Below are positions 1-64,000 of a stretch of 64,000 nt of DNA, piece after piece (positions within the stretch are counted from its first letter, which is position 1; each line of letters opens with the position of its first letter). Source of the DNA: Azolla caroliniana. Lineage: Eukaryota; Plantae; Polypodiophyta. Location: the NCBI GenBank assembly GCA_043228905.1, contig JBHGNT010000054.1:62001-126000 (forward strand), written 5' to 3'. The notes below the pieces were generated by a model that was given only the letters and a program-made list of their open reading frames with translations, did no database searches and was not told the DNA's origin. Both the position numbers and the translations under genes were made by a program.

Positions 1-3000
1 TGACGAAAACAAGAATTTTGAGGAAGGCGTAGACAAGAGCGCCTCACTGAGTAAAAATGTTCATAGATGGCTCGTGTGATATCGGATTTTGGTGTTTAAA
101 CATGCGAATCGAAGGTAACGAATCTAGCCATGATATGGAATTAAAAAATAAAGAATTTGATACTCATATCGAGAGACATGAAGAAAAAAGCAATTTTGAG
201 GTAGGCGTAGACAAGAGCGCCTCACTGACTGAATATGTTCATAGATGGCTCGTGTGATATCGAATTTTGGTGTTTAAACATGCAAATCGAAGGTAACGAA
301 TATAGCCATGATATGGAATTGAAAAATCAAGATTTTGAAACTCTGGTCGAGAGACATAAAGAAAAAAGCAATTTTGAGGAAGGCGTAGACAAGAGCGCCT
401 CACTGACTGAAAATGTTCCTAGATGGCTTGTGTGATATCGGATTTTGGTGTTTAAACCTGCGAATCGAAGGTAACGAATATAGCCATGATATGGAATTAA
501 AAAATAAAGAATTTGATACTCATATCGAGAGACATGAAGAAAAAAGCAAATTTGAGGAAGGCGTAGACAAGAGCGCCTCACTGACTAAAAATGTTCATAG
601 ATGGCTCGTTTGATATCGGATTTTGGTGTTTAAACATGCAAATCGAAGGTAACGAAACTAGCCATGATATCGAATTAAAAAATCAAGATTTTGCAACTCA
701 GGTCGAGAGACATGAAGAAAAAAGCAATTTTGAGGAAGGCGTAGACAAGAGCGCCTCACTGACTGAAAATATTCCTAGATGGCTTGTGTGATATCGGATT
801 TTGGTGTTTAAACATGCGAATCGAAGGTAACGAATATAGCCATGATATAGAATTGAAAAATCAAGATTTAAAAACTCAGGTCGAGAGACATAAAGAAAAA
901 AGCAATTTTGAGGAAGGCGTAGACAAGAGCGCCTCACTGACTGAAAATGTTCCTAGATGGCTTGTGTGATATCGGATTTTGGTGTTTAAACCTGCGAATC
1001 GAAGGTAACGAATATAGCCATGATATGGAATTGAAAAATCAAGATTTAAAAACTCAGGTCCAGAGACATGAAGTAAAAAGCAAATTTAAGGAAGCCGTCG
1101 ACAAGAGCGCCTCACTGACTAAAAATGTTCATAGATGGCTCGTGTGATATCGGGTTTTGGTGTTTAAACATGCGAATTGAAGGTAACGAATATAGTCATG
1201 ATATGGAATTGAAAAATCAAGATTTAAAAACTCAGGTCGAGAGACATAAAGTAAAAAGGAAATTTAAGGAAGGCGTCGACAAGAGCGCCTCAATGGATGA
1301 AAAGGTTCATAGATTCCTCGTGTGATATCGGATTTTGGTGTTTAAACATGCGAATCGAAGGTAACGAATCTAGCCATGATATGGAATTAAAAAATCAAGA
1401 TTTTGAAACTCAAGTCAAGATACATGACGAAAACAGCAATTTTGAGGAAGGCGTAGACAAAAGCGCCTCACTGACTGAATATGTTCATAGATTCCTCGTG
1501 TGATATCGGATTTTGGTGTTTAAACATGCGAATCCAAGGTATCGAATCTAGCCATGATATGGAATTAAAAAATCAAAATTTTGAAACTCAAGCCAAGATA
1601 CATGACGAAAACAAGAATTTTGAGGAAGGCGTAGACAAGAGCGCCTCACTGAGTAAAAATGTTCATAGATGGCTCGTGTGATATCGGATTTTGGTGTTTA
1701 AACATGTGAATCGAAGGTAACGAATATAGCAATGATATGGAATTAAAAAATAAACATTTTGATACTCATATCGAGAGACATGAAGAAAAAAGCAATTTTG
1801 AGGAAGGCGTAGACAAGAGCGCATCAATGAATGAAAATGTTCATAGATGGCTCGTGTGATATCGAATTTTGGTGTTTAAACATGCAAATCGAAGGTAACG
1901 AAACTAGCCATGATATCGAATTAAAAAATCAAGATTTTGCAACTCAGGTCGAGAGACATGAAGAGAAAAGCAATTTTGAGGAAGGCGTAGACAAGAGCGC
2001 CTCACTGACTGAAAATGTGCATAGATGGCTCGTGTGATATCGAATTTTGGTGTTTAAACATGCAAATCGAAGGTAACGAAACTAGCCATGATATTGAATT
2101 AAAAAATCAAGATTTTGCAACTCAGGTCGAGAGACATGAAGAAAAAAGCAATTTTGAGGAAGGCGTAGACAAGAGCGCCTCACTGACTGAAAATGTTCAT
2201 AGATGGCTTGTGTGATATCGGATTTTGGTGTTTAAACATGCGAATCGAAGGTAACGAATATAGCCACGACATGGAATTGAAAAATCAAGATTTTGAAACT
2301 CAAGTCGAGAGACATGAAGAAAAAAGCAATTTTGAGGAAGGCGTAGACAAGAGCGCCTCACTGACTGAAAATGTTCATAGATGGCTCGTGTGATATCGGA
2401 TTTTGGTGTTTAAACATGAAAATCGAAGGTAACGAATATAGCCATGATATGGAATTGAAAAATCAAGATTTAAAAACTCTGGTCGAGAGACATAAAGAAA
2501 AAAGCAATTTTGAGGAAGGCGTAGACAAGAGCGCCTAACTGACTGAAAATGTTCCTACATGGCTTGTGTGATATCCGATTTTGGTGTTTAAACATGCGAA
2601 TCGAAGGTAACGAATATAGCCATGATATGGAATTGAAAAATCAAGATTTAAAAACTCAGGTCGAGAGACATAAAGAAAAAAGCAATTTTGAGGAAGCCGT
2701 AGACAAGAGCGCCTCACTGACTGAAAATGTTCATAGATGGCTTGTATGATATCGGATTTTGGTGTTTAAACCTGCGAATCGAAGGTAACGAATATAGCCA
2801 TGATATGGAATTGAAAAATCATCATTTAAAAACTCTGGTCGAGAGACATAAAGAAAAAAGCAATTTTGAGGAAGGCGTAGACAAGAGCGCCTCACTGACT
2901 GAAAATGTTCCTAGATGGCTTGTGTGATATCGGATTTTGGTGTTTAAACCTGCGAATCGAAGGTAACGAATATAGCCATGATATGGAATTGAAAAATCAA

Positions 3001-6000
3001 GATTTAAAAACTCTGGTCGAGAGACATAAAGAAAAAAGCAATTTTGAGGAAGGCGTAGACAAGAGCGCCTCACTGACTGAAAATGTTCCTAGATGGCTTC
3101 TGTGATATCGGATTTTGGTGTTTAAACCTGCGAATCGAAGGTAACGAATATAGCCATGATATGGAATTGAAAAATCAAGATTTAAAAACTCAAGTCGAGA
3201 GACATGAAAAAAAAAGCAATTTTGAGGAAGGCGTAGACAAGAGCGCCTCAATGAATGAAAATGTTCCTAGATGGCTTGTGTGATATCGGATTTTGGTGTT
3301 TAAACCTGCGAATCGAAGGTAACGAATATAGCCATGATATGGAATTGAAAAATCAAGATTTTGAAACTCAAGTCGAGAGACATGACGAAAACAAGAATTT
3401 TGAGGAAGGCGTAGACAAGAGCGCCTCACTGAGTAAAAATGTTCATAGATGGCTCGTGTGATATCGGATTTTGGTGTTTAAACATGCGAATCGAAGGTAA
3501 CGAATCTAGCCATGATATGGAATTAAAAAATAAAGAATTTGATACTCATATCGAGAGACATGAAGAAAAAAGCAATTTTGAGGTAGGCGTAGACAAGAGC
3601 GCCTCACTGACTGAATATGTTCATAGATGGCTCGTGTGATATCGAATTTTGGTGTTTAAACATGCAAATCGAAGGTAACGAATATAGCCATGATATGGAA
3701 TTGAAAAATCAAGATTTTGAAACTCTGGTCGAGAGACATAAAGAAAAAAGCAATTTTGAGGAAGGCGTAGACAAGAGCGCCTCACTGACTGAAAATGTTC
3801 CTAGATGGCTTGTGTGATATCGGATTTTGGTGTTTAAACCTGCGAATCGAAGGTAACGAATATAGCCATGATATGGAATTAAAAAATAAAGAATTTGATA
3901 CTCATATCGAGAGACATGAAGAAAAAAGCAAATTTGAGGAAGGCGTAGACAAGAGCGCCTCACTGACTAAAAATGTTCATAGATGGCTCGTTTGATATCG
4001 GATTTTGGTGTTTAAACATGCAAATCGAAGGTAACGAAACTAGCCATGATATCGAATTAAAAAATCAAGATTTTGCAACTCAGGTCGAGAGACATGAAGA
4101 AAAAAGCAATTTTGAGGAAGGCGTAGACAAGAGCGCCTCACTGACTGAAAATATTCCTAGATGGCTTGTGTGATATCGGATTTTGGTGTTTAAACATGCG
4201 AATCGAAGGTAACGAATATAGCCATGATATAGAATTGAAAAATCAAGATTTAAAAACTCAGGTCGAGAGACATAAAGAAAAAAGCAATTTTGAGGAAGGC
4301 GTAGACAAGAGCGCCTCACTGACTGAAAATGTTCCTAGATGGCTTGTGTGATATCGGATTTTGGTGTTTAAACCTGCGAATCGAAGGTAACGAATATAGC
4401 CATGATATGGAATTGAAAAATCAAGATTTAAAAACTCAGGTCCAGAGACATGAAGTAAAAAGCAAATTTAAGGAAGCCGTCGACAAGAGCGCCTCACTGA
4501 CTAAAAATGTTCATAGATGGCTCGTGTGATATCGGGTTTTGGTGTTTAAACATGCGAATTGAAGGTAACGAATATAGTCATGATATGGAATTGAAAAATC
4601 AAGATTTAAAAACTCAGGTCGAGAGACATAAAGTAAAAAGGAAATTTAAGGAAGGCGTCGACAAGAGCGCCTCAATGGATGAAAAGGTTCATAGATTCCT
4701 CGTGTGATATCGGATTTTGGTGTTTAAACATGCGAATCGAAGGTAACGAATCTAGCCATGATATGGAATTAAAAAATCAAGATTTTGAAACTCAAGTCAA
4801 GATACATGACGAAAACAGCAATTTTGAGGAAGGCGTAGACAAAAGCGCCTCACTGACTGAATATGTTCATAGATTCCTCGTGTGATATCGGATTTTGGTG
4901 TTTAAACATGCGAATCCAAGGTATCGAATCTAGCCATGATATGGAATTAAAAAATCAAAATTTTGAAACTCAAGCCAAGATACATGACGAAAACAAGAAT
5001 TTTGAGGAAGGCGTAGACAAGAGCGCCTCACTGAGTAAAAATGTTCATAGATGGCTCGTGTGATATCGGATTTTGGTGTTTAAACATGTGAATCGAAGGT
5101 AACGAATATAGCAATGATATGGAATTAAAAAATAAACATTTTGATACTCATATCGAGAGACATGAAGAAAAAAGCAATTTTGAGGAAGGCGTAGACAAGA
5201 GCGCATCAATGAATGAAAATGTTCATAGATGGCTCGTGTGATATCGAATTTTGGTGTTTAAACATGCAAATCGAAGGTAACGAAACTAGCCATGATATCG
5301 AATTAAAAAATCAAGATTTTGCAACTCAGGTCGAGAGACATGAAGAGAAAAGCAATTTTGAGGAAGGCGTAGACAAGAGCGCCTCACTGACTGAAAATGT
5401 GCATAGATGGCTCGTGTGATATCGAATTTTGGTGTTTAAACATGCAAATCGAAGGTAACGAAACTAGCCATGATATTGAATTAAAAAATCAAGATTTTGC
5501 AACTCAGGTCGAGAGACATGAAGAAAAAAGCAATTTTGAGGAAGGCGTAGACAAGAGCGCCTCACTGACTGAAAATGTTCATAGATGGCTTGTGTGATAT
5601 CGGATTTTGGTGTTTAAACATGCGAATCGAAGGTAACGAATATAGCCACGACATGGAATTGAAAAATCAAGATTTTGAAACTCAAGTCGAGAGACATGAA
5701 GAAAAAAGCAATTTTGAGGAAGGCGTAGACAAGAGCGCCTCACTGACTGAAAATGTTCATAGATGGCTCGTGTGATATCGGATTTTGGTGTTTAAACATG
5801 AAAATCGAAGGTAACGAATATAGCCATGATATGGAATTGAAAAATCAAGATTTAAAAACTCTGGTCGAGAGACATAAAGAAAAAAGCAATTTTGAGGAAG
5901 GCGTAGACAAGAGCGCCTAACTGACTGAAAATGTTCCTACATGGCTTGTGTGATATCCGATTTTGGTGTTTAAACATGCGAATCGAAGGTAACGAATATA

Positions 6001-7262
6001 GCCATGATATGGAATTGAAAAATCAAGATTTAAAAACTCAGGTCGAGAGACATAAAGAAAAAAGCAATTTTGAGGAAGCCGTAGACAAGAGCGCCTCACT
6101 GACTGAAAATGTTCATAGATGGCTTGTATGATATCGGATTTTGGTGTTTAAACCTGCGAATCGAAGGTAACGAATATAGCCATGATATGGAATTGAAAAA
6201 TCAACATTTAAAAACTCTGGTCGAGAGACATAAAGAAAAAAGCAATTTTGAGGAAGGCGTAGACAAGAGCGCCTCACTGACTGAAAATGTTCCTAGATGG
6301 CTTGTGTGATATCGGATTTTGGTGTTTAAACCTGCGAATCGAAGGTAACGAATATAGCCATGATATGGAATTGAAAAATCAAGATTTAAAAACTCTGGTC
6401 GAGAGACATAAAGAAAAAAGCAATTTTGAGGAAGGCGTAGACAAGAGCGCCTCACTGACTGAAAATGTTCCTAGATGGCTTCTGTGATATCGGATTTTGG
6501 TGTTTAAACCTGCGAATCGAAGGTAACGAATATAGCCATGATATGGAATTGAAAAATCAAGATTTAAAAACTCAAGTCGAGAGACATGAAAAAAAAAGCA
6601 ATTTTGAGGAAGGCGTAGACAAGAGCGCCTCAATGAATGAAAATGTTCCTAGATGGCTTGTGTGATATCGGATTTTGGTGTTTAAACCTGCGAATCGAAG
6701 GTAACGAATATAGCCATGATATGGAATTGAAAAATCAAGATTTTGAAACTCAAGTCGAGAGACATGACGAAAACAAGAATTTTGAGGAAGGCGTAGACAA
6801 GAGCGCCTCACTGAGTAAAAATGTTCATAGATGGCTCGTGTGATATCGGATTTTGGTGTTTAAACATGCGAATCGAAGGTAACGAATCTAGCCATGATAT
6901 GGAATTAAAAAATAAAGAATTTGATACTCATATCGAGAGACATGAAGAAAAAAGCAATTTTGAGGTAGGCGTAGACAAGAGCGCCTCACTGACTGAATAT
7001 GTTCATAGATGGCTCGTGTGATATCGAATTTTGGTGTTTAAACATGCAAATCGAAGGTAACGAATATAGCCATGATATGGAATTGAAAAATCAAGATTTT
7101 GAAACTCTGGTCGAGAGACATAAAGAAAAAAGCAATTTTGAGGAAGGCGTAGACAAGAGCGCCTCACTGACTGAAAATGTTCCTAGATGGCTTGTGTGAT
7201 ATCGGATTTTGGTGTTTAAACCTGCGAATCGAAGGTAACGAATATAGCCATGATATGGAATT
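1..7262. repeat. 19-monomer higher-order repeat (3382 bp), about 2.15 tandem copies
   Basis: The ordered series of monomer variants recurs at +3382 = 19x178 (57/3439/6821, 1481/4863, 2015/5397, 3083/6465). The only difference I noticed between copies 1 and 2 is T2822 vs A6204. The third copy diverges at about 7263. Confidence 0.95.
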
Positions 7263-8289
7263 GAAAAATCAAGATTTAAAAACTCAGGTCCAGAGACATG
7301 AAGTAAAAAGCAAATTTAAGGAAGCCGTCGACAAGAGCGCCACAATGAATGAAAATGTTCCTAGATGGCTTGTGTGATATCGGATTTTGGTGTTTAAACC
7401 TGCGAATCGAAGGTAACGAATATAGCCATGATATGGAATTGAAAAATCAAGATTTAAAAACTCAGGTCCAGAGACATGAAGTAAAAAGCAAATTTAAGGA
7501 AGCCGTCGACAAGAGCGCCTCACTGACTAAAAATGTTCATAGATGGCTCGTGTGATATCGGGTTATGGTGTTTAAACATGCGAATTGAAGGTAACGAATA
7601 TAGCCATGATATGGAATTGAAAAATCAAGATTTAAAAACTCAGGTCGAGAGACATAAAGTAAAAATAAAATTTAAGGAAGGCGTCGACAAGAGCTCCTCA
7701 ATGGATGAAAAGGTTCATAGATTCCTCGTGTGATATCGGATTTTGGTGTTTAAACATGCGAATCGAAGGTAACGAATCTAGCCATGATATGGAATTAAAA
7801 AATCAAGATTTTGAAACTCAAGTCAAGATACATGACGAAAACAGCAATTTTGAGGAAGGCGTAGACAAAAGCGCCTCACTGACTGAATATGTTCATAGAT
7901 TCCTCGTGTGATATCGGATTTTGGTGTTTAAACATGCGAATCCAAGGTATCGAATCTAGCCATGATATCGAATTAAAAAATCAAGATTTTGCAACTCAGG
8001 TCGAGAGACATGAAGAAAAAAGCAATTTTGAGGAAGGCGTAGACAAGAGCGCCTCACTGACTGAAAATGTGCATAGATGGCTCGTGTGATATCGAATTTT
8101 GGTGTTTAAACATGCAAATCGAAGGTAACGAAACTAGCCATGATATTGAATTAAAAAATCAAGATTTTGCAACTCAGGTCGAGAGACATGAAGAAAAAAG
8201 CAATTTTGAGGAAGGCGTAGACAAGAGCGCCTCACTGACTGAAAATGTTCATAGATGGCTTGTGTGATATCGGATTTTGGTGTTTAAAC

Positions 8290-9770
8290 ATGCGAATCGA
8301 AGGTAACGAATATAGCCACGACATGGAATTGAAAAATCAAGATTTTGAAACTCAAGTCGAGAGACATGAAGAAAAAAGCAATTTTGAGGAAGGCGTAGAC
8401 AAGACCGCCTCACTGACTGAAAATGTTCATAGATGGCTCGTGTGATATCGGATTTTGGTGTTTAAACATGAAAATCGAAGGTAACGAATATAGCCATGAT
8501 ATGGAATTGAAAAATCAAGATTTAAAAACTCTGGTCGAGAGACATAAAGAAAAAAGCAATTTTGAGGAAGGCGTAGACAAGAGCGCCTAACTGACTGAAA
8601 ATGTTCCTACATGGCTTGTGTGATATCGGATTTTGGTGTTTAAACATGCGAATCGAAGGTAACGAATATAGCCATGATATGGAATTGAAAAATCAAGATT
8701 TAAAAACTCAGGTCGAGAGACATAAAGAAAAAAGCAATTTTGAGGAAGCCGTAGACAAGAGCGCCTCACTGACTGAAAATGTTCATAGATGGCTTGTATG
8801 ATATCGGATTTTGGTGTTTAAACCTGCGAATCGAAGGTAACGAATATAGCCATGATATGGAATTGAAAAATCAAGATTTAAAAACTCTGGTCGAGAGACA
8901 TAAAGAAAAAAGCAATTTTGAGGAAGGCGTAGACAAGAGCGCCTAACTGACTGAAAATGTTCCTACATGGCTTGTGTGATATCGGATTTTGGTGTTTAAA
9001 CATGCGAATCGAAGGTAACGAAACTAGCCATGATATCGAATTAAAAAATCAAGATTTTGCAACTCAGGTCGAGAGACATGAAGAAAAAAGCAATTTTGAG
9101 GAAGGCGTAGACAAGAGCGCCTCACTGACTGAAAATGTTCATAGATGGCTTGTGTGATATCGGATTTTGGTGTTTAAACATGCAATCGAAGGTAACGAAT
9201 ATAGCCACGACATGGAATTGAAAAATCAAGATTTTGAAACTCAAGTCGAGAGACATGAAGAAAAAAGCAATTTTGAGGAAGGCGTAGACAAGACCGCCTC
9301 ACTGACTGAAAATGTTCATAGATGGCTCGTGTGATATCGGATTTTGGTGTTTAAACATGAAAATCGAAGGTAACGAATATAGCCATGATATGGAATTGAA
9401 AAATCAAGATTTAAAAACTCTGGTCGAGAGACATAAAGAAAAAAGCAATTTTGAGGAAGGCGTAGACAAGAGCGCCTAACTGACTGAAAATGTTCCTACA
9501 TGGCTTGTGTGATATCGGATTTTGGTGTTTAAACATGCGAATCGAAGGTAACGAATATAGCCATGATATGGAATTGAAAAATCAAGATTTAAAAACTCAG
9601 GTCGAGAGACATAAAGAAAAAAGCAATTTTGAGGAAGCCGTAGACAAGAGCGCCTCACTGACTGAAAATGTTCATAGATGGCTTGTATGATATCGGATTT
9701 TGGTGTTTAAACCTGCGAATCGAAGGTAACGAATATAGCCATGATATGGAATTGAAAAATCAAGATTTAA
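8290..9770. repeat. Local 5-monomer duplication (889 bp period)
   Basis: Monomers 8601/9490 and 8779/9668, and the rare gaccgcc and catgaaaatc variants, recur at +889 = 5x178-1 (1-bp deletion in catgcaatcg at about 9184). Confidence 0.75.
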
Positions 9771-11063
9771 AAACTCAGGTCCAGAGACATGAAGTAAAAA
9801 GCAAATTTAAGGAAGCCGTCGACAAGAGCGCCTCACTGACTAAAAATGTTCATAGATGGCTCGTGTGATATCGGGTTTTGGTGTTTAAACATGCGAATTG
9901 AAGGTAACGAATATAGCCATGATATGGAATTGAAAAATCAAGATTTAAAAACTCAGGTCGAGAGACATAAAGTAAAAAGGAAATTTAAGGAAGGCGTCGA
10001 CAAGAGCGCCTCAATGGATGAAAAGGTTCATAGATTCCTCGTGTGATATCGGATTTTGGTGTTTAAACATGCGAATCGAAGGTAACGAATCTAGCCATGA
10101 TATGGAATTAAAAAATCAAGATTTTGAAACTCAAGTCAAGATACATGACGAAAACAGCAATTTTGAGGAAGGCGTAGACAAAAGCGCCTCACTGACTGAA
10201 TATGTTCATAGATTCCTCGTGTGATATCGGATTTTGGTGTTTAAACATGCGAATCCAAGGTATCGAATCTAGCCATGATATGGAATTAAAAAATCAAGAT
10301 TTTGAAACTCAAGCCAAGATACATGACGAAAACAAGAATTTTGAGGAAGGCGTAGACAAGAGCGCCTCACTGAGTAAAAATGTTCATAGATGGCTCGTGT
10401 GATATCGGATTTTGGTGTTTAAACATGTGAATCGAAGGTAACGAATATAGCAATGATATGGAATTAAAAAATAAACATTTTGATACTCATATCGAGAGAC
10501 ATGAAGAAAAAAGCAATTTTGAGGTAGGCGTAGACAAGAGCGCCTCACTGACTAAAAATGTTCATAGATGGCTCGTGTGATATCGAATTTTGGTGTTTAA
10601 ACATGCAAATCGAAGGTAACGAAACTAGCCATGATATCGAATTAAAAAATCAAGATTTTGCAACTCAGGTCGAGAGACATGAAGAAAAAAGCAATTTTGA
10701 GGAAGGCGTAGACAAGAGCGCCTCACTGACTGAAAATGTGCATAGATGGCTCGTGTGATATCGAATTTTGGTGTTTAAACATGCAAATCGAAGGTAACGA
10801 AACTAGCCATGATATTGAATTAAAAAATCAAGATTTTGCAACTCAGGTCGAGAGACATGAAGAAAAAAGCAATTTTGAGGAAGGCGTAGACAAGAGCGCC
10901 TCACTGACTGAAAATGTTCATAGATGGCTTGTGTGATATCGGATTTTGGTGTATAAACATGCGAATCGAAGGTAACGAATATAGCCACGACATGGAATTG
11001 AAAAATCAAGATTTTGAAACTCAAGTCGAGAGACATGAAGAAAAAAGCAATTTTGAGGAAGGT

Positions 11064-14000
11064 GTAGACAAGAGCGCCTCACTGACTGAATATGCTCATA
11101 GATGGCTCGTGTGATATCGGATTTTGGTGTTTAAACATGCGAATCGAAGGTAACGAATATAGCCATGATATGGAATTGAAATATCAAGATTTAAAAACTC
11201 AGGTTGAGAGACATAAAGTAAAAAGCAAATTTAAGGAAGGCGTAGACAAGAGCGCCTAAATGAATGAAAATGTTCATAGATTCCTCGTGTGATATCGGAT
11301 TTTGGTTTTTAAACATGCGAATCGAAGGTAGCGAATATAGCCATGATATGGAATTGAAAAATCAACATTTAAAAACTCTGGTTGAGAGACATAAAGAAAA
11401 AAGCAATTTTGAGGAAGGCGTAGACAAGAGCGCCTCACTGACTGAAAATGTTCCTAGATGGCTTGTGTGATATCGGATTTTGGTGTTTAAACCTGCGAAT
11501 CGAAGGTAACGAATATAGCCATGATATGGAATTGAAAAATCAAGATTTAAAAACTCTGGTCGAGAGACATAAAGAAAAAAGCAATTTTGAGGAAGGCGTA
11601 GACAAGAGCGCCTCACTGACTGAAAATGTTCATAGATGGCTTGTATGATATCGGATTTTGGTGTTTAAACATGCGAATCGAAGGTAACGAAACTAGCCAT
11701 GATATGGAATTGAAAAATGAAGATTTAAAAACTCAGGTCCACAGACATGAAGTAAAAAGCAAATTTAAGGAAGCCGTCGACAAGAGCGCCACAATGAATG
11801 AAAATGTTAATAGATTCCTCGTGTGATATCGGATGTTGGTGTTTAAACATGCGAATCGAAGGTAACGAAACTAGCCATGATATGGAATTCAAAAATCAAG
11901 ATTTAAAAACTCTGGTCGAGAGACATAAAGAAAAAAGCAATTTTGAGGAAGGCGTAGACAAGAGCGCCTCACTGACTGAAAATGTTCCTAGATGGCTTCT
12001 GTGATATCGGATTTTGGTGTTTAAACTTGCGAATCGAAGGTAACGAATATAGCCATGATATGGAATTGAAAAATCAAGATTTAAAAACTCAAGTCGAGAG
12101 ACATGAAAAAAAAAGCAATTTTGAGGAAGGCGTAGACAAGAGCGCCTCAATGAATGAAAATGTTCCTAGATGGCTTGTGTGATATCGGATTTTGGTGTTT
12201 AAACCTGCGAATAGAAGGTAACGAATATAGCCATGATATGGAATTGAAAAATCAAGATTTAAAAACTCTGGTCGAGAGACATAAAGAAAAAAGCAATTTT
12301 GAGGAAGGCGTAGACAAGAGCGCCTCACTGACTGAAAATGTTCCTAGATGGCTTGTGTGATATCGGATTTTGGTGTTTAAACCTGCGAATCGAAGGTAAC
12401 GAATATAGCCATGATATGGAATTGAAAAATCAAGATTTAAAAACTCAAGTCGAGAGACATGAAGAAAAAAGCAATTTTGAGGAAGGCGTAGACAAGAGCG
12501 CATCAATGAATGAAAATGTTCATAGATTCCTCGTGTGATATCGGATTTTGGTGTTTAAACATGCGAATCGAAGGTAACGAATATAGCCATGATATGGAAT
12601 TGAAAAATCACGATTTAAAAACTCAGGCCCAGAGACATAAAGTGAAAAGCAAATTTAAGGAAGGTGTCGACAAGAGTGCCACAATGAATGAAAACGCTCA
12701 TAGATTGCTCGTGTGATATCGGATTTTGGTGTTTAAACATGCGAATCGAAGGTAACGAATATAGCCATGATATGGAATTGAAAAAATCAAGATTTAAAAA
12801 CTCAGGTCGAGAGACATAAAGTAAAAAGCAAATTTAAGGAAGGTGTCGACAAGAGCGCCACAATGAATGAAAATGCTCATAGATTGCTCGTGTGATATCG
12901 GATTTTGGTGTTTAAACATGCGAATCGAAGGTAACGAATCTAGCCATGATATGGAATTAAAAAATCAAGATTTTCAAACTCAAGTCGAGAGACATGAAGG
13001 AAAAAGCAAATTTGAGGAAGGCGTAGACAAGAGCGCCTCACTTACTAAAAATGTTCATAGATGGCTCGTGTGATATCGGATTTTGGTGTTTAAACATGCA
13101 AATCGAAGGTAACGAAACTAGCCATGATATGGAATTAAAAAATCAAGATTTTCAAACTCAAGTCGAGAGACATGAAGGAAAAAGCAAATTTGAGGAAGGC
13201 GTAGACAAGAGCGCCTCACTGACTAAAAATGTTCATAGATGGCTCGTGTGATATCGGATTTTGGTGTTTAAACATGCGAATCGAAGGTAACGAATACAGC
13301 CATGATATGGAATTGAAAAATCAAGATTTAAAAACTCTGGTCGAGAGACATGAAGTGAAAAGCAAATTTAAGGAAGGCGTAGACAAGAGCGCCTCAATGG
13401 ATGAAAATGTTCATAGATTCCTCGTGTGATATCGGATTTTGGTGTTTAAACATGCGAATCGAAGGTAACGAATATAGCCATGATATGGAATTGAAAAATC
13501 AAGATTTAAAAACTCAGGTCCAGAGACATGAAGTAAAAAGCAAATTTAAGGAAGCCGTCGACAAGAGCGCCACAATGAATGAAAATGTTAATAGATTCCT
13601 CGTGTGATATCGGATTTTGGTGTTTAAACATGCGAATCGAAGGTAACGAAACTAGCCATGATATGGAATTAAAAAATCAAGATTTTGAAACTCAAGTCGA
13701 GAGACATGAAGGAAAAAGCCATTTTGAGGAAGGCGTAGACAAGAGCGCCTCAATGAATGAAAATGTTCATAGATTCCTCGTGTGATATCGGATTTTGGTG
13801 TTTAAACATGCGAATCGAAGGTAACGAAACTAGCCATGATATGGAATTAAAAAATCAAGATTTTGAAACTCAAGTCGAGAGACATGAAGGAAAAAGCCAT
13901 TTTGAGGAAGGCGTAGACAAGAGCGCCTCAATGACTGAATATGTTCATAGATGGCTCGTGTGATATCGGATTTTGGTGTTGAAACATGCGAATCGAAGGT

Positions 14001-17000
14001 AACGAATATAGCCATGATATGGAATTGAAAAATCAAGATTTAAAAACTCTGGTCGAGAGACATAAAGAAAAAAGCAATTTTGAGGAAGGCGTAGACAAGA
14101 GCGCCTCACTGACTGAAAATGTTCCTAGATGGCTTGTGTGATATCGGATTTTGGTGTTTAAACCTGCGAATCGAAGGTAACGAATATAGCCATGATATGG
14201 AATTGAAAAATCAAGATTTAAAAACTCAGGTCCAGAGACATGAAGTAAAAAGCAAATTTAAGGAAGCCGTCGACAAGAGCGCCACAATGAATGAAAATGT
14301 TCCTAGATGGCTTGTGTGATATCGGATTTTGGTGTTTAAACCTGCGAATCGAAGGTAACGAATATAGCCATGATATGGAATTGAAAAATCAAGATTTAAA
14401 AACTCAGGTCCAGAGACATGAAGTAAAAAGCAAATTTAAGGAAGCCGTCGACAAGAGCGCCTCACTGACTAAAAATGTTCATAGATGGCTCGTGTGATAT
14501 CGGGTTTTGGTGTTTAAACATGCGAATTGAAGGTAACGAATATAGTCATGATATGGAATTGAAAAATCAAGATTTAAAAACTCAGGTCGAGAGACATAAA
14601 GTAAAAAGGAAATTTAAGGAAGGCGTCGACAAGAGCGCCTCAATGGATGAAAAGGTTCATAGATTCCTCGTGTGATATCGGATTTTGGTGTTTAAACATG
14701 CGAATCGAAGGTAACGAATCTAGCCATGATATGGAATTAAAAAATCAAGATTTTGAAACTCAAGTCAAGATACATGACGAAAACAGCAATTTTGAGGAAG
14801 GCGTAGACAAAAGCGCCTCACTGACTGAATATGTTCATAGATTCCTCGTGTGATATCGGATTTTGGTGTTTAAACATGCGAATCCAAGGTATCGAATCTA
14901 GCCATGATATGGAATTAAAAAATCAAGATTTTGAAACTCAAGCCAAGATACATGACGAAAACAAGAATTTTGAGGAAGGCGTAGACAAGAGCGCCTCACT
15001 GAGTAAAAATGTTCATAGATGGCTCGTGTGATATCGGATTTTGGTGTTTAAACATGTGAATCGAAGGTAACGAATATAGCAATGATATGGAATTAAAAAA
15101 TAAACATTTTGATACTCATATCGAGAGACATGAAGAAAAAAGCAATTTTGAGGTAGGCGTAGACAAGAGCGCCTCACTGACTAAAAATGTTCATAGATGG
15201 CTCGTGTGATATCGAATTTTGGTGTTTAAACATGCAAATCGAAGGTAACGAAACTAGCCATGATATCGACTTAAAAAATCAAGATTTTGCAACTCAGGTC
15301 GAGAGACATGAAGAAAAAAGCAATTTTGAGGAAGGCGTAGACAAGAGCGCCTCACTGACTGAAAATGTGCATAGATGGCTCGTGTGATATCGAATTTTGG
15401 TGTTTAAACATGCAAATCGAAGGTAACGAAACTAGCCATGATATTGAATTAAAAAATCAAGATTTTGCAACTCAGGTCGAGAGACATGAAGAAAAAAGCA
15501 ATTTTGAGGAAGGCGTAGACAAGAGCGCCTCACTGACTTAAAATGTTCATAGATGGCTTGTGTGATATCGGATTTTGGTGTATAAACATGCGAATCGAAG
15601 GTAACGAATATAGCCACGACATGGAATTGAAAAATCAAGATTTTGAAACTCAAGTCGAGAGACATGAAGAAAAAAGCAATTTTGAGGAAGGCGTAGACAA
15701 GAGCGCCTCACTGACTGAAAATGTTCATAGATGGCTCGTGTGATATCGGATTTTGGTGTTTAAACATGAAAATCGAAGGTAACGAATATAGCCATGATAT
15801 GGAATTGAAAAATCAAGATTTAAAAACTCTGGTCGAGAGACATAAAGAAAAAAGCAATTTTGAGGAAGGCGTAGACAAGAGCGCCTAACTGACTGAAAAT
15901 GTTCCTACATGGCTTGTGTGATATCGGATTTTGGTGTTTAAACATGCGAATCGAAGGTAACGAATAAAGCCATGATATGGAATTGAAAAATCAAGATTTA
16001 AAAACTCAGGTCCAGAGACATAAAGAGAAAAGCAAATTTGAGGAAGGCGTAGACAAGAGCGCCTCACTGAATGAAAATGTTCATAGATGGCTTGTGTGAT
16101 ATCGGATTTTGGTGTTTAAACATGCGAATCGAAGGTAACGAATATAGCCATGATATGGAATTGAAAAATCAAGATTTAAGAACTTTGGTCGAGAGACATG
16201 AAGTGAAAAGCAAATTTAAGGAAGGCATAGACAAGAGCGCCTCAATGGATGAAAATGTTCATAGATTCCTCGTGTGATATCGGATTTTGGTGTTTAAACA
16301 TGCGAATCGAAGGTAACGAATATAGCCATGATATAGAATTAAAAAAATCAAGATTTAAAAACTCAGGTCGAGAGACATAAAGTAAAAAGCAAATTTAAGG
16401 AAGGTGTCGACAAGAGCGCCACAATGAATGAAAATGCTCATAGATTGCTCGTGTGATATCGGATTTTGGTGTTTAAACATGCGAATCGAAGGTAACGAAT
16501 ATAGCCATGATATGGAATTGAAAAATCAAGATTTAAAAACTCTGGTCGAGAGACATGAAGTGAAAAGCAAATTTAAGGAAGGCGTAGACAAGAGCGCCTC
16601 AATGGATGAAAATGTTCATAGATTCCTCGTGTGATATCGGATTTTGGTGTTTAAACATGCGAATCGAAGGTAACGAATATAGCCATGATATGGAATTAAA
16701 AAATAAAGATTTTGAAACTCAGGTCGAGAGACATGAAGAAAAAAGCAATTTTGAGGAAGGCGTCGACAAGAGCGCCACAATGAATGAAAATGCTCATAGA
16801 TTGCTCGTGTGATATCGGATTTTGGTGTTTAAACATGCGAATCGAAGGTAACGAATCTAGCCATGATATGGAATTAAAAAATCAAGATTTTCAAACTCAA
16901 GTCGAGAGACATGAAGGAAAAAGCAAATTTGAGGAAGGCGTAGACAAGAGCGCCTCACTTACTAAAAATGTTCATAGATGGCTCGTGTGATATCGGATTT

Positions 17001-20000
17001 TGGTGTTTAAACATGCGAATCGAAGGTAACGAATCTAGCCATGATATGGAATTAAAAAATAAAGAATTTGATACTCATATCGAGAGACATGAAAAAAAAA
17101 GCAATTTTGAGGTAGGCGTAGACAAGAGCGCCTCACTGACTAAAAATGTTCATAGATGGCTCGTTTCATATCGGATTTTGGTGTTTAAACATGCAAATCG
17201 AAGGTAACGAAACTAGCCATGATATCGAATTAAAAAATCAAGATTTTGCAACTCAGGTCGAGAGACATGAAGAAAAAAGCAATTTTGAGGAAGGCGTAGA
17301 CAAGAGCGCCTCACTGACTGAAAATATTCCTAGATGGCTTGTGTGATATCGGATTTTGGTGTTTAAACATGCGAATCAAGGGAACGAATATAGCCATGAT
17401 ATAGAATTGAAAAATAAAGATTTAAAAACTCAGGTCGAGAGACATAAAGAAAAAAGCAATTTTGAGGAAGGCGTAGACAAGAGCGCCTCACTGACTGAAA
17501 ATGTTCCTAGATGGCTTGTGTGATATCGGATTTTGGTGTTTAAACCTGCGAATCGAAGGTAACGAATATAGCCATGATATGGAATTGAAAAATCAAGATT
17601 TAAAAACTCAGGTCCAGAGACATGAAGTAAAAAGCAAATTTAAGGAAGCCGTCGACAAGAGCGCCTCACTGACTAAAAATGTTCATAGATGGCTCGTGTG
17701 ATATCGGGTTTTGGTGTTTAAACATGCGAATTGAAGGTAACGAATATAGTCATGATATGGAATTGAAAAATCAAGATTTAAAAACTCAGGTCGAGAGACA
17801 TAAAGTAAAAAGGAAATTTAAGGAAGGCGTCGACAAGAGCGCCTCAATGGATGAAAAGGTTCATAGATTCCTCGTGTGATATCGGATTTTGGTGTTTAAA
17901 CATGCGAATCGAAGGTAACGAATCTAGCCATGATATGGAATTAAAAAATCAAGATTTTGAAACTCAAGTCAAGATACATGACGAAAACAGCAATTTTGAG
18001 GAAGGCGTAGACAAAAGCGCCTCACTGACTGAATATGTTCATAGATTCCTCGTGTGATATCGGATTTTGGTGTTTAAACATGCGAATCCAAGGTATCGAA
18101 TCTAGCCATGATATGGAATTAAAAAATCAAGATTTTGAAACTCAAGCCAAGATACATGACGAAAACAAGAATTTTGAGGAAGGCGTAGACAAGAGCGCCT
18201 CACTGAGTAAAAATGTTCATAGATGGCTCGTGTGATATCGGATTTTGGTGTTTAAACATGTGAATCGAAGGTAACGAATATAGCAATGATATGGAATTAA
18301 AAAATAAACATTTTGATACTCATATCGAGAGACATGAAGAAAAAAGCAATTTTGAGGTAGGCGTAGACAAGAGCGCCTCACTGACTAAAAATGTTCATAG
18401 ATGGCTCGTGTGATATCGAATTTTGGTGTTTAAACATGCAAATCGAAGGTAACGAAACTAGCCATGATATTGAATTAAAAAATCAAGATTTTGCAACTCA
18501 GGTCGAGAGACATGAAGAAAAAAGCAATTTTGAGGAAGGCGTAGACAAGACCGCCTCACTGACTGAAAATGTTCATAGATGGCTCGTGTGATATCGGATT
18601 TTGGTGTTTAAACATGAAAATCGAAGGTAACGAATATAGCCATGATATGGAATTGAAAAATCAAGATTTAAAAACTCTGGTCGAGAGACATAAAGAAAAA
18701 CGCAATTTTGAGGAAGGCGTAGACAAGAGCGCCTAACTGACTGAAAATGTTCCTACATGGCTTGTGTGATATCCGATTTTGGTGTTTAAACATGCGAATC
18801 GAAGGTAACGAATATAGCCATGATATGGAATTGAAAAATCAAGATTTAAAAACTCAGGTCGAGAGACATAAAGAAAAAAGCAATTTTGAGGAAGCCGTAG
18901 ACAAGAGCGCCTCACTGACTGAAAATGTTCATAGATGGCTTGTATGATATCGGATTTTGGTGTTTAAACCTGCGAATCGAAGGTAACGAATATAGCCATG
19001 ATATGGAATTGAAAAATCAACATTTAAAAACTCTGGTCGAGAGACATAAAGAAAAAAGCAATTTTGAGGAAGGCGTAGACAAGAGCGCCTCACTGACTGA
19101 AAATGTTCCTAGATGGCTTGTGTGATATCGGATTTTGGTGTTTAAACCTGCGAATCGAAGGTAACGAATATAGCCATGATATGGAATTGAAAAATCAAGA
19201 TTTAAAAACTCTGGTCGAGAGACATAAAGAAAAAAGCAATTTTGAGGAAGGCGTAGACAAGAGCGCCTCACTGACTGAAAATGTTCCTAGATGGCTTCTG
19301 TGATATCGGATTTTGGTGTTTAAACCTGCGAATCGAAGGTAACGAATATAGCCATGATATGGAATTGAAAAATCAAGATTTAAAAACTCAAGTCGAGAGA
19401 CATGAAAAAAAAAGCAATTTTGAGGAAGGCGTAGACAAGAGCGCCTCAATGAATGAAAATGTTCCTAGATGGCTTGTGTGATATCGGATTTTGGTGTTTA
19501 AACCTGCGAATCGAAGGTAACGAATATAGCCATGATATGGAATTGAAAAATCAAGATTTTGAAACTCAAGCCAAGATACATGACGAAAACAAGAATTTTG
19601 AGGAAGGCGTAGACAAGAGCGCCTCACTGAGTAAAAATGTTCATAGATGGCTCGTGTGATATCGGATTTTGGTGTTTAAACATGTGAATCGAAGGTAACG
19701 AATATAGCAATGATATGGAATTAAAAAATAAACATTTTGATACTCATATCGAGAGACATGAAGAAAAAAGCAATTTTGAGGTAGGCGTAGACAAGAGCGC
19801 CTCACTGACTAAAAATGTTCATAGATGGCTCGTGTGATATCGAATTTTGGTGTTTAAACATGCAAATCGAAGGTAACGAAACTAGCCATGATATCGAATT
19901 AAAAAATCAAGATTTTGCAACTCAGGTCGAGAGACATGAAGAAAAAAGCAATTTTGAGGAAGGCGTAGACAAGAGCGCCTCACTGACTGAATATGCTCAT

Positions 20001-23000
20001 AGATGGCTCGTGTGATATCGGATTTTGGTGTTTAAACATGCGAATCGAAGGTAACGAATATAGCCATGATATGGAATTGAAATATCAAGATTTAAAAACT
20101 CAGGTTGAGAGACATAAAGTAAAAAGCAAATTTAAGGAAGGCGTAGACAAGAGCGCCTAAATGAATGAAAATGTTCATAGATTCCTCGTGTGATATCGGA
20201 TTTTGGTTTTTAAACATGCGAATCGAAGGTAGCGAATATAGCCATGATATGGAATTGAAAAATCAACATTTAAAAACTCTGGTCGAGAGACATAAAGAAA
20301 AAAGCAATTTTGAGGAAGGCGTAGACAAGAGCGCCTCACTGACTGAAAATGTTCCTAGATGGCTTGTGTGATATCGGATTTTGGTGTTTAAACCTGCGAA
20401 TCGAAGGTAACGAATATAGCCATGATATGGAATTGAAAAATCAAGATTTAAAAACTCTGGTCGAGAGACATAAAGAAAAAAGCAATTTTGAGGAAGGCGT
20501 AGACAAGAGCGCCTCACTGACTGAAAATGTTCATAGATGGCTTGTATGATATCGGATTTTGGTGTTTAAACATGCGAATCGAAGGTAACGAAACTAGCCA
20601 TGATATGGAATTGGAAAATGAAGATTTAAAAACTCAGGTCCACAGACATGAAGTAAAAAGCAAATTTAAGGAAGCCGTCGACAAGAGCGCCACAATGAAT
20701 GAAAATGTTAATAGATTCCTCGTGTGATATCGGATGTTGGTGTTTAAACATGCGAATCGAAGGTAACGAAACTAGCCATGATATGGAATTCAAAAATCAA
20801 GATTTAAAAACTCTGGTCGAGAGACATAAAGAAAAAAGCAATTTTGAGGAAGGCGTAGACAAGAGCGCCTCACTGACTGAAAATGTTCCTAGATGGCTTC
20901 TGTGATATCGGATTTTGGTGTTTAAACCTGCGAATCGAAGGTAACGAATATAGCCATGATATGGAATTGAAAAATCAAGATTTAAAAACTCAAGTCGAGA
21001 GACATGAAAAAAAAAGCAATTTTGAGGAAGGCGTAGACAAGAGCGCCTCAATGAATGAAAATGTTCCTAGATGGCTTGTGTGATATCGGATTTTGGTGTT
21101 TAAACCTGCGAATCGAAGGTAACGAATATAGCCATGATATGGAATTGAAAAATCAAGATTTAAAAACTCTGGTCGAGAGACATAAAGAAAAAAGCAATTT
21201 TGAGGAAGGCGTAGACAAGAGCGCCTCACTGACTGAAAATGTTCCTAGATGGCTTGTGTGATATCGGATTTTGGTGTTTAAACCTGCGAATCGAAGGTAA
21301 CGAATATAGCCATGATATGGAATTGAAAAATCAAGATTTAAAAACTCAAGTCGAGAGACATGAAGAAAAAAGCAATTTTGAGGAAGGCGTAGACAAGAGC
21401 GCATCAATGAATGAAAATGTTCATAGATTCCTCGTGTGATATCGGATTTTGGTGTTTAAACATGCGAATCGAAGGTAACGAATATAGCCATGATATGGAA
21501 TTGAAAAATCACGATTTAAAAACTCAGGCCCAGAGACATAAAGTGAAAAGCAAATTTAAGGAAGGTGTCGACAAGAGTGCCACAATGAATGAAAACGCTC
21601 ATAGATTGCTCGTGTGATATCGGATTTTGGTGTTTAAACATGCGAATCGAAGGTAACGAATATAGCCATGATATGGAATTGAAAAAATCAAGATTTAAAA
21701 ACTCAGGTCGAGAGACATAAAGTAAAAAGCAAATTTAAGGAAGGTGTCGACAAGAGCGCCACAATGAATGAAAATGCTCATAGATTGCTCGTGTGATATC
21801 GGATTTTGGTGTTTAAACATGCGAATCGAAGGTAACGAATCTAGCCATGATATGGAATTAAAAAATCAAGATTTTCAAACTCAAGTCGAGAGACATGAAG
21901 GAAAAAGCAAATTTGAGGAAGGCGTAGACAAGAGCGCCTCACTTACTAAAAATGTTCATAGATGGCTCGTGTGATATCGGATTTTGGTGTTTAAACATGC
22001 AAATCGAAGGTAACGAAACTAGCCATGATATGGAATTAAAAAATCAAGATTTTCAAACTCAAGTCGAGAGACATGAAGGAAAAAGCAAATTTGAGGAAGG
22101 CGTAGACAAGAGCGCCTCACTGACTAAAAATGTTCATAGATGGCTCGTGTGATATCGGATTTTGGTGTTTAAACATGCGAATCGAAGGTAACGAATACAG
22201 CCATGATATGGAATTGAAAAATCAAGATTTAAAAACTCTGGTCGAGAGACATGAAGTGAAAAGCAAATTTAAGGAAGGCGTAGACAAGAGCGCCTCACTG
22301 ACTGAAAATGTTCCTAGATGGCTTGTGTGATATCGGATTTTGGTGTTTAAACATGCGAATCGAAGGTAACGAATATAGCCATGATATGGAATTGAAAAAT
22401 CAAGATTTAAAATCTCAGGTCCAGAGACATGAAGTAAAAAGCAAATTTAAGGAAGCCGTCGACAAGAGCGCCACAATGAATGAAAATGTTAATAGATTCC
22501 TCGTGTGATATCGGATTTTGGTGTTTAAACATGCGAATCGAAGGTAACGAAACTAGCCATGATATGGAATTAAAAAATCAAGATTTTGAAACTCAAGTCG
22601 AGAGACATGAAGGAAAAAGCCATTTTGAGGAAGGCGTAGACAAGAGCGCCTCAATGAATGAAAATGTTCATAGATTCCTCGTGTGATATCGGATTTTGGT
22701 GTTTAAACATGCGAATCGAAGGTAACGAAACTAGCCATGATATGGAATTAAAAAATCAAGATTTTGAAACTCAAGTCGAGAGACATGAAGGAAAAAGCCA
22801 TTTTGAGGAAGGCGTAGACAAGAGCGCCTCAATGACTGAATATGTTCATAGATGGCTCGTGTGATATCGGATTTTGGTGTTGAAACATGCGAATCGAAGG
22901 TAACGAATATAGCCATGATATGGAATTGAAAAATCAAGATTTAAAAACTCTGGTCGAGAGACATAAAGAAAAAAGCAATTTTGAGGAAGGCGTAGACAAG

Positions 23001-26000
23001 AGCGCCTCACTGACTGAAAATGTTCCTAGATGGCTTGTGTGATATCGGATTTTGGTGTTTAAACCTGCGAATCGAAGGTAACGAATATAGCCATGATATG
23101 GAATTGAAAAATCAAGATTTAAAAACTCAGGTCCAGAGACATGAAGTAAAAAGCAAATTTAAGGAAGCCGTCGACAAGAGCGCCACAATGAATGAAAATG
23201 TTCCTAGATGGCTTGTGTGATATCGGATTTTGGTGTTTAAACCTGCGAATCGAAGGTAACGAATATAGCCATGATATGGAATTGAAAAATCAAGATTTAA
23301 AAACTCAGGTCCAGAGACATGAAGTAAAAAGCAAATTTAAGGAAGCCGTCGACAAGAGCGCCTCACTGACTAAAAATGTTCATAGATGGCTCGTGTGATA
23401 TCGGGTTTTGGTGTTTAAACATGCGAATTGAAGGTAACGAATATAGTCATGATATGGAATTGAAAAATCAAGATTTAAAAACTCAGGTCGAGAGACATAA
23501 AGTAAAAAGGAAATTTAAGGAAGGCGTCGACAAGAGCGCCTCAATGGATGAAAAGGTTCATAGATTCCTCGTGTGATATCGGATTTTGGTGTTTAAACAT
23601 GCGAATCGAAGGTAACGAATCTAGCCATGATATGGAATTAAAAAATCAAGATTTTGAAACTCAAGTCAAGATACATGACGAAAACAGCAATTTTGAGGAA
23701 GGCGTAGACAAAAGCGCCTCACTGACTGAATATGTTCATAGATTCCTCGTGTGATATCGGATTTTGGTGTTTAAACATGCGAATCCAAGGTATCGAATCT
23801 AGCCATGATATGGAATTAAAAAATCAAGATTTTGAAACTCAAGCCAAGATACATGACGAAAACAAGAATTTTGAGGAAGGCGTAGACAAGAGCGCCTCAC
23901 TGAGTAAAAATGTTCATAGATGGCTCGTGTGATATCGGATTTTGGTGTTTAAACATGTGAATCGAAGGTAACGAATATAGCAATGATATGGAATTAAAAA
24001 ATAAACATTTTGATACTCATATCGAGAGACATGAAGAAAAAAGCAATTTTGAGGTAGGCGTAGACAAGAGCGCCTCACTGACTAAAAATGTTCATAGATA
24101 GCTCGTGTGATATCGAATTTTGGTGTTTAAACATGCAAATCGAAGGTAACGAAACTAGCCATGATATCGAATTAAAAAATCAAGATTTTGCAACTCAGGT
24201 CGAGAGACATGAAGAAAAAAGCAATTTTGAGGAAGGCGTAGACAAGAGCGCCTCACTGACTGAAAATGTGCATAGATGGCTCGTGTGATATCCAATTTTG
24301 GTGTTTAAACATGCAGATCGAAGGTAACGAAACTAGCCATGATATTGAATTAAAAAATCAAGATTTTGCAACTCAGGTCGAGAGACATGAAGAAAAAAGC
24401 AATTTTGAGGAAGGCGTAGACAAGAGCGCCTCACTGACTTAAAATGTTCATAGATGGCTTGTGTGATATCGGATTTTGGTGTATAAACATGCGAATCGAA
24501 GGTAACGAATATAGCCACGACATGGAATTGAAAAATCAAGATTTTGAAACTCAAGTCGAGAGACATGAAGAAAAAAGCAATTTTGAGGAAGGCGTAGACA
24601 AGACCGCCTCACTGACTGAAAATGTTCATAGATGGCTCGTGTGATATCGGATTTTGGTGTTTAAACATGAAAATCGAAGGTAACGAATATAGCCATGATA
24701 TGGAATTGAAAAATCAAGATTTAAAAACTCTGGTCGAGAGACATAAAGAAAAAAGCAATTTTGAGGAAGGCGTAGACAAGAGCGCCTAACTGACTGAAAA
24801 TGTTCCTACATGGCTTGTGTGATATCGGATTTTGGTGTTTAAACATGCGAATCGAAGGTAACGAATAAAGCCATGATATGGAATTGAAAAATCAAGATTT
24901 AAAAACTCAGGTCCAGAGACATAAAGAGAAAAGCAAATTTGAGGAAGGCGTAGACAAGAGCGCCTCACTGAATGAAAATGTTCATAGATGGCTTGTGTGA
25001 TATCGGATTTTGGTGTTTAAACATGCGAATCGAAGGTAACGAATATAGCCATGATATGGAATTGAAAAATCAAGATTTAAGAACTTTGGTCGAGAGACAT
25101 GAAGTGAAAAGCAAATTTAAGGAAGGCATAGACAAGAGCGCCTCAATGGATGAAAATGTTCATAGATTCCTCGTGTGATATCGGATTTTGGTGTTTAAAC
25201 ATGCGAATCGAAGGTAACGAATATAGCCATGATATAGAATTAAAAAAATCAAGATTTAAAAACTCAGGTCGAGAGACATAAAGTAAAAAGCAAATTTAAG
25301 GAAGGTGTCGACAAGAGCGCCACAATGAATGAAAATGCTCATAGATTGCTCGTGTGATATCGGATTTTGGTGTTTAAACATGCGAATCGAAGGTAACGAA
25401 TATAGCCATGATATGGAATTGAAAAATCAAGATTTAAAAACTCTGGTCGAGAGACATGAAGTGAAAAGCAAATTTAAGGAAGGCGTAGACAAGAGCGCCT
25501 CAATGGATGAAAATGTTCATAGATTCCTCGTGTGATATCGGATTTTGGTGTTTAAACATGCGAATCGAAGGTAACGAATATAGCCATGATATGGAATTAA
25601 AAAATAAAGATTTTGAAACTCAGGTCGAGAGACATGAAGAAAAAAGCAATTTTGAGGAAGGCGTCGACAAGAGCGCCACAATGAATGAAAATGCTCATAG
25701 ATTGCTCGTGTGATATCGGATTTTGGTGTTTAAACATGCGAATCGAAGGTAACGAATCTAGCCATGATATGGAATTAAAAAATCAAGATTTTCAAACTCA
25801 AGTCGAGAGACATGAAGGAAAAAGCAAATTTGAGGAAGGCGTAGACAAGAGCGCCTCACTTACTAAAAATGTTCATAGATGGCTCGTGTGATATCGGATT
25901 TTGGTGTTTAAACATGCGAATCGAAGGTAACGAATCTAGCCATGATATGGAATTAAAAAATAAAGAATTTGATACTCATATCGAGAGACATGAAAAAAAA

Positions 26001-28893
26001 AGCAATTTTGAGGTAGGCGTAGACAAGAGCGCCTCACTGACTAAAAATGTTCATAGATGGCTCGTTTCATATCGGATTTTGGTGTTTAAACATGCAAATC
26101 GAAGGTAACGAAACTAGCCATGATATCGAATTAAAAAATCAAGATTTTGCAACTCAGGTCGAGAGACATGAAGAAAAAAGCAATTTTGAGGAAGGCGTAG
26201 ACAAGAGCGCCTCACTGACTGAAAATATTCCTAGATGGCTTGTGTGATATCGGATTTTGGTGTTTAAACATGCGAATCGAAGGTAACGAATATAGCCATG
26301 ATATAGAATTGAAAAATAAAGATTTAAAAACTCAGGTCGAGAGACATAAAGAAAAAAGCAATTTTGAGGAAGGCGTAGACAAGAGCGCCTCACTGACTGA
26401 AAATGTTCCTAGATGGCTTGTGTGATATCGGATTTTGGTGTTTAAACCTGCGAATCGAAGGTAACGAATATAGCCATGATATGGAATTGAAAAATCAAGA
26501 TTTAAAAACTCAGGTCCAGAGACATGAAGTAAAAAGCAAATTTAAGGAAGCCGTCGACAAGAGCGCCTCACTGACTAAAAATGTTCATAGATGGCTCGTG
26601 TGATATCGGGTTTTGGTGTTTAAACATGCGAATTGAAGGTAACGAATATAGTCATGATATGGAATTGAAAAATCAAGATTTAAAAACTCAGGTCGAGAGA
26701 CATAAAGTAAAAAGGAAATTTAAGGAAGGCGTCGACAAGAGCGCCTCAATGGATGAAAAGGTTCATAGATTCCTCGTGTGATATCGGATTTTGGTGTTTA
26801 AACATGCGAATCGAAGGTAACGAATCTAGCCATGATATGGAATTAAAAAATCAAGATTTTGAAACTCAAGTCAAGATACATGACGAAAACAGCAATTTTG
26901 AGGAAGGCGTAGACAAAAGCGCCTCACTGACTGAATATGTTCATAGATTCCTCGTGTGATATCGGATTTTGGTGTTTAAACATGCGAATCCAAGGTATCG
27001 AATCTAGCCATGATATGGAATTAAAAAATCAAGATTTTGAAACTCAAGCCAAGATACATGACGAAAACAAGAATTTTGAGGAAGGCGTAGACAAGAGCGC
27101 CTCACTGAGTAAAAATGTTCATAGATGGCTCGTGTGATATCGGATTTTGGTGTTTAAACATGTGAAACGAAGGTAACGAATATAGCAATGATATGGAATT
27201 AAAAAATAAACATTTTGATACTCATATCGAGAGACATGAAGAAAAAAGCAATTTTGAGGTAGGCGTAGACAAGAGCGCCTCACTGACTAAAAATGTTCAT
27301 AGATGGCTCGTGTGATATCGAATTTTGGTGTTTAAACATGCAAATCGAAGGTAACGAAACTAGCCATGATATTGAATTAAAAAATCAAGATTTTGCAACT
27401 CAGGTCGAGAGACATGAAGAAAAAAGCAATTTTGAGGAAGGCGTAGACAAGACCGCCTCACTGACTGAAAATGTTCATAGATGGCTCGTGTGATATCGGA
27501 TTTTGGTGTTTAAACATGAAAATCGAAGGTAACGAATATAGCCATGATATGGAATTGAAAAATCAAGATTTAAAAACTCTGGTCGAGAGACATAAAGAAA
27601 AACGCAATTTTGAGGAAGGCGTAGACAAGAGCGCCTAACTGACTGAAAATGTTCCTACATGGCTTGTGTGATATCCGATTTTGGTGTTTAAACATGCGAA
27701 TCGAAGGTAACGAATATAGCCATGATATGGAATTGAAAAATCAAGATTTAAAAACTCAGGTCGAGAGACATAAAGAAAAAAGCAATTTTGAGGAAGCCGT
27801 AGACAAGAGCGCCTCACTGACTGAAAATGTTCATAGATGGCTTGTATGATATCGGATTTTGGTGTTTAAACCTGCGAATCGAAGGTAACGAATATAGCCA
27901 TGATATGGAATTGAAAAATCAACATTTAAAAACTCTGGTCGAGAGACATAAAGAAAAAAGCAATTTTGAGGAAGGCGTAGACAAGAGCGCCTCACTGACT
28001 GAAAATGTTCCTAGATGGCTTGTGTGATATCGGATTTTGGTGTTTAAACCTGCGAATCGAAGGTAACGAATATAGCCATGATATGGAATTGAAAAATCAA
28101 GATTTAAAAACTCTGGTCGAGAGACATAAAGAAAAAAGCAATTTTGAGGAAGGCGTAGACAAGAGCGCCTCACTGACTGAAAATGTTCCTAGATGGCTTC
28201 TGTGATATCGGATTTTGGTGTTTAAACCTGCGAATCGAAGGTAACGAATATAGCCATGATATGGAATTGAAAAATCAAGATTTAAAAACTCAAGTCGAGA
28301 GACATGAAAAAAAAAGCAATTTTGAGGAAGGCGTAGACAAGAGCGCCTCAATGAATGAAAATGTTCCTAGATGGCTTGTGTGATATCGGATTTTGGTGTT
28401 TAAACCTGCGAATCGAAGGTAACGAATATAGCCATGATATGGAATTGAAAAATCAAGATTTTGAAACTCAAGCCAAGATACATGACGAAAACAAGAATTT
28501 TGAGGAAGGCGTAGACAAGAGCGCCTCACTGAGTAAAAATGTTCATAGATGGCTCGTGTGATATCGGATTTTGGTGTTTAAACATGTGAATCGAAGGTAA
28601 CGAATATAGCAATGATATGGAATTAAAAAATAAACATTTTGATACTCATATCGAGAGACATGAAGAAAAAAGCAATTTTGAGGTAGGCGTAGACAAGAGC
28701 GCCTCACTGACTAAAAATGTTCATAGATGGCTCGTGTGATATCGAATTTTGGTGTTTAAACATGCAAATCGAAGGTAACGAAACTAGCCATGATATCGAA
28801 TTAAAAAATCAAGATTTTGCAACTCAGGTCGAGAGACATGAAGAAAAAAGCAATTTTGAGGAAGGCGTAGACAAGAGCGCCTCACTGACTGAA
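11064..28893. repeat. 50-monomer higher-order tandem duplication (8901/8902 bp), 2 copies
   Basis: Rare monomers recur at +8901 (11264/20165, 12867/21768, 16968/25869) and then +8902 (17501/26403, 19815/28717). Lengths fit 50x178 plus two 1-bp A insertions (about 12781 and 16341), minus a 1-bp deletion at about 17378 in copy 1 only. Confidence 0.93.
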
Positions 28894-30986
28894 AATGTGC
28901 ATAGATGGCTCGTGTGATATCGAATTTTGGTGTTTAAACATGCAAATCGAAGGTAACGAAACTAGCCATGATATTGAATTAAAAAATCAAGATTTTGCAA
29001 CTCAGGTCGAGAGACATGAAGAAAAAAGCAATTTTGAGGAAGGCGTAGACAAGAGCGCCTCACTGACTGAAAATGTTCATAGATGGCTTGTGTGATATCG
29101 GATTTTGGTGTTTAAACATGCGAATCGAAGGTAACGAATATAGCCACGACATGGAATTGAAAAATCAAGATTTTGAAACTCAAGTCGAGAGACATGAAGA
29201 AAAAAGCAATTTTGAGGAAGGCGTAGACAAGACCGCCTCACTGACTGAAAATGTTCATAGATGGCTCGTGTGATATCGGATTTTGGTGTTTAAACATGAA
29301 AATCGAAGGTAACGAATATAGCCATGATATGGAATTGAAAAATCAAGATTTAAAAACTCTGGTCGAGACACATAAAGAAAAAAGCAATTTTGAGGAAGGC
29401 GTAGACAAGAGCGCCTAACTGACTGAAAATGTTCCTACATGGCTTGTGTGATATCCGATTTTGGTGTTTAAACATGCGAATCGAAGGTAACGAATATAGC
29501 CATGATATGGAATTGAAAAATCAAGATTTAAAAACTCAGGTCGAGAGACATAAAGAAAAAAGCAATTTTGAGGAAGGCGTAGACAAGAGCGCCTCACTGA
29601 CTGAAAATGTTCCTAAATGGCTTGTATGATATCGGATTTTGGTGTTTAAACCTGCGAATCGAAGGTAACGAATATAGCCATGATATGGAATTGAAAAATC
29701 AAGATTTAAAAACTCTGGTCGAGAGACATAAAGAAAAAAGCAATTTTGAGGAAGGCGTAGACAAGAGCGCCTCACTGACTGAAAATGTTCCTAGATGGCT
29801 TCTGTGATATCGGATTTTGGTGTTTAAACCTGCGAATCGAAGGTAACGAATATAGCCATGATATGGAATTGAAAAATCAAGATTTAAAAACTCTGGTCGA
29901 GAGACATAAAGAAAAAAGCAATTTTGAGGAAGGCGTAGACAAGAGCGCCTCACTGACTGAAAATGTTCCTAGATGGCTTGTGTGATATCGGATTTTGGTG
30001 TTTAAACCTGTGAATCGAAGGTAACGAATATAGCCATGATATGGAATTGAAAAATCAAGATTTAAAAACTCAAGTCGAGAGACATGAAGAAAAAAGCAAT
30101 TTTGAGGAAGGCGTAGACAAGAGCGCCTCAATGAATGAAAATGTTCATAGATTCCTCGTGTGATATCGGATTTTGGTGTTTAAACATGCGAATCGAAGGT
30201 AACGAATATAGCCATGATATGGAATTGAAAAATCACGATTTAAAAACTCAGGCCCAGAGACATAAAGTGAAAAGCAAATTTAAGGAAGGTGTCGACAAGA
30301 GCGCCACAATGAATGAAAACGCTCATAGATTGCTCGTGTGATATCGGATTTTGGTGTTTAAACATGCGAATCGAAGGTAACGAATATAGCCATGATATGG
30401 AATTGAAAAATCAAGATTTAAAAACTATGGTCGAGAGACATGAAGTGCAAAGAAAATTTAAGGAAGGCATAGACAAGAGCGCCTCAATGGATGAAAATGT
30501 TCATAGATTCCTCGTGTGATATCGTATTTTGGTGTTTAAACATGCGAATCGAAGGTAACGAATATAGCCATGATATGGAATTAAAAAATAAAGATTTTGA
30601 AACTCAGGTCGAGAGACATGAAGAAAAAAGCAATTTTGAGGAAGGCGTCGACAAGAGCGCCACAATGAATGAAAATGTTCATAGATTCCTCGTGTGATAT
30701 CGGATTTTGGTGTTTAAACATGCCAATCAAAGGTAACGAATATAGCCATGATATGGAATTGAAAAAATCAAGATTTAAAAACTCAGGTCGAGAGACATAA
30801 AGTAAAAAGCAAATTTAAGGAAGGTGTCGACAAGAGCGCCACAATAAATGAAAATGCTCATAGATTGCTCGTGTGATATCGGATTTTGGTGTTTAAACAT
30901 GCGAATCGAAGGTAACGAATCTAGCCATGATATGGAATTAAAAAATCAAGATTTTCAAACTCAAGTCGAGAGACATGAAGGAAAAA

Positions 30987-30992
30987 GCAAAT
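30987..30992. other. Junction of 92-bp deletion (type A truncated monomer); also at 34547-34552, 39530-39535, 48375-48380
   Basis: gaaggaaaaa-gcaaat-cgaaggtaac joins monomer offset 133 to offset 47 of the next unit. Anchor spacing 34414 to 34678 = 264 = 356-92. Confidence 0.92.
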
Positions 30993-32360
30993 CGAAGGTA
31001 ACGAATATAGCCATGATATGGAATTGAAAAATCAAGATTTAAAAACTCTGGTCGAGAGACATAAAGAACAAAAGCAATTTTGAGGAAGGCGTAGACAAGA
31101 GCGCCTAACTGACTGAAAATGTTCCTACATGGCTTGTGTGATATCGGATTTTGGTGTTTAAACATGCGAATCGAAGGTAACGAAACTAGCCATGATATCG
31201 AATTAAAAAATCAAGATTTTGCAACTCAGGTCGAGAGACATGAAGAAAAAAGCAATTTTGAGGAAGGCGTAGACAAGAGCGCCTCACTGACTGAAAATGT
31301 TCATAGATGGCTTGTGTGATATTGGATTTTGGTGTTTAAACATGCAATCGAAGGTAACGAATATAGCCACGACATGGAATTGAAAAATCAAGATTTTGAA
31401 ACTCAAGTCGAGAGACATGAAGAAAAAAGCAATTTTGAGGAAGGCGTAGACAAGACCGCCTCACTGACTGAAAATGTTCATAGATGGCTCGTGTGATATC
31501 GGATTTTGGTGTTTAAACATGAAAATCGAAGGTAACGAATATAGCCATGATATGGAATTGAAAAATCAAGATTTAAAAACTCTGGTCGAGAGACATAAAG
31601 AAAAAAGCAATTTTGAGGAAGGCGTAGACAAGAGCGCCTGACTGACTGAAAATGTTCCTACATGGCTTGTGTGATATCGGATTTTGGTGTTTAAACATGC
31701 GAATCGAAGGTAACGAATATAGCCATGATATGGAATTGAAAAATCAAGATTTAAAAACTCAGGTCGAGAGACATAAAGAAAAAAGCAATTTTAAGGAAGG
31801 TGTCGACAAGAGCGCCACAATGAATGAAAATGCTCATAGATTGCTCGTGTGATATCGGATTTTGGTGTTTAAACATGCGAATCGAAGGTAACGAATCTAG
31901 CCATGATATGGAATTAAAAAATAAAGAATTTGATACTCATATCGAGAGACATGAAGAAAAAAGCAATTTTGAGGTAGGCGTAGACAAGAGCGCCTCACTA
32001 ACTAAAAATGTTCATAGATGGCTCGTGTGATATTGGATTTTGGTGTTTAAACATGCAAATCGAAGGTAACGAAACTAGCCATGATATCGAATTAAAAAAT
32101 CAAGATTTTGCAACTCAGGTCGAGAGACATGAAGAAAAAAGCAATTTTGAGGAAGGCATAGACAAGAGCGCCTCACTGACTTAAAATGTTCCTAGATGGC
32201 TTGTGTGATATCGGATTTTGGTGTTTAAACATGCGAATCGAAGGTAACGAATATAGCCATGATATGGAATTGAAAAATCAAGATTTAAAAACTCTGGTCG
32301 AGAGACATGAAGTGAAAAGCAAATTTAAGGAAGGCGTAGACAAGAGCGCCTCAATGGATG

Positions 32361-35300
32361 AAAATGTTAATAGATTCCTCGTGTGATATCGGATTTTGGT
32401 GTTTAAACATGCGAATCGAAGGTAACGAAACTAGCCATGATATGGAATTAAAAAATCAAGATTTTGAAACTCAAGTCGAGAGACATGAAGGAAAAAGCCA
32501 TTTTGAGGAAGGCGTAGACAAGAGCGCCATGATATGGAATTGAAAAATCAATATTTTGAAACTCAAGTCGAGAGACATGAAGAGAAAAGCAAATTTGAGG
32601 AAGGCGTAGACAAGAGCGCCTCAATGAATGAAAATGTTCATAGAATCCTCGTGTGATATCGGATTTAGGTTTTTAAACATGCGAATCGAAGGTAACGAAA
32701 CTAGCCATGATATGGAATTAAAATATCAAGATTTTGAAACTCAGGTCGAGAGAAGTGAAGAAAAAAGCAATTTTGAGGAAGGCGTAGACAAGTGCGCCTC
32801 ACTGACTGAAAATGTTCATAGATGGCTCGTGTGATATCGGGTTTTGGTGTTTAAACATGCGAATTGAAGGTAACGAATATAGCCATGATATGGAATTGAA
32901 AAATCAAGATTTAAAAACTCAGGTCGAGAGACATAAAGTAAAAAGGAAATTTAAGGAAGGCGTCGACAAGAGCGCCTCAATGGATGAAAAGGTTCATAGA
33001 TTCCTCGTGTGATATCGGATTTTGGTGTTTAAACATGCGAATCGAAGGTAACGAATCTAGCCATGATATGGAATTAAAAAATAAAGAATTTGATACTCAT
33101 ATCGAGAGACATGAAGAAAAAAGCAATTTTGAGGTAGGCGTAGACAAGAGCGCCTCACTGACTAAAAATGTTCATAGATGGCTCGTGTGATATCGAATTT
33201 TGGTGTTTAAACATGCAAATCGAAGGTAACGAAACTAGCCATGATATCGAATTAAAAAATCAAGATTTTGCAACTCAGGTCGAGAGACATGAAGAAAAAA
33301 GCAATTTTGAGGAAGGCGTAGACAAGAGCGCCTCACTGACTGAAAATGTTCATAGATGGCTTGTGTGATATCGGATTTTGGTGTTTAAACATGCGAATCG
33401 AAGGTAACGAATAAAGCCATGATATGGAATTGAAAAATAAAGATTTAAAAACTCAGGTCGAGAGACATAAAGAAAAAAGCAATTTTGAGGAAGGCGTAGA
33501 CAAGAGCGCCTCACTGACTGAAAATGTTCATAGATGGCTTGTGTGATATCGGATTTTGGTGTTTAAACATGCGAATCGAAGGTAACGAAACTAGCCATGA
33601 TATGGAATTGAAAAATGAAGATTTAAAAACTCAGGTCCAGAGACATGAAGTAAAAAGCAAATTTAAGGAAGCCGTCGACAAGAGCGCCACAATGAATGAA
33701 AATGTTAATAGATTCCTCGTGTAATATCGGATTTTGGTGTTTAAACATGCGAATCGAAGGTAACGAAACTAGCCATGATATGGAATTAAAAAATCAAGAT
33801 TTTGAAACTCAAGTCGAGAGACATGAAGGAAAAAGCAAATTTGAGGAAGGCGTAGACAAGAGCGCCTCACTTACTAAAAATGTTCATAGATGGCTCGTGT
33901 GATATCGGATTTTGGTGTTTAAACATGCGAATCGAAGGTAACGAATCTAGCCATGATATGGAATTAAAAAATCAAGATTTTGAAACTCAAGTCAAGATAC
34001 ATGACGAAAACAACAATTTCGAGGAAGGCGTAGACAAGAGCGCCTCACTGACTGAAAATGTTCCTAGATGGCTTGTGTGATATCGGATTCTGGTGTTTAA
34101 ACATGCGAATCGAAGGTAACGAATATAGCCATGATATGGAATTGAAAAATCAAGATTTAAAAACTCAGGTCCAGAGACATGAAGTAAAAAGCAAATTTAA
34201 GGAAGCCGTCGACAAGAGCGCCACAATGAATGAAAATGTTAATAGATTCCTCGTGTGATATCGGATTTTGGTGTTTAAACATGCGAATCGAAGGTAACGA
34301 AACTAGCCATGATATGGAATTAAAAAATCAAGATTTTGAAACTCAAGTCGAGAGACATGAAGGAAAAAGCCATTTTGAGGAAGGCGTAGACAAGAGCGCC
34401 TGACTGACTTAAAATGTTCCTAGATGGCTTGTGTGATATCAGATTTTGGTGTTTAAACATGCGAATCGAAGGTAACGAATATAGCCATGATATGGAATTA
34501 AAAAATCAAGATTTTCAAACTCAAGTCGAGAGACATGAAGGAAAAAGCAAATCGAAGGTAACGAATATAGCCATGATATGGAATTGAAAAATCAAGATTT
34601 AAAAACTCTGGTCGAGAGACATAAAGAAAAAAGCAATTTTGAGGAAGGCGTAGACAAGAGCGCCTAACTGACTGAAAATGTTCCTACATGGCTTGTGTGA
34701 TATTGGATTTTGGTGTTTAAACATGCGAATCGAAGGTAACGAAACTAGCCATGATATCGAATTAAAAAATCAAGATTTTGCAACTCAGGTCGAGAGACAT
34801 GAAGAAAAAAGCAATTTTGAGGAAGGCGTAGACAAGAGCGCCTCACTGACTGAAAATGTTCATAGATGGCTTGTGTGATATCGGATTTTGGTGTTTAAAC
34901 ATGCAATCGAAGGTAACGAATATAGCCACGACATGGAATTGAAAAATCAAGATTTTGAAACTCAAGTCGAGAGACATGAAGAAAAAAGCAATTTTGAGGA
35001 AGGCGTAGACAAGACCGCCTCACTGACTGAAAATGTTCATAGATGGCTCGTGTGATATCGGATTTTGGTGTTTAAACATGAAAATCGAAGGTAACGAATA
35101 TAGCCATGATATGGAATTGAAAAATCAAGATTTAAAAACTCTGGTCGAGAGACATAAAGAAAAAAGCAATTTTGAGGAAGGCGTAGACAAGAGCGCCTAA
35201 CTGACTGAAAATGTTCCTACATGGCTTTCGTGATATCGGATTTTGGTGTTTAAACATGCGAATCGAAGGTAACGAATATAGCCATGATATGGAATTGAAA

Positions 35301-38300
35301 AATCAAGATTTAAAAACTCAGGTCGAGAGACATAAAGAAAAAAGCAATTTTAAGGAAGGTGTCGACAAGAGCGCCACAATGAATGAAAATGCTCATAGAT
35401 TGCTCGTGTGATATCGGATTTTGGTGTTTAAACATACGAATCGAAGGTAACGAATCTAGCCATGATATGGAATTAAAAAATCAAGATTTTCAAACTCAAG
35501 TCGAGAGACATGAAGGAAAAAGCAAATTTGAGGAAGGCGTAGACAAGAGCGCCTCACTTACTAAAAATGTTCATAGATGGCTCGTGTGATATCGGATTTT
35601 GGTGTTTAAACATGCGAATCGAAGGTAACGAATCTAGCCATGATATGGAATTAAAAAATAAAGAATTTGATACTCATATCGAGAGACATGAAGAAAAAAG
35701 CAATTTTGAGGTAGGCGTAGACAAGAGCGCCTCACTGACTAAAAATGTTCATAGATGGCTCGTGTGATATTGGATTTTGGTGTTTAAACATGCAAATCGA
35801 AGGTAACGAAACTAGCCATGATATGGAATTAAAAAATCAAGGTTTTGAAACTCAGGTCGAGAGACATGAAGAAAAAAGCAATTTTGAGGAAGGCATAGAC
35901 AAGAGCGCCTCACTGACTTAAAATGTTCCTAGATGGCTTGTGTGATATCGGATTTTGGTGTTTAAACATGCGAATCGAAGGTAACGAATATATCCATGAT
36001 ATGGAATTGAAAAATCAAGATTTAAAAACTCAGGTCCAGAGACATGAAGTAAAAAGCAAATTTAAGGAAGCCGTCGACAAGAGCGCCACAATGAATGAAA
36101 ATGTTAATAGATTCCTCGTGTGATATCGGATTTTGGTGTTTAAACATGCGAATCGAAGGTAACGAAACTAGCCATGATATCGAATTAAAAAATCAAGATT
36201 TTGAAACTCAAGTCGAGAGACATGAAGGAAAAAGCCATTTTGAGGAAGGCGTAGACAAGAGCGCCTCAATGAATGAAAATGTTCATAGATTCCTCGTGTG
36301 ATATCGGATTTTGGTGTTTAAACATGCGAATCGAAGGTAACGAATCTAGCCATGATATGGAATTAAAAAATAAAGATTTTGATACTCATATCGAGAGACA
36401 TGAAGAAAAAAGCAATTTTGAGGAAGGCGTAGACAAGAGCGCCTCACTGACTGAATATGTTCATAGATGGCTCGTGTGATATCGGATTTTTGTGTTGAAA
36501 CATGCGAATCGAAGGTAACGAATATAGCCATGATATGGAATTGAAAAATCAAGATTTAAAAACTCTGGTCGAGAGACATAAAGAAAAAAGCAATTTTGAG
36601 GGAGGCGTAGACAAGAGCGCCTCACTGACTGAAAATGTTCATAGATGGCTTGTGTGATATCGGATTTTGGTGTTTAAACCTGCGAATCGAAGGTAACGAA
36701 TATAGCCATGATATGGAATTGAAAAATCAAGATTTAAAAACTCAGGTCCAGAGACATGAAGTAAAAAGCAAATTTAAGGAAGCCGTCGACAAGAGCGCCA
36801 CAATGAATGAAAATGTTAATAGATTCCTCGTGTGATATCGGATTTTGGTGTTTAAACATGCGAATCGAAGGTAACGAAACTAGCCATGATATGGAATTAA
36901 AAAATCAAGATTTTGAAACTCAAGTCGAGAGACATGAAGAAAAAAGCCATTTTGAGGAAGGCGTAGACAAGAGCGCCTCACTGACTTAAAATGTTCCTAG
37001 ATGGCTTGTGTGATATCAGATTTTGGTGTTTAAACATGCGAATCGAAGGTAACGAATATAGCCATGATATGGAATTGAAAAATCAAGATTTAAAAACTCT
37101 GGTCAAGAGACATAAAGAAAAAAGAAATTTTGAGGAAGGCGTAGACAAGAGCGCCTCACTGACTGAAAATGTTCCTAGTTGGCTTGTGTGATATCGGATT
37201 TTGGTGTTTAAACCTGCGAATCGAAGGTAACGAAACTAGCGATGATATGGAATTGAAAAATCAAGATTTAAAAACTCAGGTCCAGAGACATGAAGTAAAA
37301 ATCAAATTTAAGGAAGCCGTCGACAAGAGCGCCACAATGAATGAAAATGTTAATAGATTCCTCGTGTGATATCGGATTTTGGTGTTTAAACATGCGAATC
37401 GAAGGTAACGAAACTAGCCATGATATGGAATTAAAAAATCAAGATTTTGAAACTCAAGTCGAGAGACATGAAGGAAAAAGCCATTTTGAGGAAGGCGTAG
37501 ACAAGAGCGCCATGATATGGAATTGAAAAATCAATATTTTGAAACTCAAGTCGAGAGACATGAAGAGAAAAGCAAATTTGAGGAAGGCGTAGACAAGAGC
37601 GCCTCAATGAATGAAAATGTTCATAGAATCCTCGTGTGATATCGGATTTAGGTTTTTAAACATGCGAATCGAAGGTAACGAAACTAGCCATGATATGGAA
37701 TTAAAATATCAAGATTTTGAAACTCAGGTCGAGAGAAGTGAAGAAAAAAGCAATTTTGAGGAAGGCGTAGACAAGTGCGCCTCACTGACTGAAAATGTTC
37801 ATAGATGGCTCGTGTGATATCGGGTTTTGGTGTTTAAACATGCGAATTGAAGGTTACGAATATAGCCATGATATGGAATTGAAAAATCAAGATTTAAAAA
37901 CTCAGGTCGAGAGACATAAAGTAAAAAGGAAATTTAAGGAAGGCGTCGACAAGAGCGCCTCAATGGATGAAAAGGTTCATAGATTCCTCGTGTGATATCG
38001 GATTTTGGTGTTTAAACATGCGAATCGAAGGTAACGAATCTAGCCATGATATGGAATTAAAAAATAAAGAATTTGATACTCATATCGAGAGACATGAAGA
38101 AAAAAGCAATTTTGAGGTAGGCGTAGACAAGAGCGCCTCACTGACTAAAAATGTTCATAGATGGCTCGTGTGATATCGAATTTTGGTGTTTAAACATGCA
38201 AATCGAAGGTAACGAAACTAGCCATGATATCGAATTAAAAAATCAAGATTTTGCAACTCAGGTCGAGAGACATGAAGAAAAAAGCAATTTTGAGGAAGGC

Positions 38301-41300
38301 GTAGACAAGAGCGCCTCACTGACTGAAAATGTTCATAGATGGCTTGTGTGATATCGGATTTTGGTGTTTAAACATGCGAATCGAAGGTAACGAATAAAGC
38401 CATGATATGGAATTGAAAAATAAAGATTTAAAAACTCAGGTCGAGAGACATAAAGAAAAAAGCAATTTTGAGGAAGGCGTAGACAAGAGCGCCTCACTGA
38501 CTGAAAATGTTCATAGATGGCTTGTGTGATATCGGATTTTGGTGTTTAAACATGCGAATCGAAGGTAACGAAACTAGCCATGATATGGAATTGAAAAATG
38601 AAGATTTAAAAACTCAGGTCCAGAGACATGAAGTAAAAAGCAAATTTAAGGACGCCGTCGACAAGAGCGCCACAATGAATGAAAATGTTAATAGATTCCT
38701 CGTGTGATATCGGATTTTGGTGTTTAAACATGCGAATCAAAGGTAACGAAACTAGCCATGATATGGAATTAAAAAATCAAGATTTTGAAACTCAAGTCGA
38801 GAGACATGAAGGAAAAAGCAAATTTGAGGAAGGCGTAGACAAGAGCGCCTCACTTACTAAAAATGTTCATAGATGGCTCGTGTGATATCGGATTTTGGTG
38901 TTTAAACATGCGAATCGAAGGTAACGAATCTAGCCATGATATGGAATTAAAAAATCAAGATTTTGAAACTTAAGTCAAGATACATGACGAAAACAACAAT
39001 TTCGAGGAAGGCGTAGACAAGAGCGCCTCACTGACTGAAAATGTTCCTAGATGGCTTGTGTGATATCGGATTCTGGTGTTTAAACATGCGAATCGAAGGT
39101 AACGAATATAGCCATGATATGGAATTGAAAAATCAAGATTTAAAAACTCAGGTCCAGAGACATGAAGTAAAAAGCAAATTTAAGGAAGCCGTCGACAAGA
39201 GCGCCACAATGAATGAAAATGTTAATAGATTCCTCGTGTGATATCGGATTTTGGTGTTTAAACATGCGAATCGAAGGTAACGAAACTAGCCATGATATGG
39301 AATTAAAAAATCAAGATTTTGAAACTCAAGTCGAGAGACATGAAGGAAAAAGCCATTTTGAGGAAGGCGTAGACAAGAGCGCCTCACTGACTTAAAATGT
39401 TCCTAGATGGCTTGTGTGATATCAGATTTTGGTGTTTAAACATGCGAATCGAAGGTAACGAATATAGCCATGATATGGAATTAAAAAATCAAGATTTTCA
39501 AACTCAAGTCGAGAGACATGAAGGAAAAAGCAAATCGAAGGTAACGAATATAGCCATGATATGGAATTGAAAAATCAAGATTTAAAAACTCTGGTCGAGA
39601 GACATAAAGAACAAAAGCAATTTTGAGGAAGGCGTAGACAAGAGCGCCTAACTGACTGAAAATGTTCCTACATGGCTTGTGTGATATCGGATTTTGGTGT
39701 TTAAACATGCGAATCGAAGGTAACGAAACTAGCCATGATATCGAATTAAAAAATCAAGATTTTGCAACTCAGGTCGAGAGACATGAAGAAAAAAGCAATT
39801 TTGAGGAAGGCGTAGACAAGAGCGCCTCACTGACTGAAAATGTTCATAGATGGCTTGTGTGATATCGGATTTTGGTGTTTAAACATGCAATCGAAGGTAA
39901 CGAATATAGCCACGACATGGAATTGAAAAATCAAGATTTTGAAACTCAAGTCGAGAGACATGAAGAAAAAAGCAATTTTGAGGAAGGCGTAGACAAGACC
40001 GCCTCACTGACTGAAAATGTTCATAGATGGCTCGTGTGATATCGGATTTTGGTGTTTAAACATGAAAATCGAAGGTAACGAATATAGCCATGATATGGAA
40101 TTGAAAAATCAAGATTTAAAAACTCTGGTCGAGAGACATAAAGAAAAAAGCAATTTTGAGGAAGGCGTAGACAAGAGCGCCTAACTGACTGAAAATGTTC
40201 CTACATGGCTTGTGTGATATCGGATTTTGGTGTTTAAACATGCGAATCGAAGGTAACGAATATAGCCATGATATGGAATTGAAAAATCAAGATTTAAAAA
40301 CTCAGGTCGAGAGACATAAAGAAAAAAGCAATTTTAAGGAAGGTGTCGACAAGAGCGCCACAATGAATGAAAATGCTCATAGATTGCTCGTGTGATATCG
40401 GATTTTGGTGTTTAAACATGCGAATCGAAGGTAACGAATCTAGCCATGATATGGAATTAAAAAATCAAGATTTTCAAACTCAAGTCGAGAGACATGAAGG
40501 AAAAAGCAAATTTGAGGAAGGCGTAGACAAGAGCGCCTCACTTACTAAAAATGTTCATAGATGGCTCGTGTGATATCGGATTTTGGTGTTTAAACATGCG
40601 AATCGAAGGTAACGAATCTAGCCATGATATGGAATTAAAAAATAAAGAATTTGATACTCATATCGAGAGACATGAAGAAAAAAGCAATTTTGAGGTAGGC
40701 GTAGACAAGAGCGCCTCACTGACTAAAAATGTTCATAGATGGCTCGTGTGATATTGGATTTTGGTGTTTAAACATGCAAATCGAAGGTAACGAAACTAGC
40801 CATGATATCGAATTAAAAAATCAAGATTTTGCAACTCAGGTCGAGAGACATGAAGAAAAAAGCAATTTTGAGGAAGGCATAGACAAGAGCGCCTCACTGA
40901 CTTAAAATGTTCCTAGATGGCTTGTGTGATATCGGATTTTGGTGTTTAAACATGCGAATCGAAGGTAACGAATATAGCCATGATATGGAATTGAAAAATC
41001 AAGATTTAAAAACTCTGGTCGAGAGACATGAAGTGAAAAGCAAATTTAAGGAAGGCGTAGACAAGAGCGCCTCAATGGATGAAAATGTTAATAGATTCCT
41101 CGTGTGATATCGGATTTTGGTGTTTAAACATGCGAATCGAAGGTAACGAAACTAGCCATGATATCGAATTAAAAAATCAAGATTTTGAAACTCAAGTCGA
41201 GAGACATGAAGGAAAAAGCCATTTTGAGGAAGGCGTAGACAAGAGCGCCTCAATGAATGAAAATGTTCATAGATTCCTCGTGTGATATCGGATTTTGGTG

Positions 41301-44300
41301 TTTAAACATGCGAATCGAAGGTAACGAATCTAGCCATGATATGGAATTAAAAAATAAAGATTTTGATACTCATATCGAGAGACATGAAGAAAAAAGCAAT
41401 TTTGAGGAAGGCGTAGACAAGAGCGCCTCACTGACTGAATATGTTCATAGATGGCTCGTGTGATATCGGATTTTGGTGTTGAAACATGCGAATCGAAGGT
41501 AACGAATATAGCCATGATATGGAATTGAAAAATCAAGATTTAAAAACTCTGGTCGAGAGACATAAAGAAAAAAGCAATTTTGAGGGAGGCGTAGACAAGA
41601 GCGCCTCACTGACTGAAAATGTTCATAGATGGCTTGTGTGATATCGGATTTTGGTGTTTAAACCTGCGAATCGAAGGTAACGAATATAGCCATGATATGG
41701 AATTGAAAAATCAAGATTTAAAAACTCAGGTCCAGAGACATGAAGTAAAAAGCAAATTTAAGGAAGCCGTCGACAAGAGCGGCACAATGAATGAAAATGT
41801 TAATAGATTCCTCGTGTGATATCGGATTTTGGTGTTTAAACATGCGAATCGAAGGTAACGAAACTAGCCATGATATGGAATTAAAAAATCAAGATTTTGA
41901 AACTCAAGTCGAGAGACATGAAAAAAAAGCCATTTTGAGGAAGGCGTAGACAAGAGCGCCTCACTGACTTAAAATGTTCCTAGATGGCTTGTGTGATATC
42001 AGATTTTGGTGTTTAAACATGCGAATCGAAGGTAACGAATATAGCCATGATATGGAATTGAAAAATCAAGATTTAAAAACTCTGGTCAAGAGACATAAAG
42101 AAAAAAGCAATTTTGAGGAAGGCGTAGACAAGAGCGCCTCACTGACTGAAAATGTTCCTAGTTGGCTTGTGTGATATCGGATTTTGGTGTTTAAACCTGC
42201 GAATCGAAGGTAACGAAACTAGCGATGATATGGAATTGAAAAATCAAGATTTAAAAACTCAGGTCCAGAGACATGAAGTAAAAATCAAATTTAAGGAAGC
42301 CGTCGACAAGAGCGCCACAATGAATGAAAATGTTAATAGATTCCTCGTGTGATATCGGATTTTGGTGTTTAAACATGCGAATCGAAGGTAACGAAACTAG
42401 CCATGATATGGAATTAAAAAATCAAGATTTTGAAACTCAAGGCGAGAGACATGAAGGAAAAAGCCATTTTGAGGAAGGCGTAGACAAGAGCGCCATGATA
42501 TGGAATTGAAAAATCAATATTTTGAAACTCAAGTCGAGAGACATGAAGAGAAAAGCAAATTTGAGGAAGGCGTAGACAAGAGCGCCTCAATGAATGAAAA
42601 TGTTCATAGAATCCTCGTGTGATATCGGATTTAGGTTTTTAAACATGCGAATCGAAGGTAACGAAACTAGCCATGATATGGAATTTAAATATCAAGATTT
42701 TGAAACTCAGGTCGAGAGAAGTGAAGAAAAAAGCAATTTTGAGGAAGGCGTAGACAAGTGCGCCTCACTGACTGAAAATGTTCATAGATGGCTCGTGTGA
42801 TATCGGGTTTTGGTGTTTAAACATGCGAATTGAAGGTAACGAATATAGCCATGATATGGAATTGAAAAATCAAGATTTAAAAACTCAGGTCGAGAGACAT
42901 AAAGTAAAAAGGAAATTTAAGGAAGGCGTCGACAAGAGCCCCTCAATGGATGAAAAGGTTCATAGATTCCTCGTGTGATATCGGATTTTGGTGTTTAAAC
43001 ATGCGAATCGAAGGTAACGAATCTAGCCATGATATGGAATTAAAAAATAAAGAATTTGATGCTCATATCGAGAGACATGAAGAGAAAAGCAATTTTGAGG
43101 TAGGCGTAGACAAGAGCGCCTCACTGACTAAAAATGTTCATAGATGGCTCGTGTGATATCGAATTTTGGTGTTTAAACATGCAAATCGAAGGTAACGAAA
43201 CTAGCCATGATATCGAATTAAAAAATCAAGATTTTGCAACTCAGGTCGAGAGACATGAAGAAAAAAGCAATTTTGAGGAAGGCGTAGACAAGAGCGCCTC
43301 ACTGACTGAAAATGTTCATAGATGGCTTGTGTGATATCGGATTTTGGTGTTTAAACATGCGAATCGAAGGTAACGAATAAAGCCATGATATGGAATTGAA
43401 AAATAAAGATTTAAAAACTCAGGTCGAGAGACATAAAGAAAAAAGCAATTTTGAGGAAGGCGTAGACAAGAGCGCCTCACTGACTGAAAATGTTCATAGA
43501 TGGCTTGTGTGATATCGGATTTTGGTGTTTAAACATGCGAATCGAAGGTAACGAAACTAGCCATGATATGGAATTGAAAAATGAAGATTTAAAAACTCAG
43601 GTCCAGAGACATAAAGTAAAAAGCAAATTTAAGAAAGCCGTCGACAAGAGCGCCACAATGAATGAAAATGTTAATAGATTCCTCGTGTGATATCGGATTT
43701 TGGTGTTTAAACATGCGAATCGAAGGTAACGAAACTAGCCATGATATGGAATTAAAAAATCAAGATTTTGAAACTCAAGTCGAGAGACATGAAGGAAAAA
43801 GCAAATTTGAGGAAGGCGTAGACAAGAGCGCCTCACTTACTAAAAATGTTCATAGATGGCTCGTGTGATATCGGATTTTGGTGTTTAAACATGCGAATCG
43901 AAGGTAACGAATCTAGCCATGATATGGAATTAAAAAATCAAGATTTTGAAACTCAAGTCAAGATACATGACGAAAACAACAATTTCGAGGAAGGCGTAGA
44001 CAAGAGCGCCTCACTGACTGAAAATGTTCCTAGATGGCTTGTGTGATATCGGATTCTGGTGTTTAAACATGCGAATCGAAGGTAACGAATATAGCCATGA
44101 TATGGAATTGAAAAATCAAGATTTAAAAACTCAGGTCCAGAGACATGAAGTAAAAAGCAAATTTAAGGAAGCCGTCGACAAGAGCGCCACAATGAATGAA
44201 AATGTTAATAGATTCCTCGTGTGATATCGGATTTTGGTGTTTAAACATGCGAATCGAAGGTAACGAAACTAGCCATGATATGGAATTAAAAAATCAAGAT

Positions 44301-44373
44301 TTTGAAACTCAAGTCGAGAGACATGAAGGAAAAAGCCATTTTGAGGAAGGCGTAGACAAGAGCGCCTCACTGA
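32361..44373. repeat. 4983-bp higher-order repeat (27 full plus 2 truncated monomers), about 2.4 tandem copies
   Basis: Markers recur at +4983 (32358/37341/42324, 32628/37611/42594, 34058/39041/44024). 29x178-86-92-1 = 4983. Confidence 0.92.
32526..32528. other. Junction of 86-bp deletion (type B truncated monomer); also at 37509-37511, 42492-42494, 46354-46356, 52834-52836
   Basis: gacaagagc-gcc-atgatatgg joins offset 162 to offset 70 of the next unit through a GCC microhomology. Spacing 32358 to 32628 = 270 = 356-86. Confidence 0.92.
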
Positions 44374-44734
44374 ATGAAAATGTTCATAGATGGCTCGTGT
44401 GATATCGGATTTTGGTGTTTAAACATGCGAATCGAAGGTAACGAATCTAGCCATGATATGGAATTAAAAAATCAAGATTTTCAAACTCAAGTCGAGAGAC
44501 ATGAAGGAAAAAGCAAATTTGAGGAAGCCGTCGACAAGAGCGCCACAATGAATAAAAATGTTAATAGATTCCTCGTGTGATATCGGATTTTGGTGTTTAA
44601 ACATGCGAATCGAAGGTAACTAATCTAGCCATGATATGGAATTAAAAAATCAAGATTTTGAAACTCAAGTCAAGATACATGACGAAAACAACAATTTTGA
44701 GAATGGCGTAGACAAAAGCGCCTCACTGACTGAA

Positions 44735-44798
44735 TATGTTCATAGATTCCTCGTGTGATATCGGATTATGTTCATAGATGGCTCGTGTGATATCGGAT
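44735..44798. other. Unique 32-bp monomer remnant (imperfect 32-bp direct repeat)
   Basis: tatgttcatagattcctcgtgtgatatcggat is followed directly by tatgttcatagatggctcgtgtgatatcggat; ATG anchors at 44736 and 44768. Confidence 0.9.
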
Positions 44799-46013
44799 TT
44801 TGGTGTTTAAACATGCGAATCGAAGGTAACGAATCTAGCCATGATATGGAATTAAAAAATCAAGATTTTGAAACTCAAGTCGAGAGACATGAAGGAAAAA
44901 GCAATTTTGAGGAAGGCGTAGACAAGAGCGCCTCACTTACTAAAAATGTTCATAGATGGCTCGTGTGATATCGGATTTTGGTGTTTAAACATGCGAATCG
45001 AAGGTAACGAATCTAGCCATGATATGGAATTAAAAAATCAAGATTTTGAAACTCAAGTCGAGAGACATGAAGGAAAAAGCAATTTTGAGGAAGGCGTAGA
45101 CAAGAGCGCCTCACTTACTAAAAATGTTCATAGATGGCTCGTGTGATATCGGATTTTGGTGTTTAAACATGCGAATCGAAGGTAACGAATCTAGCCATGA
45201 TATGGAATTAAAAAATCAAGATTTTGAAACTCAAGTCAACATACATGACGAAAACAGCAATTTCGAGGAAGGCGTAGACAAGAGCGCCTCACTGACTGAA
45301 AATGTTCCTAGATGGCTTGTGTGATATCGGATTTTGGTGTTTAAACATGCGAATCGAAGGTAACGAATATAGCCATGATATGGAATTGAAAAATCAAGAT
45401 TTAAAAACTCAGGTCCAGAGATATGAAGTAAAAAGCAAATTTAAGGAAGCCGTCGACAAGAGCGCCACAATGAATGAAAATGTTAATAGATTCCTCGTGT
45501 GATATCGGATTTTGGTGTTTAAACATGCGAATCGAAGGTAACGAAACTAGCCATGATATGGAATTAAAAAATCAAGATTTTGAAACTCAAGTCGAGAGAC
45601 ATGAAGGAAAAAGCAAATTTGAGGAAGGCGTAGACAAGAGCGCCTCACTTACTAAAAATGTTCCTAGATGGCTTGTGTGATATTGGATTTTCGTGTTTAA
45701 ACATGCGAATCGAAGGTAACGAATCTAGCCATGATATGGAATTAAAAAATAAAGAATTTGATACTCATATCGAGAGACATGAAGAAAAAAGCAATTTTGA
45801 GGTAGGCGTAGACAAGAGCGCCTCACTGACTAAAAATGTTCATAGATGGCTCGTGTGATATCGGATTTTGGTGTTTAAACATGCGAATCGAAGGTAACGA
45901 ATCTAGCCATGAGATGGAATTAAAAAATCAAGATTTTGAAACTCAAGTCAAGATACATGACGAAAACAGCAATTTTGAGGAAGGCGTAGACAAAAGCGCC
46001 TCACTGACTGAAA

Positions 46014-49000
46014 ATGTTCCTAGTTGGCTTGTGTGATATCGGATTTTGGTGTTTAAACCTGCGAATCGAAGGTAACGAAACTAGCGATGATATGGAATTG
46101 AAAAATCAAGATTTAAAAACTCAGGTCCAGAGACATGAAGTAAAAATCAAATTTAAGGAAGCCGTCGACAAGAGCGCCACAATGAATGAAAATGTTAATA
46201 GATTCCTCGTGTGATATCGGATTTTGGTGTTTAAACATGCGAATCGAAGGTAACGAAACTAGCCATGATATGGAATTAAAAAATCAAGATTTTGAAACTC
46301 AAGTCGAGAGACATGAAGGAAAAAGCCATTTTGAGGAAGGCGTAGACAAGAGCGCCATGATATGGAATTGAAAAATCAATATTTTGAAACTCAAGTCGAG
46401 AGACATGAAGAGAAAAGCAAATTTGAGGAAGGCGTAGACAAGAGCGCCTCAATGAATGAAAATGTTCATAGAATCCTCGTGTGATATCGGATTTAGGTTT
46501 TTAAACATGCGAATCGAAGGTAACGAAACTAGCCATGATATGGAATTAAAATATCAAGATTTTGAAACTCAGGTCGAGAGAAGTGAAGAAAAAAGCAATT
46601 TTGAGGAAGGCGTAGACAAGTGCGCCTCACTGACTGAAAATGTTCATAGATGGCTCGTGTGATATCGGGTTTTGGTGTTTAAACATGCGAATTGAAGGTA
46701 ACGAATATAGCCATGATATGGAATTGAAAAATCAAGATTTAAAAACTCAGGTCGAGAGACATAAAGTAAAAAGGAAATTTAAGGAAGGCGTCGACAAGAG
46801 CGCCTCAATGGATGAAAAGGTTCATAGATTCCTCGTGTGATATCGGATTTTGGTGTTTAAACATGCGAATCGAAGGTAACGAATCTAGCCATGATATGGA
46901 ATTAAAAAATAAAGAATTTGATACTCATATCGAGAGACATGAAGAAAAAAGCAATTTTGAGGTAGGCGTAGACAAGAGCGCCTCACTGACTAAAAATGTT
47001 CATAGATGGCTCGTGTGATATCGAATTTTGGTGTTTAAACATGCAAATCGAAGGTAACGAAACTAGCCATGATATCGAATTAAAAAATCAAGATTTTGCA
47101 ACTCAGGTCGAGAGACATGAAGAAAAAAGCAATTTTGAGGAAGGCGTAGACAAGAGCGCCTCACTGACTGAAAATGTTCATAGATGGCTTGTGTGATATC
47201 GGATTTTGGTGTTTAAACATGCGAATCGAAGGTAACGAAACTAGCCATGATATGGAATTGAAAAATAAAGATTTAAAAACTCTGGTCGAGAGACATAAAG
47301 AAAAAAGCAATTTTGAGGAAGGCGTAGACAAGAGCGCCTCACTGACTGAAAATGTTCATAGATGGCTTGTGTGATATCGGATTTTGGTGTTTAAACATGC
47401 GAATCGAAGGTAACGAAACTAGCCATGATATGGAATTGAAAAATGAAGATTTAAAAACTCAGGTCCAGAGACATGAAGTAAAAAGCAAATTTAAGGAAGC
47501 CGTCGACAAGAGCGCCACAATGAATGAAAATGTTAATAGATTCCTCGTGTGATATCGGATTTTGGTGTTTAAACATGCGAATCGAAGGTAACGAAACTAG
47601 CCATGATATGGAATTAAAAAATCAAGATTTTGAAACTCAAGTCGAGAGACATGAAGGAAAAAGCAAATTTGAGGAAGGCGTAGACAAGAGCGCCTCACTT
47701 ACTAAAAATGTTCATAGATGGCTCGTGTGATATCGGATTTTGGTGTTTAAACATGCGAATCGAAGGTAACGAATCTAGCCATGATATGGAATTAAAAAAT
47801 CAAGATTTTGAAACTCAAGTCAAGATACATGACGAAAACAACAATTTCGAGGAAGGCGTAGACAAGAGCGCCTCACTGACTGAAAATGTTCCTAGATGGC
47901 TTGTGTGATATCGGATTCTGGTGTTTAAACATGCGAATCGAAGGTAACGAATATAGCCATGATATGGAATTGAAAAATCAAGATTTAAAAACTCAGGTCC
48001 AGAGACATGAAGTAAAAAGCAAATTTAAGGAAGCCGTCGACAAGAGCGCCACAATGAATGAAAATGTTAATAGATTCCTCGTGTGATATCGGATTTTGGT
48101 GTTTAAACATGCGAATCGAAGGTAACGAAACTAGCCATGATATGGAATTAAAAAATCAAGATTTTGAAACTCAAGTCGAGAGACATGAAGGAAAAAGCCA
48201 TTTTGAGGAAGGCGTAGACAAGAGCGCCTCACTGACTTAAAATGTTCCTAGATGGCTTGTGTGATATCAGATTTTGGTGTTTAAACATGCGAATCGAAGG
48301 TAACGAATATAGCCATGATATGGAATTAAAAAATCAAGATTTTCAAACTCAAGTCGAGAGACATGAAGGAAAAAGCAAATCGAAGGTAACGAATATAGCC
48401 ATGATATGGAATTGAAAAATCAAGATTTAAAAACTCTGGTCGAGAGACATAAAGAACAAAAGCAATTTTGAGGAAGGCGTAGACAAGAGCGCCTAACTGA
48501 CTGAAAATGTTCCTACATGGCTTGTGTGATATCGGATTTTGGTGTTTAAACATGCGAATCGAAGGTAACGAAACTAGCCATGATATCGAATTAAAAAATC
48601 AAGATTTTGCAACTCAGGTCGAGAGACATGAAGAAAAAAGCAATTTTGAGGAAGGCGTAGACAAGAGCGCCTCACTGACTGAAAATGTTCATAGATGGCT
48701 TGTGTGATATCGGATTTTGGTGTTTAAACATGCAATCGAAGGTAACGAATATAGCCACGACATGGAATTGAAAAATCAAGATTTTGAAACTCAAGTCGAG
48801 AGACATGAAGAAAAAAGCAATTTTGAGGAAGGCGTAGACAAGACCGCCTCACTGACTGAAAATGTTCATAGATGGCTCGTGTGATATCGGATTTTGGTGT
48901 TTAAACATGAAAATCGAAGGTAACGAATATAGCCATGATATGGAATTGAAAAATCAAGATTTAAAAACTCTGGTCGAGAGACATAAAGAAAAAAGCAATT

Positions 49001-52000
49001 TTGAGGAAGGCGTAGACAAGAGCGCCTAACTGACTGAAAATGTTCCTACATGGCTTGTGTGATATCGGATTTTGGTGTTTAAACATGCGAATCGAAGGTA
49101 ACGAATATAGCCATGATATGGAATTGAAAAATCAAGATTTAAAAACTCAGGTCGAGAGACATAAAGAAAAAAGCAATTTTAAGGAAGGTGTCGACAAGAG
49201 CGCCACAATGAATGAAAATGCTCATAGATTGCTCGTGTGATATCGGATTTTGGTGTTTAAACATGCGAATCGAAGGTAACGAATCTAGCCATGATATGGA
49301 ATTAAAAAATCAAGATTTTCAAACTCAAGTCGAGAGACATGAAGGAAAAAGCAAATTTGAGGAAGGCGTAGACAAGAGCGCCTCACTTACTAAAAATGTT
49401 CATAGATGGCTCGTGTGATATCGGATTTTGGTGTTTAAACATGCGAATCGAAGGTAACGAATCTAGCCATGATATGGAATTAAAAAATAAAGAATTTGAT
49501 ACTCATATCGAGAGACATGAAGAAAAAAGCAATTTTGAGGTAGGCGTAGACAAGAGCGCCTCACTGACTAAAAATGTTCATAGATGGCTCGTGTGATATT
49601 GGATTTTGGTGTTTAAACATGCAAATCGAAGGTAACGAAACTAGCCATGATATCGAATTAAAAAATCAAGATTTTGCAACTCAGGTCGAGAGACATGAAG
49701 AAAAAAGCAATTTTGAGGAAGGCATAGACAAGAGCGCCTCACTGACTTAAAATGTTCCTAGATGGCTTGTGTGATATCGGATTTTGGTGTTTAAACATGC
49801 GAATCGAAGGTAACGAATATAGCCATGATATGGAATTGAAAAATCAAGATTTAAAAACTCTGGTCGAGAGACATGAAGTGAAAAGCAAATTTAAGGAAGG
49901 CGTAGACAAGAGCGCCTCAATGGATGAAAATGTTAATAGATTCCTCGTGTGATATCGGATTTTGGTGTTTAAACATGCGAATCGAAGGTAACGAAACTAG
50001 CCATGATATCGAATTAAAAAATCAAGATTTTGAAACTCAAGTCGAGAGACATGAAGGAAAAAGCCATTTTGAGGAAGGCGTAGACAAGAGCGCCTCAATG
50101 AATGAAAATGTTCATAGATTCCTCGTGTGATATCGGATTTTGGTGTTTAAACATGCGAATCGAAGGTAACGAATATAGCCATGATATGGAATTAAAAAAT
50201 CAAGATTTAAAAACTCAGGTCCAGAGACATGAAGTAAAAAGCAAATTTAAGGAAGGCGTAGACAAGAGCGCCTCAATGGATAAAAATGTTCATAGATTCC
50301 TCGTGTGATATCGGATTTTGGTGTTTAAACATGCGAATCGAAGGTAACGAATATAGCCATGATATGGAATTAAAAAATAAAGATTTTGAAACTCAGGTCG
50401 AGAGACATGAAGAAAAAAGCAATTTTGAGGAAGGCGTAGACAAGAGCGCCTCACTGACTGAAAATGTTCCTAGATGCCTTGTGTGATATCGGATTTTGGT
50501 GTTTAAACCTGCGAATCGAAGGTAACGAATATAGCCATGATATGGAATTGAAAAATCAAGATTTAAAAACTCAGGTCCAGAGACATGAAGTAAAAAGCAA
50601 ATTTAAGGAAGCCGTCGACAAGAGCGCCACAATGAATGAAAATGTTAATAGATTCCTCGTGTGATATCGGATTTTGGTGTTTAAACATGCGAATCGAAGG
50701 TAACGAAACTAGCCATGATATGGAATTAAAAAATCAAGATTTTGAAACTCAAGTCGAGAGACATGAAGAAAAAAGCCATTTTGAGGAAGGCGTAGACAAG
50801 AGCGCCTCACTGACTTAAAATGTTCCTAGATGGCTTGTGTGATATCAGATGGCTTGTGTGATATCAGACAAGAGCGCCTCACTGACTGAAAATGTTCCTA
50901 GATGCCTTGTGTGATATCGGATTTTGGTGTTTAAACCTGCGAATCGAAGGTAACGAATATAGCCATGATATGGAATTGAAAAATCAAGATTTAAAAACTC
51001 AGGTCCAGAGACATGAAGTAAAAAGCAAATTTAAGGAAGCCGTCGACAAGAGCGCCACAATGAATGAAAATGTTCATAGATGGCTCGTGTGATATTGGAT
51101 TTTGGTGTTTAAACATGCAAATCGAAGGTAACGAAACTAGCCATGATATCGAATTAAAAAATCAAGATTTTGCAACTCAGGTCGAGAGACATGAAGAAAA
51201 AAGCAATTTTGAGGAAGGCATAGACAAGAGCGCCTCACTGACTTAAAATGTTCCTAGATGGCTTGTGTGATATCGGATTTTGGTGTTTAAACATGCGAAT
51301 CGAAGGTAACGAATATAGCCATGATATGGAATTGAAAAATCAAGATTTAAAAACTCTGGTCGAGAGACATGAAGTGAAAAGCAAATTTAAGGAAGGCGTA
51401 GACAAGAGCGCCTCAATGGATGAAAATGTTAATAGATTCCTCGTGTGATATCGGATTTTGGTGTTTAAACATGCGAATCGAAGGTAACGAAACTAGCCAT
51501 GATATCGAATTAAAAAATCAAGATTTTGAAACTCAAGTCGAGAGACATGAAGGAAAAAGCCATTTTGAGGAAGGCGTAGACAAGAGCGCCTCAATGAATG
51601 AAAATGTTCATAGATTCCTCGTGTGATATCGGATTTTGGTGTTTAAACATGCGAATCGAAGGTAACGAATCTAGCCATGATATGGAATTAAAAAATAAAG
51701 ATTTTGATACTCATATCGAGAGACATGAAGAAAAAAGCAATTTTGAGGAAGGCGTAGACAAGAGCGCCTCACTGACTGAATATGTTCATAGATGGCTCGT
51801 GTGATATCGGATTTTGGTGTTGAAACATGCGAATCGAAGGTAACGAATATAGCCATGATATGGAATTGAAAAATCAAGATTTAAAAACTCTGGTCGAGAG
51901 ACATAAAGAAAAAAGCAATTTTGAGGGAGGCGTAGACAAGAGCGCCTCACTGACTGAAAATGTTCATAGATGGCTTGTGTGATATCGGATTTTGGTGTTT

Positions 52001-53740
52001 AAACCTGCGAATCGAAGGTAACGAATATAGCCATGATATGGAATTGAAAAATCAAGATTTAAAAACTCAGGTCCAGAGACATGAAGTAAAAAGCAAATTT
52101 AAGGAAGCCGTCGACAAGAGCGCCACAATGAATGAAAATGTTAATAGATTCCTCGTGTGATATCGGATTTTGGTGTTTAAACATGCGAATCGAAGGTAAC
52201 GAAACTAGCCATGATATGGAATTAAAAAATCAAGATTTTGAAACTCAAGTCGAGAGACATGAAGAAAAAAGCCATTTTGAGGAAGGCGTAGACAAGAGCG
52301 CCTCACTGACTTAAAATGTTCCTAGATGGCTTGTGTGATATCAGATTTTGGTGTTTAAACATGCGAATCGAAGGTAACGAATATAGCCATGATATGGAAT
52401 TGAAAAATCAAGATTTAAAAACTCTGGTCAAGAGACATAAAGAAAAAAGCAATTTTGAGGAAGGCGTAGACAAGAGCGCCTCACTGACTGAAAATGTTCC
52501 TAGTTGGCTTGTGTGATATCGGATTTTGGTGTTTAAACCTGCGAATCGAAGGTAACGAAACTAGCGATGATATGGAATTGAAAAATCAAGATTTAAAAAC
52601 TCAGGTCCAGAGACATGAAGTAAAAATCAAATTTAAGGAAGCCGTCGACAAGAGCGCCACAATGAATGAAAATGTTAATAGATTCCTCGTGTGATATCGG
52701 ATTTTGGTGTTTAAACATGCGAATCGAAGGTAACGAAACTAGCCATGATATGGAATTAAAAAATCAAGATTTTGAAACTCAAGTCGAGAGACATGAAGGA
52801 AAAAGCCATTTTGAGGAAGGCGTAGACAAGAGCGCCATGATATGGAATTGAAAAATCAATATTTTGAAACTCAAGTCGAGAGACATGAAGAGAAAAGCAA
52901 ATTTGAGGAAGGCGTAGACAAGAGCGCCTCAATGAATGAAAATGTTCATAGAATCCTCGTGTGATATCGGATTTAGGTTTTTAAACATGCGAATCGAAGG
53001 TAACGAAACTAGCCATGATATGGAATTTAAATATCAAGATTTTGAAACTCAGGTCGAGAGAAGTGAAGAAAAAAGCAATTTTGAGGAAGGCGTAGACAAG
53101 TGCGCCTCACTGACTGAAAATGTTCATAGATGGCTCGTGTGATATCGGGTTTTGGTGTTTAAACATGCGAATTGAAGGTAACGAATATAGCCATGATATG
53201 GAATTGAAAAATCAAGATTTAAAAACTCAGGTCGAGAGACATAAAGTAAAAAGGAAATTTAAGGAAGGCGTCGACAAGAGCGCCTCAATGGATGAAAAGG
53301 TTCATAGATTCCTCGTGTGATATCGGATTTTGGTGTTTAAACATGCGAATCGAAGGTAACGAATCTAGCCATGATATGGAATTAAAAAATAAAGAATTTG
53401 ATACTCATATCGAGAGACATGAAGAAAAAAGCAATTTTGAGGTAGGCGTAGACAAGAGCGCCTCACTGACTAAAAATGTTCATAGATGGCTCGTGTGATA
53501 TCGAATTTTGGTGTTTAAACATGCAAATCGAAGGTAACGAAACTAGCCATGATATCGAATTAAAAAATCAAGATTTTGCAACTCAGGTCGAGAGACATGA
53601 AGAAAAAAGCAATTTTGAGGAAGGCGTAGACAAGAGCGCCTCACTGACTGAAAACGTTCATAGATGGCTTGTGTGATATCGGATTTTGGTGTTTAAACAT
53701 GCGAATCGAAGGTAACGAATAAAGCCATGATATGGAATTG
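46014..53740. repeat. Further copy of the 4983-bp HOR lengthened by 1496 bp
   Basis: 46014-50150 matches 37169-41310 (+8845) and 51070-53700 matches 40729-43360 (+10341/10342). The period 46186 to 52666 is 6480 = 4984+1496, and 1496 = 8x178+72. Confidence 0.85.
50820..50891. other. Unique 72-bp rearranged unit containing a 19-bp tandem duplication
   Basis: agatggcttgtgtgatatc occurs twice (50828-50846, 50847-50865), then aga-caagagcgcc; ATG anchors at 50820 and 50892. Confidence 0.9.
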
Positions 53741-54770
53741 AAAAATCAAGATTTAAAAACTCAGGTCGAGAGACATAAAGTAAAAAGGAAATTTAAGGAA
53801 GGCGTCGACAAGAGCGCCTCAATGCATGAAAAGGTTCATAGATTCCTCGTGTGATATCGGATTTTGGTGTTTAAACATGCGAATCGAAGGTAACGAATCT
53901 ACCCATGATATGGAATTAAAAAATAAAGAATTTGATACTCATATCGAGAGACATGAAGAAAAAAGCAATTTTGAGGTAGGCGTAGACAAGAGCGCCTCAC
54001 TGACTAAAAATGTTCATAGAATCCTCGTGTGATATCGGATTTAGGTTTTTAAACATGCGAATCGAAGGTAACGAAACTAGCCATGATATGGAATTAAAAT
54101 ATCAAGATTGTGAAACTCAGGTCGAGAGGATTGAAGAAAAAAGCAATTTTGAGGAAGGCGTAGACAAGTGCGCCTCACTGACTGAAAATGTTCATAGATG
54201 GCTCGTGTGATATCGGGTTTTGGTGTTTAAACATGCGAACTGAAGGTAACGAATATAGCCATGATATGGAATTGAAAAATCAAGATTTAAAAACTCAGGT
54301 CGAGAGACATAAAGTAAAAAGGAAATTTAAGGAAGGCGTCGACAAGAGCGCCTCAATGGATGAAAAGGTTCATAGATTCCTCGTGTGATATCGGATTTTG
54401 GTGTTTAAACATGCGAATCGAAGGTAACGAATCTAGCCATGATATGGAATTAAAAAATAAAGAATTTGATACTCATATCGAGAGACATGAAGAAAAAAGC
54501 AATTTTGAGGTAGGCGTAGACAAGAGCGCCTCACTGACTAAAAATGTTCATAGATGGCTCGTGTGATATCGAATTTTGGTGTTTAAACATGCAAATCGAA
54601 GGTAACGAAACTAGCCATGATATCGAATTAAAAAATCAAGATTTTGCAACTCAGGTCGAGAGACATGATGAAAAAAGCAATTTTGAGGAAGGCGTAGACA
54701 AGAGCGCCTCACTGACTGAAAATGTTCATAGATGGCTTGTGTGATATCGGATTTTGGTGTTTAAACATGC
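52942..54770. repeat. Local 6-monomer duplication (1068 bp) with internal 3-monomer periodicity
   Basis: The rare gaatcctcg/atttaggtttt monomer occurs at 52942 and 54010. 53120/54188, 53292/54360 and 53476/54544 are all +1068, and 53292/53826/54360 are spaced by 534. Confidence 0.75.
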
Positions 54771-55255
54771 GAATCGAAGGTAACGAATATAGCCACGACA
54801 TGGAATTGAAAAATCAAGATTTTGAAACTCAAGTCGAGAGACATAAAGTAAAAAGCAAATTTAAGGAAGGTGTCGACAAGAGCGCCTCACTGACTGAAAA
54901 TGTTCATAGATGGCTTGTGTGATATCGGATTTTGGTGTTTAAACATACGAATCGAAGGTAACGAAACTAGCCATGATATGGAATTGAAAAATGAAGATTT
55001 AAAAACTCAGGTCCAGAGACATGAAGTAAAAAGCAAATTTAAGGAAGCCGTCGACAAGAGCGCCACAATGAATGAAAATGTTAATAGATGGCTCGTGTGA
55101 TATCGGATTTTGGTGTTTAAACATGCGAATCGAAGGTAACGAATATAGCCATGATATGGAATTAAAAAATAAAGATTTTGAATCTCAGGTCGAGAGACAT
55201 GAAGAAAAAAGCAATTTTGAGGAAGGCGTAGACAAGAGCGCCTCACTGACTGAAA

Positions 55256-56510
55256 ATGTTCATAGATTCCTCGTGTGATATCATATTTTGGTGTTTAAAC
55301 ATGCGAATCGAAGGTAACGAATATAGCCATGATATGGAATTGAAAAAATCAAGATTTAAAAACTCAGGTCGAGAGACATAAAGTAAAAAGCAAATTTAAG
55401 GAAGGTGTCGACAAGAGCGCCACAATGAATGAAAATGCTCATAGATTGCTCGTGTGATATCGGATTTTGGTGTTTAAACATGCGAATCGAAGGTAACGAA
55501 TATAGCCATGATATGGAATTGAAAAATCAAGATTTAAAAACTCTGGTCGAGAGACATGAAGTGAAAAGCAAATTTAAGGAAGGCGTAGACAAGAGCGCCT
55601 CAATGGATGAAAATGTTCCTAGATGGCTTGTGTGATATCGGATTTTGGTGTTTAAACATGCGAATCGAAGGTAACGAAACTAGCCATGATATCGAATTAA
55701 AAAATCAAGATTTTGCAACTCAGGTCGAGAGACATGAAGAAAAAAGCAATTTTGAGGAAGGCGTAGACAAGAGCGCCTCACTGACTGAAAATGTTCATAG
55801 ATGGCTTGTGTGATATCGGATTTTGGTGTTTAAACATACTAATCGAAGGTAACGAATAAAGCCATGATATGGAATTGAAAAATCAAGATTTAAAAACTCA
55901 GGTCCAGAGACATAAAGAGAAAAGCAAATTTGAGGAAGGCGTAGACAAGAGCGCCTCACTGAATGAAAATGTTCATAGATGGCTTGTGTGATATCGGATT
56001 TTGGTGTTTAAACATGCGAATCGAAGGTAACGAATATAGCCATGATATGGAATTGAAAAATCAAGATTTAAAAACTTTGGTCGAGAGACATGAAGTGAAA
56101 AGCAAATTTAAGGAAGGCATAGACAAGAGCGCCTCAATGGATGAAAATGTTCATAGATTCCTCGTGTGATATCATATTTTGGTGTTTAAACATGCGAATC
56201 GAAGGTAACGAATATAGCCATGATATGGAATTGAAAAAATCAAGATTTAAAAACTCAGGTCGAGAGACATAAAGTAAAAAGCAAATTTAAGGAAGGTGTC
56301 GACAAGAGCGCCACAATGAATGAAAATGCTCATAGATTGCTCGTGTGATATCGGATTTTGGTGTTTAAACATGCGAATCGAAGGTAACGAATATAGCCAT
56401 GATATGGAATTGAAAAATCAAGATTTAAAAACTCTGGTCGAGAGACATGAAGTGAAAAGCAAATTTAAGGAAGGCGTAGACAAGAGCGCCTCAATGGATG
56501 AAAATGTTCA
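55256..56510. repeat. Local 5-monomer periodicity (891 bp)
   Basis: The monomer carrying gatatcatatttt plus an extra A occurs at 55256 and 56147; the following monomers 55429/56320 match. 891 = 5x178+1. Confidence 0.65.
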
Positions 56511-57959
56511 TAGATTCCTCGTGTGATATCGGATTTTGGTGTTTAAACATGCGAATCGAAGGTAACGAATATAGCCATGATATGGAATTAAAAAATAAAG
56601 ATTTTGAAACTCAGGTCGAGAGACATGAAGAAAAAAGCAATTTTGAGGAAGGCGTCGACAAGAGCGCCACAATGAATGAAAATGCTCATAGATGGCTCGT
56701 GTGATATCGGATTTTATTGTTTAAACATGCGAATCGAAGGTAACGAATCTAGCCATGATATGGAATTAAAAAATCAAGATTTTGAAACTCAAGTGGAGAG
56801 ACATGAAGGAAAAAGCAAATTTGAGGAAGCCGTCGACAAGAGCGCCACAATGAATGAAAATGTTAATAGATTCCTCATGTGATATCGGATTTTGGTGTTT
56901 AAACATGCGAATCGAAGGTAACGAATCTAGCCATGATATGGAATTAAAAAATAAAGAATTTGATACTCATATCGAGAGACATGAAGAAAAATGCAATTTT
57001 GAGGTAGGCGTAGACAAGAGCGCCTCACTGACTAAAAATGTTCATAGATGGCTCGTTTGATATCGGATTTTGGTGTTTAAACATGCAAATCGAAGGTACC
57101 GAAACTAGCCATGATATCGAATTAAAAAATCAAGATTTTGCAACTCAGGTCGAGAGACATGAAGAAAAAAGCAATTTTGAGGAAGGCGTAGACAAGAGCG
57201 CCTCACTGACTGAAAATGTTCCTAGATGGCTTGTGTGATATCGGATTTTGGTGTTTAAACATGCGAATCGAAGGTAACGAATATAGCCATGATATGGAAT
57301 TGAAAAATCAAGATTTAAAAACTCAGGTCGAGAGACATAAAGAAAAAAGCAATTTTGAGGAAGGCGTAGACAAGAGCGCCTCACTGACTGAAAATGTTCC
57401 TAGATGGCTTGTGTGATATCGGATTTTGGTGTTTAAACCTGCGAATCGAAGGTAACGAATATAGCCATGATATGGAATTGAAAAATCAAGATTTAAAAAC
57501 TCAGGTCCAGAGACATGAAGTAAAAAGCAAATTTAAGGAAGCTGTCGACATGAGCGCCTCACTGACTAAAAATGTTCATAGATGGCTCGTCTGATATCGG
57601 GTTTTGGTGTTTAAACATGCGAATTGAAGGTAACGAATATAGCCATGATATGGAATTGAAAAATAAAGATTTAAAAACTCAGGTCGAGAGACATAAAGTA
57701 AAAACGAAATTTAAGGAAGGCGTCGACAAGAGCGCCTCAATGGATGAAAAGGTTCATAGATTCCTCGTGTGATATCGGATTTTGGTGTTTAAACATGCGA
57801 ATCGAAGGTAACGAATATAGCCATGATATGGAATTAAAAAATAAAGAATTTGATACTCATATCGAGAGACATGAAGAAAAAAGCAATTTTGAGGTAGGCG
57901 GAGACAAGAGCGCCTCACTGACTAAAAATGTTCATAGATGGCTCGTGTGATATCGAATT

Positions 57960-60900
57960 TTGGTGTTTAAACATGCAAATCGAAGGTAACGAAACTAGCC
58001 ATGATATCGAATTAAAAAATCAAGATTTTGCAACTCAGGTCGAGAGACATGATGAAAAAAGCAATTTTGAGGAAGGCGTAGACAAGAGCGCCTCACTGAC
58101 TGAAAATGTTCATAGATGGCTTGTGTGATATCGGATTTTGGTGTTTAAACATGCGAATCGAAGGTAACGAATAAAGCCATGATATGGAATTGAAAAATCA
58201 AGATTTAAAACTCAGGTCGAGAGACATAAAGAAAAAAGCAATTTTGAGGAAGGCATAGACAAGAGCGCCTCACTGACTGAAAATGTTCATAGATGGCTTG
58301 TGTGATATCGGATTTTGGTGTTTAAACATGCGAATCGAAGGTAACGAAACTAGCCATGATATGGAATTGAAAAATGAAGATTTAAAAACTCAGCTCCAGA
58401 GACATGAAGTAAAAAGCAAATTTAAGGAAGTCGTCGACAAGAGCGCCACAATGAATGAAAATGTTAATAGATGGCTCGTGTGATATCGGATTTTGGTGTT
58501 TAAACATGCGAATCGAAGGTAACGAAACTAGCCATGATATGGAATTAAAAAATCAAGATTTTCAAACTCAAGTCGAGAGACATGAAGAAAAAAGCAATTT
58601 TGAGGAAGGCGTAGACAAGTGCGCCTCACTGACTGAAAATGTTCATAGATGGCTCGTGTGATATCGGATTTTGGTGTTTAAACATGCGAATCGAAGGTAA
58701 CGAATATAGCCACGACATGGAATTGAAAAATCAAGATTTTGAAACTCAAGTCGAGAGACATGAAGAAAAAAGCAATTTTGAGGAAGGCGTAGAGAAGAGC
58801 GCCTCACTGACTTAAAATGTTCCTAGTCGGCTTGTGTGATATCGGATTTTGGTGTTTAAACATGCGAATCGAAGGTAACGAAATTAGCCATGATATCGAA
58901 TTAAAAAATCAAGATTTTGCAACTCAGGTCGAGAGACATGAAGAAAAAAGCAATTTTGAGGAAGGCGTAGACAAGAGCGCCTCACTGACTGAAAATGTTC
59001 ATAGATGGCTTGTGTGATATCGGATTTTGGTGTTTAAACATGCGAATCGAAGGTAACAAAACTAGCCATGATATGGAATTGAAAAATGAAGATTTAAATA
59101 CTCAGGTCCAGAGACATGAAGTAAAAAGCAAATTTAAGGAAGCCGTCGACAAGAGCGCCAGAATGAATGAAAATGTTAATAGATGGCTCGTGTGATATCG
59201 GATTTTGGTGTTTAAACATGCGAATCGAAGGTAACGAAACTAGCCATGATATGGAATTAAAAAATCAAGATTTTCAAACTCAAGTCGAGAGACATGAAGA
59301 AAAAAGCAATTTTGAGGAAGGCGTAGACAAGTGCGCCTCACTGACTGAAAATGTTCATAGATGGCTCGTGTGATATCGGATTTTGGTGTTTAAACATGCG
59401 AATCGAAGGTAACGAATATAGCCACGACATGGAATTGAAAAATCAAGATTTTGAAACTCAAGTCGAGAGACATGAAGAAAAAAGCAATTTTGAGGAAGGC
59501 GTAGACAAGAGCGCCTCACTGACTTAAAATGTTCCTAGATGGCTTGTGTGATATCGGATTTTGGTGTTTAAACATGCGAATCGAAGGTAACGAAACTAGC
59601 CATGATATCGAATTAAAAAATCAAGATTTTGCAACTCAGGTCGAGAGACATGATGAAAAAAGCAATTTTGAGGAAGGCGTAGACAAGAGCGCCTCACTGA
59701 CTGAAAATGTTCATAGATGGCTTGTGTGATATCGGATTTTGGTGTTTAAACATGCGAATCGAAGGTAACGAATAAAGCCATGATATGGAATTGAAAAATC
59801 AAGATTTAAAAACTCAGGTCGAGAGACATAAAGAAAAAAGCAATTTTGAGGAAGGCGTAGACAAGAGCGCCTCACTGACTGAAAATGTTCATAGATGGCT
59901 TGTGTGATATCGGATTTTGGTGTTTAAACATGCGAATCGAAGGTAACGAAACTAGCCATGATATGGAATTGAAAAATGAAGATTTAAAAACTCAGGTCCA
60001 GAGACATGAAGTAAAAAGCAAATTTAAGGAAGCCGTCGACAAGAGCGCCACAATGAATGAAAATGTTAATAGATGGCTCGTGTGATATCGGATTTTGGTG
60101 TTTAAACATGCGAATCGAAGGTAACGAATATAGCCACGACATGGAATTGAAAAATCAAGATTTTGAAACTCAAGTCGAGAGACATGAAGAAAAAAGCAAT
60201 TTTGAGGAAGGCGTAGACAAGAGCGCCTCACTGACTTAAAATGTTCCTAGATGGCTTGTGTGATATCGGATTTTGGTGTTTAAACATGCGAATCGAAGGT
60301 AACGAAACTAGCCATGATATCGAATTAAAAAATCAAGATTTTGCAACTCAGGTCGAGAGACATGATGAAAAAAGCAATTTTGAGGAAGGCGTAGACAAGA
60401 GCGCCTCACTGACTGAAAATGTTCATAGATGGCTTGTGTGATATCGGATTTTGGTGTTTAAACATGCGAATCGAAGGTAACGAATAAAGCCATGATATGG
60501 AATTGAAAAATCAAGATTTAAAAACTCAGGTCGAGAGACATAAAGAAAAAAGCAATTTTGAGGAAGGCGTAGACAAGAGCGCCTCACTGACTGAAAATGT
60601 TCATAGATGGCTTGTGTGATATCGGATTTTGGTGTTTAAACATGCGAATCGAAGGTAACGAAACTAGCCATGATATGGAATTGAAAAATGAAGATTTAAA
60701 AACTCAGGTCCAGAGACATGAAGTAAAAAGCAAATTTAAGGAAGCCGTCGACAAGAGCGCCACAATGAATGAAAATGTTAATAGATGGCTCGTGTGATAT
60801 CGGATTTTGGTGTTTAAACATGCGAATCGAAGGTAACGAAACTAGCCATGATATGGAATTAAAAAATCAAGATTTTCAAACTCAAGTCGAGAGACATGAA

Positions 60901-62135
60901 GAAAAAAGCAATTTTGAGGAAGGCGTAGACAAGTGCGCCTCACTGACTGAAAATGTTCATAGATGGCTCGTGTGATATCGGATTTTGGTGTTTAAACATG
61001 CGAATCGAAGGTAACGAATATAGCCACGACATGGAATTGAAAAATCAAGATTTTGAAACTCAAGTCGAGAGACATGAAGAAAAAAGCAATTTTGAGGAAG
61101 GCGTAGAGAAGAGCGCCTCACTGACTTAAAATGTTCCTAGATGGCTTGTGTGATATCGGATTTTGGTGTTTAAACATGCGAATCGAAGGTAACGAAATTA
61201 GCCATGATATCGAATTAAAAAATCAAGATTTTGCAACTCAGGTCGAGAGACATGAAGAAAAAAGCAATTTTGAGGAAGGCGTAGACAAGAGCGCCTCACT
61301 GACTGAAAATGTTCATAGATGGCTTGTGTGATATCGGATTTTGGTGTTTAAACATGCGAATCGAAGGTAACGAAACTAGCCATGATATGGAATTGAAAAA
61401 TGAAGATTTAAATACTCAGGTCCAGAGACATGAAGTAAAAAGCAAATTTAAGGAAGCCGTCGACAAGAGCGCCAGAATGAATGAAAATGTTAATAGATGG
61501 CTCGTGTGATATCGGATTTTGGTGTTTAAACATGCGAATCGAAGGTAACGAAACTAGCCATGATATGGATTTAAAAAATCAAGATTTTCAAACTCAAGTC
61601 GAGAGACATGAAGAAAAAAGCAATTTTGAGGAAGGCGTAGACAAGTGCGCCTCACTGACTGAAAATGTTCATAGATGGCTCGTGTGATATCGGATTTTGG
61701 TGTTTAAACATGCGAATCGAAGGTAACGAATATAGCCACGACATGGAATTGAAAAATCAAGATTTTGAAACTCAAGTCGAGAGACATGAAGAAAAAAGCA
61801 ATTTTGAGGAAGGCGTAGACAAGAGCGCCTCACTGACTTAAAATGTTCCTAGATGGCTTGTGTGATATCGGATTTTGGTGTTTAAACATGCGAATCGAAG
61901 GTAACGAAACTAGCCATGATATCGAATTAAAAAATCAAGATTTTGCAACTCAGGTCGAGAGACATGATGAAAAAAGCAATTTTGAGGAAGGCGTAGACAA
62001 GAGCGCCTCACTGACTGAAAATGTTCATAGATGGCTTGTGTGATATCGGATTTTGGTGTTTAAACATGCGAATCGAAGGTAACGAATAAAGCCATGATAT
62101 GGAATTGAAAAATCAAGATTTAAAAACTCAGGTCC
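57960..62135. repeat. 13-monomer HOR (2314 bp, about 1.8 copies) built from nested 4-/5-monomer subunits
   Basis: Private variants recur at +2314 (agagaagagc in 58639/60953, gaaattagcc 58817/61131, taaatactc and gccagaatg 58995/61309, 59529/61843). Internal +712 matches: 58455/59167, 59529/60241, 59885/60597. Confidence 0.88.
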
Positions 62136-64000
62136 AGAGACATAAAGAGAAAAGCAAATTTGAGGAAGGCGTAGACAAGAGCGCCTCACTGAATGAAAAT
62201 GTTCATAGATGGCTTGTGTGATATCGGATTTTGGTGTTTAAACATGCGAATCGAAGGTAACGAATATAGCCACGACATGGAATTGAAAAATCAAGATTTT
62301 GAAACTCAAGTCGAGAGACATAAAGTAAAAAGCAAATTTAAGGAAGGTGTCGACAAGAGCGCCACAATGAATGAAAATGCACATAGATTGCTCGTGTGAT
62401 ATCGGATTTTGGTGTTTAAACATGCGAATCGAAGGTAACGAATATAGCCATGATATGGAATTGAAAAATCAAGATTTAAAAACTCTGGTCGAGAGACATG
62501 AAGTGAAAAGCAAATTTACGGAAGGCGTAGACAAGAGCGCCTCAATGGATAAAAATGTTCATAGATTCCTCGTGTGATATCGGATTTTGGTGTTTAAACA
62601 TGCGAATCGAAGGTAACGAATATAGCCATGATATGGAATTAAAAAATAAAGATTTTGAAACTCAGGTCGAGAGACATGAAGAAAAAAGCAATTTTGAGGA
62701 AGGCGTCGACAAGAGCGCCACAATGAATGAAAATGATCATAGATTGCTCGTGTGATATCGGATTTTGTTGTTTAAACATGCGAATCGAAGGTAACGAATC
62801 TAGCCATGATATGGAATTAAAAAATCAAGATTTTGAAACTCAAGTGGAGAGACATGAAGGAAAAAGCAAATTTGAGGAAGCCGTCGACAAGAGCGCCACA
62901 ATGAATGAAAATGTTAATAGATTCCTCATGTGATATCGGATTTTGGTGTTTAAACATGCGAATCGAAGGTAACGAATCTAGCCATGATATAGAATTGAAA
63001 AATCAAGATTTAAAAACTCAGGTCGAGAGACATAAAGAAAAAAGCAATTTTGAGGAAGGCGTAGACAAGAGCGCCTCACTGACTCAAAATGTTCCTAGAT
63101 GGCTTGTGTGATATCGGATTTTGGTGTTTAAACCTGCGAATCGAAGGTAACGAATATAGCCATGATATGGAATTGAAAAATCAAGATTTAAAAACTCAGG
63201 TCCAGAGACATGAAGTAAAAAGCAAATTTAAGGAAGCCGTCGACAAGAGCGCCTCACTGACTAAAAATGTTCATAGATGGCTCGTGTGATATCGGGTTTT
63301 GGTGTTTAAACATGCGAATTGAAGGTAACGAATATAGCCATGATATGGAATTGAAAAATCAAGATTTAAAAACTCAGGTCGAGAGACATAAAGTAAAAAG
63401 GAAATTTAAGGAAGGCGTCGACAAGAGCGCCTCAATGGATGAAAAGGTTCATAGATTCCTCGTGTGATATCGGATTTTGGTGTTTAAACATGCGAATCGA
63501 AGGTAACGAATATAGCCATGATATGGAATTAAAAAATCAAGATTTAAAAACTCAGGTCCAGAGACATGAAGTAAAAAGCAAATTTAAGGAAGGCGTAGAC
63601 AAGAGCGCCTCAATGGATAAAAATGTTCATAGATTCCTCGTGTGATATCGGATTTTGGTGTTTAAACATGCGAATCGAAGGTAACGAATATAGCCATGAT
63701 ATGGAATTAAAAAATAAAGATTTTGAAACTCAGGTCGAGAGACATGAAGAAAAAAGCAATTTTGAGGAAGGCGTAGACAAGAGCGCCTCACTGACTGAAA
63801 ATGTTCCTAGATGCCTTGTGTGATATCGGATTTTGGTGTTTAAACCTGCGAATCGAAGGTAACGAATATAGCCATGATATGGAATTGAAAAATGAAGATT
63901 TAAAAACTCAGGTCCAGAGACATGAAGTAAAAAGCAAATTTAAGGAAGCCGTCGACAAGAGCGCCACAATGAATGAAAATGTTAATAGATGGCTCGTGTG

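What the first reader, a model, noticed from the sequence alone, without database searches (positions are those of the whole stretch)
30987..52836. Paired 92-bp and 86-bp deletions sum to exactly one monomer and toggle the array out of and back into register
Seen: two recurrent truncated monomers, type A (-92 bp at about 30990, 34550, 39533, 48378) and type B (-86 bp at about 32528, 37511, 42494, 46356, 52836). 92+86 = 178. The order is A,B,A,B,A,B,[32-bp remnant],B,A,[72-bp unit],B, so the only break in alternation spans a rearrangement scar. Junction A moves from offset 133 to 47 (-86) and junction B from offset 162 to 248 (+86), the same displacement in and out. The HOR therefore stays at 28x178-1 bp while containing a block about half a monomer out of phase. 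Inference: either one length-conserving replacement from a template misaligned by 86 bp, later amplified with the HOR, or two deletions retained together because long-range nucleosome/CENH3 register matters. The alternation itself follows from HOR amplification, so this is one or two original events, not nine; the exact complementarity is the unusual part.
Basis: partly seen in the sequence, partly recalled or inferred. Interest (0 to 1): 0.8.

Follow-up and report, generated by a model that had tools for sequence, protein, structure and literature searches.

The report
Two complementary phase-shift joints in satellite
Inside a plant 178-bp satellite array, two old mis-joins that remove 92 and 86 bases were copied along with a 28-unit repeat block; the sizes do add up to one unit, but nothing here shows this is more than an ordinary repair scar pair amplified by unequal exchange.

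Summary
A wrap-around alignment to the 178-bp consensus finds joint A (phase 13 to 106, skipping 92 bp) at 30990, 34550, 39533 and 48378. Joint B (phase 39 to 126, skipping 86 bp) lies at 32526, 37509, 42492, 46354 and 52834. The repeat period is 4983 bp.

- **Origin:** A has 1 nt and B 3 nt of microhomology, so both are illegitimate joints. Both predate amplification of the 28-monomer unit, whose copies are 99.3-99.7% identical.
- **What the sum means:** "A+B=178" is the same as saying the flanks are in phase and the period is a whole number of monomers.
- **No sign that register matters:** A +32 scar and a +72 scar are uncompensated. One B-to-B unit has no A. The right flank ends about 18 bp out of phase with the left. 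Single-base indels also drift the register.
- **Cryptic 89-bp dimer** (also noted by this scan on this window): not supported by shuffling tests.
- **Circle reintegration signature:** not met.
- **Chance:** 1/177 for one pair, about 5.5% for any pair among the five joint classes here, and many satellite windows were screened.

I could not separate one compound repair event from two independent joints. Genome-wide counts of A-only and B-only units were out of reach.

The parts
1..30880 (+). Left host array: 178-bp monomers in one register (drift 0 to +3 by 1-bp indels), with nested 19-mer and 50-mer HORs and no large joints
30976..31061 (+). Joint A, copy 1: an 86-bp unit (14 bp of phase 0-13 plus 72 bp of phase 106-177). 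Its left flank matches the other A copies for only about 108 bp, then becomes left-host sequence
30990..32525 (+). Out-of-phase L block, short version (72 bp + 8 monomers + 40 bp), register about 89
32486..32577 (+). Joint B, copy 1: a 92-bp unit (40 bp of phase 0-39 plus 52 bp of phase 126-177), 3-nt GCC overlap
32526..34549 (+). R block (52 bp + 11 monomers + 14 bp = 2024 bp), back in host register. Its first six monomers are of right-host types
34550..37508 (+). Joint A copy 2 followed by a full L block (72 bp + 16 monomers + 40 bp = 2959 bp)
37509..39532 (+). Joint B copy 2 followed by an R block
39533..42491 (+). Joint A copy 3 followed by an L block. Its first 784 bp equal window 8829-9611 (783/783 matches plus a 1-base A-run indel)
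42492..46353 (+). Joint B copy 3 followed by an aberrant 3862-bp unit without A. It follows the R block for about 1880 bp, then about 1.6 kb of other monomers holding the +32 joint at 44768 (phase 87 to 56)
46354..48377 (+). Joint B copy 4 followed by an R block
48378..52833 (+). Joint A copy 4 followed by an enlarged L block with a compound scar at 50847 and 50866 (phase 82 to 64, then 82 to 30; +19 and +53 = +72)
52834..53780 (+). Joint B copy 5 followed by the last 5 monomers that still follow the R block. This is the right edge of the amplified region
53781..64000 (+). Right host array, in one register (19-21), i.e. about 18 bp off the left host
8829..9611 (+). Unbroken paralogue (possible template) of the sequence just right of joint A. 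The homology begins exactly at the joint

Best explanation
The window is a single 178-bp satellite array. At some point a block of left-host-type monomers became bounded by two illegitimate joints, A and B. A has 1 nt and B 3 nt of microhomology, so both look like end-joining or template-switch products. The block therefore lies 86/92 bp out of phase with both flanks.

Later, the stretch 'A - out-of-phase block - B - about 11 in-phase monomers' was amplified into four to five copies by ordinary in-phase unequal exchange or break-induced copying. The seam of that amplification is an invisible in-phase joint in the monomer just left of A. This makes the 4983-bp, 28-monomer HOR and the A/B alternation.

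- **Shown:** the joints, their sizes, their identity across copies, and the amplification.
- **Inferred:** the order of events.

The exact sum of 178 is equivalent to 'the flanks are in phase' and to 'the period is a whole number of monomers'. I see no function or constraint behind it. I rate it most likely a coincidence between two independent joints, found because many satellite windows were screened. The joints themselves have no role beyond being scars.
For: - Joint classes and sizes.
- Identical joint sequences in all copies, with 1-nt and 3-nt overlaps.
- Unit copies are 99.3-99.7% identical, against a mean of 91% between monomers.
- The first A shares only about 108 bp of left flank with the other copies, and the last B only about 820-940 bp of right flank. 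This bounds the amplified region and puts the seam in an in-phase monomer.
- Block monomer types are shared with the left host, and R-block types with the right host.
- Register is not conserved overall. It runs 3, 89, 3, 88, 2, 88, 1, 33, 125, 33, 105, 19, and 1-bp indels also drift it.
- Three further, uncompensated illegitimate joints lie in the same 22 kb.
- Chance is 1/177 per pair and 5.5% for any pair among five classes.
- This genome has 130 satellite notes in the scan.
Against: - Both shifts lie within 3 bp of half a monomer (89). For uniform independent shifts that is itself unlikely, about 4% for the first shift. Together with the exact sum, the pair is a rare draw.
- The two joints lie only 1.5-3 kb apart, while 41 kb of flanking array has none. 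This hints at one compound event.
- I could not count A-only and B-only units elsewhere in the genome, so the coincidence reading rests on argument, not on a measured background.
Confidence: 0.45

Rival explanations
1. One compound repair event made both joints. A broken end switched by microhomology to an out-of-phase template (the 8829-type sequence), copied 1.5-3 kb with further in-phase switches, and was rejoined to the array by a second microhomology joint. The complementary phase is then either luck within one event or the product of an unknown length-preserving constraint.
For: - A's right flank equals 8829-9611 (783/783 bases), and the homology starts exactly at the joint.
- The block is a mosaic of exact matches to scattered host sites.
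- The two joints are close together, while the flanks have none.
- The compound scar at 50847/50866 shows that multi-switch repair does occur here.
- MMBIR, FoSTeS and template-switching SDSA are discussed for satellite joints in PMC7403614.
Against: - No known pathway forces the return joint into the complementary phase.
- Homology-driven second-end capture would anneal in phase. That leaves A alone, with no B.
- 100% identity over 783 bp is also compatible with ordinary HOR paralogy (other HOR copies are 99.76-99.97% identical).
Confidence: 0.3
2. Breaks or joins in this satellite prefer a half-monomer offset. The cause would be either a cryptic dimer of about 89-bp halves or the DNA one nucleosome turn apart lying side by side. 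Each joint then removes about 89 bp, and two of them sum to about 178.
For: - Both shifts are 89 +/- 3.
- Both joints jump from the 13-39 segment to the 106-126 segment.
- An unchecked note of this scan reports a 259-bp (+81) chimeric monomer amplified elsewhere (s1-501325).
Against: - The consensus has no half-offset similarity. Offsets 86 and 92 give 47 matches each, against a mean of 48.5.
- The best half-versus-half local score is 18, and 49 of 200 shuffles reach it. The local score banded to offsets 80-98 is 19, and 92 of 300 shuffles reach it.
- The other three joints in the window shift by +32, +19 and +53, not by about 89.
Confidence: 0.12
3. The pair is retained by selection because a long-range 178-bp chromatin register (CENH3 or canonical nucleosomes) must be kept across the array.
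For: Three consecutive A-B pairs bring the register back to within 1 bp.
Against: - The +32 and +72 scars are uncompensated.
- One unit lacks A.
- The net offset between the two flanks is about 18 bp.
- 1-bp indels drift the register.
- The three restoring pairs are copies of one founder, so they are not independent.
- The centromeric role of the satellite is unproven, and the satellite also lies at chromosome ends (notes).
Confidence: 0.05
4. Reintegration of an extrachromosomal circle of whole monomers at an out-of-phase site.
For: An integer-length insert automatically gives two joints whose shifts cancel. The signature is described for Drosophila Rsp-like arrays in PMC7403614.
Against: The signature requires the first and last truncated repeats of the insert to form one monomer. 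Here they sum to 112 bp (72+40) for the L block and 66 bp (52+14) for the R block. Exactly 178 bp, split between insert and host, would have to be lost as well, and no homology supports that loss.
Confidence: 0.05
5. Assembly artefact in a near-identical repeat.
For: Satellite arrays are error-prone to assemble. The public runs were available only as short unitigs and could not bridge the joints.
Against: Each joint recurs 4-5 times, embedded in copies that carry their own private variants. An assembler does not invent that.
Confidence: 0.03

Closest known systems
Higher-order repeats of satellite DNA amplified by in-register unequal exchange or break-induced replication (human alpha satellite, Arabidopsis CEN178, maize CentC/knob; PMC6447721, PMC13011684, PMC11034957)
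   Same: A multi-monomer unit (28 monomers, 4983 bp) is repeated with 99.3-99.7% identity while monomers differ by about 9%. Structural variants of the unit (shortened, enlarged) arise by in-phase exchange.
   Different: The unit carries two non-homologous, out-of-phase joints. The 'out-of-register' hybrid monomers described for alpha satellite keep full monomer length because the exchange is still homologous.
Microhomology-mediated satellite joints and truncated monomers (Drosophila Rsp-like/1.688, Sproul et al. 2020, PMC7403614)
   Same: Truncated monomers at joints with a few bases of microhomology. The joint, once formed, is propagated with the array.
   Different: Here both sides of each joint are the same satellite family. 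The two joints cancel each other's phase shift.
eccDNA reintegration signature (first plus last truncated repeat = one monomer; PMC7403614)
   Same: Two joints whose phase shifts sum to zero modulo the monomer.
   Different: The block termini do not make a whole monomer (112 or 66 bp). It is the two junction units (86 + 92) that do.

Membership tests
Satellite higher-order repeat (HOR) | Unit of several monomers repeated in tandem, with copies much more alike than the monomers within a unit | tested here: met
   Units are 99.26-99.46% identical over 4983 bp. Mean monomer-to-monomer identity is 0.913.
Satellite higher-order repeat (HOR) | Period is a whole number of monomers | tested here: met
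   4983 = 28x178 - 1. The missing base belongs to a 177-bp monomer type that is also present outside the HOR.
End-joining / microhomology-mediated illegitimate joint | No homology across the joint beyond 0-a few bases; sequence on each side continues a different phase | tested here: met
   A has a 1-nt overlap and B a 3-nt (GCC) overlap. The flanks are out of phase by 92 and 86 bp.
eccDNA reintegration | First and last truncated repeats of the inserted block together form one complete monomer | tested here: not met
   L block 72+40 = 112 bp; R block 52+14 = 66 bp. The criterion is from PMC7403614.
Recombination between half-monomer sub-repeats (cryptic dimer) | Significant sequence similarity of the monomer to itself at an offset of about 86-92 bp | tested here: not met
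   47 matches at offsets 86 and 92, against a mean of 48.5 and sd of 5.3. The local scores are reached by 49/200 and 92/300 dinucleotide shuffles.
Centromeric (CENH3-bound) satellite with phased nucleosomes | CENH3 occupancy and sequence-phased dyads | not testable with these tools
   No ChIP or MNase data were reachable. Earlier notes place the same satellite at chromosome ends as well.
Register kept by selection | Phase-breaking events are compensated, and flanks stay in phase | tested here: not met
   The +32 and +72 scars are uncompensated, one unit lacks A, and the flanks are about 18 bp apart in phase.

The most novel reading that the evidence does not exclude
The out-of-phase block and its two exactly complementary joints record a repair or chromatin process that conserves length modulo the monomer. 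One version is exchange between fibres held in absolute nucleosome register. Another is selection for array-wide phasing. In either case, satellite arrays would 'count' monomer lengths independently of sequence phase.
Probability: 0.1. Interest if true: 0.7.

Novelty: new member of a known kind. Interest (0 to 1): 0.3.

Why it matters
If complementary joint pairs turned out to be over-represented genome-wide, that would point to a length-preserving step in satellite repair or to selection on chromatin phasing. Either would be a new constraint on satellite and centromere evolution.

As it stands, the locus is a cleanly resolved example of how illegitimate joints are captured and multiplied by HOR amplification. 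It also shows that phase-breaking scars are tolerated in this array. Its practical value is as a set of markers (A, B, +32, +72) for tracing the history of this array.

Tried and rejected
1. **Cryptic 89-bp dimer.** Ungapped offset spectrum, rotating half-versus-half local alignment and alignment banded to offsets 80-98 all fall within shuffles.
2. **eccDNA reintegration.** The termini rule fails.
3. **Reciprocal products of one unequal exchange.** The reciprocal of A would be a 105-to-14 joint. None exists in the window.
4. **A as the amplification seam (B-only founder).** This would need the duplication length to be a whole number of monomers for no reason. The leftmost A also has an R-block-like left flank of only about 108 bp. 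Not excluded, but it explains nothing more.
5. **Reconstruction of the unbroken ancestors.** Only A's right side (8829-9611) has a clear one. A's left side has paralogues in left-host rows 72-73 and 122-123. B's left side matches a 048/049-type pair for about 220 bp only. B's right side has no unbroken paralogue in the window. A monomer type (050) with both the 40-bp and 72-bp ends exists, but that is expected by chance.
6. **Phylogeny of R-block copies, to order A and B in time.** It is star-like and uninformative.
7. **Public reads.** Nine runs of 4 studies hold the satellite, but only as 45-125-bp unitigs. No joint could be bridged or counted.
8. **Metagenome scan with the most conserved 24-mer.** No hit.
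9. **Rfam scan of the whole window.** No family.
10. **Inverted repeats at the joints.** Only the small dyad present in every monomer turns up, away from the breakpoints.
Full report
**What the window is.** TRF reports one 178-bp tandem array over all 64,000 bases. Composition is flat, with GC 0.37, GC skew +0.25 and AT skew +0.2 throughout. No Rfam family matches. Earlier notes of this scan describe the genome as a plant, probably a fern. They place the same satellite both in 'centromere-like' arrays and at chromosome ends. I did not verify those notes.

**Checking the observation.** I aligned the window to its own 178-bp consensus with a cyclic dynamic programme that allows small indels and free jumps. 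It finds five jump classes.
- A: phase 13 to 106, skipping 92 bp, at 30990, 34550, 39533 and 48378.
- B: phase 39 to 126, skipping 86 bp, at 32526, 37509, 42492, 46354 and 52834.
- Three single-copy joints: 44768 (87 to 56, +32), 50847 (82 to 64, +19) and 50866 (82 to 30, +53).

There is no large jump in 1-30989 or in 52835-64000. The short units are 14+72 = 86 bp at A and 40+52 = 92 bp at B. The joint sequences are identical in all copies. A-A and B-B spacing is 4983 bp, and unit copies are 99.26-99.46% identical. The observation, including the order of the joints, is therefore confirmed.

**Nature of the joints.** At A the two parental phases share 1 nt. At B they share GCC. Neither is a homologous hybrid monomer of the kind called 'out of register' in alpha-satellite work, which keeps full monomer length (PMC6447721). 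The compound scar at 50847/50866 is a 19-bp stutter followed by a second jump. Both jumps land on AGA just after GATATC. The 44768 joint also leaves at phase 87. This shows that multi-switch illegitimate repair occurs in this array.

**What the sum means.** With A = 13 to 106 and B = 39 to 126, the block between A and B starts at phase 106 and ends at phase 39, so its length is 112 bp plus whole monomers. The host resumes 112 bp further on in phase. Hence 'A+B = 178' is the same statement as 'the two flanks of the block are in phase'. After amplification it is also the same as 'the HOR period is a whole number of monomers'. The register track shows this directly: 3, 89, 3, 88, 2, 88, 1.

**History that can be read.**
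- The first A shares only about 108 bp of left flank with the other A copies. Before that, the sequence continues the left host's own 50-mer HOR order.
- The last B shares about 820-940 bp with the other copies and then becomes right-host sequence.
- The amplified region is therefore about 30.9-53.8 kb. Its seam is an in-phase, invisible exchange in the monomer just left of A. Both A and B predate the amplification.
- The out-of-phase (L) block is built from left-host monomer types. Its first 784 bp equal 8829-9611 with 783/783 matches plus one A-run indel, and the homology starts exactly at the joint.
- The rest of the block is a mosaic of 120-420-bp exact matches to scattered host sites.
- The in-phase (R) block begins with right-host types.
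- The first L block is 8 monomers shorter than the standard. The fourth is 8 monomers plus 72 bp longer.

**The break in alternation.** The B-to-B unit 42492-46354 (3862 bp) follows the R block for about 1880 bp. It leaves the standard sequence 142 bp before the place where A would be. It then runs through about 1.6 kb of other monomers holding the +32 joint, and rejoins the standard only 360 bp before B. It is therefore not a standard unit from which A was simply cut out. It is an unpaired B with a net shift of -54.

**Does register matter?** The evidence says no at this scale.
- The three restoring A-B pairs are copies of one founder, so they are not independent.
- The +32 and +72 scars are not compensated.
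- The register continues 33, 125, 33, 105 and ends at 19-21 in the right host, against 0-3 in the left host.
- Single-base indels shift the register several times.

**Tests of mechanisms that would make the sum non-accidental.**
1. *Cryptic dimer* (also proposed in note s1-501263 on this window). Offsets 86 and 92 give 47 matches, against a mean of 48.5. The best half-versus-half local score of 18 is reached by 49/200 shuffles. The offset-banded score of 19 is reached by 92/300. Not supported.
2. *Reintegration of a whole-monomer circle.* The published signature is that the first and last truncated repeats of the insert form one monomer (PMC7403614). Here they sum to 112 or 66 bp. Not met.
3. 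*Reciprocal products of one exchange.* The reciprocal of A would be a 105-to-14 joint. It is absent.
4. *One compound template-switch event.* This is compatible with the verbatim copy at A's right flank and with the closeness of the two joints. But homology-guided second-end capture would anneal in phase and leave no B, and microhomology capture has no phase preference. I know of no pathway that enforces complementarity; this last point rests on general knowledge of SDSA, BIR and MMBIR.

**Chance.**
- For two independent uniform shifts the probability of an exact complementary sum is 1/177.
- For any pair among the five classes here it is about 5.5%.
- The scan has 130 satellite notes on this genome, so one such pair somewhere is not surprising.
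- Against pure chance, both shifts lie within 3 bp of half a monomer, and the joints lie 1.5-3 kb apart while 41 kb of flanks have none.
- An unchecked note of a 259-bp (+81) chimeric monomer elsewhere (s1-501325) hints at a half-monomer bias. The other three joints here do not show it.

**Outside data.** Nine public runs from four studies hold the satellite, including a second organism label. All are kept as short unitigs of 45-125 bp, so no joint could be bridged or counted. A metagenome scan with the most conserved 24-mer found nothing. Genome-wide counts of A-only, B-only and paired units are the decisive test, and they could not be made.

**Verdict.** The arithmetic is right and the anatomy is now precise. 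What is there is a pair of old illegitimate joints bounding an out-of-phase block, multiplied by ordinary HOR amplification. I put about 45% on two independent joints whose sum is coincidental. I put about 30% on one compound repair event, about 12% on a half-monomer bias and about 5% on selection for register. The remainder goes to circle reintegration or an assembly artefact.

Noticed in passing
window 44768, 50847, 50866: The three single-copy joints all leave the monomer at phase 82-87, right after the GATATC palindrome. The two at 50847/50866 are 19 bp apart and both land on AGA. This is a stutter typical of template switching, and it suggests a fragile or pause site in the monomer.
   Followed up: partly
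window 1-6764 and 11036-28838: Nested HORs in the left host: a 19-monomer unit (3382 bp, 99.97% between copies) and a 50-monomer unit (8901 bp, 99.76%).
   Followed up: partly
window 58400-62100: Short 4-monomer and 13-monomer repeat patterns of monomer types near the right end of the window.
   Followed up: no
window 37509-42491: Weak 3-monomer periodicity inside the 28-monomer unit. Mean identity is higher at monomer offsets 3, 6 and 9, and one monomer type recurs every third position.
   Followed up: partly
window 8829-9611 versus 39533-40316 and 48378-49161: 783/783 identical bases between a left-host stretch and the start of the out-of-phase block 30-40 kb away. This is higher than between some neighbouring HOR copies, so long-range copying or conversion within the array is recent.
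   Followed up: partly
whole window: Strong constant strand asymmetry (GC skew about +0.25, AT skew about +0.2). Every monomer also carries a small imperfect dyad, GAATTAAAAAATC / GATTTTGAAACTC.
   Followed up: no
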